Shown: positions 1-64,000 of the stretch, in pieces | Layout of the letters: every line of letters begins with the position of its first letter | How positions within the stretch are numbered: the first letter of the stretch is position 1 | DNA from: a virus | Lineage: Duplodnaviria; Caudoviricetes | IMG/VR virus record: IMGVR_UViG_3300029305_002190 | Coordinates: 1-64,000 of that record | Reading direction: 5' to 3' (one strand) | Length of the DNA stretch: 64,000 bases | Program-made: the position numbers and the translations under genes | Notes under the pieces: generated by a model | Told to the model about the DNA's origin: nothing | The model's input: the letters and a program-made list of their open reading frames with translations, nothing else | Database searches by the model: none

Positions 1-1
1 T

Positions 2-337
2 AAGGACTATGTTGCAGGTGAGGAACCCCTATTCCTACTAGCTCCTCCTATCGTTGCTTTTACCCAGCTAAAGGGTTATGCAGACGAGGACAGATTCTAT
101 AACAAGCAGGGCGACAGAGTTCGTGCTTACACTCTAAGAGTTGGTGACAGAGTTTCTCTATCCGAGAATGCTTTTGATACCGCTCCCGTTGAGAAGCAGT
201 ATGTTACTTATGATGCTTCCGCTAAGCAGTATGTTGTTGCTGATGCTAAGACTGAGGGTCAGTTCTGCGCTCAGGTTCTAACCAAGATTGTTCGTAGCAA
301 TCTAATCATGTACAAACTACAGGTTGTTAGCCTGTAA
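2..337 (+). CDS. 3' part of a putative capsid decoration/head protein (begins before the window)
   Basis: Open frame from base 2 (KDYVAGEEPLFLLAPP...FYNKQGDRVRAYTLRVGDRVSLS...LQVVSL*) ending TAA 335-337. Directly upstream of the capsid gene, with the same strong codon bias. Confidence 0.65.
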   Translation, partial: KDYVAGEEPLFLLAPPIVAFTQLKGYADEDRFYNKQGDRVRAYTLRVGDRVSLSENAFDTAPVEKQYVTYDASAKQYVVADAKTEGQFCAQVLTKIVRSNLIMYKLQVVSL

Positions 338-363
338 TTCTAGAGAAAAGGAGGATGAAAAAT

Positions 364-1479
364 ATGGCTACTCTAATGAATTTTGATGCACATGTTCGTG
401 CTATTTTCGAAAATGATGAAACTAAGTTTGTTAACTTTAATAAGCTAATGGTTGATGCTTCCATCAACAAGTATGAGGAAGGCATTGACGCTAAGACTGC
501 TAATGAGAAGATTAGAAAGGTTTTCAGAGAGGCTATTGGTGTTTCTGAGAATGCTACTAAGCAGGAAATCCGTAAGGCTATTAAGAAGAGAGCTAATGCT
601 CAGATTCTATTTGACCTAATCGAAGAGCTAGTTCCTAATCTACTAAAGTCTGGCTGGGCAGAGAACCCCTTCTTCAAAGAGTTTGTTGAAGAGAGATATC
701 TAGATGAGGGCGACGAGAACATCTTCTATTCTGAGGACAACTCCGTTCTAACTGTTTCTAAGGTTTCCGGTTCCCACTGGGATCTAGACCGTCAGAGACT
801 AGGCAAGGGTTCCAGCTTCTCCATTGAAACTTCTGAGTACGGTATTGCTGTTTACAGCGAGTACGAGAAGCTAATCTGTGGTCTAGAAGACTTTGCTACC
901 TTTATCACCAAGATCTATGAGGCTATTGATAGATTCGTTAACGAAGCTATTTATCAGGCTCTAATGGATGCTGCTGAGAAGCTACCTGGTGGCGCTTCCG
1001 GTGCAGGTCAGTGGGTTAAGACTGGTGCTCTAGATGAGAATACCAGAGGCACCCTAGTTCAGCTAGTTGAGGATGTTCAGATGGCTACTGGTGCTAACGA
1101 GGTTATCATCATGGGTACTAAGGCTGCTCTATCCAAGGTTACTGGTCTACAGAATGTTGACTGGATCTCCAACGAGATGAAGAACGAGCGTCATACCACT
1201 GGTAGAATGGGTATCTGGGAAGGCATCCGTCTAGTTGAGATCAAGCAGGGCTTTGCTCTAGGTGACACCACTAAGAAGCTAGTTGACGACAAGGTTCTAT
1301 TCGTTATGCCTGTCATGGACAATAAGTTCATCAAGCTAGTTAACCGTGGTGAGGATCAGCTAAGAGAAGTTCAGGACAAGACCCTAAATCAGGACATGAC
1401 TTATGATTACAGATACATGTTCCAGATGGGTGTTGGTGTTCTAATCAACCTAATCTTTGGCGAGTGGATCCTAGCTTAA
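364..1479 (+). CDS. Major capsid protein
   Basis: ~371 aa. AAGGAGG at 348-354 fits ATG 364 better than 355. Heads the structural cluster and has extreme high-expression codon bias. Size and sequence character fit an HK97-fold capsid protein. Confidence 0.8.
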   Translation: MATLMNFDAHVRAIFENDETKFVNFNKLMVDASINKYEEGIDAKTANEKIRKVFREAIGVSENATKQEIRKAIKKRANAQILFDLIEELVPNLLKSGWAENPFFKEFVEERYLDEGDENIFYSEDNSVLTVSKVSGSHWDLDRQRLGKGSSFSIETSEYGIAVYSEYEKLICGLEDFATFITKIYEAIDRFVNEAIYQALMDAAEKLPGGASGAGQWVKTGALDENTRGTLVQLVEDVQMATGANEVIIMGTKAALSKVTGLQNVDWISNEMKNERHTTGRMGIWEGIRLVEIKQGFALGDTTKKLVDDKVLFVMPVMDNKFIKLVNRGEDQLREVQDKTLNQDMTYDYRYMFQMGVGVLINLIFGEWILA

Positions 1480-1517
1480 TTATATTAGAAACAAAGGAAT
1501 AAAAGGAGAAAAAAGTT

Positions 1518-2051
1518 ATGGCAAAAAATACAGATATTAATGAAATTGAAGAAGTTAAGGCGGAAACTAAGAAGGAAAAGGCTGTTCAGAAAACTGTTAG
1601 AAAATATGCTCCAACAGATAGAATTCCTTGCCGTAGTCTTACCTATGGCGAGCTACTGCTAACTGGTCCAAAGACAAAGCTATTGCACACTTGGGCCAAC
1701 TATGGAGATGTGACTGAAATGGAGTATCAGGATCTACAGGCTCTGAAGTCTACCAGATCTTCTTATCTATTTAAGCCTAGATTTATCATTGAGGATGAGG
1801 AACTTGTTGAACAGTGGGCTGGTGATTTTAAAAAGATGTATGACGACATTGTAGAAATGGATGTTGAAGCTCTTTTTAGACTACCAATTGGTCAGCTAAA
1901 GGCTAAGCTAAAGAAGGCTCCTGCAGGAGTTCAGTTAGCTGTTAAGAATATGGCTGGCGAAAAGATTATGAACGGCACACTGGATAGTCTTGCTAAGATT
2001 AAGGCAATTGATGAGGTTCTTGATACTCAGTTAATGCTGTATATCAAGTAA
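1518..2051 (+). CDS. Hypothetical head-associated protein
   Basis: 177 aa ORF with AAGGAG RBS, immediately after the capsid gene. Confidence 0.6.
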   Translation: MAKNTDINEIEEVKAETKKEKAVQKTVRKYAPTDRIPCRSLTYGELLLTGPKTKLLHTWANYGDVTEMEYQDLQALKSTRSSYLFKPRFIIEDEELVEQWAGDFKKMYDDIVEMDVEALFRLPIGQLKAKLKKAPAGVQLAVKNMAGEKIMNGTLDSLAKIKAIDEVLDTQLMLYIK

Positions 2052-2068
2052 TTTGGAGGTGAACCTAT

Positions 2069-2485
2069 ATGGGCACTCCATATGAAAAGGTGTATGGTCG
2101 TTTTCTTAATTCAACTACAGATTTTAATCTAGCTGAATTGGACGACCATACATTAAATGAAATGCTTAAAGATTGGTTGCATGGTGCAATTGTAAAGGCA
2201 CGTACCTCAAGTGATTTGACACGTGATGACGAGAATGAAGTCTTTAAGAATGATTTGAGTGATTTGGATACTGAGCTTCTTGCTATGGGTATGAGACTAG
2301 CTTGGCTAGATCAGCGCATTAATTCTACCGAATATACTAACTTGTTTGTTGGTGGAAAAGAAGAAAAGTTCTACTCTCCTTCCTCACAATTATCAGAACT
2401 TCGTGCACTCCGTGCAGACACACTCAGAGAAATGCAACAACTTTACACATATGATACTTATGTGAACAATTCTTACTTTGACTAA
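2069..2485 (+). CDS. Putative head-tail adaptor
   Basis: 138 aa, predicted helical, GGAGGT RBS, in the head-completion position. Confidence 0.5.
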   Translation: MGTPYEKVYGRFLNSTTDFNLAELDDHTLNEMLKDWLHGAIVKARTSSDLTRDDENEVFKNDLSDLDTELLAMGMRLAWLDQRINSTEYTNLFVGGKEEKFYSPSSQLSELRALRADTLREMQQLYTYDTYVNNSYFD

Positions 2486-2498
2486 GGAGGCGTTTCCA

Positions 2499-2804
2499 AT
2501 GAATATTTATAATGAAATGCCGCCCAGTCAAATTGCTGCAGAGAAGGCATATATCCGCTCTGCAATTTTTAAGCTACTACCGTATAAAGAAGAGTCTTAC
2601 GAGTATTTAAATGAATATTTTGGCTCTGTGCTACAACTACTTAAGGGTTTCAATAAGGTTTCTGGCAATCAGCCGGAGATGGTCAGTATTATTAGTAAGA
2701 TTGCATACGCACGTGACGTTGAAGATTTCAGTGAATATCGTAAGGCGATTCTTGATGCTTGTGGATTAGTAGATAGAATCAAGGAGAGTGATCCTAATGC
2801 TTGA
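2499..2804 (+). CDS. Hypothetical neck-region protein
   Basis: AAGGAGG 8 nt before ATG 2499, which fits better than the listed TTG 2478. Confidence 0.55.
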   Translation: MNIYNEMPPSQIAAEKAYIRSAIFKLLPYKEESYEYLNEYFGSVLQLLKGFNKVSGNQPEMVSIISKIAYARDVEDFSEYRKAILDACGLVDRIKESDPNA

Positions 2805-3879
2805 GTCTTATAGACTTCGCATGGCTGCGCTTGGTGGCTACGAAGGTGAAGCTAAGCGTAGGAATGCTCAAAATATTATGGATGCATCTTGGATGCGAGA
2901 TCCAGCCACTAAACTTGTTTATGTTAAATGGGTTGATAGTGGACTACCTGTGATAGATGATGATGACATTCCAGTTTACGCCAAATATAACGTAAAGTCA
3001 TATCACAATATTACGGGTGATGAGGTTGCATATTTATTGCAATTTAGATTAGAAGACATAAAGACCAATTCTAATATTAGGGTTGGCTCTTATGTTCAAA
3101 TTATAAATGAAATGGATGAACCTGAATGGTGGTTAATTGTTCATTATGACGATAGACTGCAATTCAGACAGTTTTCAATTTTGAAATGTACATGGACTTA
3201 CAAATGGGTTTCTAGAGTTAGTGGCAAACGTGTTGTGTATCAATGTCTTGGTGCGCCACGTAAACAGAACTCTTATAACAGTGGTGTTTGGTTAGATTAT
3301 ACTACACAGACTGTTGAGAACCAGGAAGTTTTATGGCTGCCTACAAATGATGATACAAAAACTATTGTTTATGATACTAAATTCTTGAAGTCTTCTCCCG
3401 GCAGATATCCTCCACTTAGATGGACAATCACTAAGATTGAAGATACTGCTATTGATGGAATTTCAAAGTTTACTTTGGCGCAAGATCAATTTGATTCAGC
3501 CAAAGATAATGTTGAATTGATGATAGCTAATTATTATGATTCTTATGTAGAGCCAGAAGTCCCTGAGTTAGAAGAAACTCAAACTGTAAGCGATCTTGAA
3601 ATCGTCTATTCTGGTTCACCAGCTGTGCGTGCGGGTGGTGGATATAAAAAGTTCACTTTAAAAGCACGAGTGGATGGTAAGTTGGTTGATGCAACAGATG
3701 TCAAGTGGAGCGTCGATTTTTCAGACGGCGACTTGGATAAACTTGAGACTTTCGTGAAAGACAATGTGTTTAAAGTAAAGTGTTTGCCATTCTATGATTT
3801 GGTAGGCAAAACATTTACTATTACTGCGGAAAGCAAACATAGTTCAAAATCTCTCATTGTGGAGGTGATTAGTCTATGA
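2788..3879 (+). CDS. Putative head-closure/neck protein with C-terminal Ig-like domain
   Basis: 363 aa, beta-rich, overlaps both neighbours. The C-terminal ~95 aa (…VKWSVDFSD…TFTITAES…) look Ig-like. Start may be ATG 2797. Confidence 0.5.
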   Translation: MILMLESYRLRMAALGGYEGEAKRRNAQNIMDASWMRDPATKLVYVKWVDSGLPVIDDDDIPVYAKYNVKSYHNITGDEVAYLLQFRLEDIKTNSNIRVGSYVQIINEMDEPEWWLIVHYDDRLQFRQFSILKCTWTYKWVSRVSGKRVVYQCLGAPRKQNSYNSGVWLDYTTQTVENQEVLWLPTNDDTKTIVYDTKFLKSSPGRYPPLRWTITKIEDTAIDGISKFTLAQDQFDSAKDNVELMIANYYDSYVEPEVPELEETQTVSDLEIVYSGSPAVRAGGGYKKFTLKARVDGKLVDATDVKWSVDFSDGDLDKLETFVKDNVFKVKCLPFYDLVGKTFTITAESKHSSKSLIVEVISL

Positions 3880-4397
3880 TGCGAGATATTCAAAATATTA
3901 ATGATGACATTAGCGGAATGAAAAGACAGATTAAACAAACGTTAATAGCCGACACGGACATTCTTGAAGTGTTACATAATCCTGATATTGACATTGATAG
4001 TCCAGATGAATTTTTGGACAACAACATCTTTGGATTTATTAGAATTCCTGACACTCAAGACACTGTTCGAAATTTTATATGTGTAACTGTTGATGATATT
4101 GAAGAGCATCGTTTTAATGAAGTGATGAAGATTCAAAATATCACATTTACTGTTATTTGTCATCTTAGTGATATGAAGACTGAGTATGGAGTTGACAGAC
4201 ATGACTTACTTGGATATTTAATTAGAGAGTCTATAAACTGGACAAATTTGTTTGGTTTACAGTTTAAGCTAATTTACAACAAGGAAAGCACTATTGATGG
4301 AGACTATTATTGTAGAACTTTGAAATTTGAAGCCGTCAAGCCAAATTCACTTAATAATGCAAGGATGGCGAATCCTCGTGATAAACTTAGACGTTGA
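3876..4397 (+). CDS. Putative tail terminator/completion protein
   Basis: 173 aa, GGAGGTG RBS, ATGA overlap, located before the tail tube. Confidence 0.45.
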   Translation: MMRDIQNINDDISGMKRQIKQTLIADTDILEVLHNPDIDIDSPDEFLDNNIFGFIRIPDTQDTVRNFICVTVDDIEEHRFNEVMKIQNITFTVICHLSDMKTEYGVDRHDLLGYLIRESINWTNLFGLQFKLIYNKESTIDGDYYCRTLKFEAVKPNSLNNARMANPRDKLRR

Positions 4398-5109
4398 TGA
4401 TTTAAAACTTTATATTGGTGACGATTATGTTATCAATGATAATATTAAAGTTTTACAACCAACTATAAGACAGATTGCTGAATTTGGTGAGCGTGACTTT
4501 TTCTCTGTGGTTCATACAGTAACTGCCATACCTTCTGATATGAAGTCTCAGCTTTGGGACATGGGCCTCGACTGGACAGAGGTTGACGATTTTGAACTAT
4601 TTGTAATGCTTGTGCAGACTTTGACTCCAGATAGAACTGGGCTTTTATTTGGTGACATAGATCTTTCAAAATTGAGACCGTACAAACATCCACATATTGA
4701 AGATGAGATTATTCTGGCCAATAAGGAAGCTGGAATTCTTATTGACAAAATGATATATCTCAGAATCGTGTCCTATCTTCGTAAGGCATTTAATATTACG
4801 CCAAAAGTTGAAAAGGCTGCTAATAAAATGACCAAGAAAATTTTGATTGAAGAAGATAGGATGAAATTAAAATTTAATAAAGATAAGCCTTTTAAGTCTT
4901 TCTTGTTGCCACTGATTTCATCTGTTAAAGTGAGGCAGCGTTATACTAAAGAATATGTACTCAATATGGGGTATGTAGAATTTATGAATGACGTGGCAAG
5001 ATTGCAGGTGATTCATAATGCAGACCATTTGTTAAGTGGTGTGTATGCTGGCACTATTGATATGAAGAAAATTAATAAGGCAGAATTGAATTGGATGAAA
5101 GAGTTGTAA
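4327..5109 (+). CDS. Hypothetical tail-region protein (possible chaperone)
   Basis: ORF between neck genes and tail tube; true start is probably GTG 4378. Confidence 0.5.
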   Translation: MKPSSQIHLIMQGWRILVINLDVDDLKLYIGDDYVINDNIKVLQPTIRQIAEFGERDFFSVVHTVTAIPSDMKSQLWDMGLDWTEVDDFELFVMLVQTLTPDRTGLLFGDIDLSKLRPYKHPHIEDEIILANKEAGILIDKMIYLRIVSYLRKAFNITPKVEKAANKMTKKILIEEDRMKLKFNKDKPFKSFLLPLISSVKVRQRYTKEYVLNMGYVEFMNDVARLQVIHNADHLLSGVYAGTIDMKKINKAELNWMKEL

Positions 5110-5153
5110 ACTCTTTTTATATTTAAAAATTATTTTTATGGAGGTAAGCTATT

Positions 5154-6014
5154 ATGACTTTCGATTTAAATAACTTTGTTATTGATAGAATCGTCCGTGG
5201 TGTTGCTCTAAGCCAGAAGGACGACTCTGTTCTATTTTCTATCAACCAGATCCAGAATGCTTCTCTAAACTGTGCTTCTGAGTCTACTGATGCTGTTGAC
5301 GCAATGGGCACTCCTATTGCTACTTTCTATAGAGCTAAGTCCGCAGAATTTTCTGCTGAGAACGCTCTATTCGACATGGGATTGCTAAGCACCCAGCTAG
5401 GTACCGCAAAGAGAGTCGCAGGTACTAAAGATGTTCCTACTATTACTGTTCCTGCAATGGAGAGTTTTCCTGCTGTTGAGAGTGGCAAGTATACATTAAA
5501 GCATGCTCCTAAGGGTGAAATTAAAGAAATCTATGCTCTAAAGAACGATAGTAGTTTTGGTGATAAACTAATTAAAGGTTCTGAGCCATCTGCCGCTTCT
5601 GAGAACGAGAAGGCAAAGTTTGCTATCGCTGACAGAGAAATTTCTATTGTTGTTAATACCGATCCAGCAACCTTTGATGATCCCTCTAAGGGCATTCCAG
5701 TTGGCACTGAGATGTTTGTTATGTATGAGTATGACACTGACAAAGCAGTTGAGGTTGTCAACTCTGCTAAGAACTTCCCTGTTGGCTGCAAGTTCGTTAT
5801 GGAAGTCCTAGGTTGCGACGTTTGTGATCAGACCAACTTAGTTTATGCTTATGTCATATTCAATAATGCTAAGCTAAGCCCTGACTTCGACTGGTCCATC
5901 GCTACCGATGGTACTCACCCCTTCTCTATGAAGGCTCAGCAGGATTACTGCGACAAGGAAAAGAGACTATTCTCCATCGTTATCCCTGAGGTTGAGGACG
6001 AGGACGAGGAATAA
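5154..6014 (+). CDS. Major tail tube protein
   Basis: 286 aa, beta-rich with acidic C-terminus, GGAGGT RBS, high-expression codon bias, position after the neck genes. Confidence 0.7.
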   Translation: MTFDLNNFVIDRIVRGVALSQKDDSVLFSINQIQNASLNCASESTDAVDAMGTPIATFYRAKSAEFSAENALFDMGLLSTQLGTAKRVAGTKDVPTITVPAMESFPAVESGKYTLKHAPKGEIKEIYALKNDSSFGDKLIKGSEPSAASENEKAKFAIADREISIVVNTDPATFDDPSKGIPVGTEMFVMYEYDTDKAVEVVNSAKNFPVGCKFVMEVLGCDVCDQTNLVYAYVIFNNAKLSPDFDWSIATDGTHPFSMKAQQDYCDKEKRLFSIVIPEVEDEDEE

Positions 6015-6030
6015 TTTGTCAAAATAACAC

Positions 6031-6059
6031 TTGACAATACAAAATTAATGTGGTATAAT
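6031..6059 (+). promoter_or_regulatory. Consensus sigma70/sigmaA promoter with extended -10
   Basis: TTGACA (6031-6036), 17 nt spacer, TATAAT (6054-6059), with TG at 6051-6052. Confidence 0.85.
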
Positions 6060-6162
6060 ATACACAAGATAGGTAGAGAGTAATTAACTTTACTGATACG
6101 GGCTAGGGCCTCTCACCTAGCCCTTCTTGTGATTATTTGAAATGAGAGATGATGAAAAATAA

Positions 6163-6987
6163 GTGAGGTTATTATGTATGGAATATAGAACGCCTGATGC
6201 TTTGTGTGGTGTTTATAAAATCACTAATCTTATTAATGGGAAAGTTTACATTGGACAAAGTATAAATATAAAAAATAGATGGAAAGATCATGTAAATGCA
6301 CTTAATAGAAAAGATAGCAATTGTACACTTTTACAGCGTGCGTGGAATAAGTATAAACAAGAAAATTTCTCTTTTGAAATTTTAGAATTATGCTCAGAAG
6401 AGATGTTGGATGAAATTGAAAGTAAATATATTGATATTTATGATGCATGTAAAAATGGATATAATATAGAACCTGGCGGTAATATTAATAAACATTTATC
6501 AGACGAAACTAAACAAAAAATACGAGAAGCACATCTTGGTATGAAAGCGTCAGATGAAACGAGAAGAAAAATGTCAGAATCTAGAATAGGAGAAAAGAAT
6601 CCTATGTATGGACAAACACATTCTGAATCTGCTCGTAAAAAAATCAGTGATACCGCTAAGGGTAGGCCAGGATATCCGAGAACGGATTATCAAAAAGAGT
6701 GTGCTAGATTGGCTAATTTAGGTAAAGAAGTTTCTGAGAAAACACGAAAGAAAATTAGCGAAGCCAACAAAGGCAATATTCCACATAATAAAAACTTACG
6801 ACTAGTATATTGTGTTGAACTGAATAAAGTATTCGAAAACGCATCGTCCGCAGGCAAAGAATTAAATATCCGCAGTAGTAACATTATTAATTGTTGTGAG
6901 CACACTAGAAAGACGTGTGGTGGGTATCGTTGGATGTATGTGGATACTGATGAATATATTAAATTTATTCAGCAATTAACAATATAA
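6163..6987 (+). CDS. Free-standing GIY-YIG homing endonuclease with NUMOD3 repeats and NUMOD1-like C-terminus
   Basis: GVYKITNLINGKVYIGQS…RW..H…E…GYN; repeats HLSDETKQKI, SDETRRKMS, GEKNPMYG, HSESARKKIS; C-terminal I..CC…KTCGGYRW. Confidence 0.9.
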   Translation: MRLLCMEYRTPDALCGVYKITNLINGKVYIGQSINIKNRWKDHVNALNRKDSNCTLLQRAWNKYKQENFSFEILELCSEEMLDEIESKYIDIYDACKNGYNIEPGGNINKHLSDETKQKIREAHLGMKASDETRRKMSESRIGEKNPMYGQTHSESARKKISDTAKGRPGYPRTDYQKECARLANLGKEVSEKTRKKISEANKGNIPHNKNLRLVYCVELNKVFENASSAGKELNIRSSNIINCCEHTRKTCGGYRWMYVDTDEYIKFIQQLTI

Positions 6988-7051
6988 AAATTAATAATCA
7001 CTTCCAAATGAGCCACCATCCGGTAGCTCATTTTTTATTTATGAAAGGAGC

Positions 7052-7426
7052 GTGGATCCTATGGGTAGACGTAACCGTGAATGTTATCTCTGTGGTCGTG
7101 ACTACCAATACTGCCCAACTTGTTCTAGCGACAAGATGAAGCCAGCATATATGTCCGAGTTCCACAGCAAAAATTGCAAAAATATCTTTGACATTTGCAC
7201 TCGTTTTAACATGAAACTAATGCCCAAGTCTGAGGCCCAAGCTGCCCTAAACGCTTGTGACCTATCTAATAAAGAAAACTTTAAATCTTATATCCAACGT
7301 GACTTAGAAAATATTTTTAAGGCCGACGAAGAGCCAAAATTTAAACGTGGCAAACGTATCGAAGCAAAACCTGTCGATGAATTTGCTGATATTATACATG
7401 AAGTAGTTGAAAAAGAAAATGAATAA
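7052..7426 (+). CDS. Zn-finger-like protein
   Basis: CYLCGRDYQYCPTC…HSKNC motif; AAGGAG RBS. Confidence 0.6.
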   Translation: MDPMGRRNRECYLCGRDYQYCPTCSSDKMKPAYMSEFHSKNCKNIFDICTRFNMKLMPKSEAQAALNACDLSNKENFKSYIQRDLENIFKADEEPKFKRGKRIEAKPVDEFADIIHEVVEKENE

Positions 7427-7471
7427 GGAACTATACTTCATGCAAAACGAAGTTTAGTTCCTTATTTTTTT
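7421..7471 (+). terminator. Intrinsic terminator
   Basis: aataaggaacta…tagttccttatt long stem followed by a T-run. Confidence 0.6.
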
Positions 7472-7494
7472 ATGCAAAAAAGGAGGAGAAGGAA

Positions 7495-7719
7495 TTGATC
7501 AAATCACTGATCACAGGCCGAGAGTATGCAGAAAATAATTGTGTCTATGTAACAAACATGCTGCAAGCACAAAAATACCTCGCACACCTTGGTCCACAGT
7601 ACCTTTTAGATATCCTCTACACAGGTACATATAGAAAAGATTCCTTAGTTTTTGTCTTTGAGCGTTGTTTAGAAACACGTAAGGCAAAAGAACTGTGGGA
7701 TAAGCACGAATTAAATTAA
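7495..7719 (+). CDS. Small conserved phage protein (DUF5659-like)
   Basis: 74 aa, strong AGGAGG RBS, LVFVFER…W motif; resembles 27350..27568. Confidence 0.55.
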   Translation: MIKSLITGREYAENNCVYVTNMLQAQKYLAHLGPQYLLDILYTGTYRKDSLVFVFERCLETRKAKELWDKHELN

Positions 7720-7734
7720 CAAGGTGGTGAAAAG

Positions 7735-8475
7735 ATGCCACAAAATATTTTTAAAATCTATGATGGTCGAACTAATTTTTGGCAATGGGATACTCAACAA
7801 AAGTTAATTGTCCTAGATGACCGCATTACAGAAGTTCGTTTTTCCAATAGAAACATGGAACACTCAAAGCGTAGAATTGTTTATAAAGATAATGACGGCA
7901 ATAGAATTTGCAACGTTCCAGACATACTATTACAGCTACCAAAAAATTTAGTGGCATATGCTTGTATAAAACAAGACGACGGATCTGTCAGTACAATTAA
8001 ATCAGTACAATTCGCTGTTGCAAGGCAACCTATTCCATCTGATTATATTTGCGAACAAGACGCAGCAGTAGAAGCAATTCTTGATAGAATTGAGATTCTA
8101 GAGGACTTCATCAAAGATATTGAAACTGGCAATCAAGAGCTCAAGAAGTTTGATAATATGATCGATGCAGCAAAATGGGCGAAAGAAGAAGGAATTGCTG
8201 GTAATATTGTTGTCGTATATGTGGAAGATAGGTGGGTTCCTCATGTTGTAGAAAATGATTTAGCTTTATCTCCTATTTGTGATTGCAGTGGAGAAGCTAT
8301 GAATATGGGTATTTATGTGCCTCGATTTGAACATGATAAATTGATTTTTGAATTAAAAGATACTCCTGGAGAAGAAGAAATTATTTATGATCTTGATAAG
8401 AGTAACGAGTGGGGCTCAATTGATGATGCTAGTGGAGAGAGAAGCGGCAACTATATTTGGGAGACTCTCGAATAA
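7735..8475 (+). CDS. Putative fibre anchor (BppU-like N-terminus)
   Basis: FWQWD…VRFSN…VPDILLQ…RQPIPSDY motif typical of baseplate-upper-type domains; ends YIWETLE. Confidence 0.5.
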   Translation: MPQNIFKIYDGRTNFWQWDTQQKLIVLDDRITEVRFSNRNMEHSKRRIVYKDNDGNRICNVPDILLQLPKNLVAYACIKQDDGSVSTIKSVQFAVARQPIPSDYICEQDAAVEAILDRIEILEDFIKDIETGNQELKKFDNMIDAAKWAKEEGIAGNIVVVYVEDRWVPHVVENDLALSPICDCSGEAMNMGIYVPRFEHDKLIFELKDTPGEEEIIYDLDKSNEWGSIDDASGERSGNYIWETLE

Positions 8476-8527
8476 ATTCACTCAGAGAGTGTTTTTATAA
8501 ATTAATTTTATGGAAAGGAGATAACAA

Positions 8528-9361
8528 ATGGCTAACGTTTTATTTAAAGTTGGTACAAGAGCTCAGTTTGATGCTATTGTTACCAAAAGCGAAACTACTT
8601 TATACTGGCTAAGTGATACACAAGAGCTATATAAAGGCGATGTTCTGTTTGGCAAGGGCGCATTGGCTTCTGAGGAAGCTGCTGGTCTATTATCTGCAGA
8701 AGACTATAAGAAATTAAAAGAACTAATTGCCACTGGCGGCGCTGTTGAACTAACCCCTGTTAATGGTTCTATTGTCATTAAAGACAAGAAGATTGGTGTT
8801 GGTTTGTCTGCCGTTGAAGGCAACATGCTATCTATTAAAGACGACGGCCTATTTGCTGCATCAGTTGATCTGACAGATGTGCAAAATAGACTAACCGCTG
8901 TCGAAGGTAGTATTGCTCAGCTGCAAGAGGATATTGTTGGCGGCATTCGCTACAAGGGTACTGTTGAAACCGTAGACGACCTACCCGATGATGCAAAACA
9001 GGGCGATTTATATGAGGTAACCGCTGACGGTTCTGAGTGGTGTTATAATGGCGAAAAGTGGTTTGAGTATGGTTCTGCCCACTTTACTCCTGTTGCTGGA
9101 GGCGGCATTCAGATTAATGGCAATGAGATTGCTGTAAATATTGCAGAAGAGTCTCATGGCCTAGTTGCCGTTGACGGCGCTTTATCCATCAATCTAGCAA
9201 CTGCTGAAAGCGATGGCGCTATGTCTGCTGCTGATAAAGTTGCACTAGATGCTCTAATTGCTCTTCGTATTGCCGAGAATTATGCTACTAAAGAAGAAAT
9301 GCAAACTATTTCTGAGAAAGTTACATCTGCAGAAGATTCTTTCACTTGGGGCGAGATGTAA
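8528..9361 (+). CDS. Fibre-like structural protein
   Basis: N-terminal FKVG…LYW..D…LY domain, short coiled coil, YKGTVETVDDLP module, ends FTWGEM. Confidence 0.6.
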   Translation: MANVLFKVGTRAQFDAIVTKSETTLYWLSDTQELYKGDVLFGKGALASEEAAGLLSAEDYKKLKELIATGGAVELTPVNGSIVIKDKKIGVGLSAVEGNMLSIKDDGLFAASVDLTDVQNRLTAVEGSIAQLQEDIVGGIRYKGTVETVDDLPDDAKQGDLYEVTADGSEWCYNGEKWFEYGSAHFTPVAGGGIQINGNEIAVNIAEESHGLVAVDGALSINLATAESDGAMSAADKVALDALIALRIAENYATKEEMQTISEKVTSAEDSFTWGEM

Positions 9362-9402
9362 TTGATAATACAAAATTAATATTTTTAGGAGGAAAATAAA
9401 TT

Positions 9403-11523
9403 ATGGCTGAAAATATGATTAAATTTCTAAGAGGTAATGTTGCCTCTCTACCTCAGACTGCCACCGCTGGTGCTGTTTATTTCACTAAGGATGAAGGTCT
9501 ATATCTAGGTCTAGCTGATGGTTCCTACCATCGTTATGGCGACTTCATTGAGGTTGCAAACGTTGATTCTCTACCTGCTGAGGGCGCACACGTCAAGGCT
9601 ATGTACTACTGCACCGCTGAGAACATTCTAGCTAAGTGGAATGGCGCTAAATGGGTTCAGATTAATAAGCAGCAAACTCTAGCTGAGCTAGGCGGTGTTG
9701 CTAAGTCCGTTTATGATGCTAAGATGGCTGCTCTAGAAAAAGCCGACACCGACAACGCTACCGCTATCGCTGGCGTTGACACCAGACTAGCAGCTGCTGA
9801 AAAGAAGCTAGAGTCTGTTGCTACTACCGAGGGTCTAGGTGAACTAGCTGAGACTGTTGCTGGTCATACTGCTGCTATTGACACCATTAATGGTGACGTT
9901 AATACCGCAGGCTCTATGCTAAAGATTGCTAAGGATGCCGCTGACGCTAAGAATGCTGCTATTGAGGCAGCTCAGAATGCAGCTGACAAGGCACAGGGTG
10001 ACGTTGATGCTCTAGCTGGTACTCACGCTACTGATAAGGCTGCACTAGAGGGCGCTATTGCTCTAAAGGCTAACGCTGCCGACGTTTACGACAAGGATGC
10101 TATCGATGGCAAGGTTGACACCATCAATGGTGCTATCGACCTAAAGGCTAACGCCGCTGACGTTTATACCAAGGATGACGTTGACGGTATGGTCGATGAT
10201 CTAGAAGCTGCTGATCTAGCTATAAACAACCTAATTGGCGATGTTACTGAAGGCAAGACTGTTGTTGAGATGATTGCTGACGCACAGTCTGCAGCTTCTT
10301 ATGACGACGAAGAGGTTCGTGGTCTAATTGACACTAACGCTCAGGCTATCGAGAAAGAGATTTCTGATCGTGAAGGCGCTGTTTCTGGTCTAAAGACTGA
10401 GCTAGAAGGTAAGATCAACACCAAGGTCGAGCAGGAAGCTTATGATACCAAGGTTGGTGCGCTAGAAGATGAGGACGAAAGACTAGCTGGTCTAATTGGT
10501 GACAATGCTGACGCTATCGATGGTGTTGAGGCTAAGGTCGATACTCTAGTTGGCACCGATACTGGTAAGTCTGTTCGTACCATTGCTAATGAGGAACTAG
10601 CTGCTCAGTTAATTCCTGCAAACGCTGCTGAAGCTCTAAATACTCTACAGGAGATCGCAGCTTGGATTCAGGCACATCCCGGTGATGCTGCTACTATGAA
10701 TGCTGCTATCGAAGCTCTACAGGCTAAAGTTGATACTGGTGATCAGACTGTTTCTGCATACGTTACTGCCGCTATCAATGCTCTAAGCATTGGCGACTAT
10801 GCTACTGTTGCTGCACTAGGTGAGGCTGTTGAGCGTATTGCTGATCTAGAAGAGGCTTCTGCTACTCATGCTCTAAAGACTGAGGTTGAGGCTGTTTCTG
10901 ATGCCCTAGATGAATATAAGACTGCTCATAACGGTGATTACACAAATGCTCAGGTTGATGCTAAGGTCAAGGCTGTTCAGGATCAGGTTGACGTTCTAAA
11001 TGACACCTATGCTACCGACAAGGAGCTAACTGATGCTATTGCTGCAGAGGTTGAACGTGCTAATGGCGCTTATGCTGCTAAGGCCGCTACTGAGGCTCAC
11101 ATTGACGATACTGATATTCACGTAACTACTGAGGACAAGGCTAAGTGGAACGGTGCCCAGGCTGCTGCCGAAGCTACTGCTGCTGCCGCTCTAGCTACTG
11201 CTCGTACTGAAATTACTGCAGAAATTGCTACCGCAAAGGGCGAGGCCATTTCTGATGCAGAAGGTAAGATTGCTACCGCTAAAGCAGAAGCTATTGCCGA
11301 TGCTGAGGGTAAGATCGCTACTGCAAAGGGTGAAGCAATTGCTGATGCAGAAGGTAAGGTCAATGCTGCTAAGTCTGATCTACAGGGAAAAATCGACACT
11401 GTTTCTGGTGCTCTAAATACTTACAAGACTGAAAATGACGCTGTTGTTTCTCTAAAGGCTAATGCAGCTGATGTCTACAACAAGGCTGAAGTTGAAGCTA
11501 TGCTAACTTGGGGCGAGTTTTAA
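9403..11523 (+). CDS. Long Ala-rich coiled-coil fibre protein, probably high copy
   Basis: 706 aa with ALKANAADVY-type repeats, LNTLQEIAAWI motif and 15-aa repeats; ends LTWGEF; capsid-like codon bias. Confidence 0.65.
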   Translation: MAENMIKFLRGNVASLPQTATAGAVYFTKDEGLYLGLADGSYHRYGDFIEVANVDSLPAEGAHVKAMYYCTAENILAKWNGAKWVQINKQQTLAELGGVAKSVYDAKMAALEKADTDNATAIAGVDTRLAAAEKKLESVATTEGLGELAETVAGHTAAIDTINGDVNTAGSMLKIAKDAADAKNAAIEAAQNAADKAQGDVDALAGTHATDKAALEGAIALKANAADVYDKDAIDGKVDTINGAIDLKANAADVYTKDDVDGMVDDLEAADLAINNLIGDVTEGKTVVEMIADAQSAASYDDEEVRGLIDTNAQAIEKEISDREGAVSGLKTELEGKINTKVEQEAYDTKVGALEDEDERLAGLIGDNADAIDGVEAKVDTLVGTDTGKSVRTIANEELAAQLIPANAAEALNTLQEIAAWIQAHPGDAATMNAAIEALQAKVDTGDQTVSAYVTAAINALSIGDYATVAALGEAVERIADLEEASATHALKTEVEAVSDALDEYKTAHNGDYTNAQVDAKVKAVQDQVDVLNDTYATDKELTDAIAAEVERANGAYAAKAATEAHIDDTDIHVTTEDKAKWNGAQAAAEATAAAALATARTEITAEIATAKGEAISDAEGKIATAKAEAIADAEGKIATAKGEAIADAEGKVNAAKSDLQGKIDTVSGALNTYKTENDAVVSLKANAADVYNKAEVEAMLTWGEF
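11224..11358 (+). repeat. 3 x 45-bp coding tandem repeat
   Basis: IATAKGEAISDAEGK / IATAKAEAIADAEGK / IATAKGEAIADAEGK. Confidence 0.85.
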
Positions 11524-11544
11524 TTAAAATTAAATAATCTATAT

Positions 11545-11574
11545 GGGCTGGCGAGGAAACTCGCTGGCCCTTTT
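11545..11574 (+). terminator. Intrinsic terminator after the 706-aa fibre gene
   Basis: gggctggcgag-gaaa-ctcgctggccc followed by TTTT. Confidence 0.75.
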
Positions 11575-11697
11575 AAAAAAATATATTTTAGCATACTTAA
11601 ATTTGAAAACAATCGTTGGCTTTGGACGGTCAGAGACGCAGAGTTTACGTTTATATAAAGCCAACATTATAATCCTATTGACGAAAGAGGGTTAAAA

Positions 11698-12303
11698 ATG
11701 TTATTTAAAATTTTACATGGAGATGCGTCACGTATCTCAACAAATATTACTCCATATCACGAGGGTTATTGTTATGTAACTCATAATGGTGACTTCTATG
11801 TGGATATGAATGATGAGCGTGTTAAGCTCAATGCCAAAGATGCGGAGACTATCATGGGTGCATCCTTGGCAACAATTCTAAGTAACACAGACTTAGAAAT
11901 ACCCACCTCAAATGCTGTTCTCTCAGCTATCGAAGCAGCTACTGAGGTTTATGTTGGTCCAGATATGCCAACAGATCCTAACATTAAAGTGTGGATTAAT
12001 ACTTCCGAAGAAGGCACTGGTGTAGTTCCTGTGTTGCCTAGAATTTCTACTATTAGTCTACCAAAAGCCAGTTGGAGTGGTGGCTCAAGTCCATATTACC
12101 AGACTGTTATGATTAATACTGTAACTCCTGCCACGAAGATTGAGCTTAATCCTACCGTTGCTCAGATTGTGAGTTTACAGAATGATGACATTGCACTTAT
12201 GGCAGAAAATGATGATGGAGAAGTTAAGGTATATTCTTTTGGTGGAAAGCCATCTAATGATATGGCCATTCAGGTAACACTTACGGAGGTGAGCTACGTA
12301 TGA
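11698..12303 (+). CDS. Fibre adaptor; C-terminal domain paralogous to 13800..14111
   Basis: N-terminal FKILHG…GYCYVT..GDFY domain; C-terminal W.G.SSPY.Q…ENDDG.V.VY..G.KP.ND..IQVT.TEV domain. Confidence 0.6.
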   Translation: MLFKILHGDASRISTNITPYHEGYCYVTHNGDFYVDMNDERVKLNAKDAETIMGASLATILSNTDLEIPTSNAVLSAIEAATEVYVGPDMPTDPNIKVWINTSEEGTGVVPVLPRISTISLPKASWSGGSSPYYQTVMINTVTPATKIELNPTVAQIVSLQNDDIALMAENDDGEVKVYSFGGKPSNDMAIQVTLTEVSYV

Positions 12304-12494
12304 TTTCTGGAAACATGGTCGGTGCATATAGTTCTATAGGTAAAACTTTTATTATTGTTGACGAAAATGGCAATGAGTTAACAGGAGTTATTGTAGACAA
12401 GGAAGTTATTTTTACAGCAGAAGATAATGATGTTAGAGAAGGAAAAATTTATGCCTCTGACGACGGCGTGTCTGTTGGTACATTAAAAGTTTGA
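12300..12494 (+). CDS. Small hypothetical structural protein
   Basis: 64 aa, GGAGGTG RBS, ATGA overlap with the upstream stop. Confidence 0.55.
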   Translation: MISGNMVGAYSSIGKTFIIVDENGNELTGVIVDKEVIFTAEDNDVREGKIYASDDGVSVGTLKV

Positions 12495-12539
12495 TAATTA
12501 TATTAAAATTAAACAAAAGATAAAAAAGGAGGTTACATA

Positions 12540-13349
12540 ATGCCCGTAACCTATGTAAGAAATGAACAGGGAGAATTTGAAAAAATTAGCCACGGCGCAA
12601 CAACTGACACCACTCTCTCTCAGTTAGGTGTGCCAGCAGATGCAGCAGCAGTCGGTGCCGCTCTAACAAATTATGCAACAGAGGCTTATGTTAGTGGTAT
12701 AACGAATGGTCTTCAGGCTCAGTTAGATGGCAAAGCTGAATCTAGCCATGGCACACACGTGTCTTTCACAACAACTGCCCCAAAACTTGCTGGCACTGCC
12801 GCAGCTGGCTCTGCCACTACTGTTTCTAGAAGTGATCATGTGCATCCTGCACAGACAACCGTTTCTGGAAATGCAGGTTCTGCTACCAAATTGGCTACTG
12901 CAAGAACTATTCGCACTAACTTGGGCTCTACTAGCACTGCAAGTTTTGATGGTAGTGAAAATATAACTCCTGGTGTCACTGGAACTTTGCCTGTAGCCAA
13001 TGGTGGTACTGGTCAGACCAAAGCATGGACTAATGGTACTGTTTCAAGTGTGAACAGCACAACCGTTACGTCAGCACAATTTGCCACATTCCCTTATTTG
13101 AATAAGGCATTTATTAGATTAAATATTCTTACTCCTAGAGCAATTGCCGCAGATGATGCGGAGTTTATTGCTCTACCATCTACAATTCCCACTGCACATA
13201 CAGCATTAGCTTGTTACAATGAGATTGGTTATGACATTCATGCTGGAGTATCTTCAGTTGCGGGTAAGGGAGTCTATATTATGAACAGTGGCACTTCAAG
13301 CATGCCAAAAGGTACTCGCTTATATATAGCTGGATGGTATTCAATTTAA
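12540..13349 (+). CDS. Short tail fibre / receptor-binding protein
   Basis: DTTLS..G.PADA.AVG module, SRSDHVHP, GNAGSATKLATARTI and GTLPVANGGTG fibre motifs, beta-rich tip. Confidence 0.65.
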   Translation: MPVTYVRNEQGEFEKISHGATTDTTLSQLGVPADAAAVGAALTNYATEAYVSGITNGLQAQLDGKAESSHGTHVSFTTTAPKLAGTAAAGSATTVSRSDHVHPAQTTVSGNAGSATKLATARTIRTNLGSTSTASFDGSENITPGVTGTLPVANGGTGQTKAWTNGTVSSVNSTTVTSAQFATFPYLNKAFIRLNILTPRAIAADDAEFIALPSTIPTAHTALACYNEIGYDIHAGVSSVAGKGVYIMNSGTSSMPKGTRLYIAGWYSI

Positions 13350-13361
13350 GGAGGACAAAAC

Positions 13362-13730
13362 ATGAAAATTTTAATTGATGAGAACAAATATTTGACTTGT
13401 TTTTGTATAGATGCAGAGTTGGAAAATGGCATTGAAGTTGCTGATCCAGATGATATAGAATCTTTTATTGATACATTCAGAGCCTATAAATATGAAAATG
13501 GAAACTTGCTTTTAGATGAACAAAAATTGCAGTCTGTAAATGATACACGCACTGCAGATGAACTAAGATTTAAAAGAGAAAAAGCTTGTTTTCCAATCAT
13601 TAATCGTGGCGAATTGTGGTATAGCAGATTAACTGCAGATCAGAAAAAAGAGTTGGATACATGGTATCAAGCATGGCTTGATGTGACTGACACAAAGGTA
13701 TTGCCTAATATGCCAATGTGGTTAAATTAA
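13362..13730 (+). CDS. Putative tail fibre assembly chaperone
   Basis: 122 aa following the fibre; LRFKRE…WYQAWLDVT…P.W pattern typical of fibre chaperones. Confidence 0.6.
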   Translation: MKILIDENKYLTCFCIDAELENGIEVADPDDIESFIDTFRAYKYENGNLLLDEQKLQSVNDTRTADELRFKREKACFPIINRGELWYSRLTADQKKELDTWYQAWLDVTDTKVLPNMPMWLN

Positions 13731-13749
13731 TAATTAAATTACGATTACT

Positions 13750-13775
13750 GAGCCCACTATCCCTGGGCTCTTTTT
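13750..13775 (+). terminator. Intrinsic terminator
   Basis: gagccca…tgggctc followed by TTTTT. Confidence 0.65.
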
Positions 13776-13799
13776 AAAACTAAAAGGAGGGATTTAAAA

Positions 13800-14111
13800 A
13801 TGGCAACAAAAAAAATTCAAATCTTGGGACCATTATCTAAATCTAGTTCAAAAATTGCATACGTTGACTTACTTGCATCAAACTGGATTGGTGATTCAAG
13901 TCCCTATTCTCAAGTCGTCGAAATTGACGGAGTTACAGAGAACAGTCAAGTTGACCTAACACCAAGTATCGAACAGCTAGTCGTCTTTTATGAAAAAGAC
14001 CTTGGCTTTGTCACGGAGAATGAAGATGGTGTTGTCACTGTATATGCCATTGGTCAAAAGCCAGAAAATGACTATACAATTCAAGTCACTATTACGGAGG
14101 TGCAGGTATGA
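13800..14111 (+). CDS. Stand-alone adaptor domain, paralog of the 11698 C-terminus
   Basis: Aligns by eye with residues ~115-201 of ORF 11698. Confidence 0.65.
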   Translation: MATKKIQILGPLSKSSSKIAYVDLLASNWIGDSSPYSQVVEIDGVTENSQVDLTPSIEQLVVFYEKDLGFVTENEDGVVTVYAIGQKPENDYTIQVTITEVQV

Positions 14112-17100
14112 GCAGAAAAATTATTGGTGTAACCGTTGGCACCACACTGCCAAAGCCTAACTTTAAGCAGACTGACCCCACTAAGGGTGACTACATTAAA
14201 AACAAACCTGACTTTGATGGCTTGAAGTCTAAGGTTGAACAAATCGAAGTTAGAGTTGACACTATGCAAGAGAATGCATATGACGATACTGAGCTTAGAG
14301 GTATCGTGTCTGAGAACGTAGCAAAGGTTGACACTCTTAATGAACTAGTAGGTAATACTAAGGTTGAAACTCAGATTAATAACGCAGTTACTGCTTTAGA
14401 GTCTGAAATTGATAACAAGTTTGACACCATGCAATCAGATATTGACTCTAAGGTTGATGCAGTCGATGGTATGGGATTGTCTACAAACGACTACACTACC
14501 GCTGAAAAAGACAAATTAGCAACAGTAGAGCCAAATGCAAACTTCTATGAACACCCTGTTCATGATTCTCATAGTTCAGGTCTATACAAAGTCACAGTTG
14601 ATGCTTCTGGTCACGTATCTGGTGCCACTCTTGCAGAAAAGGAAGACATTGTTGCTCTTGGAATTCCTGCACAAGATACTACATATGATGAAGAAATTTC
14701 AGATTTAAGCGATAGAATTGATGGTGTGGAAGATAGTATTAATACTACTAACGAAGCAATAGAAGGCGTTACTCAAGAGTTTGAAAATTATAAAACAACC
14801 AATAACGAGGCTGTTTCAACCAACGCTAGTGGTATTGAGGCCAACAAAACTGCTATTGAAGCAATTCAAGGTGACTATCTAACATCAACCGACAAAACAC
14901 AGTTACAAGACGACATTTCAAAAGTATCTGAAAAGGCCACTACAAATGCATCTGCAATAGAAATCTTAAATGGTGAAGGCGATGGATCTGTTAAGCAATC
15001 TATCGATAATGCTTTTAATGAATTTGCTGCAAATGTGAGCGACGATAAAGTAGTTAATACATACAAGGAATTAATTGATTATGCGGCAACACATGGCCCA
15101 GAGTTTACTGAGCTCGTAGGCAAGGTTGACACTATCAACACTCATGTTGGCGAAATCGAAGTTGATCTCTCTGATTATAAAACCTCTGTATCCGATCAAT
15201 TTGCCGAAGTTGATACAACAATTAACGACCATATTACTGATACAGATAATCCTCATAGTGTTACTAAAGAACAAATTGGTCTTTCTAATGTTGATGATAC
15301 TTCTGACTTAGATAAGCCAATTAGCAATGCTATGCAGGAAGCTTTGGATGAAAAAGCAGATTTAGAACATGCGCATAGTGATTTATATTACGACAAGGAT
15401 GAGATTGAGGAGCTTGTTACAGTTGACGATATTGATGACATATGTGGATCCAATATAATTATTGACGGTGGTAATTCAAGCGTAGTAAGTTATGCCACCA
15501 AGCAGTGGGTGCAGGATGGATATCAGCCTAAAGGAAATTATTTAACATCAGTACCAGATGGTTATGCTACTGAATCATATGTAGATACTAAGGTTGCAAC
15601 AATCCCAACACCTGACGTTTCTGGTCAGATTAATACTCACAATTTAGCCACTGATGCTCATAATGACATTAGATTACTTGTTGATGGTTTGACAACTCGT
15701 TTAAATACATTGGCGGACTGTGATGATGCTACTCTTGACCAAATGAGTGAAGTTGTTGAGTACATTAAAAGTAACCAGTCATTAATTGAAGGTATCACAA
15801 CTAAGAAAGTTAATGTTGCTGATATTGTTGACAACTTAACTACAAATGCATCTAATAAGCCCTTGAGTGCATCTCAGGGCGTAGTATTAAAGGGTTTAAT
15901 TGATGAATTAACAAGTAACTTGTCTAATTATCAACCAAAAGGCGACTATTTGACTGCGGTTCCAACTGGTTATGCTACAGAGGAATTTGTAACTGCTAAA
16001 ATTGCAGAAGCTGAACTAAGTAGTGGAAGTGGCAGTTCTATATCTGTCGATACTACTTTAACACAAGCCGGTGCTGCTGCTGATGCAAAGGCTGTTGGTG
16101 ATGCTATTAATAATCTTTCTGGTTTAAATGATGACATTACAGAGAAGGTTGAGAGAGCAGAAACAGCGGCAGAAGAAGCAGAAGCTGCAAAAAGAGATGC
16201 TTTAACTTATAAAAACGATGCTTTAGCTTCTAGATCACAAGCGCTTAGTTCTGCTAGTAATGCGGCTACTTCAAAAACACAAGCGGCATTATCTGCGACT
16301 AATGCGTCTAAGTCAGCTACTAAAGCAGAAGAAGCGGCAACCAGAGCAGAGGAAGCTGCAATCAGAGCAGAGGAAGCGGTTGCGAATGTTGAAAACGTCG
16401 ATTTAACTGGTTACGCCACTGAAAGCTGGGTGGGTGAAAACTACCAACCAAAAGGTAATTATCTAACAGAAGTTCCAGAGGGTTATGCCAAGACAGAGGA
16501 TATTCCTACTAAGCCTGAGGATATTGGTGCATTACCTGCGGACACCGTAATTCCTACGGTTCCTACTAATGTATCTGCTTTTGCTAACGACGCAGGTTAT
16601 CTTACCGAACACCAAAGTCTTGATGATTTTGCAACTGAACTTTATGTAGATTACAAGATTGCAACAATTCCTACTTCCTTAAATTTATATTTTTATGAAA
16701 GTCTTTCCACTGCTATTAGTGATATTAATAATAGTGTGATTGCAAATGCTATTGCCGACAACAGCGTAGCCAAAGTAAAGGTATTCCATGCAGACAATGG
16801 TAGAACTACTGTCATGTTGCTAGACGATATTTCTGAAAGTGTACAAATTGATATCAACAAGGACATTGATTTGGTTCTTAATGGTAAGATACTAACATTT
16901 ACAACTTCAGGTGCCTATTTGAACTTTGCTTTAGATACAGATTGTACTATTAATGGCGAAGTTAATGGCAGCTTGATTACAAAGAATGTTTCTGGAGGTA
17001 TTGCGCCATTTTATCTAATTAACTCTAATGGTATTTTGAAAATGAAGAGTGGCAATTACCACATTGAAACTGATAGTTTGGTCAGCATGATTGGAGTTAG

Positions 17101-18100
17101 AGTTCCTCCGACTTGTAGCAAAATTGTCATCGAAGATTGTACTATTACCGCTAGAAATACAAATACCGTTACCGGAACTAGATTTTCGATAAGAGCTATT
17201 CAGAATCAAGGTTCTAACACAATTGTTAACAATTCCATAATTAAAAGTATAACAACAGCAACTGGTTTGGCCACATCTGTTACTAGTGCGGGTGTGATGT
17301 ACATAAATAATTCTAAAATGTTTGCGGATGCGCCAGATTACGATTATGAAACGAGAAGTTCGTCTGCGATTGCTGTTGAATTATGGAGTACATCTGCAAC
17401 ATATTGTAACAATGCAGTTGTTTACGGTACGCATTCTGGACTTTCAAATATAGGAAAACTATATATTAATGGCGGTACTTACGCTGGTTTCTGCCATGGT
17501 GGAATTTATTTCGCTCACGGTTCTGTCGGTGAAGCGTTTGTTAACGATGCAACAATTCGTTGTGGTTATTATGAGGGAGAATTTGATTATAGCGAAAAAA
17601 CGGCGGATATATTAGGGTCATTTTATATTGGCGGTGGCACTTCGGAGAACAACTCAAATGTAACGGCATATTTAGATAATTGTATCATTGACAGTGAGAC
17701 TGGCAGTGCATTTGTTTTACGTGGAACGAGTGGAGAAACAAACAATACAATTAACATTAGCAATCCTACTATTCTTAATAATAGAGTGATTCGTATCGAC
17801 CCAAATTTAGGTCACAAATTAAATATTGGCGTTGGTGGAGAATCTATTTTTAGCTTAGTTAACAATTCTGAATACGCCGAAGTTACAAATGAATTGTACC
17901 GTAGAAACCATGAAGAAAAGGTTTTAGATGGCAATGATTTTAATGCGTTGCTAAATGTTGATTTCATTAAAAATAAACCTGAAATCGCTACTGACGAAGA
18001 AATCATTGAGATGCTAACACAACTTGATATGTTGCCTACTGTTGCTGATTCTGACGGTGCAATTCTTGCCGATGAAAACGGCGACATTTTATTATGGTAA
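14108..18100 (+). CDS. Large modular tail fibre/spike with probable beta-helix head
   Basis: 1330 aa: coiled coils, three GYATE/YQPKG.YLT modules, an Ala/Glu stalk, then an Ile/Asn/Thr-rich region resembling a pectin-lyase-type beta-helix. Confidence 0.7.
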   Translation: MSRKIIGVTVGTTLPKPNFKQTDPTKGDYIKNKPDFDGLKSKVEQIEVRVDTMQENAYDDTELRGIVSENVAKVDTLNELVGNTKVETQINNAVTALESEIDNKFDTMQSDIDSKVDAVDGMGLSTNDYTTAEKDKLATVEPNANFYEHPVHDSHSSGLYKVTVDASGHVSGATLAEKEDIVALGIPAQDTTYDEEISDLSDRIDGVEDSINTTNEAIEGVTQEFENYKTTNNEAVSTNASGIEANKTAIEAIQGDYLTSTDKTQLQDDISKVSEKATTNASAIEILNGEGDGSVKQSIDNAFNEFAANVSDDKVVNTYKELIDYAATHGPEFTELVGKVDTINTHVGEIEVDLSDYKTSVSDQFAEVDTTINDHITDTDNPHSVTKEQIGLSNVDDTSDLDKPISNAMQEALDEKADLEHAHSDLYYDKDEIEELVTVDDIDDICGSNIIIDGGNSSVVSYATKQWVQDGYQPKGNYLTSVPDGYATESYVDTKVATIPTPDVSGQINTHNLATDAHNDIRLLVDGLTTRLNTLADCDDATLDQMSEVVEYIKSNQSLIEGITTKKVNVADIVDNLTTNASNKPLSASQGVVLKGLIDELTSNLSNYQPKGDYLTAVPTGYATEEFVTAKIAEAELSSGSGSSISVDTTLTQAGAAADAKAVGDAINNLSGLNDDITEKVERAETAAEEAEAAKRDALTYKNDALASRSQALSSASNAATSKTQAALSATNASKSATKAEEAATRAEEAAIRAEEAVANVENVDLTGYATESWVGENYQPKGNYLTEVPEGYAKTEDIPTKPEDIGALPADTVIPTVPTNVSAFANDAGYLTEHQSLDDFATELYVDYKIATIPTSLNLYFYESLSTAISDINNSVIANAIADNSVAKVKVFHADNGRTTVMLLDDISESVQIDINKDIDLVLNGKILTFTTSGAYLNFALDTDCTINGEVNGSLITKNVSGGIAPFYLINSNGILKMKSGNYHIETDSLVSMIGVRVPPTCSKIVIEDCTITARNTNTVTGTRFSIRAIQNQGSNTIVNNSIIKSITTATGLATSVTSAGVMYINNSKMFADAPDYDYETRSSSAIAVELWSTSATYCNNAVVYGTHSGLSNIGKLYINGGTYAGFCHGGIYFAHGSVGEAFVNDATIRCGYYEGEFDYSEKTADILGSFYIGGGTSENNSNVTAYLDNCIIDSETGSAFVLRGTSGETNNTINISNPTILNNRVIRIDPNLGHKLNIGVGGESIFSLVNNSEYAEVTNELYRRNHEEKVLDGNDFNALLNVDFIKNKPEIATDEEIIEMLTQLDMLPTVADSDGAILADENGDILLW

Positions 18101-18115
18101 AGGAGGAACTTTACA

Positions 18116-18616
18116 ATGGCTAATTTAAAAAATATTACTGAAGTCCCTATGGTTGAATCCGCTGAGGGATTGAATTTAATTGTTAATGATAATGGTGCTG
18201 CTAAGCAGATTGCTGCTAGTGCTGTTGGCGCTCAGGCTGACTGGGCTGAAACTGATGCGTCAAATCCTGCTTTTATTAAGAATAAGCCTGTTGAAGAGTG
18301 GGATTTAGATCTGACTTGTGACATCACTTGGAACACCGAGGCTTCAGCACAAAATGACCCCGTGTTTACTGTTGCAGAAGGATATTCATATGAAACTTTT
18401 ATCGCTAAGGTTGACTCTAGTAACATTCCAAAGGTTAAATTTAGAATGAATCTAGCAATATCTGCCAATGAAGTAGTGTTTATAATGAATAGATATTGTA
18501 ATATTATGCGCCAAGATGGTGCGATGTCAACGTATGGTATTTTTGCATTTATGGGAGGCAACGCAATGTTAGTCATTTTAAACCCAGATGGCACATTTAC
18601 TATGATACAAGAGTAA
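18116..18616 (+). CDS. Small fibre-associated protein
   Basis: N-terminus paralogous to 18887; ADWAETD..NPAFIKNKP module. Confidence 0.6.
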   Translation: MANLKNITEVPMVESAEGLNLIVNDNGAAKQIAASAVGAQADWAETDASNPAFIKNKPVEEWDLDLTCDITWNTEASAQNDPVFTVAEGYSYETFIAKVDSSNIPKVKFRMNLAISANEVVFIMNRYCNIMRQDGAMSTYGIFAFMGGNAMLVILNPDGTFTMIQE

Positions 18617-18637
18617 TTAGTTGGAGGTGAGTAAACT

Positions 18638-18862
18638 ATGTCACTTATCTCAAAAGAAAATTTGAACATAGTATTACAAAGCATTAAAAAACTTCTATCT
18701 CTAAAAGCAGACAAGTCCGAACTCGCTACTAAAATTGATAGAAGTGAAATTGAAGAAATTGACGCCATTGAAATCGTAACAGAACTAGAACTAGTCTCCC
18801 CTGTTGCCGCAGAAGATGGCTCTATTTACACCGATGAAAACGGTGTTTTATACTCCCTATAA
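18638..18862 (+). CDS. Small protein paralogous to the C-terminus of 14108..18100
   Basis: ELELVSPVAAEDGSIYTDENGVLYSL vs QLDMLPTVADSDGAILADENGDILLW; GGAGGTG RBS. Confidence 0.6.
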   Translation: MSLISKENLNIVLQSIKKLLSLKADKSELATKIDRSEIEEIDAIEIVTELELVSPVAAEDGSIYTDENGVLYSL

Positions 18863-18886
18863 TTTCGATAAAGGAGGAAAATTTTT

Positions 18887-19339
18887 ATGGAATTTAAAAG
18901 ATTAAGTGATGTTGAGGTTGTTGCAGAACCTACTGAATCTGCAAATGTTTTAATTGAAGAAAATGGTGTTATTAAGAAGGCTCCTAAGACTGCTGTTGGT
19001 GGTAATGGTGAGTGGGATGCTGTGATTAACTATGACGAAGGCACATTAGGTAGTGATGCGGATGTTGCGCTTTTTGTTTTCGAGAGTGGCAACTATGATA
19101 CTATTAAAGCAAAATGGGATAATGGCGAACTTCCTAGAGTTCTAATAAAATATACTGACGAGTATGGTTATATATATAGTCATAGAGAGCCTTCTATCGG
19201 TATCACATATGTTAAAGATGATTCTTCTTTCAATTTAAGTTTTATTGTAAGCCAATATTCTAATCTCCCTAGAACTGCCATTCAATTAAATTTAGCCTCA
19301 AATAATACATTTAATAGCATCTTGTCTAGAGAGATGTAA
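18887..19339 (+). CDS. Small fibre-associated protein, paralog of 18116
   Basis: FKRLSDVEVV…NVLIEENG..K..P..AVG vs LKNITEVPMV…NLIVNDNG..K…AVG; both followed by EWD. Confidence 0.6.
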   Translation: MEFKRLSDVEVVAEPTESANVLIEENGVIKKAPKTAVGGNGEWDAVINYDEGTLGSDADVALFVFESGNYDTIKAKWDNGELPRVLIKYTDEYGYIYSHREPSIGITYVKDDSSFNLSFIVSQYSNLPRTAIQLNLASNNTFNSILSREM

Positions 19340-19770
19340 TGAAATTATATACTTTATGTGGTCTTCCTGCTTCTGGTAAAACAACCCTTTCCACTCAACT
19401 CGCAAAAGAGCACAACGCAAAGCTCTACCATTATGACGAGTTCAAGAAAGGCTCAAAGCCGCAATACACAAAGGAGACCCATCAGCGCTTATATAAACAA
19501 ATAGCTCAAGACCTTTTACAAGGTTACGATGTAGTCTTAGATGACTTACATCTCGCTCTTGAATGGCGGCAAGACCTACTTACTGCCCTTCAAGACATAT
19601 CTTGCAAAAAAATATTAATCGTTATGACAACACCTCTTGAAGAGTGTGTTTGTCGTAACTCTCAAAGACAAGGGCAAGCTCGATTGCCCGATTTTGTAAT
19701 TTATCATTTAAATCAAAGATATCAACCGCCTTCGCTAGACGAAGGCTGGGATGATATCCAATACATTTAA
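19339..19770 (+). CDS. P-loop kinase (AAA_33 / polynucleotide-kinase-like)
   Basis: Walker A CGLPASGKTT, DVVLDD, lid PLEECV.RN..R, C-terminal P..DEGWD. Confidence 0.85.
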   Translation: MKLYTLCGLPASGKTTLSTQLAKEHNAKLYHYDEFKKGSKPQYTKETHQRLYKQIAQDLLQGYDVVLDDLHLALEWRQDLLTALQDISCKKILIVMTTPLEECVCRNSQRQGQARLPDFVIYHLNQRYQPPSLDEGWDDIQYI

Positions 19771-19784
19771 GAAGGAGTGATAAT

Positions 19785-22700
19785 GTGCAAAATTTTATGA
19801 AAACTATTATTTCCGCAGTTCAGACATGGACTAAAGGAAAGATTAAAGATAGTACTGCTGACTGGAATCAGAATGATTCTAGTGCGGATAATTATGTGAA
19901 GAATCGAACTCACTGGGATTCAAGAAAAACAGAGAAAATTAATATTACCTTTGATGGCACTTTAGATGGAAAAGAATATTTAGACCCTGATGGTAATGGC
20001 AGTTTCTATTTGGTTAAGGTATCAGATTTAACCCCATCAATTGAAGAAGTTACTGGTGGGGCATTTTCTGCTGTCGAAAACGGCGAAGTTGTTGAAACTT
20101 TGGAAATTACCGATGGTTTAATTCTTATAGAATCTGATACGTTATACAGTATTAGTAACGGCGGTATTAGTATTGCCTTGGAAGATACGGGTATGGGTAA
20201 CGGTTTAGTATTCACCAAAGGAACTTGGTTTTTTATGGAAATTACCCCCGAAGAATACTTTTATTATAGTGACTTATCTTATACCAAAGAGATCGGAGAA
20301 CTCAAGAAGCTTGATTCTAAGTATCTTGATATTCCAGAGAGTATTGCAACCACTGATGATGTTAAAAGTGTTTTGGATGTAGTGAATGAGGCTCGATCCA
20401 TAGCGGATACTGCTATGACTAATGCTGCTACCGCTCAAACTACTGCAGATAGTAAAATGAACACTGCCAATCCTGTGGGTTCTGGTAGCTTTAGTATGAA
20501 TAGAAAGAGTGGTACGACTGTCGGTGGCAACTCTCACACAGAGGGTTATAATACCACAGCTTCAAAGTTGTACTCTCACGCAGAGGGCGATCAAACCACG
20601 GCTTCGGGCCAAAGCTCTCACGCAGAGGGCTATTGTACCACAGCTTCTGGTCATATGTCTCACGCAGAGGGTGATAGAACAACTGCGAGCGGAGATACGT
20701 CTCACGCAGAGGGTTATAGAACAAGCACGGATAATATCGAACCAACTGTTTATTCTTTAGCATTTGGCTATCAACACAACGGATGGTATGCTCACGCAGA
20801 GGGCGGCGGTACTGTTGCAAGAGGAGCTATGTCTCACGCAGAAGGTCATGGCACAAAAGCATATGGATATGTTTCTCACTCAGAAGGGCTTGGGGCAAGA
20901 GCTTCATCTGATTTCCAGCATGTTCAGGGTAAATATAATACTGAAGATTCTGAGGATAAATACACTCATATCGTAGGTAACGGTACCGCAGATGATGCTC
21001 GTTCCAATGCTCATACCATCGACTGGAATGGTGTAGGTTGGTTCCAAGGTGGTCTGCAGGTTGGCGGTAACGCCCAAGACGACGGTGCTAAGAATGTTCT
21101 GCTAGAAGGCGACGCTATTCCGGTTCCATCAACCGCTACAGTCGGTCAAACCGTCGCAGTTAAAACTGTAGACGAAAACGGTAAACCTACTGAATGGGAA
21201 GTTGTAGATATGGCTAGTGCTGATCTAACTGGCTATGCTACTGAAGACTGGGTAGATGCAAATTATCAGCCAAAGGGAGAGTATTTGACAGAACATCAAG
21301 ATATTAGCGGCAAACTGGATGCTTCCGAACTGCCCACAGCAATTAATACCGCACTGGCACAGGCAAAGGAAAGCGGTGAATTTGATGGTGAGGATGGTGT
21401 TGACGGCTACACTCCTGTCAAAGGCGTAGACTACTTCGACGGCAATGACGGATTACCCGGATATACACCTGTAAAGGGTGTGGACTATTACACCGAAGCA
21501 GAGCAGGCAGAGTGGGAAGCCTACATTGCCACGGAGCTGGCAAAGCGTGGGCAGATTAAACCCGAATATGCAAACAACATCGAGGAATGTACCGATACCA
21601 CAAAATTGTACGTCCTGCCTGATGGCTATATTTATGCCTATATTTACAGGGAAAATTCCGGGCCTGCATACACCAATCTGGCTGACCCCACCAGTGCAGA
21701 CTGGCTCACAAACAAGCGTTTTTCCACATCTTCTATCAGTGATTTCACAGGTGCATACATCACAAACTATATTCCCTGTAAACCCGGTGACACTATCCGC
21801 ATGAAGGGTGTGGATTTGGAAACGGCAATAAACTCAACCCCAAGAACCAGAATGTATCTGGACGGTCAGTCTGTGGGAATTGCTGACTACTATGTGAAAT
21901 CGTTAATAACTGCTGGATATGGCTCTTTTGACAGTGTGACTGGAATCACCACTTTCCAGTTGTTGAATGTAAGCCAGACTGATGGTTCCGCAGATGGAAG
22001 CGAAATTACAGATTATACATTTAACTCCATCCGTCAGAACTTTAGACTTCTCAGTGGTTATACCGTCAACAATGTTATCATCACCGTCAATGAGGAAATA
22101 GCAGAGGGCAGTGTATCAGGATACCGATGGGCAAACACCGGACATGCCTTTGTTCCTGCTGACTATGAGGACAGAATTGTTGATCTGGAAAAGGATGTGG
22201 CTGATAACACATCCAGAATCAACGTTCTCGAAACGAGTGCAGATATGGGAGCAAGCGTTCCCACCTACTGGGCAGCCCATTTGCAGGAAAAAGCGGAAGC
22301 GATTCAACTGGCTATGGAAACCTCCGGAAGGAATAAATCTGCTTTCCTGTGGTATACGGACGCTCACTGGGCAAATGGAAACAGTAAAATGTCCCCTGCT
22401 CTGCTGAACTATCTGTACCGAAATACCGCTATGAATAAGGTCAATTTCGGTGGTGATGTCGTAGGTGACCCGGCAGAAAATACCCATGATGCAATTTCCT
22501 ATGTGTATGAGTGGCGAAGAATGATTAAGGACTTGCCCAACCATCACAGTGTCATTGGCAACCATGACAACTTCCATAAGGGAAGCGCAGACAGCGAATA
22601 TCAAAGCATGGTTTATTCCTTCCTGCTGGCACCAGAGGAAACTGACAACATGGTGGGCGATGGGCTTTTCTATTACTACATCGATTCTCCCCGTGAGAAA

Positions 22701-23225
22701 ACCAGGTATCTGTATCTGGACAGCGGCAGATATTCCTTAAGTGACGAGGAAACCACATTCATCATCAATGCACTGAAGGATACCCCGGCAGGGTGGCATA
22801 TCGTGGTATTTAGTCACATCTGGTTCCAGTATGAAAACGCATCGACACCTACCACCGGAACTGTGAATGCTTATATGCAGAAAGCTCTGAATCTGTTCGA
22901 TGCCTATAACGGCAGACAGAGCGGCAGCATCACCATGGTCAGCACAGCGCAGTCCTATGACTTCACGAACTGTGGCGGCAAGGTGGAATTCTGCATGGGT
23001 GGTCATATCCATGTTGACCATGAGCTTTATTCCACGGAAGGTATTCCTGTTATTCTCACTGCGTCCGATGTAAACCAGGAACGAAGTTCAGATGAGACAG
23101 AGGATAGTGGTGCAATCGGCACTATCACGGAGTCGGCAGTGTTCGGCATTATTGCCGACTATAACACCAACAAAATCACAGTGGTTGGAGTTGGTAGAGG
23201 AACTGACCGAGTGATTTCGTACTAA
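19785..23225 (+). CDS. Fibre/spike with SHAEG repeats and C-terminal calcineurin-like metallophosphoesterase
   Basis: 14-aa SHAEG repeats; collagen-like GxDG/GYTPVKGVDY segments; phosphoesterase motifs TDAH, GGD, GNHD, SH, GHIH. Confidence 0.8.
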   Translation: MQNFMKTIISAVQTWTKGKIKDSTADWNQNDSSADNYVKNRTHWDSRKTEKINITFDGTLDGKEYLDPDGNGSFYLVKVSDLTPSIEEVTGGAFSAVENGEVVETLEITDGLILIESDTLYSISNGGISIALEDTGMGNGLVFTKGTWFFMEITPEEYFYYSDLSYTKEIGELKKLDSKYLDIPESIATTDDVKSVLDVVNEARSIADTAMTNAATAQTTADSKMNTANPVGSGSFSMNRKSGTTVGGNSHTEGYNTTASKLYSHAEGDQTTASGQSSHAEGYCTTASGHMSHAEGDRTTASGDTSHAEGYRTSTDNIEPTVYSLAFGYQHNGWYAHAEGGGTVARGAMSHAEGHGTKAYGYVSHSEGLGARASSDFQHVQGKYNTEDSEDKYTHIVGNGTADDARSNAHTIDWNGVGWFQGGLQVGGNAQDDGAKNVLLEGDAIPVPSTATVGQTVAVKTVDENGKPTEWEVVDMASADLTGYATEDWVDANYQPKGEYLTEHQDISGKLDASELPTAINTALAQAKESGEFDGEDGVDGYTPVKGVDYFDGNDGLPGYTPVKGVDYYTEAEQAEWEAYIATELAKRGQIKPEYANNIEECTDTTKLYVLPDGYIYAYIYRENSGPAYTNLADPTSADWLTNKRFSTSSISDFTGAYITNYIPCKPGDTIRMKGVDLETAINSTPRTRMYLDGQSVGIADYYVKSLITAGYGSFDSVTGITTFQLLNVSQTDGSADGSEITDYTFNSIRQNFRLLSGYTVNNVIITVNEEIAEGSVSGYRWANTGHAFVPADYEDRIVDLEKDVADNTSRINVLETSADMGASVPTYWAAHLQEKAEAIQLAMETSGRNKSAFLWYTDAHWANGNSKMSPALLNYLYRNTAMNKVNFGGDVVGDPAENTHDAISYVYEWRRMIKDLPNHHSVIGNHDNFHKGSADSEYQSMVYSFLLAPEETDNMVGDGLFYYYIDSPREKTRYLYLDSGRYSLSDEETTFIINALKDTPAGWHIVVFSHIWFQYENASTPTTGTVNAYMQKALNLFDAYNGRQSGSITMVSTAQSYDFTNCGGKVEFCMGGHIHVDHELYSTEGIPVILTASDVNQERSSDETEDSGAIGTITESAVFGIIADYNTNKITVVGVGRGTDRVISY
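20532..20888 (+). repeat. 42-bp SHAEG coding repeats (8 units)
   Basis: (t/g)ctcacNcaga(g/a)gg at 20532, 20574, 20616, 20658, 20700, 20790, 20832, 20874. Confidence 0.85.
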
Positions 23226-23250
23226 TCAGCATTCTGAAGATAATTCAAAC

Positions 23251-23282
23251 TAAAGCACCATCCTTTACTGGGTGGTGCTTTA
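23251..23282 (+). terminator. Probable terminator hairpin
   Basis: taaagcacca…tggtgcttta inverted repeat after the stop codon. Confidence 0.55.
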
Positions 23283-23318
23283 ACAATTAAATACATTCAA
23301 TCAAAGGAGGTAAAATAC

Positions 23319-23726
23319 ATGGCAAACTCTTCAATTTATGCCGTATTCGAAAGAATGTGGCAGCATGTTCTTGCAAGATGTAATGATTACGTCCAAAATG
23401 AAGTTTTTGATGATCATATTGAAAACCAAAATAATCCTCATAATGTTACTAAAGAAAATGTTGGTCTAGAGAATGTCGATAATACTTCTGATTTAAATAA
23501 ACCAATTAGTAATGCCGTACAAGCAGCTTTAGATAGCCATACTTTCAATATGGAAAACCCTCATGGTGTCACTGCTGAACAAGTTGGAGCTCTACCGATT
23601 ACTGGAGGTATTATGGGTGATGCACTTACATTACATGGCATTATCTTAACAGAGGGAATTGATTATGGCTCTGGTGATCCAGGAAGTGGAGTTTTGGGCC
23701 AGTTGTACTTTAAGAAGGTGACATAA
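23319..23726 (+). CDS. Small fibre module protein
   Basis: NPHNVTKENVGLENVDNTSDLNKPISNA module shared with 14108; NPHGVTAEQVGALP. Confidence 0.65.
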   Translation: MANSSIYAVFERMWQHVLARCNDYVQNEVFDDHIENQNNPHNVTKENVGLENVDNTSDLNKPISNAVQAALDSHTFNMENPHGVTAEQVGALPITGGIMGDALTLHGIILTEGIDYGSGDPGSGVLGQLYFKKVT

Positions 23727-24988
23727 TGGCAACGGTAAATCTTCTTAATAGTGGATGGAGCACAAGTCGAGAAACATCGACAATTAATATTACTGCAAAT
23801 AGTACGTCTGTTCACTTTAATATGGGATATAAATTAACAGATGAAATGGCCAATGCAAAGGCATATATTGCAATTGATGCAAGCAAGTATAAATCTGTTA
23901 CTTTAAAATATAGTAGTAAATCCGGAGAGGGTATTAGTAGTTTAGATTTTGGTATTTATGATAATACGACTGCTGGTAATACTTCAGGAAAGATTGGAAT
24001 TGCTTCGGATGCTTGGAATGCATCTGGTGGAAGTGTTACTATTGATGTTTCCAGTTTGACAGGTACTAAATATGTTGGATTTCATTTTTATGGAAATACT
24101 TATACATTAAATCAATACGTAGGATGGAGTGTTCAACAAAAAGTTACTATAACATCTCTAACTGCCGTTGAAAGAGGTTATACTCTAACCTATAATGCAA
24201 ATGGTGGTTCTGGAGAACCAAGTTCTGTGAGTAATATTACGTCTACGACCATATCAAGTACAATTCCTACTAGAACTGGTTATGATTTTTTAGGTTGGAG
24301 CACATCATCATCCGCAACAAGTGCAAGTTATGTCTCTGGCAATTTAATATCATTAAGCTCAAACGTTACATTATATGCTGTTTGGAAAAAGAAAACCTAT
24401 GCAGTTACATATAATGCAAATGGAGGTAGTGGCGCACCAAATAGCCAGACCAAAACCTATGGTGCTGCTTTGACACTAAGTACCACAAAACCAACGAAAG
24501 CTTCGACTTCTGCAGGTAGTTACACAGTAACGCTGAATGTCAATGGTGGTACCTGTTCTTCGGAGTCTCTGTCTGCGGCACGAACCACCAAGTATACTTT
24601 CAGCAAGTGGAATACCAACTCAAGTGGTACTGGAACAAGTTATGACTCCGGTGCTTCCTACACCACAAACGCAGCATTGTCACTGTATGCAATTTACACC
24701 AGTAGTACAAGTACGGCAGCTGTAACATTGCCAACACCAACACGAGATGGATTTAAGTTTATGGGCTGGGCAACCAGCAGTACAGCAACCTCTGGCACGA
24801 CTGGCAGTTATACACCTACGGGTAATGTGACACTATATGCTATTTGGAAGTCTATGGGACTTGTATATATTTATGATGGCGCTGGTGGATTTAATCCATA
24901 TAAAGTGTTAATTTATGATGGTTCTGGATGGAATCAATATATACCTTATATTTATACTGAGGCTGGTTGGGAAGTATATTCTGGATAA
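23726..24988 (+). CDS. Protein with InlB B-repeat (Listeria-Bacteroides repeat)-like domains
   Basis: Repeated Y.LTYNANGG…PTR.GY.F.GW…LYA.W units. Confidence 0.75.
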   Translation: MATVNLLNSGWSTSRETSTINITANSTSVHFNMGYKLTDEMANAKAYIAIDASKYKSVTLKYSSKSGEGISSLDFGIYDNTTAGNTSGKIGIASDAWNASGGSVTIDVSSLTGTKYVGFHFYGNTYTLNQYVGWSVQQKVTITSLTAVERGYTLTYNANGGSGEPSSVSNITSTTISSTIPTRTGYDFLGWSTSSSATSASYVSGNLISLSSNVTLYAVWKKKTYAVTYNANGGSGAPNSQTKTYGAALTLSTTKPTKASTSAGSYTVTLNVNGGTCSSESLSAARTTKYTFSKWNTNSSGTGTSYDSGASYTTNAALSLYAIYTSSTSTAAVTLPTPTRDGFKFMGWATSSTATSGTTGSYTPTGNVTLYAIWKSMGLVYIYDGAGGFNPYKVLIYDGSGWNQYIPYIYTEAGWEVYSG

Positions 24989-25000
24989 GGAGTTGATATT

Positions 25001-25633
25001 ATGACTGTTAAGCAACAACAACTACTATTATCTTTTTTTGACCCTGCTTATTATACTGGAAAAATAGATGGAATTACTGGTCCACAAACACAGGATGCAA
25101 TTCGTAGGTTTCAGAGAGATTATGGTCTTCGTGCTGATGGTATTTTCGGGGCGTTAACTGAAGCAAAGATTCGTTTTGTAATTGGAAATCCTGCAATGGA
25201 AAAGAAACAGGAGAATACTACTGTTATGAATAAACCAGTTGTAAACAAGCCTGCCACTGGGGATGTTTTTTGGGATGGAATTAAATATTTTAAACCAGAA
25301 GAATTTCAATGCAAATGTGGCTGTAAAACAAATGGTATAGACCATGAGTTGGTAGAAATTCTTGAGAAGGTTCGTGAACATTTTGGTAAACCTGTGAGAA
25401 TAAATAGCGGCGTTAGATGCAAAACCCATAATGCACGGGTTGGTGGAGCCGCAAATAGCCAACATCTTGATATATATGCTAAAGCTGCTGATATTGGTAC
25501 TATTAGCGGAACAACTCCTCGTGCTATGGCAGCATATGTAGAGACTTTAATGCCTAATACTGGTGGTATTGGAATTTACTCATGGGGCATACATGTGGAC
25601 ACTCGTAAGACAAAAGCACGTTGGAATGGATGA
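25001..25633 (+). CDS. Endolysin: peptidoglycan-binding domain + peptidase M15 (Zn)
   Basis: [15 protein letters not shown]…GLRADGIFG; F.CKCGC…SGVRC..HN..VGGA.NSQH…AAD…IHVDTR. Confidence 0.85.
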
Positions 25634-25634
25634 T

Positions 25635-25661
25635 AGAGAGGGCTTCGGCTCTCTCTTATTT
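25635..25661 (+). terminator. Terminator-like hairpin with TTCG loop
   Basis: agagagggc-ttcg-gctctctct followed by tattt. Confidence 0.55.
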
Positions 25662-25691
25662 AATTTGTTTAAAAATAAAGGGGATGATAAC

Positions 25692-26597
25692 ATGACAAAT
25701 GAACAAAAAATTTGGGATTTTTTAAAATCTAAAGGATTAAATGATTATGCTTGTGCATCTTTAATGGGTAATTTACAGGCTGAATCTGGTTTAAATTCAT
25801 GCAATATGGAAAATTCGTATGAAAGAGAAAAAGGTTTTACTGATACGACATATGTTCAAGCTGTTGATAACGGCACATATACCAAGGAACAGTTTATTGA
25901 TGACCAAGTTGGATTTGGTATAGCTCAATGGACTTGGTGGTCAAGAAAAAAGGCACTGTATGAATATGCCAAATCTCAGAAGAAATCAATTGGCGACTTG
26001 ACTATGCAGTTAGAATTCTTGTATCAAGAATTGTCCACATCTTATAAGGGCGTGTTATCAACTCTGAAAAATGCGACTTCAATTTTGGAAGCTTCCAATG
26101 TGGTTCTTTTCAAGTTTGAAAATCCTTATGATAAAAGTGTTAGTGTACAGGATCGTCGTGCAAGTTTTGGACAAAAGTTTTATGATAAATATGCTGGCAA
26201 AAAAGTAGACCAGTCACAAGAAATTGTTCAAGCACCTACAACTGTTGACGTAACTTACACAGTTAAATCTGGTGACACTTTATCTGGCATTGCTTCCAAG
26301 TATAATACTACATATCAAAAGTTAGCTGAATATAATAATATTCCTAATCCCAGTATTATTTACGTTGGACAAAAGATTAGAATTCCATGGACACCTGCAG
26401 TCGGAGACATCGTCGTATATAACGGAACTGTTCATTATGTTAACGCCTATGCTGCTTCTGGTTATCCTTGTACTGGTGGAAAAGCGAAGATTACACAAAT
26501 CTATCAGTTAGGTAAATCAAAACATCCATATCATTTGGTTGGAATAGGTTGTGGTGTCCATGGATGGGTTGACGAAGGTACTTTTATAAAGGAATAA
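25692..26597 (+). CDS. Cell-wall hydrolase: phage tail-lysozyme-type domain + LysM + SH3-like domain
   Basis: IW.FL…[10 protein letters not shown]…GFGIAQWT…QLEFL…FE.P; [13 protein letters not shown]…P..IYVGQKI; C-terminal HPYHL…GWVD. ATG 25692 fits better than the listed 25563. Confidence 0.85.
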
Positions 26598-26609
26598 CGG
26601 AGGCGTTTT

Positions 26610-26888
26610 ATGGCTAAGAAAAAGAGGAAAAAGAATATGGAATTTTCTAAAAAGATTATTATTGCAGTAGGAATTATTAATGTAATTGTTATTGGATTTT
26701 CTCTTGTTTTAATGTGGGAAACAAAAGATACTTCTCCACTTTGTTATCTAATACCATCTGTTGCTGCAGAAATGTCAACAGCAAGTGGGTTTTACTTCAA
26801 TAAGGCTAAAAAAGAAAATTCAATTAAGCTCGCAAAGAGTAATAATATTCCTATTAATGAAATGACAATTCAAAGTTTAATTCAATGA
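26610..26888 (+). CDS. Putative holin-like membrane protein
   Basis: EFSKKII, two hydrophobic segments, FYFNKAKKEN; adjacent to the lysins. Confidence 0.6.
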   Translation: MAKKKRKKNMEFSKKIIIAVGIINVIVIGFSLVLMWETKDTSPLCYLIPSVAAEMSTASGFYFNKAKKENSIKLAKSNNIPINEMTIQSLIQ

Positions 26889-26908
26889 ATTAAAAGGAGA
26901 AGATAAAT

Positions 26909-27250
26909 ATGGATATGGAAATGATGATGCAACTTTTTGCATATGCATTAGGCATTGTTTTAATGTCTGGTATTTTATATATCTGCAAACAATATTTAAT
27001 TCCTTGGTTCAAGGTAAAACTTGGCAATGAGCAGTATGATCTTTTAATCAAGAATTTAAAAGATTTAATTGTTGTTGCCGAGCAGCATTTTGGTCCAAAG
27101 ACTGGCCCTGAGAAAAAAGCTTGGGTAATTGAAGAACTAAAGAAGACCGGAATTGAATTTGACGAAAATTTTGTTAGCAATCTTATTGATGGCATGGTTT
27201 TTGTCCTTCAAGTAGATGGTCTAGTAAATACAAATAAAGAAAATGAGTAA
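26909..27250 (+). CDS. Holin (LL-H-like)
   Basis: One N-terminal TM segment, then AEQ…G.EKK.WV…LIDG.V. Confidence 0.7.
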   Translation: MDMEMMMQLFAYALGIVLMSGILYICKQYLIPWFKVKLGNEQYDLLIKNLKDLIVVAEQHFGPKTGPEKKAWVIEELKKTGIEFDENFVSNLIDGMVFVLQVDGLVNTNKENE

Positions 27251-27349
27251 GTAATACAGCTTACATATCGGAGTAGTTTTATGTAAGCTGGGGATGGTTG
27301 TGCGATTGCATGCCATCCCCAATTTTTTATCTTTTAAAAAGGAGCAATT

Positions 27350-27568
27350 ATGGAAAAAAAGTACGAATATGTAAAATCACTAAGGCTTGCAGGTTGGTTA
27401 ATGTTTAATGGATTCAGAATTTTGAGAATTAATCACAATCTTAAAGTTAAAGGAAAGGACGTTTATGTCTTTGAGCAATCTGAGAAATTGTCGGATTGCA
27501 TTTTTGATTATATAAATAAAAGAACTAAGGAGAATGATTATGATTTTAACAAAAGAAGTAGAAGTTAG
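27350..27568 (+). CDS. Small conserved phage protein (DUF5659-like)
   Basis: SLRLAGWLM..GF…VYVFE.S..L…I.DY; AAGGAG RBS. Confidence 0.65.
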   Translation: MEKKYEYVKSLRLAGWLMFNGFRILRINHNLKVKGKDVYVFEQSEKLSDCIFDYINKRTKENDYDFNKRSRS

Positions 27569-28598
27569 ATCTAATGGTAGTACAATTGAGTATTACGAGT
27601 CTCTTGGGTATGATTTACCAAAACGGAAAGCATCAATGTCCATATATCGACGTACTGGAAGAGAATTTGTGTACGATTTAGGAAAAACGTTTTTAGTTAA
27701 AGTTGAAGATTTGCCAACGCAAAGTGATATCACAATCTCTGCCGTATGTGATTATTGTAATGAGCCATATGAGGTTAAATATTACGCTTACTATAATAGC
27801 ACCAAAGGTCTCACTACAAAATGCGCTTGCAAAAATTGCGCATCTAAAAAACAGAGGGATATTATGTTGAGTACATATGGTGTTGCGAGCCCTTCTCAAT
27901 TGGATAGTGTTAAAGAAAAGAAAAAGCAAACGACACTTGAGCATTATGGTGTTGATAATCCGTCAAAAAGCAAAGATGTAAGAGACAAGGTCGAAAAAAC
28001 TATGATGGAAAGATATGGAGTTCCATCTCCTGCTCAAGTAAAAGAGTTTCAAGAGAAAAGAGCGGCGACTTGTATAGAACGTTTTGGAGTAGATTGCTCT
28101 TTGAAATCTACGGAAGTTAGAGAAAAAGCGGCGAAATCGCTGTATATCGCATCTTCTCAGAAGTGCTCTAAACAACAAATGTATTTGTTTAATTTATATA
28201 ATAATAAAGAAAATGTTGAAGTAAATTATCCTGTATTATATTATAATGTTGACCTTTGTTTTGTTAATAACAATATTGTGATGGAATACGACGGCAGTGG
28301 ACACGATTTAAGTGTTAAATTTGGGAATATAACACAAGATGAGTTTAAACACAAAGAAATGATTCGTAGCATAATTCTAAAAAGAGAAGGATATAAATTA
28401 ATTAAAATTATCTCCGCACAAGACAAACTACCATCAGACAAAATTCTATTTCAAATGTTAGAACAAGCAAAACAATATTTTTCCGACTATCCAAATCATT
28501 CTTGGATAGAGTTCAACATAGACACTTTTACTGTTCGTAGCGCCGAACATAAAGATGGTGTCTTTTTTGATTATGGAGAACTAAGAAAAATAAAATAA
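27534..28598 (+). CDS. Free-standing putative homing endonuclease (Vsr/DUF559-like nuclease domain)
   Basis: CDYC and C.C..C Zn motifs, four (Y/F)GV..PS-type repeats, C-terminal VDL…MEYDGSGH…R…L…GYKLIKI. Confidence 0.75.
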   Translation: MIMILTKEVEVRSNGSTIEYYESLGYDLPKRKASMSIYRRTGREFVYDLGKTFLVKVEDLPTQSDITISAVCDYCNEPYEVKYYAYYNSTKGLTTKCACKNCASKKQRDIMLSTYGVASPSQLDSVKEKKKQTTLEHYGVDNPSKSKDVRDKVEKTMMERYGVPSPAQVKEFQEKRAATCIERFGVDCSLKSTEVREKAAKSLYIASSQKCSKQQMYLFNLYNNKENVEVNYPVLYYNVDLCFVNNNIVMEYDGSGHDLSVKFGNITQDEFKHKEMIRSIILKREGYKLIKIISAQDKLPSDKILFQMLEQAKQYFSDYPNHSWIEFNIDTFTVRSAEHKDGVFFDYGELRKIK

Positions 28599-28622
28599 AA
28601 ATTAAAAAAGGAGGTATAATAA

Positions 28623-31600
28623 ATGCCTTTTATTAATAAAGTAACTGTTCGTGGCACTACATATTATTTGGAGAATCTAACGAACGGTTCTGATATTGCA
28701 AAATTACCAACAGCAGCTCAGGGACTAAAAGCCAATGATGTCCTGGTTACCGAAGGTACTTTGGGCAATTTTACAGTCACACCAGCTCAGTTTGAAGAGC
28801 TTAAGACTAATGTTAACGATCAGTTTAATACTCTGACCGAAGATTTTTCTGGCAAATTTAATACACTTGAGACCGATCTTACTGGCGAGATGGATACTTT
28901 CCAGAGAGATATTAACAGCGACTTAGCAGAGTTTAAGGCTGAGGTAGATAAATTAGTTCGATATGAATTGCCTATTGCAAGTGCAGATGCTCTTGGTGGT
29001 GTTCAGCCAGTTACAAAGACAGACGATATGACCTATGAAGTAGGTGTTGATGCCGAAGGAAAACTATGGGTTGTGTCTGATTTAGAAGAGTCTAAAGAAT
29101 ATATTGATTCAAAAGCTTATTCTGTGGAAATCGTAGACGTTTTACCTGCGGTTGAAGATGCTGAAGATAGAACATTCTATTTAATTCCTAAATCATCTGG
29201 TCGTGGTTACGAAAAGTATTGGAAGATTACTAAGACTACTACAGATGAAGAAGGTAATGAAGTTGTCGAGTCTCAACTAGATGAGTTTGCGGGATCTGCT
29301 ACTGAAATCGTTGCTGAACTACCTGTTACTGGAGAAGAAGATGTAGATTACCTAGTCTATGATGGTACTGTGTGTCTATACTATAAGTGGATTAGCGGCA
29401 ACTGGTGCATGGTTGCCGGTTCTGTCGCTAAAATTGTAGACACTCTTGAAGGTGAATCTGGAAACGAATATACTGATTATTACGTTAAAAACGGAGATAT
29501 TTATTTCCACTATCGTTGGGATAATGCAACTTCTAGCTTCGCAATGGTCGGTAGTGATAGTTATAATAAGACTGAAATTGATACTAAGCTTACGGCGATG
29601 AATGATGTCCTTGCGACAAAAGAAGAAGTAAATGTTGTGTCAGAGATTGCTGTTGGCAATGCAGAAAAAATTGAATATGTAAAAGATGATATCAAAGCAA
29701 TTAATAAAACCATTTCTGAAATGAAGGGTGATAATGAAAATCTTATCATTCAGTACAACGAAGTTGGCAGTGTCCTTCATCTATATGAAAGAGATGAAAA
29801 TGGTGATATCACAATTGTTGACGGTGACAAAGAAGTTAAAGTAAAAGAAATTTATTCCACTATTATTGTAGGTGGAGGCGGTGGTGGAGATGCATTAGTT
29901 TCTACTATCAAACTTGGCCTAAACGTAGATGGTGATAAAGATCTTAAAGTACTATATGGAAGTTCTGTTTCATTAAATTATATTTTGTCAACACGTAAGG
30001 CTACAACCACTCAAGATGAATCTGGCAAGGAAATAACCGTTTATGAAGAAGCTGTAATTCCTGGTGATATTACTATTACACTATACAAAGATAATATTTA
30101 TCAAACACATTTTACTATTAAAAAGACAGAGCTTACAGCACAAAAAGGTAGTATTGATGTAACTGATTATGTATCTTTAGGCTCACAAGTCTTAACACTT
30201 AAGGCTGCATATGTAGAGCAATTGGGCTCTGGTGAAGAAACTATTACCGTTAGAGCTGGCGCAGACTGGAGTGTCGAGGCAGTTAATTTAAAACTAATTG
30301 ATCTTCCTGATAATCAATGGGAGACTACACCAAAAACTGGCAGTACAACATTCTATTGTACACCTGTTGGTGATCTGGAAAAGAAAGTGTATTTTCAAAT
30401 TGACGATGCAGATCCAGAAATTAAAATTACTAAATTCAATGGCACTCCTATCCCATATACTATTAAAATGCAGCCACACGGTGTGCATACTTTGCGTATA
30501 TGGTGTACTGGCGAAATTGGTGGTAAAACTATTTCAACCGATGTTTATACTTATGTTTTGATGTTTAAAGAGAGTGGTAACAACACCCCTATTATTAGAA
30601 TCAAAGCACCAGAAACTCTAGAGCAATATTCTGCTGCCAATATTTATTATAATGTGGTTGACCCGCTTAATGACATTATTAATGAAGTAACTATTTATGA
30701 TGAAACTGGAGCCATTTTATCATCCGTCGTGAATATTACTTCAGCAGAACAAACTTATGAATTTAAGCCTACTGTTGCAAAAAATACAACAATTACTGTC
30801 AAATATAAAGACCAAACAGAATCTGCAAGTATTGAAGTTACTAAATTCCCATATGAAATTAGTGCGGTTACAAAAGATCTAATGCTAGACTTTGTTCCTA
30901 CTGGTAGAACGAACTCCGACGTAGATTACAATGTGTTCAAAAATAATGCTTATACTATTGAGATCGACGACGAATCTGGTGAGGAAATTCAAAAAGAGAT
31001 TCCTATGACTTGGGATTTCTCTGATAACTTTGACTGGATAAATGGTGGATGGCAGAGAGATGATGCGGGAGATACTTATTTCTGTGTAAAAGCAGGTACT
31101 TCTGTTTCATTTAATTATAAGCTTTTTGAAAACGCCAATACTGTGGCACAAAAGGATGCATATGGAAACTATTCTATTCCTGGTGTCGGTAAGGAATTTA
31201 AGATCATTTTCAAGACTACTAATGTTGCCCGCTCTGATGCAGAATGGCTAACATGCTATGGTCCAACTGAAGATGGATACAACACAGGTATTAGAATGGA
31301 AGTTCATAACGGATATGTTTCTTCTAATATTGGTACTCTTGAAATTCCTTATAGCGAGGAAGATATCATTGAGTTCGATACTAATATCGTTCCTATCTCT
31401 GAGTTTAGCCCAACTTATGAACCTCAGTTTACTTCAAAAAATATTCCAATGGTTCTGACATATGAAGATGGTACTCCTGTTCAGCCTATGGTTATTACGA
31501 GTGCATCTACTTCATTCCAGCAAGAAGATGCAGTGCCTATTACCATTGGTTCTGATTATTGTGACGTTCATATTTATCGTATGAAGGTATATAACAGATA

Positions 31601-33059
31601 TTTGACCGATAAGGAAATTTTGAATAACTTTATTGCTGACGCTCGTTCTGGCTTAACTATGGCGGAAAGATATGTTAGAAATGACATTTATACTGCTGAC
31701 GGTCAGCTAGATCCAGAAACATTGGCAAAGAAGTGCCCAGATTTATTTGTTTATGTTTTGTCTGCACCTAAGTTTACAAATGATAAGAAAGACAAGGTAG
31801 AAAACACAACTATTAGACAGTACAAATATGATGCAAAAACCAATTCATGGCCTATTGAATATAACTGGACTGCTACTGGGGCCATCCATAACGGCCAGGG
31901 TACGTCTTCAAACGAATATGGTTATGCAAGTAGAAACCTAGAATATAACATGAAGAAAGCAACCATTACTTTAGGTGATAACTCAACCGTTGTTAAGAAG
32001 ATTCAGTTGTCTGACACATCAGTGCCAACAAACTATCTAAACTTAAAGGTTAATGTTGCCTCTTCTGAGCATTGTAATAATGCGCTATTACAGAAGCGCT
32101 ATGACAGATATTTACCATATACTACATTGGCAGCAGAAAAAGACGATAGAGCTAAAAACTCTATGGAATTCTTTAACTGTGTTGTATTTATTCAGGAAAC
32201 TAGTGATGAAACACATAGAGAATTTAGTGATAAGGCAGTCCATTTCTACGCAATTGGTAATATAGGTGACTCTAAGAAGACAGATGATTCCAGAACTAAT
32301 GATCCAGATGATGTTAACGAATTCTGTGTTGAAGTTATGGACTGGAATAGAGACTTGTCTACTTTCCCTACAGAAACTCGTATGTTTGCCGCTCATACTA
32401 TTGGTTATGTAAAAGCAGAAGAGGAAGATTTAACTGTTGAAAACCTAGGCAATCTATATGAAAAAGTAGAGTTGCCAGAGGGAACTTCTTATGAGAAGAC
32501 ATCTGATAGTGAAATTAATCCTTTGACCACTTATTACGTTAAGACCGAGACTATTAAGTATATTGACCTGTTAACACCAGAAAATTGTGGTGAAGACGGT
32601 ATTGTTTATGAAATGAATTCCGACGGTGAGCTCGTTCATTCAATGGATACCGTAATGGACTTCACAAAGGATTATTATGTCGATGTTCTTGAGGGCGATG
32701 ACTTCAGTGAAGACTATACTTATGGTTTTAGATATATCCAAAACGAGTGGGACGAAGATGATGGTGCTGACTACAAGGAGAAGAATGAAGCATTCCAGAA
32801 ACCTTTGCGCCAAAAATGGGTTGAATTCTATCGTTTTGTTACTCGTGATTTAACGACTAATGGCAAAGAAGATAAAGCAAAGGTTGATGCATGGAAGAAA
32901 GAGTTTGAGGATTGGTTTATTCTAGACTCTGCTTTGTATTACTATCTATATACTTTGAGATATACCATGGTCGATAACAGAGCCAAGAACTCATTCTATC
33001 ATTATGGTAAGTGCCCTGATGGCAAATACAGATTTGAGTTCTGGGCGTACGATATGGAT
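28623..33059 (+). CDS. Exon 1 of a giant CotH-kinase-like virion-region protein
   Basis: Contains QGTSS..Y..RN, LKVNVASSEH.NN and DNRAKN; ends FWAYDMD at the predicted 5' splice site. Confidence 0.8.
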
Positions 33060-34308
33060 AAAATTTGTCCATGTAAAACCTCTATTGATTAATGGCGAAA
33101 ATCCAGAGATGGACAACGCTCAGGAAGATTATTAATTGTTTCAATCAATAATACAAAATGAAAGGAGTGAAAATATGAGAAAAATTAATAGTTATGAAAA
33201 ATATAAACATCTAATTGGTACAAAAATAAATGAATGGACTATTTTAGATGTTGTAGTTCGCAATGAAGAAAAACATCGTACATATTTGCTTGCGCAATGT
33301 AGCTGTGGAGAAATTAAAGAAATGTATATTTCAGATATATTTCAACAAACAGGAAAAGAGAAGAAAGATTGTGGTTGCGGTCACCGAAAGAGATTAGATA
33401 AAGCTGTGTTTGAGAAGTATGGCTATTTACTTGGGACAACCATTAATGGATGGACTATTTTAAAAATTCTTCCACCAAATGATAAGCATAAAAAAACTTA
33501 TGCTATCTGCTTGTGTCGATGCGGAACCATTAAAGAAGTTAAAATGAGTTACTTATTAAATGGCAATTCCAAAGATTGTGGATGCGGAAGAAAAGAAACT
33601 CTTAGCAAAATGCGGTCAAAAGATCTTACTGGACAAAAGTTTGGCAAGCTACTTGTGATCGAAAAAATGCCGTACAAAGATAAAAACGGTCATACACTGT
33701 ATAGATGCAGATGTGATTGTGGCAATGAAATTATTGTTCTTGGATACTCGCTCGTTACAAAGCATACATTGTCCTGTGGATGTTTAGTATCTTATTACAA
33801 CATGTACATAAAACAGTTTTTAGATAAAAACAATATTGAAAACAAGCCAGAACGTACCATTTTTATTGGTGACAATTACTATAGATTTGATTTCTATTTG
33901 CCTCAATACAATTTATTCATTGAGTATGATGGAGAGCAACATTTCAAACCAATACGATATTATACACAAACAGAAGAAGAAATGATGGCCGCATTTAAAA
34001 AGACGCAAGAACATGACCGTATTAAAAATAAATATTGTGAAGATAATCAAATTAATTTATTAAGAATTCCATATTGGGAAAAAGAAAATATTGAAACAAT
34101 TATAAATAATCACCTGCAACGACTGAGTATAGAGGGCTATATTGCTGAAGCGGTATAGTATGCAACAGTCTGAACTACGGCTATAATCTAAAAATGAAAC
34201 CGTAGAGGGTGGCTCAAAGGTATCTAGACCTTTTAAAGAAGAAGCTACCCCGCCTACTATATTGTAGGTCATAATCCACAAATGCCTAGTGTGGATAGTA
34301 ACAGATTG
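33060..34308 (+). mobile_element. Group I intron (1249 nt) with internal homing endonuclease gene
   Basis: Exon ends in U paired to G in P1 (atggat/gtccat). P3 ctctat/atagag. P7 gactg (34121)/cagtc (34166) in R/S-like contexts. P9 hairpins. Terminal G at 34308. Removal restores in-frame YDMD-TALGIDN. Confidence 0.92.
33175..34158 (+). CDS. Intron-encoded homing endonuclease (EDxHD/Vsr-like) with Cys-rich repeats
   Basis: AAGGAG RBS before ATG 33175; three C.CG…CGC repeats; RFDFYLP…IEYDGEQH…HD..KN.YC…LLRI.Y; 3' end overlaps the intron core. Confidence 0.88.
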   Translation: MRKINSYEKYKHLIGTKINEWTILDVVVRNEEKHRTYLLAQCSCGEIKEMYISDIFQQTGKEKKDCGCGHRKRLDKAVFEKYGYLLGTTINGWTILKILPPNDKHKKTYAICLCRCGTIKEVKMSYLLNGNSKDCGCGRKETLSKMRSKDLTGQKFGKLLVIEKMPYKDKNGHTLYRCRCDCGNEIIVLGYSLVTKHTLSCGCLVSYYNMYIKQFLDKNNIENKPERTIFIGDNYYRFDFYLPQYNLFIEYDGEQHFKPIRYYTQTEEEMMAAFKKTQEHDRIKNKYCEDNQINLLRIPYWEKENIETIINNHLQRLSIEGYIAEAV

Positions 34309-37300
34309 ACAGCTTTAGGTATTGACAACGCAGGTAAGCTTGACATTCCTTTTGGTCAAGAAGATCATGACGTTGATGCTGCTGGTGCAGCACACTTTAG
34401 AGCACATAACTCTACATTCTTTGACAGAATTGTTAAGTATTTCTCCGAAGAATTAAATGCAAGATGGGCAGCTATTGAACAAAGTCCTGCTGGCAATGCA
34501 TTTGATTCCGTTTCTCTGTTAAATGAGTTTGATGCATGGCAGCAACAATTTGCAGAAGAGCTATGGAGACTTGACTACGAAAGAAAATATAAGAGAACAT
34601 ATGTTGGTGGTAATGGCCCTGATTGGGATAATGCTTTACCAAAGAAAAATGAAGCTGGTGCAAATGTCACTGAGCCTCGTTTCCTAAAAGAAATGATGAA
34701 TGGACGTAAGAAGTATCAAAGAAGACAGTTTGAGAGAGCACAAGACACATACATGTCAAGTAAGTTCTTAGGTAGTAAAAATGTATCTGATACTATCACT
34801 CTTCGTGGTGCTGGTGCTTCAGAGACTCATCCTATTCCCGCTAATTATACTTTATCTATTATTCCATTCTCTAACATGTATATCAATATTCATGATGGTA
34901 CAACTAACTTCTATCACAATAGATGTTATGCTGGTCAGACATATAATATTGACTTACTTGGTGCTAGTGGAGCGTTTGACTTTGGATATATTAGAGGCTC
35001 TTCCAATATTCAAGAACTAGGCGACTTGTCACTGAAATATCTACAGACTGCAACATTGAATAGTGGTTCTAGATTGAAGACAATTAAGCTTGGTAATGCA
35101 GATGAAAGATATGAAAATAAATCTCTAAAGACTCTAGCAATTGGTTCTAGTAATAGACTACTTGAAGAGTTAGATATTAGAAATCTAAAATATCTGGCAA
35201 ATGAAAGCTTAGACTTACCTGTTACAAATATTCCTAGTTTGAAGCGTGTATATGCTCAAGGTTCTAATATTAGACAGGCACGTTTTGCCAATAATGGTTT
35301 GTTAGAGGAAGCATATCTACCAGCAACAGTTACCGAGTTGTCTCTACGTAATTTACACTTTATCAAGACTATTGAACTTGAAAGTTATGACAGTTTAGTT
35401 AACCTAACTATTGAAAACTGTCCAACTATGAATGACAAAGCACTTGTGATGATTGGTTTGGCAAAGAATTTAAAATCTGTAAAAGTAACCAACGTTAATT
35501 GGGAACAAAAAACAACTGACTTGTTGAATCGTATCGTAAGGATGAAGGGTAGCCTACTTACTGGTTTCGTAAAATTTACTGGCTATGTCAGACAAAGTGA
35601 ATTGGACGCATATGCAAATGCTTGGCCTGATTTGAATGTGGATATTAGTGAGGCAACTTTGGTGCCACAGTATCCAGTAGCGTTCTTTAACTATGATGGT
35701 GTTACTCCTATTTTAGATAAGAATGGCAATCCTTATGTACAGCTTGTTGATGAGTTTAAATCTCCATATGATCCTACCGAAAAAGATCCAAACACACCTA
35801 TCGATATTGATATGCCGACTCGTGAAGAAACTGCACAATATAAATATGTTTTCACAGGTTGGGATGGCATTAAAGGAACCGTTCCAGAGTTAACAAAAGT
35901 TGTGGCAATTTATGTTGAACAAGATCAGTATTATAATGTTTATTGGCATAACAAAAATGGTGATATATTGTATACAGTTAAGGATGTCAAGTATGGAAAT
36001 CCTGCCGTCTATGGCGGAAATTGGCCAACATATACTGTTAATGAAGCAGAGTATTATGAATATAGCATCTTTACTGGATGGGATATTAGCACTAGTGTTA
36101 TTGTTGGAGAAACTCACGCTTATGCACAATATGAAACAGTAAATGGCCTTCCTGCTAAAGGCACTGATATAAAAGATATGAGCGTCGCACAGATTTATAG
36201 TATTGTTACTTCTGGTAATAGTGCTGGTTATTTTGAAGACAAGGATTATATTGACATTAAACTTGGCAATGATTATTCTTACAACAATGTTGCAGAAAAT
36301 GTAATTATCAGTAACGATACTGTTTTGGATGGAACTGAATCTAAAGTAATTGAGTCTGATATTAAACTTTGCGGTTCAGATTCTCCTGCATTTACTATGG
36401 CTATCGACTTTGAATTTGGTGTTAATGATACTTCATCTCCTGTTAGACCCACTCTTGTTTCTTGTTTTGAAAATGCTAACTCTAAGGGAATGAGATTATT
36501 CTATGGTACTGATGGCAATCCTGCTATTCAATGGGGTGATCAGACAATGACTGTTGGATATGGCACACAAAGAAATATGGTTGTCATTCGTCATGCTAAG
36601 GGAGAAGAACTTGTACACGTTTATGCATTTAATGGTGTAAATGCTGGATCTGGTGCATATTCAACAAGTATTGATTATAGAACATTAACTCGTACTACAC
36701 AGCAATTCACAAATCGACCAGTTATTATCGGTGGTTTCAGATACGATCCAGAGGCTGGTTCAGACGTTGGTAAGCTTGGTGGACTATGTAATGGTATCGT
36801 GCATTGGGTTAAAGTTTGGAATGAAGATCTTGGTGATGTAGATGCTAGAAATCTAGCAGCATGGACTCATGAAACAATTCGTTTCCAATATTGTGGTAGT
36901 GGCAGATACCAGGTGAATCCTAATACTGGTCGTATGACTGGTGCATCTTTTATTTGCGAAAACCTATTAGCATATGGTGGCAATATTAATTCTAGCCAGT
37001 CTAATGTTGGTGGTTGGGAAGCATCTGAGATGAGAGATTTCTGTAATGATCGTGTATATAATGCATTCCCGACTGTATGGAAGTCTGTGATTAAGAAACC
37101 ATATATCCCTGCAAATATTGGTAATAATTCTTCTACTGTTGTAACATCTCAAGATTATATTTATCTGCCATCTTATGTTGAGTTGACTACTATTACTACA
37201 GATCCATATGATGATGAAGGTTACGCAATTAGTTGGATGATTAACCCCGCAGATAGAATTAAGAAACAAAATGGTGTTGCGACAAAATACTGGACTCGTT

Positions 37301-37422
37301 CTGCTATGAAGGGATATGACCGTTATTGGGTATATGTTGCCGAAGATGGTTCTATGAACGGAAATCTGACATATGCATATCCACAAACAAAGAACGGCAT
37401 TTGTCCTTGCTTCTCAATCTAA
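34309..37422 (+). CDS. Exon 2 of the giant CotH-kinase-like protein (kinase C-lobe, LRR-like, B-repeat-like, LamG-like, C-terminal lectin-like domain)
   Basis: Starts TALGIDNAG; LxxLxLxN repeats; Y.FTGWD units; C-terminal GGWEASEMR…YWTRS…GICPCFSI. Confidence 0.8.
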   Translation, partial: TALGIDNAGKLDIPFGQEDHDVDAAGAAHFRAHNSTFFDRIVKYFSEELNARWAAIEQSPAGNAFDSVSLLNEFDAWQQQFAEELWRLDYERKYKRTYVGGNGPDWDNALPKKNEAGANVTEPRFLKEMMNGRKKYQRRQFERAQDTYMSSKFLGSKNVSDTITLRGAGASETHPIPANYTLSIIPFSNMYINIHDGTTNFYHNRCYAGQTYNIDLLGASGAFDFGYIRGSSNIQELGDLSLKYLQTATLNSGSRLKTIKLGNADERYENKSLKTLAIGSSNRLLEELDIRNLKYLANESLDLPVTNIPSLKRVYAQGSNIRQARFANNGLLEEAYLPATVTELSLRNLHFIKTIELESYDSLVNLTIENCPTMNDKALVMIGLAKNLKSVKVTNVNWEQKTTDLLNRIVRMKGSLLTGFVKFTGYVRQSELDAYANAWPDLNVDISEATLVPQYPVAFFNYDGVTPILDKNGNPYVQLVDEFKSPYDPTEKDPNTPIDIDMPTREETAQYKYVFTGWDGIKGTVPELTKVVAIYVEQDQYYNVYWHNKNGDILYTVKDVKYGNPAVYGGNWPTYTVNEAEYYEYSIFTGWDISTSVIVGETHAYAQYETVNGLPAKGTDIKDMSVAQIYSIVTSGNSAGYFEDKDYIDIKLGNDYSYNNVAENVIISNDTVLDGTESKVIESDIKLCGSDSPAFTMAIDFEFGVNDTSSPVRPTLVSCFENANSKGMRLFYGTDGNPAIQWGDQTMTVGYGTQRNMVVIRHAKGEELVHVYAFNGVNAGSGAYSTSIDYRTLTRTTQQFTNRPVIIGGFRYDPEAGSDVGKLGGLCNGIVHWVKVWNEDLGDVDARNLAAWTHETIRFQYCGSGRYQVNPNTGRMTGASFICENLLAYGGNINSSQSNVGGWEASEMRDFCNDRVYNAFPTVWKSVIKKPYIPANIGNNSSTVVTSQDYIYLPSYVELTTITTDPYDDEGYAISWMINPADRIKKQNGVATKYWTRSAMKGYDRYWVYVAEDGSMNGNLTYAYPQTKNGICPCFSI

Positions 37423-37436
37423 GGAGGTGAGCGTAT

Positions 37437-38084
37437 ATGAAATATTATAAGATTATTAAAAACAAAGAATTTATTGGTGTTGGAACTACGCTCAACTTAC
37501 GTAGATTCCAGAAAAAGCATAAAATTATTTTGATTTGTGATGAAACACAAGTACAATATATTCAGTTGGGTGATGTTCTATATCGTGCAAATTGGATGTG
37601 GCCTGAAACTACTGATAGTGTTAAATATGAAATCGCAGATGTTATTAGAATCGAAAAAGGCGAATATGATTTACTATTGAAAGCAGTTGAGACAAATGAA
37701 GAAATTGCCATTGAAGAAGAGCCTGTTGTCGAAACTGAACACGTTGTAGTTGAAGAACCAACAATCGATTATGTTCGTGCTTCTAAAATCTCAGAGTTGA
37801 AGCATCATTGTAATAAGGAGATTACCAACGGTGTGAATATTAAGTTAAGTGACGGGGAAACTCGTCACTTTTCTATGTCATTGGAAGACCAAATTAATTT
37901 ACTGACAATGGCATATCTGTCTGATGAGAGTGTATATTCCACCGAGGATATGAAAACGATTATTGCAGAAACAAATGCTTTCAAAAATCGTCATATTGCA
38001 AAATTTAAGCAATTAGAAAACCGTGTGAACTCCTTAAATACTATTCAGGAAATTTCTGCGGTGAATTACCATGAGGAGGTGTAA
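37437..38084 (+). CDS. Putative fibre assembly chaperone
   Basis: KISEL…C…I..G…HFSMSLEDQINL…I..I.AV.Y pattern typical of genes following large fibres. Confidence 0.55.
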   Translation: MKYYKIIKNKEFIGVGTTLNLRRFQKKHKIILICDETQVQYIQLGDVLYRANWMWPETTDSVKYEIADVIRIEKGEYDLLLKAVETNEEIAIEEEPVVETEHVVVEEPTIDYVRASKISELKHHCNKEITNGVNIKLSDGETRHFSMSLEDQINLLTMAYLSDESVYSTEDMKTIIAETNAFKNRHIAKFKQLENRVNSLNTIQEISAVNYHEEV

Positions 38085-38087
38085 GAT

Positions 38088-39524
38088 ATGGCGTATTTAA
38101 ATAAAATTGATATAAACGGTAGAACCTATTATCTTCAACACCTAACTGATGGTAAAAATGAGGCAAAACTACCAACCCCTGTAAAAGATGACGAATTACT
38201 ATTGCGGAGTCAGGTTATAAATAGTGTAACAAGTAAGGACAGCCAAAGTGGCTATAGAATTCCTTTGTCTGCAGCACAGGGTTATTCATTAAATACTAAA
38301 TTAAATCAAGAGATTCTTGATCGTGAAGCAGATGTTGATGAGGAACAAGCAAGAGCAGAGGCCGCAGAAAAAGTATTAACTGACAATTTAAATAAAGAAA
38401 TTCAAGACAGAATTGATGATGTTGATACTGAGGAGGCAAGAGCTCTGGCTGCTGAGAAAGTTTTAACAGATAATCTGGCGCAGGAAATTATTGACAGAAC
38501 TAATGATGTTAATGAAGAACAAAAGCGTGCTGAAGATGCGGAAAAAATCTTAACAGACAATTTAAACAAAGAAATTCAAGATAGAACTGACGACGTTAAC
38601 GCAGAAGAAACGAGAGCTTTAACTGCAGAAAAGGTGTTAACGGATAATCTTGCACAAGAAATTGTTGACCGCACAAATGCAGTCACAACAGAACAAAATA
38701 GAGCAACTGCAAAAGAGAATGAGATTAGTGCCAATCTAACAGCTGAAATCAATCGTGCTAAATCTGCGGAGGAAACTAATGCAACTGCAATTGCTACTGA
38801 GAAATCTCGTGCTGAGGGTGTTGAATCTAATCATGAGTCTCGTATTGTAACTATGGAAACCTTCTTTAAAGAAGCGGATATTGATGCAAGTCAAGAATTC
38901 ATTGATACCTTAAAAGAAATTCAGACCTATATTGCAGATGATAAAACTGGTGCAGCAGCTATGACAGCTTCTATTCAATCAAATAAAACTGCTATTGAAA
39001 CTGAGGCTGGTCGTGCCGAGGGTGTGGAAGCTGATTTACAGTCTCAGATTACTGCCGAGGCAACAACTGCTCGTGCTGCTGAAAAATCCAATGCTGATGC
39101 TATTGCCGTTTTGAATGGCTCTGCTGATGGATCTGTTGCGAAGGCAGTTGTTGATGCTAGAACTGTTTTGGAATCTGAAATTGCTAAGAAGCTGGATAAA
39201 ACTGATGCCTATGTCCATCCTTCTCATGACGGTTGTGTTTCTGGTTTGTATAAGATTACTGTTGATGAGTTTGGTCATGTTTCTAGTGTGATTCCTGTAA
39301 GTAAGGATGATATTGTTGGTCTTGGTGTTCCAGCGCAAGACACTACTTATGGTGACGCTACTGCGGGTACTAGTGGATTATTGTCTGCTGTGGATAAGGT
39401 TACATATGATGGATATGCTGCTACTATTGCGAGTTTACAAGAACAAATTGATGCATTAAAAGCATTAGTGGAAAGTTATCATCCTACAGTTGAACCCGAA
39501 CCTGAACCTGATGAAACGGAATAA
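38088..39524 (+). CDS. Coiled-coil fibre protein
   Basis: N-terminus paralogous to 28623, 29-aa repeats, IDTLKEIQTYI, and the GLYKITVD..GHV…PAQDTTY module shared with 14108. Confidence 0.7.
   Translation: MAYLNKIDINGRTYYLQHLTDGKNEAKLPTPVKDDELLLRSQVINSVTSKDSQSGYRIPLSAAQGYSLNTKLNQEILDREADVDEEQARAEAAEKVLTDNLNKEIQDRIDDVDTEEARALAAEKVLTDNLAQEIIDRTNDVNEEQKRAEDAEKILTDNLNKEIQDRTDDVNAEETRALTAEKVLTDNLAQEIVDRTNAVTTEQNRATAKENEISANLTAEINRAKSAEETNATAIATEKSRAEGVESNHESRIVTMETFFKEADIDASQEFIDTLKEIQTYIADDKTGAAAMTASIQSNKTAIETEAGRAEGVEADLQSQITAEATTARAAEKSNADAIAVLNGSADGSVAKAVVDARTVLESEIAKKLDKTDAYVHPSHDGCVSGLYKITVDEFGHVSSVIPVSKDDIVGLGVPAQDTTYGDATAGTSGLLSAVDKVTYDGYAATIASLQEQIDALKALVESYHPTVEPEPEPDETE
38301..38735 (+). 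repeat. 5 x 87-bp coding tandem repeat
   Basis: L(N/A)(Q/K)EI.DR..DV..E..RA..AEK.LTDN units; the fifth is degenerate. Confidence 0.85.
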
Positions 39525-39578
39525 TGATTATAAGGAGGGCGTGGAGACACGCTCTCCTCTATTTATATTTGATAGGAT

Positions 39579-40085
39579 GTGATGAATATGATTGTTGCTG
39601 GAATTGATGGCAGCACTACAAGCACAGGGCTGGCAATTATGAGAGATGGTGAATTAATATTTCGTACACTAATTGATTTAAAAAAAGACAAAGATTCAAT
39701 GAGGCGTATTCGTCGCATGCTTTTAAAAATTTGCGAAATATTAGATGAACATAAGCCAGATGTAGTTTATATGGAAAAGAGCATTATGAAAACCAATATA
39801 GACACAACGCAAAAGCTATCAAATCTCGCAGGCGGTATGATGTTATATTGTGCTTTACATGACATTGAGTTTGTTCACCCAATGCCGTCTGAATGGCGTG
39901 CGAAAATTGGAATTGAGCAATCAAATAAAATTAAGCGTGAGACATTAAAAGAAGAAGCAATTTTGGCTGTTAAAAATGAGTATGGTATTAATGTTAATGA
40001 TGATGTGGCTGAAGCCATACTAATTTGTAGAAGCGCTTTTGATTTGCCAAAGATTGATATTTCAGAAGAGGATCTTTGGAACTGA
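39579..40085 (+). CDS. RuvC-like Holliday junction resolvase
   Basis: AGIDGSTTSTG, PDVVYME, P.EWR, DDVAEAI acidic catalytic pattern. Confidence 0.85.
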   Translation: MMNMIVAGIDGSTTSTGLAIMRDGELIFRTLIDLKKDKDSMRRIRRMLLKICEILDEHKPDVVYMEKSIMKTNIDTTQKLSNLAGGMMLYCALHDIEFVHPMPSEWRAKIGIEQSNKIKRETLKEEAILAVKNEYGINVNDDVAEAILICRSAFDLPKIDISEEDLWN

Positions 40086-40166
40086 CTATGAGAACTATGC
40101 CGTCATGGTGCGATTTTCATGGCGGTTTTATATATAAAAATTATGAACTAAAAAGGAGAAAACGAT

Positions 40167-40724
40167 ATGACTACTAAGGAACTAATTACACTAATGAGCG
40201 ACAACAGAAACAAGATGCTAAAAATTGAGCAGTTAGAAGCGGTTCTAAAAAAGAAATTAGAAGTGAAAGAATACATTAGCATCAAGTCAAAAAAGAGCCT
40301 TGTTGACGACATTGTAAACGAATGCATTCTATATGAAGATGGTATTTTTAAATTCAATGATATTGAAAAATATATTTGTTTCACCATGAGAGTTATTGAA
40401 GCTTATACAAATATTGAACTATCTGATGATTTAGAAGAAGAGTACGATCTACTGTGCGAGTCTAAGTTGCTTGAATCAATTATTAATACGTTCAAGAAGG
40501 AATATGACGACGTAAATATTCTACTTCAAATGAAGTGTGATTATGTATTAAATAACAATACACTTGCTGCACAGGTTGGTAGATTTTTCGATGGCATTTT
40601 GGAGAAGCTAGATATTGTCGTTGACACTCTGGCTAACAAAGTTGACGGTTCTGATTTTAAAAACTTACCCATTAGCAGTGAAGATATAAATAAATTAATG
40701 CAGTTCATTAATAAGCAGAAATAA
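40167..40724 (+). CDS. Hypothetical protein (possible tail assembly chaperone)
   Basis: 185 aa, helical, AAGGAG RBS, two genes before the tape measure. Confidence 0.55.
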   Translation: MTTKELITLMSDNRNKMLKIEQLEAVLKKKLEVKEYISIKSKKSLVDDIVNECILYEDGIFKFNDIEKYICFTMRVIEAYTNIELSDDLEEEYDLLCESKLLESIINTFKKEYDDVNILLQMKCDYVLNNNTLAAQVGRFFDGILEKLDIVVDTLANKVDGSDFKNLPISSEDINKLMQFINKQK

Positions 40725-40740
40725 TATAAGGAGTGATTTT

Positions 40741-41286
40741 ATGGCTGTTCAATGTTTGGACGCTGCTTTTGCTGCGATTATTAAGGACTGCCAAGCTATT
40801 GCAGTGGAGGCAGTTAAAAACGCAGCCAAAAAAACACAAAAGGATATTTTAAAAGAAGCAGATAATTATTTGCAAAAATATTATAGCAATTATACACCTA
40901 AGAGATATAAACGCACACATCAATTACAAAATGCAATTAAGCCAGTGATTGAAGACCATTCAACTGGAACAAGTACTTCAATCGAAGTTGGTGTTGAATA
41001 CGACTCTAGTGCGTTAAAAGGTGCCTATAGAAGCAATTCTCGTTGGCATCAATCTGGAGGCGCTTGGAGGCCAGTTGTTGATTATACAGATTTTAGTTCT
41101 GACAATGGTATTCCAGAACCAGAATGGATTATAGGAAATTTTTTAGAAGGAATTCACCCATGGGCACAAACAGATGGAGAGTCTACTAATAGCCTTATGG
41201 AAGAATTTTTTGATGTTCAATTAGCTGGTCGTATTGAAAAATATGTTCAGGAAGAATTATTTGCTGCTATAACTAGCAGATTGTAA
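40741..41286 (+). CDS. Putative tail completion protein
   Basis: YY.NYTP.RY.RT.QL motif; directly before the tape measure. Confidence 0.5.
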   Translation: MAVQCLDAAFAAIIKDCQAIAVEAVKNAAKKTQKDILKEADNYLQKYYSNYTPKRYKRTHQLQNAIKPVIEDHSTGTSTSIEVGVEYDSSALKGAYRSNSRWHQSGGAWRPVVDYTDFSSDNGIPEPEWIIGNFLEGIHPWAQTDGESTNSLMEEFFDVQLAGRIEKYVQEELFAAITSRL

Positions 41287-41301
41287 TGGTGGTGAAATAA
41301 T

Positions 41302-44300
41302 ATGGGAAAAGATGTTAAGAAGAGATTTACGGTTAGTCTTGATATTGAAACCAAAGATGTTGAAAAACAAGTCAAAGCAACTGTTGGTAATCTAAAAACA
41401 ATTCTTGCGGATCTAGGTAAAGCATCTGATAAGATGGGTTATTTTAAAGAACTTGTTGATTATATTGGTCAGATTGATACAGCACTTACTGCATTAAGAG
41501 CAAAAAATAAAAATGCTTTTGACCATATGTTTGATGGTTTGGACGCAGATTTAAAGAAAGCGATGGAGGGCATTTTTGACACAAGTAGCAAAACAATGTC
41601 TGCACTTGATGCGCTTCGTGGTAAATTAAATGATGCATCAAAAAATGGTGCAGGAGTTAAAGAATTGAGACAGATCGCCTCTGAAATCAACGATTTGTTT
41701 ACCAGTCTTGGCAGAGCAGAACCAATTGATATTGATGCACAATTTTCTGGTAGAGGTAAAACAGAAGATAGAATAAATATATTAACCGATGCATTAGATA
41801 ATTTTGCAACTGTATGGGACGGCGTTAACAACAAGGTTAAGAGTGGATTTGGCTTTGGTGGCGCTGGTGGTATTGTAGAATTTAGTGAAGAAGTGCAAAA
41901 AGAGATTGATGCTTTAGAAGATAAAATTAAGTCAATTCAAGATCTAATGACAGAATTGCAAAATGTATTCAAAATGACCAAGGCATTTAGTGATGGCAAA
42001 GATGTGTCACTAGGATTCGAGGCCACAGAAGAATCAGCAAAAAACTTACTTGAGCAGTTTAAATTATTGTCTGCTACTAGACAAAAATTTCTTGAAGATG
42101 GGGACACATCATCACCTGCTTATTATGAAAATTTAATTCAGTACACTAAAGCTGCGACTCAACTAGTTGCTTTAAACGACGAGTTAGCAAAATCCAGTAA
42201 AGGTAGCCCAAAATTTTTAGCAAATGCGCTTTCTGGTGAGTTCGTAGATGTATATGACTTTATAGAGTCTTTTGATAAAAAGTTTGTGTCCGGTATTCAA
42301 ACCTCATTAAGTAAGATTGTTTCAGATGCACAAACTGGCATAGATAAAATTAAAGCAGATGCTCTGAAAAATATGTCACCAAGCACTGCTCAAGGAGCAG
42401 GAAGACCTGATGGTGGAAATGTTCCTGACGGAAAAGTGGAAAAAAACAAAGAGTTATCAAATTCCTACGAGGAATTGTCTAAGAAGGTTAATGAATATTA
42501 TGATATCCTTCAAAAAAGAAGCAAGTTTGATGAGGATTCTGATGAGTATAGACAGTTATCTTTTAGTCTTGACGCAATATCTGACTCCATAAAGAAAATA
42601 AAGTCATTAAATATTGATGAGACAATGGAGCTTACTGATGTTTTTGGAGATTTGGAATATGAAGAATATGGTCCAGAAGAAGCATTAAAAAGAATATGTA
42701 AAATACTACAGGTAGAGATTCCTTCTGCAGCCAAAACTGCAAAGAAAAGTCTTGATGAACTTGGAGGATCCACTGATGGCGGCACAGGTGTCTCAAGTGG
42801 TGGATCTGGCGGTACTATTACAAATGTCGATTTCACGTCTCTAGAAAATACTATTAAAGCGGAAATTGCATCTGTAGCAAATAAGTTAGATAGTGTTTTT
42901 AAAGTCGAAGTTGTGAAAAATGACACATCTGATATCAAAAATGCTATTGATGGAGTTAAATCAACCATTGAAAAGATTTCTGCAGAAATTGATGGTTACA
43001 ATGCATTAAAAAAGACTAACGCTCAGCAGGCTGAAGTCAATGCAATGAAGAATAATTTAACTCAGTTGTTCAAATTTGTATCTGAGTTTAATGCAAAACA
43101 AATTGATGGAAACTACCAACACCAGGAGATTAGCGCAGCAATTTTGTCAGATGGTTCAATATCTACTGGATATGGTGAACATGGTACTGTACCGTGGGAT
43201 AGGATGGCGAGCGCCCTAGTATCCAATTTGACAAAATCTTTGATGGTGGATATCCATTCTCATCCATGGGCACAAAATGGATTCTTAGATAGATATGCCA
43301 ACGATTCATTCAGTGGTTCAAAAGGTGACCTTGGTGCATTTAGATTCTCTAAAGAACTAGGTGCACAAATGGCAGCAATGATCACTGGCAATGTCATGAG
43401 AACTCTTGATGTAAGTAAGCTGACAGACGAGCAAATGAGACAATTCGGAAAAGCACTTGCTCAGATAGAAAAAACTCAAGCAAATACTCCTGAGTACTCT
43501 AAGTACATGGAGTACAAGAATGATAAATTGTATTATCATAGTCAACCAACACTGGATGAGCAACATAAAGTTACAGAGGCTTTTGAAAGCCTGATGTACA
43601 AAGCCTTTAAGGAGATAGGTTTATCAAAAAATAAAGTCGATAAGGAAATATTTAAAAAATATGACTTAACTGATGATGCACAGCTTACAGAGTTGGCTGA
43701 ACGCCTAGTTCATTTATCTCAGTCTTCACAGAACGCACTAAGTCCAGTTGAAAGACTTTCAGAGATTATCTCTCATTTTAGTGGCGACGTAAATAGCAAA
43801 ACAGCAAAAGAAAATTTTGAGGCGTTTACAAAAGGTGAGCTGACTGCCGCAGAAGTGTTCAATAACTTAAATCGTGATGGTCATACACTGAACCAAGAAA
43901 CGCTTGATTCTTTGTATAAAATTGATAGTGCCAATGAAATACCTGCTGTTGAATCATTGTTAACACAGGTTGTAAGTATTCTAAATACAATTGAATCAAG
44001 CGTGGCAAATATCAATAATAGCACAAGACAGAGCACAAGTGGTCAATTTGATACGGCAATCAATAACATCTTAGATATTCGTGAAGGTGTAAAAAACAAG
44101 AATATTTTAGCTGGAATAAAGTCAATTTTTGATCCTCTGAATATATCAGAATATAAAAACAAAGAAGTTTTGCAAATTGCTGATGGATCAATATTGGATG
44201 CAAAAGATTACATTCAGGACTTATTTGTGCAGTCTCATTCTGATGGCTCTGTAAACTTGGATGAAATGCAGGTTGCATTAGATAAATTTTATTTAGCAAT

Positions 44301-47300
44301 GTCTAATATCCAGGATGCGATTAAGCAAGTTGATCTGTACGAAGAGAGAACAGGCAAAACTTATGTAGATAGTGACGGCGATATAGCAAAGCTAACATTA
44401 AATGATAAATATAGAGAGATAACTGATGATAATTTATTACAGCAGTTATTGTATTTACTATCTCAAGCAAAAGTTGATATTAGTAAAAGCAAAGAATTTT
44501 ATCAAAATGGGTTTGGCGACAAGCAGACAGATTATGACTATGATAATAGTCAAGTGTCTAGTGTTCTGCAGTCCATACAATCTACATTAGACTCTATTTA
44601 TGGTGTCTTACATGGTTTTACTGGTATTGAGGCAGATAATAAAAATGCACTTAAGTATAAAGAGCCTGTAGTTGATACTGGTATAAATAGAAAAGAATTC
44701 TCTGAACAAGACCTTTCTGTTCTAAATTCTATTTTACAAGTACTACATGGCATTGATGGTTACTTGTCTACAAATAAACCTGATGACGTAACTGAAAAGG
44801 TTACTCAGGATAACACTGACATTTCTGAGCTTGTAAGCTTTATTAGATCAAAGCTATCTCAGCAACTTGCTACAGAAGATACATTGCAATCAATTAAGGG
44901 AGCAATAGAGCAAATTGCAGAACTTGCGAGATCAAAAGACGAATCTAAAAAGGACGATGGCGAAGATCTTACCCAAAACCTTAATACACTAATAAGTGCT
45001 TTGACTGCCAATGTGTCTACTTTAAAAGATGTAGCTAACGGAATTGTCCAGCACCAAAAGGCACAAAAATCTGATACAAGCAAGGCAATGGCCAGGATTC
45101 AAGATCCGACTGAACAGCAAATCATTTCTGGCATAGCAAAGAATTCTGTAATAGATCTTGGCACAGAAGTGGAAATTGAAAGTTTGCAGGCACTCGCAAA
45201 TGGCTTAGTTAAGGTTGAAGGTGCTTTTAAAAATGCAAATGGTCAATGGGAAGGGTTTGCTGTTAAGGTCAATGAAGCGAATGCAGCAGTCGATCTTGCA
45301 ATTAAGAAGCAGTCTGTATTTGCAAGAGCTTTGAACAAAGCTAAAGATATTGATGAAAATACATACCAATATAACAAAGAAGAAGTCGAGGCAAGGGCGC
45401 AAAAGCATCTTGAAGAGTATGCTGCTCAGGGCAAAAATGCAACAGTGCAATTTAAGGATAGTGGTAGATATACCATTACTATCCTAGAAGAAATTGATGG
45501 CTTATCTAAGCAAATCTTCCAGACATTTGATGAGAATGATGATAAGATTGAGCGTACCACTGTCACTATGTCTAATAAACAAAAACTTAAGTTAGAAAAT
45601 TTGCAAAAGAAGCTTATAGATAATGGTCTAACTAATGGTTTAATTAGCGACAAGGACAATGAGTATAAAAATTATCAAGCTGCTGCTGATGCATTAAGTA
45701 ACATGACTAATGCGTATAGTCAGATGGATAATATTTCCGACGTAGAGATTGCAAACTGGAAACAACAAATTGCACTTGTACAGCAATTAGGCGGTCAGGT
45801 AGAGGCATTAATTAATCAAAGAAAAGCAGTAAATGATCAGAAAGTTTTTGAATCTGATAGAACAAAAAAGCTAGGTAGGTTCAATTTAGACAAGGCAAAT
45901 CTTGAAAGCAATATCGACATGACAAAAATTTCTGATAAATTAAAATCAGATATTGCTGATGCAGGAAAAGCTATAGCAAATGCAACTGATGCAGACAGTT
46001 TAAAAATTGCAATCAATAACTGGGAAGCATTACAGAATCAAATTAAAGCAACTGCTGTTCAACAAGATTTATATATTAAAAAGACAAAAGAGATTAGCGG
46101 AGGCAATACCAAAAAAGGCCAAGCATATGGAACTAGTCAGCTACAGAATTTTACTGCAAGATATAATTCGCTAAGAACTGGCGCATCTGAAGTTGGTTTG
46201 AATGAGCAGTCCACTGTTGTTGCTAATTTGGCAAATGCGTACAAACAGTTGCAGGTGGCTCAAAGCGCATTTGTTGCAGGTGAAGACAAGACTTCTGCAG
46301 AATATGCGAAAAAAGTTGAAGTTTTTAAGGCCGCACAATTAGCATGTAACAATTATGCAAGGGAATTGAATAAAGTTGTCACTGCTTCAAAGAAGTTAGA
46401 AGCAGAAAGTGTTGCGTCTGATGTATTGGATGAAGATTTTAAAGATACAATTGATGGTCGTAAGGTTGCACTTAAAGATTTTGTTCAGACGACATATGGG
46501 TCAAAGGCAGTTGTTGGAGAATTTACTAATCAATTTAATGAATTAAACTTTGTTGTTAAAAATGGTGATGGCACGTTCACTAGAATGACAGCGTCTATTA
46601 ATGAAGCAAGAACGGCCATTCACGCAACTGCTGGTGCCACAGGAGAAGTTACTAACAAGTTTAAGTCATTTATTAATGAGCTTTCAGGAAAATTCAAATC
46701 AATTAGCACATACTTTATGGCATCGTTTGGTATCGAAGAAGTATGGCAACAGTTGAGACAAGGTATTCAGTATGTAAGAGAGATAGATTCTGCTTTAACA
46801 GAACTTAAAAAGGTTACAAATGAAACTGATGCAAGCTATGATGCGTTCTTGCAATCAATGTCCAAGACTGGCAGTGTTATTGGTGCGACAGTTCAAGATT
46901 TGACAACGATGGCTGCAGATTGGGCAAGACTTGGCTATTCTATGGAAGAGGCAGGTAAGCTTGCTGAGAGTACTGCTATCTTGCTTAATGTCTCTGAATT
47001 TGATGATGCTACTGCTGCATCTGAAGCATTGATTTCTACAATGCAGGCATTCAAGTATACTGCGGATGATAGTCAACATGTTGTTGACATCCTCAATGAA
47101 GTTGGTAACAATTACGCAGTATCCTCTGACGGAATTGCAACAGCACTACAAGATTCCGCTTCTGCATTGATGGAAGCTGGCAACAACTTAGAACAGTCAG
47201 TCGCTCTAGTAGCTGCTGCCAATAAGGTTGTTCAGGATCCTAATTCTGTAGGTAGTGCATTGCGTACAATCTCTCTAAGACTCCGTGGTACTTCAGTAGA

Positions 47301-50300
47301 AGTACTAGAAGAATTGGGAGAGGAAACTGATGGAGCAGTAGAAAGCATCAGTAAGATGCAAGAAAAAATTAAGGCACTAACTGGCGTAGATATTTTAACA
47401 GATAGTGGCTCTTATAAAGAAACATATACAATTCTAAAAGAAATCGGTACAGTTTGGGAAGACATGTCTGATATTGACCAGGCAGCACTACTCGAACTCA
47501 TGGCAGGTAAAAACCGTGCAAACACTCTAGCTGCCATCCTTGGCAACATGGAAGACCTAGAGGGTGCATACAACGATGCCTTAAAAGCAGAAGGCTCAGC
47601 ATTAAAAGAAAACGAAGCATACTTGGATTCCATTCAAGGTAGAATCGACCTATTCAAAAATTCACTCCAAACAATGTGGATGAATTTTGTTGACTCCAGT
47701 GTTGTCAAATTTATTGTTGATATCGGAACCGCCTTGATTAAAACAGCAGATGCGATGGGAGTTCTATCAACTGCAGCAGGTGGATGGGCTGGTATAAAAA
47801 CCATGATTAGTTCAATAAAAACTGATTTTGAGTCTATCAGCAATGGAACTTTTAACAAAGATATTTTTGGATTTAAGCAAATGCTTGAATCTGGCGATAT
47901 TGCCAAAAAGACTATTCAAGAAGTAGATAAGGCAATTCAAGACCAAACAGATACCAAAAATAAAAATGCTAAAGCAACAAAAGAGCAAATTAATGCAGAT
48001 ATACAAAAAATTAGCACACAGCAGACTGAAAATGCTGTAGAGAGTGCTGGTGCAGTGCAAACAGGTGTAGATACTGCACAAAAAATAGCAAACGAAAAAG
48101 CCACATGGGGACAGGTTGCAGCAGAAAGAGCTCTTGCTGTTGCCAAGGGTTTAGTAAAAGGACTTCTAATAGGTGCAGTAGTATCCCTAGCAGCAACTGC
48201 GATTACAGGTGTTATTAGTGCAATTTCTGATGCTTCAAAACGCATGGATGAATTGACAGATAGTGCAATTAAGTCTGCTGAAGAAACCAAAGAAGCACAA
48301 GAAAGCATTTCTGATTACAAAGATGAAATTGCAGATCTTGGAAAAGTCCTCAATGATAATGCGTCTTCGGAGACAGAACTTTACGACGCACGTAAAAGAT
48401 TAATTGAAATTCAAAATGAATTGATTGATAAATTTGGTCTAGAAGCAAAGGGATTAGATTTAGTTACTGATGCAATTAATGGTCAAACTAATGCTTTGGA
48501 TAAATTATCTCAGAAGTCTGCCTCCGACTGGATGAAAGAAAATATGGAAGCATATAAAGAAGCCAAAAATGAAATGGCAAAAACATATGATTCCAATAGA
48601 GAACTTCTGTTATTTGGTCAATCCAATTCTTCTGTAACAGGAACATCTGGAACTTTGGCTAATGCATCTCAAGATGTAATTAATGATTATCAAGATGGAT
48701 TGAAACGGATCATCGAAGATGAATATGGTGGAACTTTATCTGAAAAAATTTCCTCTAGTGTAGACGACTTAGGAAATACAATTAGTTTTGATAATATTTA
48801 TGCTTCTTTTGAAGGTAAAACAACCGAAGAACTAGATAAGGTATTTGATGCAATTCAAACATATTTATTGGATTTTGAAAATAATTATGATGGCATTGAC
48901 CTTAGTGATGAAATTATAAGAGTTCAAAATTTAAGAAACAAGTATGTTGACGAAGATTATAAAAAATCTAGAGAGTTATATGATTCTGGTCGCCAACAGG
49001 AAGCAATATCTAATTACGCCAAAGAGTATGGGGCTATTCTAGATGCAGAAGAAGAAATTTACAATGCAAAAAATGATGAAGAAAAACTAAATGCACTTAA
49101 AGAGTATAGGACGGCACTAGAGGCAGCAAAAAATGCAAAAACTGATGACCCACACATGGATGACTATTTTGACAAGATTGGCAAAAAATTTGATGAACAA
49201 GAGTATGAATTAAAAGTCAAATTGGACGAAGATGGTCTAAAGTCTAATCTGGAAGAAATAATTAACAGTGGAGGAGAAAGTGGCCTATCTGTTTTGGATG
49301 ATGTTGCAATCCAAGATATGGTTAATAGAGGACTAAATGTCGAGGGTGCAACTGATTCTAGTGGCAAATACACACAGGAACAAATCAGTGGATTGATTGC
49401 GTTACAATCAGAAGCAGATAAGGCTGGTATTAGCGTTGATAGCCTAATTAGCATTTTAACTAAACTTGGATTGGTTGCAGGCAAGCCTATAGAACAATCT
49501 GCTGAAAGTGTCAAGGCAGTTGCTGAAACATACTCAACACTTCGTGAGTCTGTTGATGGCTATAACGAAGTCCTCACACGAACCTCCGAAATCGTCTCTG
49601 ACAATACCGAAGTAACCCAAGAATATAAAGACTCCTTGAAAAGTCTTGGATTTTCCGAAGAAGAACTTGCAGATTGTTTTGATGAAAACAATAAGTTAAT
49701 TGTTAAGAACGCCGCTTTGCTAAATAAGCTTGTCAAACAAAAGAAACAAGATAAAACAGCAACCGTTCAGCAAGCCAAGGCATATGGACAGCTTCAGTAT
49801 AAAACTACTATTTCTCAAATTGGTCAACTTGTCAATAGAATGGCTACCGAAATTAAGGCCACAGGTTATGTATCTGCTGCTACATTGGATAACATTAGTG
49901 TGTTGCGTGAACAGTTAGATGTTATTAAACAAACCATTCAGCAATACGCTTTGCTCGAATTAAGCCTCAGCGATGCAGCTCAGGCTTATAGCGATTTTGA
50001 AGCAGCAAAACAAAGAGATGCACAACTAACTTATGGCGATTCAATGGTAGAAATGTTGGATGTTATCAATGAAGGTTTTAAGACTGGGCAGGTAGGCACC
50101 GAGGCGTTTCAGTTTGCTGTTAAGGCGATTGTTCCTCCTGAGTTTTATGAGAACATTGACGATGCTCAAGATAGAATGCAAGCAATTCATGATTATGTTG
50201 ATAAGCATCCTTTGTTTGCAGATTATTTCACCATTGACGAGGGTGAAATCTCCATCACAATGGACAACATCAAGGCATTTATTAAAGATTGTCAAGATGT

Positions 50301-53300
50301 TGGTCTTTTCACTGGAACTGATCCTTATGACTTTGATTTAAATTCTGGTTTTATTAATGACTCTGAAAAAGAACAGATTAGCGAATTAAATAACGAATTA
50401 GTTAAATTCCAGGATACATATAACGGCACTGTTGATCTCGTTAATAGAAAACGAATTGATATAACCGAAGAAAACATTGAGACCGTTCGTGGTTGGGGAG
50501 GCAGTATGGCGGAGGTCAACGTAGGTGACTACATGACCGTTGCCTCACAGACATATCAAGACGGTAAGGCAGCAATTGTTGTTACTCCAATTCTTCCGAA
50601 TGGAGAATTAATGAAACAGGATGAGTTGGATGCGTATATTGACGATGTCATTGCTAAAACTAATGCCGGTAGTGGTAATTACGCTGATTATGACACGAAA
50701 GGCATCTTAATGGGTGTGTTTGGAGATGCAGACACATGGGAGGCTAATTTAGCGGCATCCGATGAGTTTGTAAATCGTGTCCATGAGATCCATGAAATTA
50801 TTAATTCGTTTGGTGATTCTGTAACATTAAAAGACTTTGCAGATGAACTTGGTATGACCGAAGCGGCAGCTCTTGCAATGCTTACAGAGTTTGAAAAGTA
50901 TGATGCAAGCTGGGGAGACCTTATAGCAAGACTTACCACAACTGGATTAGATCGAGAAATAAACGATGCGACAGATGCTTTAGAAAAAGCAATAACCACA
51001 CAAGAAGAATTCATAAAGAGTGGTCAACCATTATATGATGAAAATGGAGAAATAACATCTGGATATAAGGCTGTTGTTGATGCGGTCAATAAGGCTCGTG
51101 ACGGATTAGATAATGCTACACAGGCAGCGATAAACAACGCACAGACATATACTCAAGTTGAATCAATATTAAAGGGTATGTCTGGAGAAATGAAATACAC
51201 TCAAGAGCAAGCAGACGCACTAGCTAGATCACTTGGGTTAATTGACGAGAATGGCCACATCACAATAAATACCGAAACTGGTGCTCTTGAATTAACCAAT
51301 GAGCAAGTTGATATTTTAAATCAAAAATTAACTGGGTTAGAAGAGCCAACCATGCTGGATATACAGCTTGCATATGATGATATTTATGGTCAAGTAGAAG
51401 AATTAAAGTCATACTTAGCCGACCCAGATAATTATGATGGAACTATTTTGGCGGATCTTGAGCTTACAGATTCAAGTGAAGCAGAAGTGCAAGCAGAGCT
51501 TGATAGATTGAATTCTATTTTAGGAGTTCTTGAATTGCATTATAATCTTTCCCCAAGTGTAGAGCAAAATGATGGCAACTTAGAAAAGCTTGGTAATTGG
51601 GAAACCAATGGCATCAATATAACAATTACTGGTGATAGTTCTAGTTTTGATGCGGCGGTAGCAGAAGTCAATGCTGTTGAGATGGAAGATAAACCAGTTA
51701 ATATTACAGCAGATCCAACAGAAGCAAATGCTAATATTGATTCTGTTGATAATAATAATATTGCAGACAAAAAGCCAGTGATTGCAATGCAAGGCGTTTC
51801 TGCTGCATTAACAAATATTTATTCTATTGATAGTGCGCTTGATGAATTACCAAACTATAAATCTGTAACTGTTGATGTTATATATAGGCAAACCGGATCT
51901 CCACCTAGTGGGGGTGTTGGTGTTGATGGAAATTTCCATGTGTCTGGTGATGCATTTGCAGGGGGTACCATTGGCGCACCAAGAAATGAAACAGCATTGA
52001 TGGGAGAACTTGGACCAGAAATATTAGTCAGGGATGGTAGATGGACTACTGTTGGAGAGAATGGCGCAGAATTTACACAAGTTAAAAAGGGCGACATAAT
52101 TTTTAATCATAAACAGTCTGAGCAACTACTTAAAAATGGCTATGTAACTGGCAGAGGAAAAGCATATGCAGGTGGTACAGCTTATGGTTTTGGTATTTTT
52201 GATTCATATGTTGGTGATGACGATGCTTTCAAAAATGGCTCCGATAAGTGGGTTAATCCTGGAGAAAATGCTTGGAGTGATGCCGCAGACGATGTTTCTG
52301 ATGCTGCAGATGACGCAGAACAAATTGTAGATTTCATTGAAATGAAGTTAGAAGAAATCGAAGCTATTATTGAAAAAACTACAACTAAGATTGCTAATTT
52401 CCTCGATGACACTACAAGTATTAAAAGCAAAGACGAACTCTATGACGAACTAATAAAAGCGGAAAAAGATAAGTCCGAAGCTTATTTAAAAGCTGCTCAA
52501 AAGTATAACGTAGAAGCTGCGGCCGCTCTATCTGGTGTGCCACAGCAATATCAAAAAATGGCCCGTAATGGTGCTATTGCCATTAAAGATTTCATTGGAG
52601 AAGACCAAGTTGAAATAGCAGAGGCAATCCAAGAATATAGAGATTGGGCAGCAAAAGCAGATGAAGCGGAAAACGGACATCTAGAAGCTATTGCTGCTAT
52701 TTCTGCGCATAGAGTTGAACAACTTGAAGATATTGCTACAGATTTTGAAAATATCGTTAGTATCTCTAAGTCTCATTCTGATTTGTTGCAGGCAGAGATG
52801 GATTTAATTGAAGAATCTGGAAATAGACTATCAGAGAGTTATTATGAAGAGCTTAAGAAGCATTCTCAGAAACAACTAGATGATATGCAAAATGAGCGTG
52901 CAGCGCTACAAAAGATTTTAGACGATTCTGTTGCTGCAGGTGATGTTGTTATTGGCTCTGATGACTGGTATTCTATGCTTGAGACTATCTATGAGGTCGA
53001 TCAAGAAATTGTTGATTGTAAGATTAGCTTAGAGGAATTCCAAAATGCGATAAATGAGCTATACTGGGATAACTTTGATAAGCTGATTGATGAAATCGAT
53101 AATGTTAACTCTGAGTTATCTAATCTATATGATCTTGTTTCCGACACTGACAATATAGTGGACGATACTGGAAATTGGACTGATGACGGCATTACTGCTC
53201 TTGGTTTACTTGCGCAGCAAATGGAGAATGCACAGTTCAAGTCTCAGCAATACGGTGAAGCAATTGAGAAACTTAAGAAAGATTATGCCGATGGTTTATA

Positions 53301-54492
53301 TAGTACTGATGAGTATAATGAAAAATTAGCAGAACTAACAGATAGTCAATATGATGCAATTAAGTCTTACGAAGACGCAAAAGACGCTATTGTTGATCTA
53401 AATAAAACTCGTGCAGAAGCTGTCAAAAAATATATGCAAGAAGAAATTGACAAGTATGGAGAACTTATCGAAAAGAAAAAAGAATCTCTGAACGCAGACA
53501 AAGAGGCACGTGATTTTGAAAAGTCTGTGCAAGAATCAAACAAAAACATAAAAGACATTGAAAGACAAATAGCTGCTCTCCAAGGAAATACATCTTCTAG
53601 CGCCATGGCACAAAGAAAGCGTCTTGAGGCTGAATTGCTCAAAGCTCGTGAGGAACTAGATGATCTGTATTACGATCACAGTGTTGAGAAACAACAAGAG
53701 GCACTTGATAAAGAACTTGAGGATTACACTAAAAACAAAGAAGATCAGATGGATGCTCTTGATGAGTATTTGGAAAAAGAAGAACAGGTAATTGCTGATA
53801 GTTTTGATCTAATAGCTGAAAATACAAAAAATATTGCCGACGTTCTAATCGGTATTTCTCAGGAGTATGGCGTATCGATTTCCGATGCTGTTGCGGCACC
53901 TTGGATTAACGGGACAAATGCTATTGGAACATATCAAGAACAACTAAACACTTCTGTAAGTGCTACGACAAAAAATCTTGAGACTCTAAAGAAACAGTTA
54001 GAAGACCTGCAGACTCAGGCGGATAAGACTGCTAATAGCATTGTTAACGCAACCCATTCTACAATTGTTGAAACCAATGATGGTCATCAGACTAGTATTA
54101 AGGGTTATGCCAAGGGTAGCAAGAGTGTTGAGTATGACCAGTGGGCACTTATTGACGAACTTGGTGACGAATTACAAATTACACCAGACGGATCGGGTCG
54201 TTTGGCTTATATCAAGAAAGGTACTGGAATTTTAAACAACACTTTAACTGAGAGATTAATGGATCTAGCTATGGACCCCACTAGTATGATTGAAAATAGC
54301 AGACCTGTTATTGGAACTCCTGGCATTACAACAACCAATAATACAATTGAGATAGATGCCAGCGTCGGTACATTACTCCACGTAGAACATCTTGATGGCA
54401 ACAATCCTTCCGAAGTTGCTAAACTTATTGATAAGGCTTGGGAAAAGAAGATGCAAACACTTAATAACAGTATTAAAAAGTTTACAAGATAA
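41302..54492 (+). CDS. Tape measure protein (4396 aa)
   Basis: TP901-type core (IDSALTELKKV…WARLGY…NEVGNN…G.ALRTIS.RL…AGK.RAN) at ~46750-47650; long helical regions; FAGG…GELGPE and GYAKG…DELG.E motifs; precedes Dit and Tal. Confidence 0.9.
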   Translation: MGKDVKKRFTVSLDIETKDVEKQVKATVGNLKTILADLGKASDKMGYFKELVDYIGQIDTALTALRAKNKNAFDHMFDGLDADLKKAMEGIFDTSSKTMSALDALRGKLNDASKNGAGVKELRQIASEINDLFTSLGRAEPIDIDAQFSGRGKTEDRINILTDALDNFATVWDGVNNKVKSGFGFGGAGGIVEFSEEVQKEIDALEDKIKSIQDLMTELQNVFKMTKAFSDGKDVSLGFEATEESAKNLLEQFKLLSATRQKFLEDGDTSSPAYYENLIQYTKAATQLVALNDELAKSSKGSPKFLANALSGEFVDVYDFIESFDKKFVSGIQTSLSKIVSDAQTGIDKIKADALKNMSPSTAQGAGRPDGGNVPDGKVEKNKELSNSYEELSKKVNEYYDILQKRSKFDEDSDEYRQLSFSLDAISDSIKKIKSLNIDETMELTDVFGDLEYEEYGPEEALKRICKILQVEIPSAAKTAKKSLDELGGSTDGGTGVSSGGSGGTITNVDFTSLENTIKAEIASVANKLDSVFKVEVVKNDTSDIKNAIDGVKSTIEKISAEIDGYNALKKTNAQQAEVNAMKNNLTQLFKFVSEFNAKQIDGNYQHQEISAAILSDGSISTGYGEHGTVPWDRMASALVSNLTKSLMVDIHSHPWAQNGFLDRYANDSFSGSKGDLGAFRFSKELGAQMAAMITGNVMRTLDVSKLTDEQMRQFGKALAQIEKTQANTPEYSKYMEYKNDKLYYHSQPTLDEQHKVTEAFESLMYKAFKEIGLSKNKVDKEIFKKYDLTDDAQLTELAERLVHLSQSSQNALSPVERLSEIISHFSGDVNSKTAKENFEAFTKGELTAAEVFNNLNRDGHTLNQETLDSLYKIDSANEIPAVESLLTQVVSILNTIESSVANINNSTRQSTSGQFDTAINNILDIREGVKNKNILAGIKSIFDPLNISEYKNKEVLQIADGSILDAKDYIQDLFVQSHSDGSVNLDEMQVALDKFYLAMSNIQDAIKQVDLYEERTGKTYVDSDGDIAKLTLNDKYREITDDNLLQQLLYLLSQAKVDISKSKEFYQNGFGDKQTDYDYDNSQVSSVLQSIQSTLDSIYGVLHGFTGIEADNKNALKYKEPVVDTGINRKEFSEQDLSVLNSILQVLHGIDGYLSTNKPDDVTEKVTQDNTDISELVSFIRSKLSQQLATEDTLQSIKGAIEQIAELARSKDESKKDDGEDLTQNLNTLISALTANVSTLKDVANGIVQHQKAQKSDTSKAMARIQDPTEQQIISGIAKNSVIDLGTEVEIESLQALANGLVKVEGAFKNANGQWEGFAVKVNEANAAVDLAIKKQSVFARALNKAKDIDENTYQYNKEEVEARAQKHLEEYAAQGKNATVQFKDSGRYTITILEEIDGLSKQIFQTFDENDDKIERTTVTMSNKQKLKLENLQKKLIDNGLTNGLISDKDNEYKNYQAAADALSNMTNAYSQMDNISDVEIANWKQQIALVQQLGGQVEALINQRKAVNDQKVFESDRTKKLGRFNLDKANLESNIDMTKISDKLKSDIADAGKAIANATDADSLKIAINNWEALQNQIKATAVQQDLYIKKTKEISGGNTKKGQAYGTSQLQNFTARYNSLRTGASEVGLNEQSTVVANLANAYKQLQVAQSAFVAGEDKTSAEYAKKVEVFKAAQLACNNYARELNKVVTASKKLEAESVASDVLDEDFKDTIDGRKVALKDFVQTTYGSKAVVGEFTNQFNELNFVVKNGDGTFTRMTASINEARTAIHATAGATGEVTNKFKSFINELSGKFKSISTYFMASFGIEEVWQQLRQGIQYVREIDSALTELKKVTNETDASYDAFLQSMSKTGSVIGATVQDLTTMAADWARLGYSMEEAGKLAESTAILLNVSEFDDATAASEALISTMQAFKYTADDSQHVVDILNEVGNNYAVSSDGIATALQDSASALMEAGNNLEQSVALVAAANKVVQDPNSVGSALRTISLRLRGTSVEVLEELGEETDGAVESISKMQEKIKALTGVDILTDSGSYKETYTILKEIGTVWEDMSDIDQAALLELMAGKNRANTLAAILGNMEDLEGAYNDALKAEGSALKENEAYLDSIQGRIDLFKNSLQTMWMNFVDSSVVKFIVDIGTALIKTADAMGVLSTAAGGWAGIKTMISSIKTDFESISNGTFNKDIFGFKQMLESGDIAKKTIQEVDKAIQDQTDTKNKNAKATKEQINADIQKISTQQTENAVESAGAVQTGVDTAQKIANEKATWGQVAAERALAVAKGLVKGLLIGAVVSLAATAITGVISAISDASKRMDELTDSAIKSAEETKEAQESISDYKDEIADLGKVLNDNASSETELYDARKRLIEIQNELIDKFGLEAKGLDLVTDAINGQTNALDKLSQKSASDWMKENMEAYKEAKNEMAKTYDSNRELLLFGQSNSSVTGTSGTLANASQDVINDYQDGLKRIIEDEYGGTLSEKISSSVDDLGNTISFDNIYASFEGKTTEELDKVFDAIQTYLLDFENNYDGIDLSDEIIRVQNLRNKYVDEDYKKSRELYDSGRQQEAISNYAKEYGAILDAEEEIYNAKNDEEKLNALKEYRTALEAAKNAKTDDPHMDDYFDKIGKKFDEQEYELKVKLDEDGLKSNLEEIINSGGESGLSVLDDVAIQDMVNRGLNVEGATDSSGKYTQEQISGLIALQSEADKAGISVDSLISILTKLGLVAGKPIEQSAESVKAVAETYSTLRESVDGYNEVLTRTSEIVSDNTEVTQEYKDSLKSLGFSEEELADCFDENNKLIVKNAALLNKLVKQKKQDKTATVQQAKAYGQLQYKTTISQIGQLVNRMATEIKATGYVSAATLDNISVLREQLDVIKQTIQQYALLELSLSDAAQAYSDFEAAKQRDAQLTYGDSMVEMLDVINEGFKTGQVGTEAFQFAVKAIVPPEFYENIDDAQDRMQAIHDYVDKHPLFADYFTIDEGEISITMDNIKAFIKDCQDVGLFTGTDPYDFDLNSGFINDSEKEQISELNNELVKFQDTYNGTVDLVNRKRIDITEENIETVRGWGGSMAEVNVGDYMTVASQTYQDGKAAIVVTPILPNGELMKQDELDAYIDDVIAKTNAGSGNYADYDTKGILMGVFGDADTWEANLAASDEFVNRVHEIHEIINSFGDSVTLKDFADELGMTEAAALAMLTEFEKYDASWGDLIARLTTTGLDREINDATDALEKAITTQEEFIKSGQPLYDENGEITSGYKAVVDAVNKARDGLDNATQAAINNAQTYTQVESILKGMSGEMKYTQEQADALARSLGLIDENGHITINTETGALELTNEQVDILNQKLTGLEEPTMLDIQLAYDDIYGQVEELKSYLADPDNYDGTILADLELTDSSEAEVQAELDRLNSILGVLELHYNLSPSVEQNDGNLEKLGNWETNGINITITGDSSSFDAAVAEVNAVEMEDKPVNITADPTEANANIDSVDNNNIADKKPVIAMQGVSAALTNIYSIDSALDELPNYKSVTVDVIYRQTGSPPSGGVGVDGNFHVSGDAFAGGTIGAPRNETALMGELGPEILVRDGRWTTVGENGAEFTQVKKGDIIFNHKQSEQLLKNGYVTGRGKAYAGGTAYGFGIFDSYVGDDDAFKNGSDKWVNPGENAWSDAADDVSDAADDAEQIVDFIEMKLEEIEAIIEKTTTKIANFLDDTTSIKSKDELYDELIKAEKDKSEAYLKAAQKYNVEAAAALSGVPQQYQKMARNGAIAIKDFIGEDQVEIAEAIQEYRDWAAKADEAENGHLEAIAAISAHRVEQLEDIATDFENIVSISKSHSDLLQAEMDLIEESGNRLSESYYEELKKHSQKQLDDMQNERAALQKILDDSVAAGDVVIGSDDWYSMLETIYEVDQEIVDCKISLEEFQNAINELYWDNFDKLIDEIDNVNSELSNLYDLVSDTDNIVDDTGNWTDDGITALGLLAQQMENAQFKSQQYGEAIEKLKKDYADGLYSTDEYNEKLAELTDSQYDAIKSYEDAKDAIVDLNKTRAEAVKKYMQEEIDKYGELIEKKKESLNADKEARDFEKSVQESNKNIKDIERQIAALQGNTSSSAMAQRKRLEAELLKAREELDDLYYDHSVEKQQEALDKELEDYTKNKEDQMDALDEYLEKEEQVIADSFDLIAENTKNIADVLIGISQEYGVSISDAVAAPWINGTNAIGTYQEQLNTSVSATTKNLETLKKQLEDLQTQADKTANSIVNATHSTIVETNDGHQTSIKGYAKGSKSVEYDQWALIDELGDELQITPDGSGRLAYIKKGTGILNNTLTERLMDLAMDPTSMIENSRPVIGTPGITTTNNTIEIDASVGTLLHVEHLDGNNPSEVAKLIDKAWEKKMQTLNNSIKKFTR

Positions 54493-54549
54493 AATGGAGG
54501 GGTGTAACAACCCCTCCTAACAATACATAATTAATGGAGGTGATTTTAT

Positions 54550-55692
54550 ATGTCAGTTTATTTACCCATTATTTCTTATAAAGGCAAAACAAATTATGAC
54601 TTTCAATTAACGGTAGCGCACTTTGACGCTGACTCAGGAGAATTTGACAGTTATCAAAATATGGAGCCAATTTATACTGAGAATTACGACGGGTCTTTGC
54701 GATATGATTTTGGAGCGAGATATACAGACGTGGCTCGTCCAGTAGTTACTTTTGTAGATCCTGATGGAGATAATATCTCTCCCTATAAAATTAAAGCAGT
54801 TTTACGTTGGCTAACTGGTGCAAAAGATGTATCATTTATGGACATTTGCGACGAAACAGGAGAGAGCATGTGCTCTTATATTGGCCGTTTTACCGATGTA
54901 AAATTATATAAAATTGATGCTCGTGTTGTGGGTATAACGGCTATGTTTACTAGTACTTCTCCTTTTGCGTATTCTCCAATTAAAGAGGCCAGGTTTACTG
55001 TTACTCAAGAAGGAACGGATTTTATAATCGATTGCGATAGCGATGATGAATATAATGTTCTACATCCTACGGTAGAATTTACAAACACTCAAGCAAAAGA
55101 CGAAACAAATCCAGACAAGATTATGTTGTCTCTGTACAACGAAACGATGAATAATGAAACAACTTTTAAAAATTTAAGCACTGGTGAAACTGTCACTATA
55201 AATAGTTCTCTTGCTGTCTACTCAAATAATACTGCACGTATTTTTAATGATGATTACAATTTTGAGTTCCCAGTTTTGAGTTGCGGTAGCAACAATTTTA
55301 CAGCAATTGGCGAAGGAGAATTAGTTATTCGTTTTAGATACCCTATGAAACTAGCAGACGGCCTACTAGACGCTCAACAGCTTAATAATAGCCCTGTCGT
55401 TTATGTTGAAGAAACTACTGTATTTATTAAAGGCGACCTTACTCAAAATCCACCTAACAACACCTCCATTAAAGTAAATGGTACAACACTAACTATTCGT
55501 GGAGATATGAAGTCTGTCAAGGTGCCTGGGTTTAGCGAGGTTGAGAATGGAAATCTATTTATTGATTACGGCAATGTCAATTGTGCATTTGACAGTCTAT
55601 ATGCAATTGTCGAAAATGGCGAACTCTTTATTGGTAAGGATCTTGATAAAGTCGATCCTGACTACAATTTTCCAGGAAGCAAAAATAAATAA
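54550..55692 (+). CDS. Distal tail protein (Dit)
   Basis: Follows the tape measure; LRWLTG, SPFAYS, GETVTINS, FPVL..G.N motifs; extra C-terminal ~110 aa. Confidence 0.7.
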   Translation: MSVYLPIISYKGKTNYDFQLTVAHFDADSGEFDSYQNMEPIYTENYDGSLRYDFGARYTDVARPVVTFVDPDGDNISPYKIKAVLRWLTGAKDVSFMDICDETGESMCSYIGRFTDVKLYKIDARVVGITAMFTSTSPFAYSPIKEARFTVTQEGTDFIIDCDSDDEYNVLHPTVEFTNTQAKDETNPDKIMLSLYNETMNNETTFKNLSTGETVTINSSLAVYSNNTARIFNDDYNFEFPVLSCGSNNFTAIGEGELVIRFRYPMKLADGLLDAQQLNNSPVVYVEETTVFIKGDLTQNPPNNTSIKVNGTTLTIRGDMKSVKVPGFSEVENGNLFIDYGNVNCAFDSLYAIVENGELFIGKDLDKVDPDYNFPGSKNK

Positions 55693-55718
55693 AGAAAAAT
55701 TAATATAGAAAGGAGGTA

Positions 55719-58700
55719 ATGCTTATGAGACTTCCCAAAAATATATTTAATAACACCTATACCAAGCCTAAGATTTTTCTGTGTGAAACTGATAAACAAA
55801 AAATGGGCGTATTAAACACAACAGACACGCATGTATCTCTAAAGTTCAAAGCATACAGCGAATTAACTTTCAATATAGATCGTACTTATATTGACACACT
55901 AACTGGCGATAAACAAACTCACCTGTTATATGATCGAATTGAACATCCTCGTCTGATTTTGCTTGATAATATTGGCTACTTCCAGATTCAAGCACCAGAC
56001 ATGTCTACGGATAGCTTTAAGGAAAGCAAAGCCATTGTTGCCTATTCATCGGAATATGCTTTGTCCCAAAAGTATATTGTTGATCTACATGTAAATACAG
56101 GTAAAGTTGACTCTGTTGAAGTTATTTATTCAGAAGAAACTGGCAGTGCGCTAGAACCAGTCGTTTTCTATAACCAAGCAAACCCAAGATTGAGTCTACT
56201 AGATCTAGCACTTGAAGGTGTGTACGGATGGAAAATCGGCCACATTGATGACTCTCTAAAAACATTATCCCGTTCTTTTGATATTGATAGGCAATCTGTG
56301 TATGATTTCTTGATGAATGACGTATGTAAAAAATTCAATTGTTATATTATTTTTGATACATTAAAAAATGAAATCAACATATACGCAGAGGCGAAAATCG
56401 CCAAATTTATTGGTGACGGCAGAACAAAAAAGTTTACAATATCTCCTTCATTTTATAAGATAAATACCGTATCTATTGATGGCTACAAAACAACTCAATG
56501 GGAATATGATAAAAAAACTGGTGCGCTGACATTTACAAAAGCACCTGAGAATTTATCCAATATTGAAGTTGTCGATGGTGGCCTAACGGAGTGGGAAACA
56601 GACGTGTTTGTCACTTTTGAAAATTTAGCAAAAGAAATGCAAGTGTCATATAATGCTGATGATATTAAGACCCAATTAACCGTTACTTATGGTGATGATC
56701 TAGATATTAGAGAAATCAATATGGGTTCTCCATACATAACCGACTTGTCTTATTACTATACGGTTGATTGGATGGGTCAGGATCTATATGATGCTTACAC
56801 AGCATACCTAAAGAAATCTCAAACATCTCAAACAAATTACACTAAGAACTCACAAGAGATGCTTGAAATTTCTGATCATCAGTATTTTGAAGAGCACAGA
56901 CTTTCTATGGCATATTCTACGATTACTGTTGATAGTAATACTATTGGTACTTATTATGTAAAAGATTCTTCTAACGGCGGATATTTCTTCAAAGAAGTTA
57001 CTTTGCCAGATGACTATAAGGCTTATACCACATACTATCAATTTGATGGCGTAAAGCTAACATCTGAAAAGGTAAATGATTTGTACATGGCCATTCGTGA
57101 TAATTTTAAAACTGGCTCTGTAGAAAAAATCAATGAACTTGCTGATGCATTTGAGTTTATGAATGACAGTGATAGTTATGGCATAGATTATTTGGCTAGG
57201 TATTTAAACAACTCTAATGCGCCAGAAAAAAAGAAATCTTATGTTATGAACTTCTTAAAAGAAATGTGGGAACAAGTTGGTAGAACTCCTCTAAAGTTTT
57301 TATATCAAGAAACATTTAAGATTCTACAGAGTACAAATATTGATTGGGCACAAGAACATATTGATCCTGATGGCAATAAAACATATCATGAAAATTATCC
57401 TTGGTATTATGCAATTTTATTGTTCTTGGAGTCTATAGATAGTGCCATCGCTCTAAGAGATCAGCAGACTGATAAACTGCAACAGGCATATGACAAGCTA
57501 CAAGCAGAAAACATTGAAATTAGCAACGGCCTTTTAATGGAGAATAATTTCACAGAAGCACAGCTGATTAGATTAAGTGCATTCATAAAAGAAGATGAGC
57601 TTCATGTTGAAGACATAATCGAAACTGAATATGATACCCTAGAAGATTCTTTTAAGGTCAAACAATACGCAATGGAAGCTGGCAGAATTGAATTGCACAA
57701 AAGAAGTCAACCACAATTGCAATTTTCTATGACAATGGCAAACATTTATGCCATTCCAGAATTTGAGCCAATCATTCATCAATTCCAACTTGGCAAAGTA
57801 ATTAAAGTCGGACTTCGTTTAGAGACTAAAATTGTAGAGTTTGTTGGAGATGGTGCAAGAAAACAATTTGTAATTGCTCCACCATTCTACAATGTTAAGA
57901 CTGTATCTATTGATGGCGTTGAAACAACTAACTGGCAGTATGATAACATAACTGGTCTTTTAATGCTAAAATCATATAGCGCACCAAAAAGAGGCACTCG
58001 TATCAAAGTTATTGGTGAAAATAACTATATTAAACAGTCTAGATTGCTACAAGTTGATATGGGATTAGATGATCTTTCAGATTTTCAAGCACAGTTTGGT
58101 GAACTAACAGATCTTCGTAATCAATCTGATATTCATGCAGACTTACTATCACAAGCTATTCAAGCTGGTAAATCAGTAGCTAGTTCACAAGACAATTGGA
58201 ACACTGGTGTGGATATGGCTATTAGCACAGATATTAAAATTCAACAGGGTCTGCTGGATTCTGCGACTGTGCTAAAATCAATGGATGGTACTCAGGGAAC
58301 AGAAATCGATAAATATGGTATACATCTTAGAAAAGTTAATCCAGATACAGGTGAAATAGATCCAAAACAAGGCTGGATTACAAATAATATGATGGCGTAC
58401 ACTGATAACAATTGGTTATCATCTAAGAGCGTATTTGGTGAATATCAAATCAAAGGAGAGTCGTCTCCAAGATGGGGTTTGCTTGCAGACGCTTGTATTG
58501 CTTCTTATATTGAAGGTTCAACGTTGATTGGTGGTAGACTTAGTATTGGTGAGCGATCAGATGGATCATATAACTTCTCTGTTGATTACGATGGTAACAT
58601 GATAGCTCAGAGTGCAGATGTTGTTGGTAAGATTACTGCAGATAGTGGCTCTATTCGTGGTGACCTTGAAATATCTGGTGCATTAAAACATACGAATGGC

Positions 58701-59927
58701 AATTATACCGTGCAACTTAGAGGAGTGCAAGAAGATCCAGCAGATAGTGTGTTTCATATTGCAGAAAAAAGCGGATATACAACTAAATATCCATTCCAAG
58801 TAAATGGCGATGGTAGTTTCGTTGCAACTAAAGCAACAATCACTGGTAAAATCACTACTGCAGATATTACGGCCACTGGCGGTGCTATTGGTGGTTTTAC
58901 TATCACAGATAAATATATTGCAAAAACAAAGAAAGCTTATAACGATACATCTTCTGGTGTCTATCTTGGTACTGATGGTATCGGACTAGGTGCAAATAAA
59001 TTCTACGTAACTTCCGCAGGTAAGCTAACTGCAGAAGATGCCATTATCAAAGGCAAGATCACAACATCGGACATCACTGCTACTGGTGGCACTATTGGTG
59101 GATTTACTATTTCATCGTCATATCTTACTAAAGATAAAAAATCTTATAGTGATGCCAATGATGGTGTGTATATTGGCACTACTGGTATTGGACTTGGAAA
59201 AGGTAAATTCTACGTAACTTCTGCAGGTAAATTAACGGCAACGGACGCTGTTATTACAGGTAAAATTACATCTACAGAAGGTACGATTGGTGGATGGACT
59301 ATTGGAAATAATATCATCAGCGGCAAGAGCGGTTCATATGAAGCTCGTATGTCTAAGGCTGCTATTGGTAGCTCTGGTAGTGTCGTATTTGGTGTTTATA
59401 ATGGAAGCAAGTGGTCTGCTTATATTGATGGTGTTGGTAAGTTATATGCAAGTGGTGCAAATATTGAAGGAACCATCAAGTCTAGTGACGCAGATATTGC
59501 AGGTAAAATAGTTGCAAATAGTGGTGTAATTGGTGGATGTCAGATCACTAATGGCACATTACAAATTAAAAGTGCAAATATACAGAACTTAGAGGTTGGA
59601 TCTATCAATGGAGAGAAAATCGAAAAGGGAACTGTTAACGGTAATAGGCTCGAAGGTAATACAGTTACAACTGCTTATACCAGTAGTGGAATTAATAAAA
59701 GTTTGGGATATGCAAACTTTTCTGATGACGTTTTTAATAATAGAGATAAAGCCAGTTATATTTTAACAAGTGTTATAGATGCAGACACAACATATACAGA
59801 TAGATTGAATGCAAATAGTATTAACGTATCAACAATTACATGGGGTTCTCAGTCTTTGGCGAAACAATCAGCAAGTGTAATGTTGGCAGATGGATCTACA
59901 CAAACTATCTATTATGTAGAGTGGTAA
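55719..59927 (+). CDS. Tail tip / baseplate hub (Tal-like) with fibre extension
   Basis: SELTF.I…GYF.I…GWKIGHID…FD.L.N.INIY hub region, coiled coil, C-terminal G.I.A..G.IGG(F/W).I repeats. Confidence 0.75.
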   Translation: MLMRLPKNIFNNTYTKPKIFLCETDKQKMGVLNTTDTHVSLKFKAYSELTFNIDRTYIDTLTGDKQTHLLYDRIEHPRLILLDNIGYFQIQAPDMSTDSFKESKAIVAYSSEYALSQKYIVDLHVNTGKVDSVEVIYSEETGSALEPVVFYNQANPRLSLLDLALEGVYGWKIGHIDDSLKTLSRSFDIDRQSVYDFLMNDVCKKFNCYIIFDTLKNEINIYAEAKIAKFIGDGRTKKFTISPSFYKINTVSIDGYKTTQWEYDKKTGALTFTKAPENLSNIEVVDGGLTEWETDVFVTFENLAKEMQVSYNADDIKTQLTVTYGDDLDIREINMGSPYITDLSYYYTVDWMGQDLYDAYTAYLKKSQTSQTNYTKNSQEMLEISDHQYFEEHRLSMAYSTITVDSNTIGTYYVKDSSNGGYFFKEVTLPDDYKAYTTYYQFDGVKLTSEKVNDLYMAIRDNFKTGSVEKINELADAFEFMNDSDSYGIDYLARYLNNSNAPEKKKSYVMNFLKEMWEQVGRTPLKFLYQETFKILQSTNIDWAQEHIDPDGNKTYHENYPWYYAILLFLESIDSAIALRDQQTDKLQQAYDKLQAENIEISNGLLMENNFTEAQLIRLSAFIKEDELHVEDIIETEYDTLEDSFKVKQYAMEAGRIELHKRSQPQLQFSMTMANIYAIPEFEPIIHQFQLGKVIKVGLRLETKIVEFVGDGARKQFVIAPPFYNVKTVSIDGVETTNWQYDNITGLLMLKSYSAPKRGTRIKVIGENNYIKQSRLLQVDMGLDDLSDFQAQFGELTDLRNQSDIHADLLSQAIQAGKSVASSQDNWNTGVDMAISTDIKIQQGLLDSATVLKSMDGTQGTEIDKYGIHLRKVNPDTGEIDPKQGWITNNMMAYTDNNWLSSKSVFGEYQIKGESSPRWGLLADACIASYIEGSTLIGGRLSIGERSDGSYNFSVDYDGNMIAQSADVVGKITADSGSIRGDLEISGALKHTNGNYTVQLRGVQEDPADSVFHIAEKSGYTTKYPFQVNGDGSFVATKATITGKITTADITATGGAIGGFTITDKYIAKTKKAYNDTSSGVYLGTDGIGLGANKFYVTSAGKLTAEDAIIKGKITTSDITATGGTIGGFTISSSYLTKDKKSYSDANDGVYIGTTGIGLGKGKFYVTSAGKLTATDAVITGKITSTEGTIGGWTIGNNIISGKSGSYEARMSKAAIGSSGSVVFGVYNGSKWSAYIDGVGKLYASGANIEGTIKSSDADIAGKIVANSGVIGGCQITNGTLQIKSANIQNLEVGSINGEKIEKGTVNGNRLEGNTVTTAYTSSGINKSLGYANFSDDVFNNRDKASYILTSVIDADTTYTDRLNANSINVSTITWGSQSLAKQSASVMLADGSTQTIYYVEW
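58832..59280 (+). repeat. ~207-bp (69-aa) tandem duplication in Tal C-terminus
   Basis: ttctacgtaacttc(c/t)gcaggtaa at 59001 and 59208; KFYVTSAGKLTA occurs twice. Confidence 0.8.
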
Positions 59928-59940
59928 GGAGGAAAAATAA

Positions 59941-60186
59941 ATGGATATAATTAAAACTTCAAACGGAAAAATATATGAATGTGACTTTTTGTCAGTGATA
60001 GACAATCCTTGCAGGATGTATATTCGAGTTGTAAATTCTACATTGCCAGAAATTGCAACTACGTTTGGTGACAAAGAAGAAACAAAGGAACTTTTGTATG
60101 GAGATATTTTATTAATCGGATATACTAAGTTGATTTCAATAGTAATAGAAGATACGGCAATTAGAGTCGTGCTTACTAGGGAATAA
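59941..60186 (+). CDS. Small tail-tip-associated hypothetical protein
   Basis: 81 aa, AAGGAGG RBS immediately after Tal. Confidence 0.65.
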   Translation: MDIIKTSNGKIYECDFLSVIDNPCRMYIRVVNSTLPEIATTFGDKEETKELLYGDILLIGYTKLISIVIEDTAIRVVLTRE

Positions 60187-60192
60187 TTTTAT

Positions 60193-60645
60193 ATGAACAA
60201 TCTAAAATATAAGGATTACGATCATATACTAAAAATGGAGCCAAATGAACTTTTGCAATTGAAACGCAAAAATGGTCTGGCTCTTTCTTTAATTGGTGAC
60301 ATTGTATATAGAATTTTATTCTCAATGAATTATAAACCAAAAGAGTTTTATGACATATGCCCATATTTTGAGATAGGACAAAATTGGGGTGGACTATCAT
60401 TAGGTTGGTTTTTTATATGCTGCAAAGATTCATCTGAGAGTCTAAAATGTCACGAAGTTGGTCATACATTACAAAACGCAAATATTGGTGGTTGGCATAT
60501 GTTGGCCCTTAGTCTTGGGTCTGTCGTACGTTATTGGTATCGTGAAATATTTGGCGCAAAAACACCTTATGATTCTTGGTGGTTTGAAGGACAAGCCACA
60601 GAGCTTGGAACAAAATATGCAAAAAATAGAAAAAGCAAAATGTAA
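60193..60645 (+). CDS. HEXXH-motif protein (putative Zn metallopeptidase)
   Basis: GGLSLGWF…CHEVGH..Q…WFEGQA. Confidence 0.6.
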   Translation: MNNLKYKDYDHILKMEPNELLQLKRKNGLALSLIGDIVYRILFSMNYKPKEFYDICPYFEIGQNWGGLSLGWFFICCKDSSESLKCHEVGHTLQNANIGGWHMLALSLGSVVRYWYREIFGAKTPYDSWWFEGQATELGTKYAKNRKSKM

Positions 60646-60661
60646 GAAAGGATACGATAAA

Positions 60662-60874
60662 ATGGATAAAAATATTATTATAAAGCCTGTTACTCTAATT
60701 AGACAGGAATTTGTAGATACGCTCGTGGAAGAAATTAATAATTGTCAGTTGCCAATGTTTGTGATTGAGCCAATTCTTCAAGATTTGTTGGATCAAGTGA
60801 GAACTGCCGCTCAAAAACAATATGAAGCAGATAAGGCTCAATACGAAGCGCAACTGAAAGAAGTCGAGGAATAA
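60662..60874 (+). CDS. Small hypothetical protein
   Basis: GAAAGGA RBS before ATG 60662; the listed 60458 start is over-extended. INNCQLP.FVIE.IL motif. Confidence 0.65.
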   Translation: MDKNIIIKPVTLIRQEFVDTLVEEINNCQLPMFVIEPILQDLLDQVRTAAQKQYEADKAQYEAQLKEVEE

Positions 60875-60927
60875 TACAGATTCCAATAACAGAGTAATAA
60901 AATACTTTTTATTGGAGGAGATTTATT

Positions 60928-61527
60928 TTGAAACCTGAAGAAGCACTGATAAATATGTTCGGGGATTTAACTATTTTACATGTAGTTGAATTCTTTTTTG
61001 CTATGTATTTTATTATTAGAGTTAGCAAAGACGCCATTGCGTTTATTAACAGAAAACATGACGAGGAACAACAAAAGACTGCAGATGTAGCAGAAGCTTT
61101 AGCTGGAGTACGGGCTATGCCTGCTTATCGTCAGCAAAGCGTTGAGATACAGGGTCAATTAAATCAAAAAATTACAGATGTGCATGACGAAATGAATAAT
61201 AAGTTTGATGAGCTTACGAAGAAGTTTGATGCTGTAATGGACAGACTTAATGCCATGGACGCAGAGAACAAAAAGCGAGCTAGAAATCGTATAAGAGAAG
61301 AATTAATGCGTGGACATCGTATGTTCACAGATCCGATAAAGAATCCAATGAAGGCTTGGTCGTCCTTAGAACATGATAGCTGGTTTGCACTATATGAGGA
61401 TTATTTAGATTGCAAAGGAAATGGGGACATGCAATATCGCATTTGCCCTGAGATGAACAATCTTGATATAATTCATATGGATGATACGGAAAAATTATAC
61501 GAACTAATGCATAGTAGAAAACTATAA
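60928..61527 (+). CDS. Membrane-anchored coiled-coil protein (holin-like)
   Basis: GGAGGAG RBS with TTG start; one TM segment, coiled coil, LYEDY…GNG motif. Confidence 0.55.
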   Translation: MKPEEALINMFGDLTILHVVEFFFAMYFIIRVSKDAIAFINRKHDEEQQKTADVAEALAGVRAMPAYRQQSVEIQGQLNQKITDVHDEMNNKFDELTKKFDAVMDRLNAMDAENKKRARNRIREELMRGHRMFTDPIKNPMKAWSSLEHDSWFALYEDYLDCKGNGDMQYRICPEMNNLDIIHMDDTEKLYELMHSRKL

Positions 61528-61546
61528 AATTGGTGTTAAATAAATT

Positions 61547-61575
61547 TAGGAGAGCTTTTGCTCTCCTATTTTTTT
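61547..61575. terminator. Terminator between the late operon and converging - strand genes
   Basis: taggagagc-tttt-gctctccta followed by a T-run. Confidence 0.8.
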
Positions 61576-61718
61576 ACGTTTTTTAAATAGCTTTCTATAA
61601 TGTTAATCAACCAAGAATTAGTTGTTTTAAATCCTTCTGCGACCACAGCTTTTTCAATTTGAAAGTGTAAGCTTTCAGGTATACGTAAAGTATATACTTT
61701 TTTCTTTTCTTTTTCTAT
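61566..61718 (-). CDS. Ribbon-helix-helix (Arc/HicB-C-like) DNA-binding protein, 50 aa, apparent ATA start
   Basis: (M)EKEKKKVYTLRIPESLHFQIEKAVVAEGFKTTNSWLINIIESYLKNVKK*; GGGGGAGG RBS 8 nt before ATA; not in the ORF track. Confidence 0.7.
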   Translation of the reverse strand: MEKEKKKVYTLRIPESLHFQIEKAVVAEGFKTTNSWLINIIESYLKNVKK

Positions 61719-61740
61719 ATTACTCGCCTCCCCCTTTTTT

Positions 61741-61769
61741 ATTATAGTATGACTTCACTTTTTTATCAA
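61741..61769 (-). promoter_or_regulatory. sigmaA-type promoter for the RHH gene
   Basis: On the - strand: TTGATA, 17 nt spacer, TATAAT. Confidence 0.7.
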
Positions 61770-61840
61770 ATGACTGCATAAAATTATTTGAATGGCTAAT
61801 AATATAAATACCATTTTTTCATCATGTTATTTCCAAAATT

Positions 61841-61873
61841 ATAGGAGCCACCATAACGGCAGCTCCTATTTTT
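61841..61873 (-). terminator. Hairpin after the recombinase operon
   Basis: - strand ataggagctgcc-gttat-ggtggctcctat, then aatttt. Confidence 0.55.
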
Positions 61874-62070
61874 TATTTAATACCAAATTCTTCGCATGCA
61901 ATTTTCATAGCCTCCTTAAGTCGTCCATGCTTGCCTTCTGTAAGTTCGTAGATTCTTTGTGTTATTGGATCATTTTCACGAAACTCTTCGCTGTTTAGAT
62001 ATTCTATAATTTCTTTATATATAGCTTCTTTTCTTTTTTGTCCGACTTTTCTCCTTGTGTTATTTGTCAT
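61873..62070 (-). CDS. Small hypothetical protein downstream of the recombinase
   Basis: 65 aa, AAGGAG RBS overlapping the recombinase stop. Confidence 0.6.
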   Translation of the reverse strand: MTNNTRRKVGQKRKEAIYKEIIEYLNSEEFRENDPITQRIYELTEGKHGRLKEAMKIACEEFGIK

Positions 62071-62087
62071 ATTACCATCTCCTTATA

Positions 62088-64000
62088 TTATTTTATACGT
62101 TTAATCCACTTACATATTTTTAATAGCCCCATAAATGTTACATTGAATGTACATCTATATCCCTGGATGTACCCTTCAGTGTATAAATTAAATAACATAT
62201 ATGCATCATCTTTTGTGCCAACTACATAGTTTTTATCACGTGCCCTTGGTGTTCTAACTATAATGCCTGCGCTTTCAAGCTTATTAATGATCGGCATGAA
62301 TACACTATAGTATCCTTCTTTGTATCCTTTGGAAGCAACCTTCTTGTGCAGATCTCCAAAGTGAAATTCCTTCATTTCAAACATTGTATCTATTATTGCT
62401 TTCTTATATATGTCTATGGATCCTAGGCTAATATCTATATGACCACTCATTACTTCATTTAAATTACCATTCATATAAATATCTATGCCACCATTATAAT
62501 TGACAACAATTCTTTCCACAAGTAGTTTTAATTGTTTAACAGTGAGTGTGTCACTTGTAATGATTTCATCAAATAACAATAATGCTTTATTTAGTCCACT
62601 TCGTACTTCTTTGCTCGATTGAGAAACGCTCTGTTGTTCATCAATTTGAGTTTTTAAAGATTGAATATAATTTGATTTATCATTGATTGCTTGTTGATAA
62701 GTTTCCTCAAGTATATCTTTCATGGCTGGATTTTTTATAATGTCTTTTACTTTTTGCTCCATTAGCATTTTTAGTTCATTTGTTGTTTTATCTAGCTCTT
62801 TTTGCAATGCACCTATTGAGTTAATAGCATTTACATCGCACACTTGTTTTAATTCTTTTTGAATGATATTGTCTAGATTTTCAATTGCGCCCTTTAAACT
62901 GTGCCTACACTGTCTTAGGTACACTTTAACAAACTCAATTAATTCATCTTCATAGACTCTATTATGATTACAATAATTTGCCCCATATGAATTATATGTT
63001 GAGCATACATAATATCTTCTTTTATTCACACCGCTTCTTGGAGTTAACGGTCTACCGCAGTCACCACAGAATATTAATCCAGTAAAGATATTAACGTGCT
63101 TTCTTACACCCTTATGATGTTTAGTGGCTCTTTCTTCTTTAACTTTTTGTGCCAGATAGAATGTTTCTTTATCTATGATTGCTTCATGATGATCTGGGAA
63201 TATAAGATTTTCACTCTTGTCCCTTTTAACATTTTTACCATGGATGCCTATTACTTGCATTTTTCTTTGCACTAATGTGCCTATGTAGAACTCATTGCTT
63301 ATAATTCGTTTTATGTGGGTGGAAGACCATAATTCTGAAGTGGCTCTTTTACTTGGCTCCAATCCATTTTCCTCTCTTATTCTTGCTAATGCTTGTGTTG
63401 GAGTTGGCACTCCTTCGTCATTTAACATTCTTGCAATGTTCATACCGCCATACCCATTAACATACAAGTCGAATATTTTTTTAACATATACGCTTGTTAT
63501 TGGGTCAATTTCAAAAGTATGTTTTTTTCCATATATTCTTCTGTATCCATATGGCACATTACTACTAACCCATTTACCTTCTTTTTGCTTTGAGTGTATT
63601 ACTGCACGAACTTTTTTGCTTGTATCTTTAACAAGCTTTTCATTTGCCCATGTTGTTATACCAAGCATGGAATCATCGTCTTTTAGGTTGTTATAATTAT
63701 CACCTATACTAATTAATTCAACTTGTCTTTGAATTAAATCTTCATTGAATAATTGCACTCTAGCATTATGTCTACCCAATCTTGATAAATCTTTTACTAT
63801 GACACCTTCAACCAAACCATCGTCAATATCTTGTTTTAGTCTGTCAAATGATGGTCTGTTCCAAAGGTATCCACTCACACCGTCATCAACATAAAATTCA
63901 GTGATTTCATATCCATGCTCATTGGCATATTGTAAAATAATTTTTCTCTGATTGGCGATTGACATAGATTCGAAATTGCAATTATCATCTTCACTTAATC
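62088..64000 (-). CDS. Large serine recombinase (integrase-type); 5' end lies beyond the window
   Basis: Frame stays open to the edge ((R)LSEDD…SIANQ); DDGVSG…RP.F; VKDLSRLGR; PYGY; N.FYIG; HEAII; Zn ribbon C.DCG…Y.C…C; coiled coil; LVERIVV. Confidence 0.93.
   Translation of the reverse strand, partial: LSEDDNCNFESMSIANQRKIILQYANEHGYEITEFYVDDGVSGYLWNRPSFDRLKQDIDDGLVEGVIVKDLSRLGRHNARVQLFNEDLIQRQVELISIGDNYNNLKDDDSMLGITTWANEKLVKDTSKKVRAVIHSKQKEGKWVSSNVPYGYRRIYGKKHTFEIDPITSVYVKKIFDLYVNGYGGMNIARMLNDEGVPTPTQALARIREENGLEPSKRATSELWSSTHIKRIISNEFYIGTLVQRKMQVIGIHGKNVKRDKSENLIFPDHHEAIIDKETFYLAQKVKEERATKHHKGVRKHVNIFTGLIFCGDCGRPLTPRSGVNKRRYYVCSTYNSYGANYCNHNRVYEDELIEFVKVYLRQCRHSLKGAIENLDNIIQKELKQVCDVNAINSIGALQKELDKTTNELKMLMEQKVKDIIKNPAMKDILEETYQQAINDKSNYIQSLKTQIDEQQSVSQSSKEVRSGLNKALLLFDEIITSDTLTVKQLKLLVERIVVNYNGGIDIYMNGNLNEVMSGHIDISLGSIDIYKKAIIDTMFEMKEFHFGDLHKKVASKGYKEGYYSVFMPIINKLESAGIIVRTPRARDKNYVVGTKDDAYMLFNLYTEGYIQGYRCTFNVTFMGLLKICKWIKRIK

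Follow-up and report, generated by a model that had tools for sequence, protein, structure and literature searches.

The window analysed here, a stretch of 64,000 nucleotides, comprises bases 1–64000 of a linear IMG/VR record of 109,183 bases, labelled G000 below, for which CheckV gives a completeness of 69%. Its plus strand carries a head, neck and tail module, and the genes of the window that bear on leucine codon use are these:

2..337, plus strand: 3′ part of a head-module gene upstream of the capsid gene, open at its 5′ end; PHROG 4147 (unknown function); CTA at 9/10 leucine codons, the other being one CTG
355..1479, plus strand: major capsid protein gene, 374 aa; PHROG 4088 (E 6e-70); CTA at 30/30 leucine codons
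5154..6014, plus strand: probable major tail (tube) protein, 286 aa, from profile and fold searches; CTA at 11/15
6163..6987: homing endonuclease; CTA at 1/19
8528..9361, plus strand: fibre-like protein with PF24243 at residues 7–27, an N-terminal motif in common with the 706-aa fibre; CTA at 13/25, an intermediate value
9403..11523, plus strand: Ala-rich coiled-coil fibre, 706 aa; CTA at 45/46
14108..18100: gene for a 1330-aa product; CTA at 11/89
21300..23225, plus strand: C-terminal part of a 1146-aa protein; GC 0.46–0.48; CTG at 20/36, CTA at none
41302..54492, plus strand: tape measure, 4396 aa, with PF10145 at residues 1854–2069 (E 5e-21); CTA at 65/374

The product of 355–1479 is ~30% identical to the annotated major capsid proteins of Bacillus phages Thrax1 and Kirov. 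For 5154–6014, a profile of 14 homologues matched the tail tube proteins 8k98_A and 9jgh_A among PDB sequences (E 0.0015), and the ten best Foldseek matches to its AlphaFold model were all tail tube proteins (E 3.6e-6 to 2.4e-4), though TM was low, at 0.22–0.24; the model used was alignment-based, with pLDDT 62, single-sequence prediction having given pLDDT 31. The gene therefore probably encodes the tail tube protein, with moderate support. Since a tape measure of 4396 aa leads one to expect a very long tail, copies of the tube protein may be comparable in number to those of the capsid protein. A DUF6558 tail protein gene comes after the tape measure gene, and the segment at 21300–23225 looks imported.

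On its minus strand, the remaining contig encodes a large serine recombinase, DnaE, class II RNR, ThyX, LigA and RecJ, PnuC and NadR-like genes, and an RNA-repair-like set recognised by Pfam (Thg1-like, kinase plus HD, RNA ligase, DUF2828/DUF7788 plus vWA, cysteine desulfurase). A tRNA cluster lies at contig 97.9–109.2 kb, extending to 19 bases from the contig end. The contig is best explained as part of a roughly 160-kb genome of a long-tailed phage of an animal-gut bacterium. Its capsid protein had 68 matching records, every one at less than 60% identity, and a nucleotide search of phage records gave no match. Large Firmicutes siphoviruses (the Lactococcus 949-group, Bacillus PBC2, vB_BanS-Thrax1 and Brevibacillus Sundance), with capsid protein ~30% identical, have in common with this phage a genome of >100 kb, a tRNA cluster and a very long tape measure; it has no close cultured relative.

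Across seven large genes, CTA accounts for 148/780 leucine codons, a background share of 0.19 at which the chance of obtaining 30/30 is ~2e-22. Compared with ~0.2 in other genes, the capsid gene has a share of 1.0, the fibre 0.98, the head gene before the capsid gene 0.9 and the tube gene 0.73, copy number being taken here from gene identity. A preliminary description of this DNA had read every leucine codon of the capsid gene as CTA, and a scripted count agrees (30/30 in 355–1479), except that the span of 2–1479 given for the gene holds two ORFs, of which 355–1479 is the capsid gene proper. Its reports that CTA dominates in the upstream head gene, tail tube and 706-aa fibre (9/10, 11/15 and 45/46), that the homing endonuclease and tape measure mix their leucine codons (CTA 1/19 and 65/374), and that CTG is favoured at ~21300–23225 (20/36, with no CTA) were likewise borne out. 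The further suggestion, that CTA frequency serves as a proxy for copy number, stands insofar as the signal is concentrated in ~5 genes, those presumed to be of highest copy (top genes, below), but fails as a graded scale: among 90 ORFs with at least 8 leucine codons, CTA share was only weakly correlated with capsid-likeness at other amino acids (Spearman 0.08, p 0.46). With the effect limited to ~5 genes, CTA share identifies members of the top class and does not measure relative copy number.

Bias of this strength extends well beyond leucine. In the capsid gene, GCT is used at 25/28 alanines, GTT at 27/28 valines, AAG at 27/29 lysines and CAG at 13/13 glutamines; threonine is only ACT or ACC, glycine only GGT or GGC, and GTA, ACA, TCA, CCA and GGA are absent. 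The top genes as a group are as extreme at Ala, Val, Thr, Gly, Lys and Gln as they are at Leu. The earlier claim that the top virion proteins are tuned to tRNA-Leu(UAG) is therefore upheld in part: the CTA habit acts at the level of codons, and the UAG anticodon is its natural target, but within a gene the bias is not specific to leucine.

The codon-level bias is specific to the reading frame and limited to the top genes. All five leucine codons other than CTA are missing in frame from the capsid gene; of these, CTT, CTG, TTA and TTG occur out of frame 14, 21, 16 and 19 times, respectively. Such frame-specific exclusion, together with extreme bias across all amino acids, indicates that the cause is translational. 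One could instead appeal to mutation bias, strand composition or an avoided DNA or RNA motif (a restriction or nuclease site), given that purines are enriched on the coding strand (A 21387, T 18779 over the window) and that CTA in place of CTT is a choice of A for T. However, all other four-codon families in the top genes favour T over A (GTT 27 versus GTA 0, ACT 13 versus ACA 0), so that A-bias offers no explanation for CTA; the loss in frame alone of codons that are present at ordinary counts out of frame excludes motif avoidance; and lysine is preferentially written AAG, which is CTT read on the other strand, so CTT/AAG is not avoided as DNA. A non-translational cause is accordingly hardly credible.

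Comparison with relatives showed leucine to be recoded almost selectively between close kin. Capsid homologues L009–L011 (97–98% identity) had CTA at 29/30 leucines, whereas those of G001 and G004 (84–85% identity) had 22–23 CTT and 0–2 CTA. Between the capsid genes of G000 and G004, which share 84% protein identity, the codon was kept at 176/268 conserved non-leucine sites and at 0/28 leucine sites, CTA standing against CTT or CTC; for G000 and G001 the corresponding counts were 160/272 and 2/26. Orthologues of the tube and fibre genes split between CTA and CTT as the capsid gene does (CTA 15/15 in the tube orthologue of G002), and the pooled top genes had CTA at 86/91 leucine codons in G000 and 44/45 in G002, compared with 0/87 in G004 and 2/99 in G001. 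A milder form of the same difference was seen in weakly biased orthologues: at 382 conserved leucine sites, G000 had 74 CTA and 61 CTG, and G001 25 CTA and 24 CTG. CTA and CTG, both raised in G000 relative to G001, are the two codons read by a UAG anticodon.

Across a wider sample of 58 distinct capsid homologues, 57 of which were usable (one with in-frame stops, indicating an insertion, was left out), each gene had one dominant leucine codon, which depended on lineage (CTG, CTT, CTC or TTA). CTA was dominant in 3/57, two from the clade of the window and L089, which belongs to G310. Among tube genes (62 distinct sequences, 16 of them left out for in-frame stops indicating an insertion), it was the commonest leucine codon in 22/40 at ≥46% identity and in 0/6 at 25–29% identity; the CTA habit is thus the mark of a large and varied clade of phages of 150–170 kb.

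G000 is itself a mosaic of the two types. CTT-type G001 has the closest counterparts of its capsid gene (85%), of its DnaE (82%) and of several genes for replication and repair, and CTA-type G310 those of its neck and tail genes (67–82%) and integrase (91%), so that the capsid gene sits in a CTA genome though its nearest kin are CTT-coded. On these sequence comparisons, the CTA habit goes with the host-specifying tail and integrase modules rather than with capsid genealogy, and shared tail and integrase modules suggest that G000 and G310 may have a host group in common.

The tRNA for CTA might, as the preliminary description allowed, be encoded by the phage. ARAGORN detected 20 tRNA genes in the 109-kb contig (23 with its intron option), as did Infernal (20), Leu(CAA) and Leu(UAA) being among them; a canonical tRNA-Leu(UAG) was found by neither program, ARAGORN's intron option included. 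It was also found in 0/7 CTA-type genomes, namely G000 and six complete ones (G310 and G522–G525, with terminal repeats, and G521, linear and 100% complete by CheckV), the anticodons of some interrupted tRNA genes being uncertain; for G521–G525, ARAGORN was run on the regions holding all Infernal tRNA hits of the whole records. Leu(CAA) was present in 7/7 of these genomes and Leu(UAA) in 5/7 (6/6 and 4/6 for the six complete ones alone). The CTA clade, then, has no canonical tRNA-Leu(UAG) of its own, and leucine alone is recoded between its members and close relatives.

It can still be argued that the phage supplies its own tRNA-Leu(UAG) and that its top genes are tuned to it. The contig is 69% complete and its tRNA cluster runs almost to the contig end (19 bases); relative G001 does encode tRNA-Leu(UAG); and odd or interrupted tRNA-like genes have uncertain anticodons, for example the 92-nt type-II gene at contig 97893–97984, whose loop is 6 nt long, and one of type II in G310 whose loop region contains CTAG. 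But the six complete CTA-type genomes lack the canonical gene, and no tRNA was matched anywhere in G002, a record with 47 kb of sequence upstream of the capsid gene. G001, the only complete CTT-type relative, encodes Leu(UAG) as well as Leu(UAA), yet uses CTA at just 2/99 leucines in its top genes, preferring CTT. The 97893–97984 gene is missed by the Infernal Rfam tRNA model and has G as its discriminator, which we take to be a serine rather than a leucine identity mark. Finally, five G000 tRNA genes carry inserts of ~50–80 nt in the anticodon loop, and their short variable regions show that they are not of leucine type. Taken together, these points make a phage-borne tRNA-Leu(UAG) very improbable.

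The tRNAs that the phage does encode are cognate largely to codons that its top genes shun. In G000, frequencies in top genes and in the rest were 0.04 and 0.27 for TTA, 0.01 and 0.17 for TTG, 0.02 and 0.36 for ACA, 0.02 and 0.28 for GGA, and 0.03 and 0.57 for CAA; exceptions were Gln(CTG) with CAG, and GNN tRNAs for two-codon families. G310 repeats the pattern, codons cognate to phage tRNAs being nearly absent from top genes and common elsewhere. There is hence a split of labour within one genome, with the top virion genes written in codons outside the phage tRNA set and the rest in codons within it.

Codon compensation by phage tRNAs was reportedly described by Bailly-Bechet et al. in 2007. 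As it is summarised in PMC10264068, compensation resembles the present case in that the tRNAs of this phage, too, match codons that abound in the AT-rich remainder of the genome (TTA, TTG, ACA, GGA, CCA, TCA and CAA). Unlike compensation aimed at the biased genes, however, the enriched codon CTA has no cognate phage tRNA in any of the 7 CTA-type genomes. For Shigella phage Sf14, the available account (PMC12482277) proposes that phage tRNAs raise expression mainly of structural late genes; the opposite applies here, where the most expressed late genes avoid the codons that phage tRNAs serve, so that the split runs against a common view of phage tRNAs as aids chiefly to late structural genes.

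We consider it fairly likely that these patterns reflect strong translational selection, in the top-copy virion genes, for a tRNA-Leu(UAG) supplied by the host; a host tRNA is the most likely kind because the phage and its complete CTA-type relatives are without a canonical tRNA for CTA. A few virion genes would be made far above the rest and so be under very strong selection on codon choice. Their codon set (GCT, GTT, ACT/ACC, GGT/GGC, AAG, CAG, GAG, AGA/CGT and, for leucine, CTA only) would be read by host tRNAs, CTA by a host tRNA-Leu(UAG) that may be abundant or especially efficient. The rest of the genome, with its A-ending, AT-rich set (TTA, TTG, ACA, GGA, CCA, TCA, CAA), would be served by the 20-odd tRNAs of the phage.

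The phenomenon is expression-linked codon bias, which is of a known kind. Late genes of T4 are said, after Cowe and Sharp in 1991, to show expression-linked bias towards host-preferred codons, and Lucks et al. in 2008 reportedly found in phage genome landscapes a bias of structural genes towards host-preferred codons. As in those systems, the bias here is strongest in the top virion genes, involves all amino acids and depends on lineage, in the way that a bias set by the tRNA pool of the host would. It is, however, unusually absolute (30/30, 45/46), and the leucine codon chosen is one that Hershberg and Petrov (2009, PMC2700274, Table S1) list as optimal in 1/675 bacteria, which counts against the host-supply reading. 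What is unusual, then, is the absoluteness, the choice of a rare codon, the clean leucine-only recoding and the avoidance of phage-tRNA codons by the top late genes.

A host that writes its own genes in this way was sought among 147 EF-Tu genes (from 70 Clostridia-class genomes, 30 Patescibacteria, 30 from the phylum to which a small-genome Bacilli MAG belongs, and the loci of a motif screen). CTA together with the other codon preferences of the phage occurred in 0/147, which also counts against the host-supply reading, though the survey could not place the hosts of CTT-type phages either. The motif screen, of 401 Clostridia genomes, found CTA-CTA at one conserved EF-Tu motif in 13; a single-site EF-Tu pattern (the GHVDHGKTTL motif) was dropped, as the site did not track gene-wide usage in 27 loci. 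Four Clostridia with CTA as the commonest EF-Tu leucine codon prefer GTA, ACA, GCA, GAA and CAA, unlike the phage (r 0.03–0.07, or 0.03–0.16 over the few Clostridia of this kind). The EF-Tu genes matching the phage best at non-leucine codons (r 0.80–0.83) use CTG for leucine, and as they also fit CTT-type phages best, the EF-Tu survey has little resolving power. Of the Clostridia genomes that matched most closely, three were examined, and each has tRNA-Leu(UAG), with two copies in one, which makes plausible a host that writes CTG yet reads CTA well. In Patescibacteria, considered as hosts and set aside, the 30 EF-Tu genes had weak bias and CTA was not dominant.

Searches by protein gave distant matches or none. 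The capsid protein found nothing in species-representative genomes, and its alignment yielded only distant matches in MAG contigs that are themselves probably fragments of phages; the strongest (51%, along part of its length) lies on a contig of 125 kb and 28% GC assigned to an Absconditabacterales MAG. With TGA as the stop codon in 16/85 phage ORFs, a host using code 25 is unlikely. DnaE was nearest, among five candidates compared, to that of a Clostridia MAG, at 33% identity. A protein atlas search with the cysteine desulfurase gave no useful taxa. The imported-looking segment at 21300–23225 had weak relatives in 2/399 Clostridia genomes scored, the best 38% identical, in a genome whose EF-Tu is without CTA.

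That no sampled genome combines CTA with the other preferences of the phage leaves room for two readings in which CTA does not mirror host usage. In one, raised in part by the preliminary description, tRNA-Leu(UAG) stays usable during infection, as a 'private lane' free of the load of host messages and of the other phage genes, while the remaining leucine isoacceptors are cleaved, either by an anticodon nuclease of the host or by the phage itself, or are drained by demand. T-even infection cleaves an E. coli leucine tRNA, as reported in literature of the 1970s. The RNA-repair set of the present phage (Thg1, AAA_33 with HD, RNA_ligase and DUF2828/DUF7788 in Pfam terms, with vWA and cysteine desulfurase) would suit such a conflict, as would the replacement tRNA-Leu(UAA) and Leu(CAA) that its clade encodes. 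Leucine tRNA supply is a known point of phage–host conflict: in Synechococcus WH5701, resistance to Syn9 comes from a low level of Leu(TAA) tRNA, according to the account available (PMC11726456). There too, translation of key phage genes hinges on one leucine isoacceptor, with the difference that the Syn9 case concerns Leu(TAA) and host resistance shown experimentally, and ours Leu(UAG), proposed from sequence. Set against this, the analysis gave no sign of tRNA cutting; the repair genes also occur in CTT-type G001, so that their presence does not follow the CTA habit; the majority of late genes, the 4396-aa tape measure among them, use TTA, TTG and CTT freely; and some non-structural genes are CTA-enriched (8/15 at contig 78685–79098, for example), which argues against a purely late-phase change. 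Depletion is, on balance, unlikely. Literature searches on leucine tRNA cleavage on T4 infection, and on CUA use in phage capsid genes, found nothing directly relevant among the matches listed.

In the other reading, CTA would not be copied from the top genes of the host at all. Large AT-rich phages would place their mass-produced proteins on a host tRNA-Leu(UAG) loaded by neither host messages nor other phage genes, the phage tRNA-Leu(UAA/CAA) and other UNN tRNAs carrying the rest of the genome. If true, this would explain both the want of tRNA-Leu(UAG) in the clade and the lack of a sampled bacterium with the same codon set; we regard it as tentative and rather unlikely.

These phages offer an unusually clean natural experiment, in which a capsid gene passed from one related phage to another with two thirds of its non-leucine codons intact and every leucine codon changed; it shows how strong the effect of one isoacceptor can be on the genes that a virus expresses most. 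Once the tRNA set of the host is known, the codon set of the top genes could become a host-prediction signature for an abundant, uncultured clade of ~150–170-kb gut phages.

The datasets that contain the stretch are animal faeces and bovine gut metagenome runs from 14 studies, together with four runs recorded as RNA. Two runs of one study cover mostly 1–6000 and 8000–11300 and nothing of 11340–15300, contigs being unable to rank expression and the runs having been chosen with the stretch. One 2481-nt contig from an RNA library spans window 122–2602, with a single mismatch.

By sequence identity the major capsid protein gene (window 355-1479) is a swapped module. Its product shares 85% identity with that of G001, the complete CTT-type relative, and only 64% with that of G310, a complete CTA-type relative; the neck genes adjoining it show 67–82% identity to G310 and 39–49% to G001. 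Structural genes in relatives have also received insertions, which split several tube and capsid homologues, and in-frame stops were present in 16/62 tube loci. On a 125 kb contig of 28% GC, assigned to the bin of an Absconditabacterales MAG, the match to the capsid homologue in the region L045 9400-10640 begins only at residue 164. Immediately before this match, and in frame with it, is a reading frame for a GIY-YIG-like endonuclease, so a homing endonuclease probably interrupts the capsid gene there. Further features of G000 (the whole 109,183-base record) and of two relatives are listed below.

Features of G000, G523 and G310
Window 6163-6987: GIY-YIG homing endonuclease gene, with the tube gene before it and further structural genes after it
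Window 41302-54492: tape measure protein, 4396 aa (PF10145 at residues 1854-2069)
Window 54550-55692: DUF6558 tail protein, next after the tape measure gene
Window 62088-64000 (gene end at contig 64028): large serine recombinase, 646 aa
G000 87039-91818, 96312-97451, 101035-102588 and 64316-65011: RNA-repair-like set
G000 102964-103359 and 108341-109084 (L028 7964-8359 and 13341-14084): five tRNA genes with anticodon-loop inserts
L351 1932-2006 (G523): uninterrupted tRNA gene, anticodon CTA by ARAGORN
G310 56966-57071: interrupted type-II tRNA gene, anticodon CTA by ARAGORN

The probable tail tube protein (5154-6014) had 1949 relatives in the protein collection at E up to 1e-5, many of them on contigs of 140–172 kb; the phage clade is therefore abundant and diverse, yet is without a cultured member. 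Siphovirus tail length follows tape measure length at ~0.15 nm per residue, a rule by which the tail of G000 would be roughly 650 nm, a length that would place it with the longest siphovirus tails predicted. A gene for a 1402-aa protein comes after the tape measure and DUF6558 genes. The large serine recombinase has 91% identity to its G310 counterpart, and this large, tRNA-rich phage may be temperate.

The RNA-repair-like set, part of which is common to G001 and G310, comprises a Thg1-like protein, an AAA_33 kinase with an HD domain, an RNA ligase with a PHA02142 OB fold, a vWA protein, a class-V aminotransferase (cysteine desulfurase-like) and a DUF2828/DUF7788 protein, and suggests tRNA repair or counter-defence. 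In the five interrupted tRNA genes of G000, both halves of which were aligned by Infernal, the inserts measure ~50–80 nt. A motif like ACAGCAATTTT is common to three of them, and in the gene at 108341-108491 the insert is itself a 77-nt tRNA-like gene with a CCA end. G001, G310 and G522-G524 have tRNA genes with similar interruptions. The G523 and G310 genes with predicted anticodon CTA would be amber-suppressor-like; of the stop codons, these phages use TAG least often (3/85 ORFs in G000).

What the first reader, a model, noticed from the sequence alone, without database searches (positions are those of the whole stretch)
33060..34308. Group I intron with EDxHD-type endonuclease interrupts the kinase active-site motif
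Seen: P1 with the U-G splice pair (exon …atggat | aaaattt gtccat), P3, P7 (gactg/cagtc), several P9 hairpins and terminal G34308. Splicing joins …YDMD to TALGIDN… in frame, merging two ORFs that the track lists separately. The endonuclease ORF has its own RBS and runs into the catalytic core. Known: phage group I introns mostly target DNA-metabolism genes, with a few in terminase, lysin or tail genes. I know of none in a CotH-like gene. Splicing would gate production of the full-length protein.
Basis: partly seen in the sequence, partly recalled or inferred. Interest (0 to 1): 0.8.

Follow-up and report, generated by a model that had tools for sequence, protein, structure and literature searches.

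The report
Mobile intron splits phage tail-module gene
A 1,249-base self-splicing-type (group I) intron that carries its own DNA-cutting "homing" enzyme sits exactly inside the most conserved motif of a giant phage tail-module protein, and related phages carry the same gene without it or with a stripped-down copy of it.

Summary
Window 33060-34308 is a precisely bounded 1,249-nt insertion. It splits one ~2,516-aa gene (28623-33059 + 34309-37422) between D and T of the invariant motif W-x-Y-D-x-D|T-A-x-G.

Intronless alleles read straight across this point. A 99%-identical protein reads ...YDMDTALGIDN..., and a 94%-identical IMG/VR contig reads ...GATATGGAT|ACAGCT.

The insert folds into a full group I layout: P1 with a U·G pair, P3-P9, a bulged-C/G-C site in P7, and a terminal G. 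The 327-aa endonuclease ORF lies in the P6a loop, and its 3' end overlaps P6'-P8.

Three ORF-less relatives test the fold independently: two at the same site (L034, L038) and one 14 nt downstream (L031). With L034 and L038, 216 of 219 cells pair and 20 of 75 pairs show compensatory change. Slid controls give 31-41% pairing and 0-1 compensatory pairs.

Caveats:
- Rfam RF00028 does not detect this intron family, not even the ORF-less copies.
- No RNA evidence separates splicing from intronless strains.
- The endonuclease is Vsr-like by fold, but it shows no detectable sequence link to the EDxHD prototype.
- "CotH kinase" rests on marginal Pfam hits in 44-46%-identical homologs.

This is a new member of a known kind, in an unusual host gene.

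The parts
28623..33059 (+). Exon 1 of the host gene (1,479 codons), ending ...FEFWAYDMD
   Evidence: ORF. phrog_14959 positions 475-1167. Homologs run on past this point.
33060..34308 (+). Group I intron, 1,249 nt
   Evidence: Absent from intronless alleles. Fold. Covariation. CM R1 hits both halves.
33054..33072 (+). P1: exon AUGGAU with internal guide GUCCAU; U33059·G33067 at the 5' splice site
   Evidence: The guide sequence co-varies with the exon in L034/L038 (AACGAU/GUCGUU) and L031 (GGCAU/GUGCC).
33090..33092 (+). In-frame TAA that ends exon-1 read-through (KICPCKTSID*) inside J3/4, just before P4
   Evidence: The same tail appears in the split homologs P0005, P0010 and P0013.
33079..33085 (+). 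P3 5' strand (CCUCUAU); pairs with 34129-34135
   Evidence: Two compensatory pairs against L034/L038.
33094..33120 (+). P4 (33094-97/33117-20), J4/5 AAAA, P5 (33102-05/33110-13) with GAGA loop, J5/4 CAA
33121..33133 (+). P6 and P6a 5' strands; pair with 34113-16 and 34105-11 and close the loop that holds the ORF
   Evidence: In ORF-less relatives P6a is a 4-bp hairpin.
33162..33166 (+). AGGAG ribosome-binding site of the endonuclease ORF
   Evidence: Read directly.
33175..34158 (+). Homing endonuclease ORF, 327 aa: three Cys-rich repeats plus a C-terminal Vsr-like nuclease domain
   Evidence: PHROG 374/559/9084/7140. 1,263 homologs. Invariant E226, D239, E250, D252, H256, D281, K284. AF2 pLDDT 86.3. 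Foldseek top hit Vsr.
34105..34116 (+). P6a' and P6' 3' strands, inside the ORF
34119..34125 (+). P7 5' strand A[C]GACUG with bulged C34120; G34121-C34170 is the putative guanosine-binding pair
   Evidence: The same A[C]GACU / AGUCU core is read in the T4 td intron and L004. Role of the pair is inferred.
34129..34135 (+). P3 3' strand (AUAGAGG)
34137..34158 (+). P8, 9 bp with UGAA loop; its last three bases are the ORF stop codon
   Evidence: Sequence differs in all three same-site copies but all 9 pairs are kept.
34159..34171 (+). J8/7 (UAUGCAA) and P7 3' strand (CAGUCU)
   Evidence: Identical in L034/L038.
34175..34296 (+). P9 (34175-80/34200-05), P9.1 (34207-14/34243-50, inner stem 34216-21/34228-33), P9.2 (34252-57/34264-69), P9.3 (34274-80/34290-96)
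34308..34308 (+). Terminal G (omega-G) at the 3' splice site. Possible P9.0: A34173, A34174 with U34306, U34307.
   Evidence: A terminal G is present in all 4 introns. P9.0 shows a compensatory change in L034.
34309..37422 (+). Exon 2 (1,037 codons plus stop), starting TALGIDNAGKL and ending in DUF6273

Best explanation
Window 33060-34308 is a mobile group I intron. It lies in a ~2,516-aa tail-module protein whose central domain is related to CotH-family kinases.

Proposed mechanism, with the status of each step:
1. The gene is transcribed as one RNA (inferred).
2. Ribosomes reading exon 1 stop at the in-frame TAA 33090-92. This leaves the ribozyme core free to fold (inferred from what the review PMC3984707 reports for other introns).
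3. The internal guide GUCCAU pairs with the exon end AUGGAU and presents U33059·G33067 (structure shown; function inferred).
4. P3-P8 and P4-P6 assemble. A free guanosine bound at the G34121-C34170 pair in P7 attacks the 5' splice site. G34308 then takes that site and the exons are ligated to give ...GAUAUGGAU-ACAGCUUUA... (inferred; no splicing assay was done).
5. The 327-aa protein translated from its own AGGAG/ATG in the P6a loop is a Vsr-like homing endonuclease. It cuts intronless alleles near the insertion site, so that repair copies the intron in (inferred from family and context).

Shown here:
- the exact boundaries;
- intronless and intron-bearing alleles side by side in close relatives;
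- a conserved, co-varying RNA structure;
- ORF-less and ORF-bearing forms of the same intron;
- an intron core better conserved than its exons.
For: 1. Junction.
- P0004 is 99% identical over the 400-aa query and 2,511 aa long. It reads ...EFWAYDMDTALGIDNAGKL....
- The L002 contig ends ...GATATGGAT|ACAGCT.
- P0001 and P0002 are uninterrupted across the motif.
- Metatranscriptome contigs in X18 (1 contig) and X19 (2 contigs) join 33059 to 34309. One X19 contig carries an A>G synonymous variant.

2. Polymorphism.
- Among the 15 non-self clusters with at least 83% identity and full query coverage, 7 are cut at the junction: P0005, 8, 10, 11, 12, 13, 18. Sequences were seen for 5 of the 7.
- The other 8 are continuous: P0004, 6, 7, 9, 14-17.
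- DNA run X17 has contigs with 0 differences that bridge both splice sites. X12 has a ~4%-diverged intron-bearing allele.

3. Structure.
- All canonical helices are present.
- Independent MFE folds of L034, L038 and L031 give the same layout.
- Window + L034 + L038: of 75 pairs, 45 are invariant, 4 one-sided, 20 compensatory and 6 broken (3 of the 6 are alignment gaps in P9.3).
- 216 of 219 cells pair, against 30.6-41.1% when the partner is slid by ±1-3 columns and at most 53% in 1,000 partner permutations. Compensatory pairs reach 0-1 when slid and at most 5 when permuted.
- L031 against the window over 36 core pairs: 19 the same, 1 one-sided, 16 compensatory, 0 broken.
- U at the exon end, G opposite it, and a terminal G occur in all 4 introns.

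4. Family coherence.
- A covariance model built only from L034 + L038 hits window 34094-34206 (88.3 bits, E 6e-22), window 33077-33170 (48.1 bits, E 4.5e-11) and L031 (62.9 bits).

5. Mobility signature.
- The intron is 86.6% (5' 67 nt) and 73.1% (3' 197 nt) identical to L034.
- The flanking exons are 56-64% identical over 300-600 nt.

6. Endonuclease.
- All 33 aligned homologs carry LQR[LP], which is encoded by P6'-J6/7-P7. In 17 of 33 the tail holds a Y[AVT]T[VIA] motif, which is how J8/7-P7' translates; most of these end there.
- The L004 relative lies beside canonical R/S-like core sequences, read by eye.
Against: - Rfam RF00028 found nothing in the window at gathering score or at E<=10 in 32900-34500 and 34090-34330.
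- It found nothing in the whole 109-kb record (0 of 7 candidates), nor in the ORF-less L034 intron at E<=10.
- The same model does find the ORF-bearing T4 td and nrdB introns, below threshold (40.3 and 35.7 bits, E 1e-7 and 2.5e-6). The miss is therefore not explained by the ORF alone.
- My own model R1 did not hit the T4 introns or L004.
- The intron lacks P2 and P7.1/P7.2. J3/4 is 8 nt, which is longer than I recall as usual. P10 is weak by my own reading (no tool check).
- There is no direct evidence of splicing. The RNA-library contigs with the joined form come from diverged strains (22 differences in 297 nt of exon 1 in X18). No intron-bearing contig bridges a splice site in those runs, and intronless DNA alleles exist. 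These contigs may simply be intronless phages.
Confidence: 0.88

Rival explanations
1. The insert is a homing-endonuclease gene cassette that has split the gene into two separately translated halves, as seen for some split phage genes. There is no RNA splicing, and the flanking 'intron' sequence has no function.
For: - Gene callers list two ORFs. An ATG at 34282 opens the downstream frame.
- Rfam finds no group I intron.
- Many database entries are truncated ~1,483-1,498-aa proteins.
Against: - The ORF-less 273-nt copies at the same site (L034, L038) carry no endonuclease, yet they interrupt the frame with stops. They would destroy the gene unless they are removed.
- The non-coding flanks are conserved and show 20 compensatory pairs.
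- No purine-rich ribosome-binding site precedes ATG 34282, which lies inside the P9.3 hairpin (read).
- The insertion neither adds nor removes exon codons.
Confidence: 0.05
2. The element is a decayed, splicing-dead group I-like relic, and the host gene in this phage is a pseudogene.
For: - There is no curated-model match.
- The record is an incomplete metagenomic contig (69% complete by CheckV).
- There is no RNA proof of splicing.
Against: - Every core helix is intact in the window.
- Intron-bearing alleles occur in 7 of 15 close clusters and in several independent runs.
- Both exons keep long open frames and all invariant residues.
- Compensatory evolution implies selection on the RNA fold.
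Confidence: 0.05
3. It is a structured self-splicing or protein-assisted intron of a type distinct from classical group I, and only looks like group I in its helix order.
For: - Neither RF00028 nor my model R1 links it to the T4 introns.
- There is no P2 and no P7.1/7.2.
Against: - The helix order P1-P3-P4-P5-P6-P7-P3'-P8-P7'-P9 is present, with the P3/P7 pseudoknot.
- The U·G pair, the terminal G, the bulged nucleotide next to a G-C pair in P7 and the A-rich J4/5 are the defining group I features.
- The P7 sequence A[C]GACU/AGUCU is the same as in T4 td.
Confidence: 0.02

Closest known systems
Phage group I introns with an ORF in the P6 loop (T4 td with I-TevI, T4 nrdB with I-TevIII)
   Same: - Interrupts a phage protein-coding gene at a conserved motif.
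- The endonuclease ORF with its own start lies in the P6/P6a loop.
- There is an in-frame stop early in the intron.
- The P7 core A[C]GACU/AGUCU is the same.
   Different: - No P7.1/P7.2 and no P2.
- The ORF runs through P6', P7, P3' and P8.
- Not found by RF00028, whereas the T4 introns score 36-40 bits.
- The nuclease is Vsr-like, not GIY-YIG or HNH.
- The host gene is a tail-module protein, not a nucleotide-metabolism enzyme.
I-Bth0305I / EDxHD homing endonucleases (recA intron of Bacillus phage 0305phi8-36; PMC3239194, passages read)
   Same: - Encoded in a phage group I intron.
- C-terminal Vsr-like nuclease domain with conserved E, D, H, D.
- The D-to-H spacing is 17 residues, as for D196-H213 (my count against the numbers).
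- N-terminal DNA-binding region followed by a C-terminal nuclease.
   Different: - No detectable sequence match to 3R3P in the PDB.
- Searching the whole 0305phi8-36 record found only gp194, a different 'homing nuclease' (41% over 64 aa).
- The N-terminus is three Cys-rich repeats rather than NUMOD/HTH motifs.
- The H-to-D spacing is 25 residues, not 9.
CotH-family atypical protein kinases (Pfam PF08757; B. subtilis CotH with D228 and D251 essential, PMC7821199 passages)
   Same: - The homologs P0111 and P0120 pass the Pfam cut-off, and the match spans the junction-equivalent position.
- Invariant D-N-R-A-K-N followed 26-28 residues later by Y-D-x-D resembles a kinase catalytic loop plus a metal-binding Asp (the mapping is inferred).
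- Benler et al. note CotH-family kinase domains in phage proteins as unstudied (PMC8008677 passage).
   Different: - The window's protein and its 99% allele give no CotH hit.
- A PDB sequence search found no CotH.
- The domain sits in a ~2,500-aa multi-domain tail-module protein.
- Kinase activity is untested.

Membership tests
Group I intron | P1 helix between the 5' exon end and an internal guide sequence, with a U·G pair at the splice site | tested here: met
   - AUGGAU/GUCCAU with U33059·G33067.
- The guide co-varies with the exon in L034, L038 and L031.
Group I intron | Terminal guanosine at the 3' end of the intron | tested here: met
   - G34308.
- Present in all 4 family members.
Group I intron | Conserved core P3-P8 and P4-P6 in the order P3-P4-P5-P5'-P4'-P6-P6'-P7-P3'-P8-P8'-P7', with a P3/P7 pseudoknot | tested here: met
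   -.
- 20 compensatory pairs among 75, and 98.6% of cells paired against 31-41% in slid controls.
Group I intron | Guanosine-binding site: a G-C pair in P7 next to a bulged nucleotide | tested here: met
   - Bulged C34120, then G34121-C34170.
- The same arrangement is read in T4 td.
- Binding itself cannot be tested here.
Group I intron | Match to the curated covariance model Rfam RF00028 | tested here: not met
   - No hit in the window, in its 109-kb record or in the ORF-less L034 copy.
- Control: T4 td and nrdB score 40.3 and 35.7 bits, below the gathering score of 50.
Group I intron | Guanosine-dependent self-splicing with exon ligation | not testable with these tools
   The joined form seen in RNA libraries cannot be told apart from intronless strains.
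EDxHD (I-Bth0305I-like) homing endonucleases | Vsr-like nuclease fold with conserved E, D, H, D catalytic residues | tested here: met
   - E226, D239, H256 and D281 are invariant in 33 sequences.
- Foldseek rank 1 is 1cw0_A and rank 7 is 1vsr: prob 1.00, TM 0.52-0.55 on the target, but E only 0.02-0.07.
EDxHD (I-Bth0305I-like) homing endonucleases | Detectable sequence homology to the prototype I-Bth0305I | tested here: not met
   - phmmer and a profile search of the PDB found no 3R3P.
- A search of the whole 0305phi8-36 record found only gp194.
EDxHD (I-Bth0305I-like) homing endonucleases | Site-specific cleavage of the intronless allele | not testable with these tools
CotH kinase family (PF08757) | Pfam model match above the gathering score | tested here: inconclusive
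   - Window exons, own genome, P0004 and P0002: no hit.
- P0001: 18.6 bits, below the 23.8 cut-off.
- P0111 and P0120: 29.8 and 28.0 bits.
- 6 of the 120 listed homologs carry a precomputed PF08757 hit.
CotH kinase family (PF08757) | The junction lies at a catalytic or metal-binding Asp | not tested
   - No residue-level alignment to a solved CotH was obtained.
- The mapping of D1446/N1451 and D1472/D1474 to the kinase catalytic residues is inferred.

The most novel reading that the evidence does not exclude
The window holds one member of a large family of mobile group I introns that current curated models do not detect.
- The family is specialised on tail-module genes of large gut phages: the CotH-like giant protein at two sites 14 nt apart, and tape-measure genes.
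- It spreads between phages whose host genes are only ~60% identical.
- It re-targets itself by changing its guide sequence.
- It travels with a Vsr-like endonuclease whose C-terminal tail is encoded by the ribozyme core.

Its presence or absence could decide which of two co-infecting phages passes on its tail genes.
Probability: 0.35. Interest if true: 0.6.

Novelty: new member of a known kind. Interest (0 to 1): 0.45.

Why it matters
- Annotation. The two ORFs, and many truncated database entries of ~1,400-1,500 aa, are halves of one gene. At least 7 of 15 close clusters are mis-split in this way.
- Model coverage. A well-formed, co-varying group I intron family with over a thousand endonuclease relatives (1,263 hits) escapes Rfam RF00028. 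Phage intron counts based on that model are therefore underestimates.
- Host gene. Three different mobile insertions sit on the most conserved motifs of this gene in related phages: YDxD|TALG, TALGI|, and GQG|TSSN with an HNH endonuclease. These motifs are good candidates for the functional core of the still unstudied phage CotH-like proteins.
- Experiments. The natural set of intron-plus, intron-minus and ORF-less alleles is ready material for homing and phage-competition experiments.

Tried and rejected
Searches that found nothing or did not help:
- Megablast, blastn and tblastn of the region and of the exon-1 tail against the 'phages' collection gave no match. The exon-2 head gave 5 distant records.
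- Exact patterns from the intron core in IMG/VR gave 0 hits and one chance hit, L016, inside an unrelated coding region. L016 was rejected on reading.
- The exon-2 head in IMG/VR found no relative.
- The endonuclease relatives L005-L015 share only the Cys-rich repeats. L006 was read and is unrelated in context.
- A MAFFT alignment of the full window intron with the short copies misplaced the 5' half (A4). A5 misaligned the P6-P7 region of L031. Neither was used for counts.
- PDB sequence searches for CotH found only coiled-coil, LRR or lysozyme noise.
- NCBIfam found nothing for the two endonuclease-like ORFs.
- The paper PMC4922149 (Nguyen 2016) is not held. CotH residue numbers therefore come only from passages of PMC7821199.

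Read laying:
- The joined form in the RNA runs X18 and X19 is not counted as evidence of splicing.
- Parts without cover mean nothing.
- Small shares of words in X18-X20 say nothing about habitat.

Other limits:
- In one search my L034 P1 coordinates were off by one. The 4 'broken' cells in the L034 rows of that call are my slip. One search shows L034 P1 fully paired.
- The intron subgroup was not determined.
- Supplements of the papers were not opened. The supplementary alignments of PMC3239194 could bear on EDxHD membership.
Full report
**Context.**
- The window is the first 64 kb of a 109,183-bp linear IMG/VR virus record, rated 69% complete.
- The region lies in a tail and structural module. 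Neighbouring ORFs match PHROG tail-fibre, endolysin-like and virion families.
- In the related phage NatCom_3357 the homologous gene lies between Dit and the holin/endolysin genes.
- ORF 28623-33092 (1,489 aa) and ORF 34282-37422 (1,046 aa) flank a 340-aa ORF at 33136-34158.

**One gene, exactly interrupted.**
- Both flanking products hit the same 2,494-position PHROG, phrog_14959, at positions 475-1167 and 1738-2000.
- Uninterrupted homologs read straight across the proposed junction:
  - P0001 (PV036416.1)...PYDFDTAIGINNEGAL....
  - P0002...WAYDMDSAEGIDNRGEL....
  - P0004, 99% identical over the 400-aa query...EFWAYDMDTALGIDNAGKLDIPFGQEDHD... This is exon 1 joined to exon 2 with nothing added or lost.
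- At the DNA level, a 94%-identical IMG/VR contig ends ...GATATGGAT|ACAGCT, 6 nt past the junction.
- In an alignment of 27 full-length homologs the junction falls between invariant D1474 and T1475. It sits inside the block W1469, Y1471, D1472, D1474, G1478, N1481, G1483, downstream of invariant D1446-N-R-A-K-N1451.

**Presence and absence.**
- Among the 15 non-self clusters with at least 83% identity and full coverage, 7 stop just after the junction. Their read-through tails are KICPCKTSID*, KNCPCKTSID* or RDLSM*. I saw 5 of the 7 sequences.
- The other 8 clusters are continuous.
- Two further clusters, P0019 and P0020, are N-terminally cut. They carry the exon-2 DUF6273 domain, so by length they are continuous. 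I did not read their sequences.
- Of the 19 IMG/VR loci found with P0106:
  - 16 are continuous;
  - L032 is the contig end already seen as L002;
  - L034 is interrupted at the same site;
  - L031 is interrupted 14 nt downstream.
- Laid contigs show the identical intron-bearing allele in DNA run X17. Its 151-nt contigs bridge both splice sites with 0 differences. DNA run X12 holds a ~4%-diverged intron-bearing allele.

**The RNA structure.**
- Helices P1 through P9.3 were defined on the window alone and checked by script. Coordinates are in the parts list.
- A ViennaRNA fold of the intron with the ORF loop removed returned all nested helices. MFE was -90.4 kcal/mol, z = -6.0 against 200 mononucleotide shuffles.
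- P7 cannot appear in a nested fold because it forms a pseudoknot with P3.
- Hallmarks present:
  - U33059·G33067 in P1;
  - A-rich J4/5 (AAAA);
  - a GAGA loop on P5;
  - bulged C34120 followed by G34121-C34170 in P7;
  - a 7-nt J8/7;
  - terminal G34308.
- Absent or atypical: no P2, no P7.1/7.2, an 8-nt J3/4 and a weak P10.

**Independent test with relatives.** These copies were found only after the structure had been fixed.
- L034 (intron 6525-6797) and L038 (6599-6871) carry a 273-nt ORF-less intron at the same codon boundary, in genes whose exons are only 56-64% identical to the window's.
- L031 carries a 299-nt ORF-less relative (6886-7184). It is inserted after ...ACGGCACTTGGCAT, 14 nt downstream. 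Its guide sequence is re-written to GUGCC, opposite exon GGCAU.
- Each of the three folds on its own into the same layout.
- Window + L034 + L038:
  - of 75 pairs, 45 are invariant, 4 one-sided, 20 compensatory and 6 broken; 3 of the 6 are alignment gaps where the short copies form a different P9.3 hairpin;
  - 216 of 219 cells pair;
  - slid partners give 30.6-41.1% paired and 0-1 compensatory pairs;
  - 1,000 partner permutations give a mean of 39.8% paired (maximum 53.0%) and at most 5 compensatory pairs.
- P8 has a different sequence in each of the three copies, but all 9 pairs hold.
- L031 against the window over 36 core pairs: 16 compensatory, 1 one-sided, 0 broken.
- This rests on only three to four sequences from two or three lineages. 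The counts are of pairs, not of independent events.

**Curated and home-made models.**
- Rfam RF00028 found nothing in the window, in the whole record or in the ORF-less L034 copy.
- As a control it found the ORF-bearing T4 td and nrdB introns at 40.3 and 35.7 bits, below its gathering score of 50.
- It did not find L004, a relative's intron that shows canonical R and S elements by eye, at E<=0.01.
- A model built from the L034 and L038 cores (R1, 156 positions, 37 pairs) hit both halves of the window intron and L031:

| Target | Bits | E-value |
|---|---|---|
| Window 34094-34206 | 88.3 | 6e-22 |
| Window 33077-33170 | 48.1 | 4.5e-11 |
| L031 | 62.9 | 4.4e-15 |

- R1 did not hit T4 or L004.
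- The family is therefore coherent. Its tie to classical group I introns rests on architecture and on the shared P7 core A[C]GACU/AGUCU, not on a statistical model match.
- R1 found no other copy in the window's own record.
- It did find copies in related phage records. Two of these interrupt PhageMin_Tail (tape-measure type) genes.

**The endonuclease.**
- The ORF (ATG 33175, AGGAG 8 nt upstream) matches PHROGs named HNH endonuclease, homing endonuclease and intron-encoded nuclease. It has no Pfam or NCBIfam hit.
- It has 1,263 homologs with E<=0.001.
- In 33 aligned sequences E226, D239, E250, D252, H256, D281 and K284 are invariant. Three Cys-rich repeats precede the nuclease domain.
- The AlphaFold model has pLDDT 86.3 and pTM 0.44. 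Its best PDB matches are Vsr endonuclease: 1cw0_A (E 0.02, prob 1.00, TM 0.52 on the target, rmsd 3.0 Å over 101 columns) and 1vsr. No match reached E<=0.001.
- The EDxHD family is defined by conserved Vsr catalytic residues (PMC3239194, passages read).
- The prototype was not found by sequence in the PDB.
- A search of the 0305phi8-36 genome found only gp194, a different 'homing nuclease' (41% identity over 64 aa).
- All 33 homologs carry LQR[LP], which is encoded by P6'-J6/7-P7. In 17 of 33 the tail holds a Y[AVT]T[VIA] motif, which is how J8/7-P7' translates; most of these end there.
- P0126 ends ...YATVWTATII, which matches the L034 core read in that frame.
- The protein family and the ribozyme core are therefore physically interlocked.

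**The host domain.**
- Pfam CotH passes its cut-off in P0111 (29.8 bits, residues 1253-1362, profile positions 116-226) and P0120 (28.0 bits).
- In P0111 the junction-equivalent position is 1349|1350, inside the match.
- P0001 scores 18.6 bits across its junction.
- The window's exons, its 99% allele and P0002 give no hit.
- B. subtilis CotH needs D228 and D251 (PMC7821199, passages).
- The spacing of invariant D1446 to D1472/D1474 is 26-28 residues, and a D-x-x-x-x-N pattern is present. This fits a kinase catalytic loop plus a metal-binding Asp, but that is my inference.
- Benler et al. mention phage CotH-family kinase domains as unstudied (PMC8008677, passage).

**Novelty in print.**
- A full-text search for 'group I intron' + CotH + phage returned 0 papers.
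- The review PMC3984707 (passages) names polymerases, ribonucleotide reductases and terminases as the usual phage targets.
- I did not make an exhaustive survey of introns in tail genes. One search was a listing only.

**Verdict.** This is a real, precisely bounded and very probably functional mobile group I intron with a Vsr-like homing endonuclease. It sits in the best-conserved motif of a CotH-like tail-module gene. It is an ordinary kind of element in an unusual place, and it belongs to a family that curated models miss.

Noticed in passing
L031:6886-7184 (IMG/VR locus); also proteins P0025, P0041, P0095, P0102, P0106: A second insertion site lies 14 nt downstream, after ...TALGI. L031 holds a 299-nt ORF-less intron of the same family there, with its guide sequence re-written to GUGCC opposite exon GGCAU. 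The five database proteins end 5-6 codons past the window's site, with tails such as KYLCQV*.
   Followed up: partly
L030:5564-6437 (and a ~340-nt insertion at the same place in L031): A third insertion interrupts the same gene family about 960 nt upstream, inside the invariant GQG|TSSN motif. In L030 it carries a 176-aa ORF with NUMOD4 and HNH_3 domains. The exon appears to end in C, not U, so its type is unclear.
   Followed up: partly
L045 (G003:69927-70123) and L044 (G005:56645-57395): Model R1 finds further copies of this intron family in related phages. These interrupt genes with the PhageMin_Tail (tape-measure type) domain.
   Followed up: partly
window 27534-28598 (+): A second endonuclease-like ORF lies directly upstream of the host gene. 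It matches phrog_12131 'homing endonuclease' (E 3e-37) and Pfam DUF7487. It appears free-standing.
   Followed up: partly
L002 / L032 (IMGVR_UViG_3300029305_002725, contig end): A 100.8-kb contig of a close relative ends 6 nt after the intron insertion point, and exon 2 was not found elsewhere in that record. This looks like an assembly break at a site that is polymorphic for the intron.
   Followed up: partly
window 34159-34172: Just after its stop codon, the endonuclease frame still reads YATV followed by a stop. This is the C-terminus used by 17 of 33 homologs, so the window's TAG in P8 looks like a secondary shortening.
   Followed up: partly
window 41302-54492 (+): A single 4,396-aa ORF lies further along the same strand. 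It was not examined.
   Followed up: no
window 34166-34172 and 34302-34308: In the nested MFE fold CAGUCUG (P7') pairs with the intron's last seven bases, CAGAUUG. This is an alternative pairing that competes with P7. Whether it means anything is unknown.
   Followed up: no
L004:1744-1930: An IMG/VR relative of the nuclease domain (47% identity) is followed by sequences that read like canonical group I R and S elements (GUUCAACGACUAUC ... GAAGAUAUAGUCU). Rfam does not report it at E<=0.01.
   Followed up: partly

Follow-up and report, generated by a model that had tools for sequence, protein, structure and literature searches.

The giant tape measure protein (TMP) of a caudovirus, encoded in the 64,000-nucleotide stretch of DNA analysed here (the window), carries within its N-terminal extension a domain with a predicted JAB/MPN fold and an invariant Glu-His-His-Asp catalytic tetrad. 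We consider the chances about even that this domain is a catalytically competent enzyme, carried by the TMP as cargo and ejected into the host. The TMP gene (41302..54492, plus strand) is a single uninterrupted open reading frame of 4,396 aa, as read from the ORF list and its translation. Its TP901-type core is recognised by TIGR01760 at aa 1819-2132 (46756..47697; NCBIfam, E 1.8e-29) and, inside that interval, by PF10145 at aa 1854-2069 (Pfam, E 5e-21), and the protein matches phrog_4211 in PHROGs (E 1.6e-85); these three models bear out an earlier assignment, made from the letters alone, of a TMP with some 1,800 aa ahead of the core. On the same strand, two small ORFs of 185 and 181 aa (40167..41286) stand directly 5′ of the gene, one of them matching phrog_7299 'virion structural protein' (E 1.4e-6), and their position alone would make them tail assembly chaperones. 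On the 3′ side, still on the plus strand, Pfam (PF20195 and PF20753) and PHROGs identify a DUF6558 tail protein of 380 aa and a minor tail protein of 1,402 aa (54550..59927), the latter matching phrog_6211 (E 8.8e-26). The core model and the place of the gene between the ORFs at the chaperone position and the distal tail genes identify the protein as a TP901-type TMP. By tblastn, its relatives include TMPs of Brevibacillus phage Sundance (35%), Enterocloster phages (29-32%) and SPbeta, whose YomI shares 27.6% identity, and 63 giant homologs of 2,455-6,286 aa were collected. An Rfam scan of the window returned zero families at the gathering score.

The JAB/MPN-fold domain spans aa 580-805 of the TMP (226 aa; 43039..43716), on the evidence of an AlphaFold2 (AF2) model and structural searches. 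The preliminary description had located such a domain at 43100..43420, an interval that does cover the catalytic core but is smaller than the full domain. The peptide it quoted lies in the TMP frame, from QEISAAILSDG, beginning at aa 608 (nt 43123), to AAMITG, finishing at aa 696 (nt 43389), and this segment (aa 608-696, window 43123-43389) is the catalytic core, containing E609, H652-S-H654 and S673-K-G-D676. The conserved Glu609 (43126..43128), the putative general base of the JAMM motif, precedes model strand 31-36; His652-Ser-His654 (43255..43263), the putative zinc ligands, are likewise conserved and lie at the end of model strand 68-74; and Ser671-Gly-Ser673-Lys-Gly-Asp676 (43312..43329), a conserved JAMM 'SxxD' element in altered register, closes on Asp676, which opens model helix 97-106. 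These model positions match those of JAMM sites, with the HxH at a strand end and the Asp in the first turn of a helix. H652-S-H654 is the sole HxH of the entire 4,396-aa TMP, in which composition (35 His) would predict 0.28, and the loose pattern E-x(20-60)-HxH-x(5-25)-SxxD matches the protein once (595-676). Since this pattern also occurs in 60 of 2,000 shuffles of the TMP (3%), the motif alone barely exceeds chance, and it is because of conservation and fold that it is judged real. The spacer between H654 and S673 is, as had been remarked earlier, longer than the canonical one, with 18 residues against 7 in the Prok-JAB proteins fetched, e.g. HSHPATPSRPSEED, and the domain departs from the canonical JAMM Ser and spacing (HxH-x7-SxxD). 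Directly upstream, a conserved helical 'preface' (aa 506-579, ITNVDFTSLENTIK...; 42817..43038), found by alignment in most of 31 aligned homologs, leads into JAB helix 1; AF2 of aa 455-805 renders it helical at low confidence (pLDDT 42-66), with one long helix entering the domain.

The catalytic residues of the domain do not vary. An alignment of 47 homologous sequences, 24-76% identical to the query, has five invariant columns, namely E609, H652, H654, D676 and G696, and no others. Among 85 distinct domain copies, position 609 is E in all 83 that have a residue there, and H652, H654 and D676 are each kept in 82 of 82. The His/Asp conservation on which the preliminary description had made its reading depend is found, together with that of the Glu, in every homolog examined. 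Greater freedom is seen around these positions: the middle residue of HxH is S in 68 copies and T in 14, S671 is kept in 78 of 82, and position 673 holds S in 60 copies, A in 18 and other residues in the remaining 4. Two proteins each contain two intact JAB copies, and one homolog (P0079) carries a degenerate second copy that has the canonical spacing, HSHP-x6-SVAD.

That aa 580-805 adopt a JAB/MPN fold, the other point on which the earlier reading hung, is confirmed at the level of structure prediction. The AF2 model, built with 47 homologous segments, reached a pLDDT of 94.7 and a pTM of 0.89. An exhaustive structural search with VIA-align over 48,161 PDB chains, in which Z differences within 1 are ties, placed PfJAMM1 (5ld9) first (Z 10.2, 113 aa aligned, rmsd 2.8 Å), 1.9 above the runner-up, and JAB/MPN proteins take up almost all of the first 30 ranks. 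Lower scores were obtained for Cap3 (9ild, 8.3), Rpn11 (8.1), the Bil deubiquitinase BilC (8tyy, 7.9), RadC (7.6), AfJAMM (1r5x, 7.3) and BubCD (9ea5, 6.5). Foldseek against the PDB gave a best E of 1e-2, and its matches are almost all JAMM/MPN proteins or cytidine deaminases. In BFVD, seven structural matches were obtained at E ≤ 1e-3; the BFVD matches include giant-virus proteins as well as six entries, with E values down to 1.8e-4, that by annotation alone are 'minor capsid protein' of uncultured phages (A0A8S5PLY6, A0A8S5SGM8, A0A8S5QJR6, A0A8S5P082, A0A8S5N7P5 and A0A8S5TVZ9). Alignments to JAB proteins of 129-190 aa pair 105-140 residues, spread across model residues 1-221, and the JAB fold of the model is interrupted by an inserted helix/hairpin/helix sub-domain of ~75 aa (aa 704-779; 43411..43638), whose elements H130-147, E157-160, E163-166 and H172-192 fall between core strands. 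Compared with minimal JAMM/JAB peptidases such as PfJAMM1, AfJAMM and Prok-JAB (PF14464), the TMP domain has the same fold and the same E...H[ST]HP...S..D logic; it differs in its spacer (18 residues against 7), in lacking a profile-level match to them, in its extra ~75-aa sub-domain and in being embedded in a 4,396-aa structural protein, whereas the minimal enzymes stand alone near E1 or ubiquitin-like genes.

At the level of sequence families, the domain is nearly invisible. Pfam searches of the whole TMP and of two segments gave neither a JAB-family nor a PF14220 match at the window's segments at E ≤ 10; when the 47 members were searched, neither a JAB family (PF01398, PF14464, PF04002) nor PF14220 stood among the best 25 of 47 families; no PHROGs or NCBIfam model detects the domain; and PDB sequences, searched by phmmer and by profile, returned zero matches. 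Profile comparisons of the 47-sequence alignment with hhalign were all non-significant: against 27 Prok-JAB sequences from 31 loci only the HSHP strand aligned (E 1.4e-3, probability 17.5%), a single Prok-JAB protein gave a probability of 9%, the RadC-like E. coli YeeS 0.3%, three DUF4329 sequences 2%, and 41 DUF4329 sequences 8% (E 4.3e-3, 74 columns). The last of these weak matches is colinear through helix 1, the Glu, HxH and FS..D; across the comparisons, E609 is paired with the conserved Glu of DUF4329, and HxH with the HSHP of Prok-JAB and the HTHG of DUF4329. The nearest named neighbours by language model, a lead only, are DUF4329 (0.91) and Toxin-JAB1 (0.90). Because no profile recognises the domain and the hhalign probabilities are low, any clade assignment consists of weak signals, which faintly favour the toxin-type JAB clades (DUF4329, Toxin-JAB1) over the defence-associated deubiquitinases. 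In the part of the literature covering these clades that was consulted (PMC3482391), the Tox-JAB-2 motif is tabulated as E, H[ST]H, S, D, both caudoviruses and giant viruses are reported to have Tox-JAB-2, and DUF4329 and Toxin-JAB1 are described as C-terminal toxin domains of delivered polymorphic toxins. The TMP domain and Tox-JAB-2/DUF4329 (PF14220) have the E, H[ST]H, S, D motif in common; its long spacer recalls the variable, long HxH-to-FSxxD spacer of DUF4329 (41 sequences) and the long HxH-to-Asp spacer of Toxin-JAB1 (PF15659). The TMP can also be likened to the large carriers that deliver Tox-JAB-2/Toxin-JAB1 domains of Rhs, T6SS and T7SS toxins into bacterial cells, but the TMP domain is internal (aa 580-805 of 4,396), with tail genes downstream, none of them identified as an immunity gene, whereas Tox-JAB-2 toxin domains are C-terminal, and its extra sub-domain is missing from DUF4329. 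No biochemical assay is apparent from the titles and abstract openings of the literature naming DUF4329.

The JAB domain variant is confined to giant TMPs, and these come from uncultured phages that make up a small clade. A phmmer search of 1.84 billion cluster representatives gave 43 matches, 41 of them from proteins of at least 1,673 aa and the remaining two (771 and 187 aa) aligning as truncated pieces. A profile search for stand-alone relatives among proteins of 116-415 aa returned two matches, both on contigs shorter than 1.6 kb and therefore fragments. By tblastn, the domain found nothing at E ≤ 1e-5 or E ≤ 5 in 50,697 GenBank phage records; of two scans of genome contigs, the first gave nothing and the second a single 3-kb contig of an uncultured Clostridium MAG, and an IMG/VR search for related loci yielded two. 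The TMP cores of the clade resemble those of SPbeta-like Firmicute phages. In the three most distant TMPs compared (P0091, P0093 and P0094), nothing in the N-terminal extension other than the JAB module can still be aligned.

Because the JAB domain is well folded and its catalytic residues never vary, the virion probably carries an enzyme. In the mechanism proposed here, the helical N-terminal extension would carry the domain like a globular bead, ~1,200 residues ahead of the TP901-type core, and the few TMP copies of each particle would bring the domain into the virion. At infection the domain is assumed to exit through the tail together with the TMP and, at a size of ~25 kDa, to fold inside the tail lumen or close to it. 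With Glu609 as the putative general base and His652, His654 and Asp676 as putative metal ligands, it would then hydrolyse an amide (peptide or isopeptide) bond of a target in the host, as the DNA enters or immediately afterwards. Several observations are consistent with such an ejected cargo: no stand-alone relatives exist in the sets searched; the language-model neighbours are toxin domains; the JAB module precedes the core, and the cell-wall modules of related TMPs follow it; and six BFVD matches bear, as annotation alone, the name of minor capsid (MuF) proteins, which an excerpt of PMC5576092 describes as vehicles for toxin domains that are ejected. A toxin-like action resembling that of Tox-JAB domains may be one form of this cargo function. 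Counted against this reading are the JAMM Ser, replaced by Ala in 18 of 82 copies, and the non-canonical His-to-Asp spacing.

The JAB domain might instead act during morphogenesis, as a self-processing or tail-maturation protease that cuts the TMP itself, for example in its Gly-rich linker, or another tail-assembly protein; self-processing was one of two functions offered in the preliminary description, and we regard this reading as conceivable but doubtful. JAMM enzymes characteristically cleave after Gly-Gly, and a Gly/Ser-rich low-complexity linker (~aa 487-505; 42760..42816), which contains GGSTDGG at aa 488-494, lies just 5′ of the JAB module; most of the 31 aligned homologs have a Gly-rich stretch there, differing in length and sequence, and a few lack one. 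Moreover, a globular domain of 226 aa is hard to fit three times in the tail lumen, and its removal would therefore be favoured. Such linkers are generic, however, and AF2 of aa 455-805 leaves this one disordered (pLDDT 30-43) and docks neither linker nor preface on the JAB domain, so that the model offers no docked cleavage site; in the alignment of 31 homologs, the region upstream of the linker is non-conserved and is not a beta-grasp. The analogy behind this reading is lambda gpK (TAPK), a JAB and NlpC/P60 protein that, in the portion of PMC1779556 consulted, is predicted to act on the ubiquitin-like TAPI in tail assembly. In Pfam, lambda K gives a partial Prok-JAB match (23.3 bits) and NLPC_P60, and lambda I gives PF06805. 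TAPK and the TMP domain are both JAB domains encoded in a siphovirus tail module, yet TAPK, a small protein in its own right, is fused to NlpC/P60 and encoded beside a ubiquitin-like gene, whereas the domain described here sits inside the TMP. The 109-kb phage record (69% complete) contains no PF00877 (NlpC/P60) or PF06805 match at E ≤ 1e-4 in the TMP or 92 ORFs, no TAPI-like or other ubiquitin-like gene, no E1 or E2 gene, and, among its 42 ORFs of ≤ 160 aa, none whose C-terminus is ubiquitin-like; three of these 42 have GG in their last eight residues, namely a dUTPase, a YqeY-like protein and an 89-aa ORF without a family match.

A special case of the ejected cargo enzyme is a counter-defence deconjugase, the other function offered in the preliminary description, which would take apart conjugates of ubiquitin-like proteins or CD-NTases formed by type II CBASS (Cap2) or by Bil/Bub systems; we think this unlikely. 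Cap3, the Bil deubiquitinase and BubCD are among the structural neighbours (see above), and the top-ranked PfJAMM1 bears the title of a deubiquitinating enzyme homolog. An enzyme on hand from the first moment of infection would also suit counter-defence, and Bil systems, according to the section of PMC10557695 consulted, ubiquitinate the central tail fibre, a tail protein, of phages. Yet all JAB proteins have this fold, and the structural matches therefore cannot discriminate within the superfamily; RadC itself reaches a Z of 7.6 among near-tied values. Cap3 (CBASS), BilC (Bil) and BubCD share the JAB fold with the TMP domain and have no sequence-level link to it, with no relation to Cap3-type or Prok-JAB profiles past the HSHP strand, and they are host-encoded in operons with E1, E2 and ubiquitin-like genes, whereas the TMP domain stands among structural genes. 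The toxin-type JAB clades, its nearest neighbours by language model, are moreover reported, in the consulted part of PMC3482391, to lack the residues of the ubiquitin-tail tunnel.

It appears improbable that the JAB domain serves as a cell-wall isopeptidase that cuts the side-chain amide cross-links of peptidoglycan, which are formally isopeptide-like, during penetration. The comparison that suggests it is SPbeta YomI, which like the protein described here is a very long TMP with embedded catalytic domains and a related TP901-type core, and whose enzymes are the peptidoglycan hydrolases SLT (aa 1425-1533) and Peptidase_M23 (aa 1579-1674); LysM, CW_7 or PG_binding_1 modules also occur in TMP relatives. 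However, the YomI hydrolases come after the core, and the wall modules of the related TMPs lie near the C-terminus, toward the tail-tip end, whereas the JAB-fold domain lies before the core and ~3,500 aa from the wall-binding domains. The phage encodes, in addition, a separate tail lysozyme with LysM (25563-26597), and we know of no JAB enzyme that cuts peptidoglycan. A non-catalytic MPN scaffold or a chance motif is very improbable: eukaryotes have many MPN domains that serve as inactive scaffolds, the structural matches include Rpn8, CSN6 and EMC8, the pattern arises in shuffled sequences and Ser673 is not invariant, but four of the five invariant columns, in sequences down to 24% identity, are JAMM residues, and this invariance makes the pattern unlike that expected of a scaffold.

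Peptidoglycan hydrolases are familiar components of TMPs, as JAB domains are of tail-assembly proteins, toxins and bacterial ubiquitin-like immunity; the two themes meet in a TMP that has a JAB-fold enzyme among its domains. The titles and abstract openings of the literature on tape measure proteins together with JAB, JAMM or MPN describe no such architecture, and in the one passage of that literature that was consulted the JAB/MPN protein is encoded as a separate gene. Structure prediction here recovers a domain clade missed by Pfam, PHROGs and NCBIfam alike, and the domain could offer a tractable member of the biochemically uncharacterised Tox-JAB/DUF4329 group. On the bolder and unlikely proposal that the TMP is an injection vehicle, three to six copies of a JAB isopeptidase would enter with the DNA and strip the conjugates that prime type II CBASS or Bil, which, if true, would amount to a hitherto undescribed form of counter-defence, borne by the virion and acting before expression; alternatively, a toxin-type JAB clade with non-peptidase chemistry may be used for host takeover. 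If active, the JAB domain would be a compact enzyme under strong constraint that arrives in the host ahead of all phage gene expression, and would therefore offer a direct way to study what else, apart from DNA, virions deliver.

The uninterrupted 4,396-aa frame at 41302-54492 (+), delimited by ORF calling and translation, is a tape measure protein (TMP), judging from its matches to PF10145 at aa 1854-2069 (Pfam, E 5e-21), to TIGR01760 at aa 1819-2132 (NCBIfam), and to phrog_4211 'tail length tape measure protein' at aa 1740-4170 (PHROGs, E 1.6e-85). Its sole strongly hydrophobic stretch lies at aa 2277-2311. Two small ORFs occupy the tail assembly chaperone position upstream, while a DUF6558 tail protein and then a 1,402-aa minor tail protein are encoded downstream. 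The closest relatives of the core are found in Brevibacillus phage Sundance (35%), Enterocloster phages (29-32%), and SPbeta YomI (27.6%). Sundance carries ~700 aa ahead of the core, as opposed to ~1,800 aa here. A RuvC-like Holliday junction resolvase gene (39579-40085) is located just upstream of the TMP gene, between the tail genes and the chaperone-position ORFs. Since a tail lysozyme (PF18013) with a LysM domain has its own gene (25563-26597), a dedicated wall-degrading protein exists apart from the TMP.

The preliminary description had reported a JAMM-like peptide within the N-terminal extension. This peptide is real and lies in frame at aa 608-696 (nt 43123-43389). The TMP contains a single HxH (H652-S-H654), where 0.28 would be expected from its 35 histidines, yet a loose JAMM pattern also arises in 60 of 2,000 shuffles of the protein, so the motif alone proves little. 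The spacer from HxH to Ser is longer than canonical, as had been noticed, with 18 residues that include a small hairpin versus 7 in the Prok-JAB proteins fetched.

A word-indexed search restricted to proteins of 2,417-7,693 aa identified 63 homologs with 30-99% identity across aa 560-800; most are borne by contigs of up to 172 kb, and PF10145 is present in those with a precomputed Pfam domain. The conservation of the His and Asp residues, on which the earlier proposal hinged, holds. Across a set of 85 distinct domain copies, E609 is kept in 83/83 and H652, H654, and D676 in 82/82 each, followed by S671 (78/82), while position 673 is more variable (S in 60, A in 18, other in 4). In an alignment of 47 homologous segments, 24-76% identical to the query, no columns are invariant other than E609, H652, H654, D676, and G696. 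In the three most distant of the TMPs compared, alignment across the N-terminal extension is lost everywhere except in the JAB module. Two homologous TMPs (P0002 and P0071) carry two intact copies, and two others (P0079 and P0086) an additional degenerate one. The degenerate second copy of P0079 (aa 505-616) retains the Glu and HSHP with canonical JAMM spacing (HSHP-x6-SVAD), and connects the long-spacer form of the family with the classical motif.

The domain appears confined to such proteins. An exhaustive phmmer search of 1.84 billion cluster representatives returned just 43 matches, 41 of which are proteins of at least 1,673 aa, the other two (771 and 187 aa) aligning as truncated pieces. 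A profile search of proteins of 116-415 aa gave two matches, both fragments on contigs below 1.6 kb, so no stand-alone form is detectable. The domain was not found in 50,697 GenBank phage records; two IMG/VR contigs contain it, and among 185,579 species genomes it turned up just once, in a Clostridium MAG (3-kb contig).

None of the curated sequence models of Pfam, PHROGs, and NCBIfam recognises the domain, and its assignment draws on structure prediction. The AlphaFold2 model of aa 580-805, built from the alignment, has a mean pLDDT of 94.7 and a pTM of 0.89. It places E609 just before a strand, the HxH at a strand end, and D676 at a helix start, which we take to be the positions of the JAMM residues in JAMM structures. 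It also predicts a non-canonical insert of ~75 aa (helix, hairpin, helix; aa 704-779) ahead of the fold's final strand and helix. Foldseek against the PDB gave weak E-values (best 1e-2), but almost all listed matches are JAMM/MPN proteins (AMSH, CSN5, Rpn11, BRCC36, Sst2, PfJAMM1, EMC8), along with cytidine deaminases; the JAB domain is assigned to the deaminase-like fold in PMC3239186. With VIA-align against 48,161 representative chains, JAB/MPN proteins fill nearly all top 30 places, led by PfJAMM1 (5ld9; Z 10.2, 113 aa aligned, rmsd 2.8 A) and including Cap3 (9ild; Z 8.3), DSY2949 (2kks; Z 8.2), Rpn11 (Z 8.1), the Bil deubiquitinase (8tyy; Z 7.9), RadC (2qlc; Z 7.6), and AfJAMM (1r5x; Z 7.3). 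Z values of 7-8 are frequent for models without a true match, but the best match exceeds this range and the family consistency of the list is striking. The predicted fold thus bears out the MPN-like character first suggested from the motif, and by modelled structure and active-site residues the domain is assigned to the JAB superfamily.

Its clade is less clear-cut, and we lean towards the toxin-type JABs. With hhalign, the family profile matched 27 Firmicute Prok-JAB sequences over the strand-plus-HSHP element only (E 1.4e-3, probability 17.5%). Against 41 non-redundant DUF4329 sequences, the 74-column match (E 4.3e-3) is not significant at a probability of just 8%, but is colinear across helix 1, the Glu, the HxH, and the 'FS..D' element. 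In an ESM Atlas feature search, the nearest named clusters are DUF4329 (0.91; 5/30 matches) and Toxin-JAB1 (0.90), behind three unnamed viral clusters. Foldseek against BFVD gave seven matches at E <= 1e-3, and among its top 50 are giant-virus proteins, six uncultured-phage proteins annotated as minor capsid proteins, and phage proteins annotated as metalloprotease, peptidase, protease, JAB domain, RadC, or deubiquitination hydrolase. Zhang et al. 2012 (PMC3482391) give the Tox-JAB-2/DUF4329 motif as E, H[ST]H, S, D, report it from polymorphic toxins, caudoviruses, and giant viruses, and argue that in these clades the residues that line the tunnel for the ubiquitin tail are missing and that they might not be peptidases. 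No biochemical assay of DUF4329 is apparent in the titles and abstract openings of the literature mentioning it.

The 109-kb viral contig that contains the window (G+C 37%, estimated 69% complete) encodes a Pol III alpha subunit, an NAD-dependent ligase, ribonucleotide reductase, and ThyX, as well as a large serine recombinase and several homing endonucleases. Its replication and metabolism arm includes genes for a Thg1-like tRNA-His guanylyltransferase (87039-87887 of the contig), an RNA-ligase-like protein (90433-91818), and a class-V aminotransferase (96312-97451). An NMN transporter gene (PF04973; 80824-81516) lies near a cytidylyltransferase-like + AAA_28 gene (82005-83174) that resembles NadR, both outside the window; together they could salvage or reconstitute NAD, as phages do to counter defences that deplete it. 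The recombinase (Resolvase + Recombinase + Zn_ribbon_recom; window 62088-64000 (-), to 64028 in the contig) lies where the structural module ends and suggests a temperate lifestyle, in contrast with the single short contig representing the family among the species genomes. Four homing-endonuclease-type genes, three of them within the structural module, encode GIY-YIG+NUMOD3 (6163-6987), DUF7487/phrog_12131 (27534-28598), HNH (33136-34158), and LAGLIDADG (87893-88681 of the contig) proteins. The HNH gene separates two large ORFs (1,489 aa, 28623-33092; 1,046 aa, 34282-37422) that match successive parts of phrog_14959 (positions 475-1167 and 1738-2000 of 2,494) and may represent a single structural gene that a mobile element has interrupted. 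Numerous homologous 'TMPs' of 1,700-3,400 aa (P0065-P0095 and others) end inside the PF10145 core at a few recurrent points (aa 1877, 1884, 1934-1935, 1977, 1984, and 1996 of our TMP), in common short tails such as ...WARLNI, ...KVTCLLIQ, or ...LYSNI. These ends look as though the reading frame ran on into conserved elements, either group I introns or homing-endonuclease cassettes, whose insertion splits the gene in relatives. Unlike these, the TMP of the window is unbroken, and Rfam found no intron in the window at the gathering score.

As to function, we give about even credence to a cargo enzyme that would ride with the TMP and act in the infected cell, where a zinc-activated water would attack an amide bond. 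This reading is favoured because the domain is restricted to a virion protein that is probably expelled at infection, is N-terminal and away from wall-directed modules, is occasionally duplicated, and resembles toxin-type JABs carried on other delivery vehicles. These vehicles are Rhs proteins and, as a lead only, minor capsid proteins; for the latter, PMC5576092 documents toxins borne by MuF. The main rival, self-processing or tail maturation, is possible but doubtful. It has a precedent in the lambdoid TAPK/TAPI pair, checked on lambda (PMC1779556), and fits the Gly/Ser-rich stretch of variable length that precedes the module in most of 31 aligned homologs (absent from a few), followed in most by a conserved ~70-aa segment (ITNVDFTSLENTIK...). 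However, AlphaFold2 of aa 455-805 predicts this linker to be disordered (pLDDT 30-43) and the segment to be a low-confidence helix continuing into helix 1 of the domain, so a docked cis-substrate is unsupported by the model. A cargo enzyme directed specifically against ubiquitin-like defences, a sub-case of the cargo reading, seems rather unlikely. No ubiquitin-like, E1, E2, TAPI-like, or NlpC/P60 gene was detected among 92 ORFs of the contig (estimated 69% complete), and no ubiquitin-like protein is apparent among its 42 ORFs of <=160 aa. A peptidoglycan isopeptidase is improbable and ranks below both the cargo and the self-processing readings, though above an inactive scaffold. Related TMPs do carry cell-wall modules, but C-terminal to the core: LysM in P0060 (aa 4151-4199 of 4,330), CW_7 in P0055 (aa 3939-3966 of 4,120), PG_binding_1 some 5,000 residues beyond the JAB module of a 6,362-aa open frame, and SLT + M23 in SPbeta YomI (aa 1425-1674). 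An inactive scaffold, likewise behind cargo and self-processing, is very improbable: that exactly the four JAMM residues stay invariant while the surrounding sequence diverges to 24% identity speaks for retained catalysis.

In literature that mentions 'tape measure' together with JAB, JAMM, or MPN, none of the listed titles and abstract openings describes a JAB domain within a TMP, and one passage has the JAB/MPN protein encoded by a separate gene. Altogether, this is a new architecture made of known parts, in which a sequence-orphan JAB clade is fixed within giant tape measure proteins.
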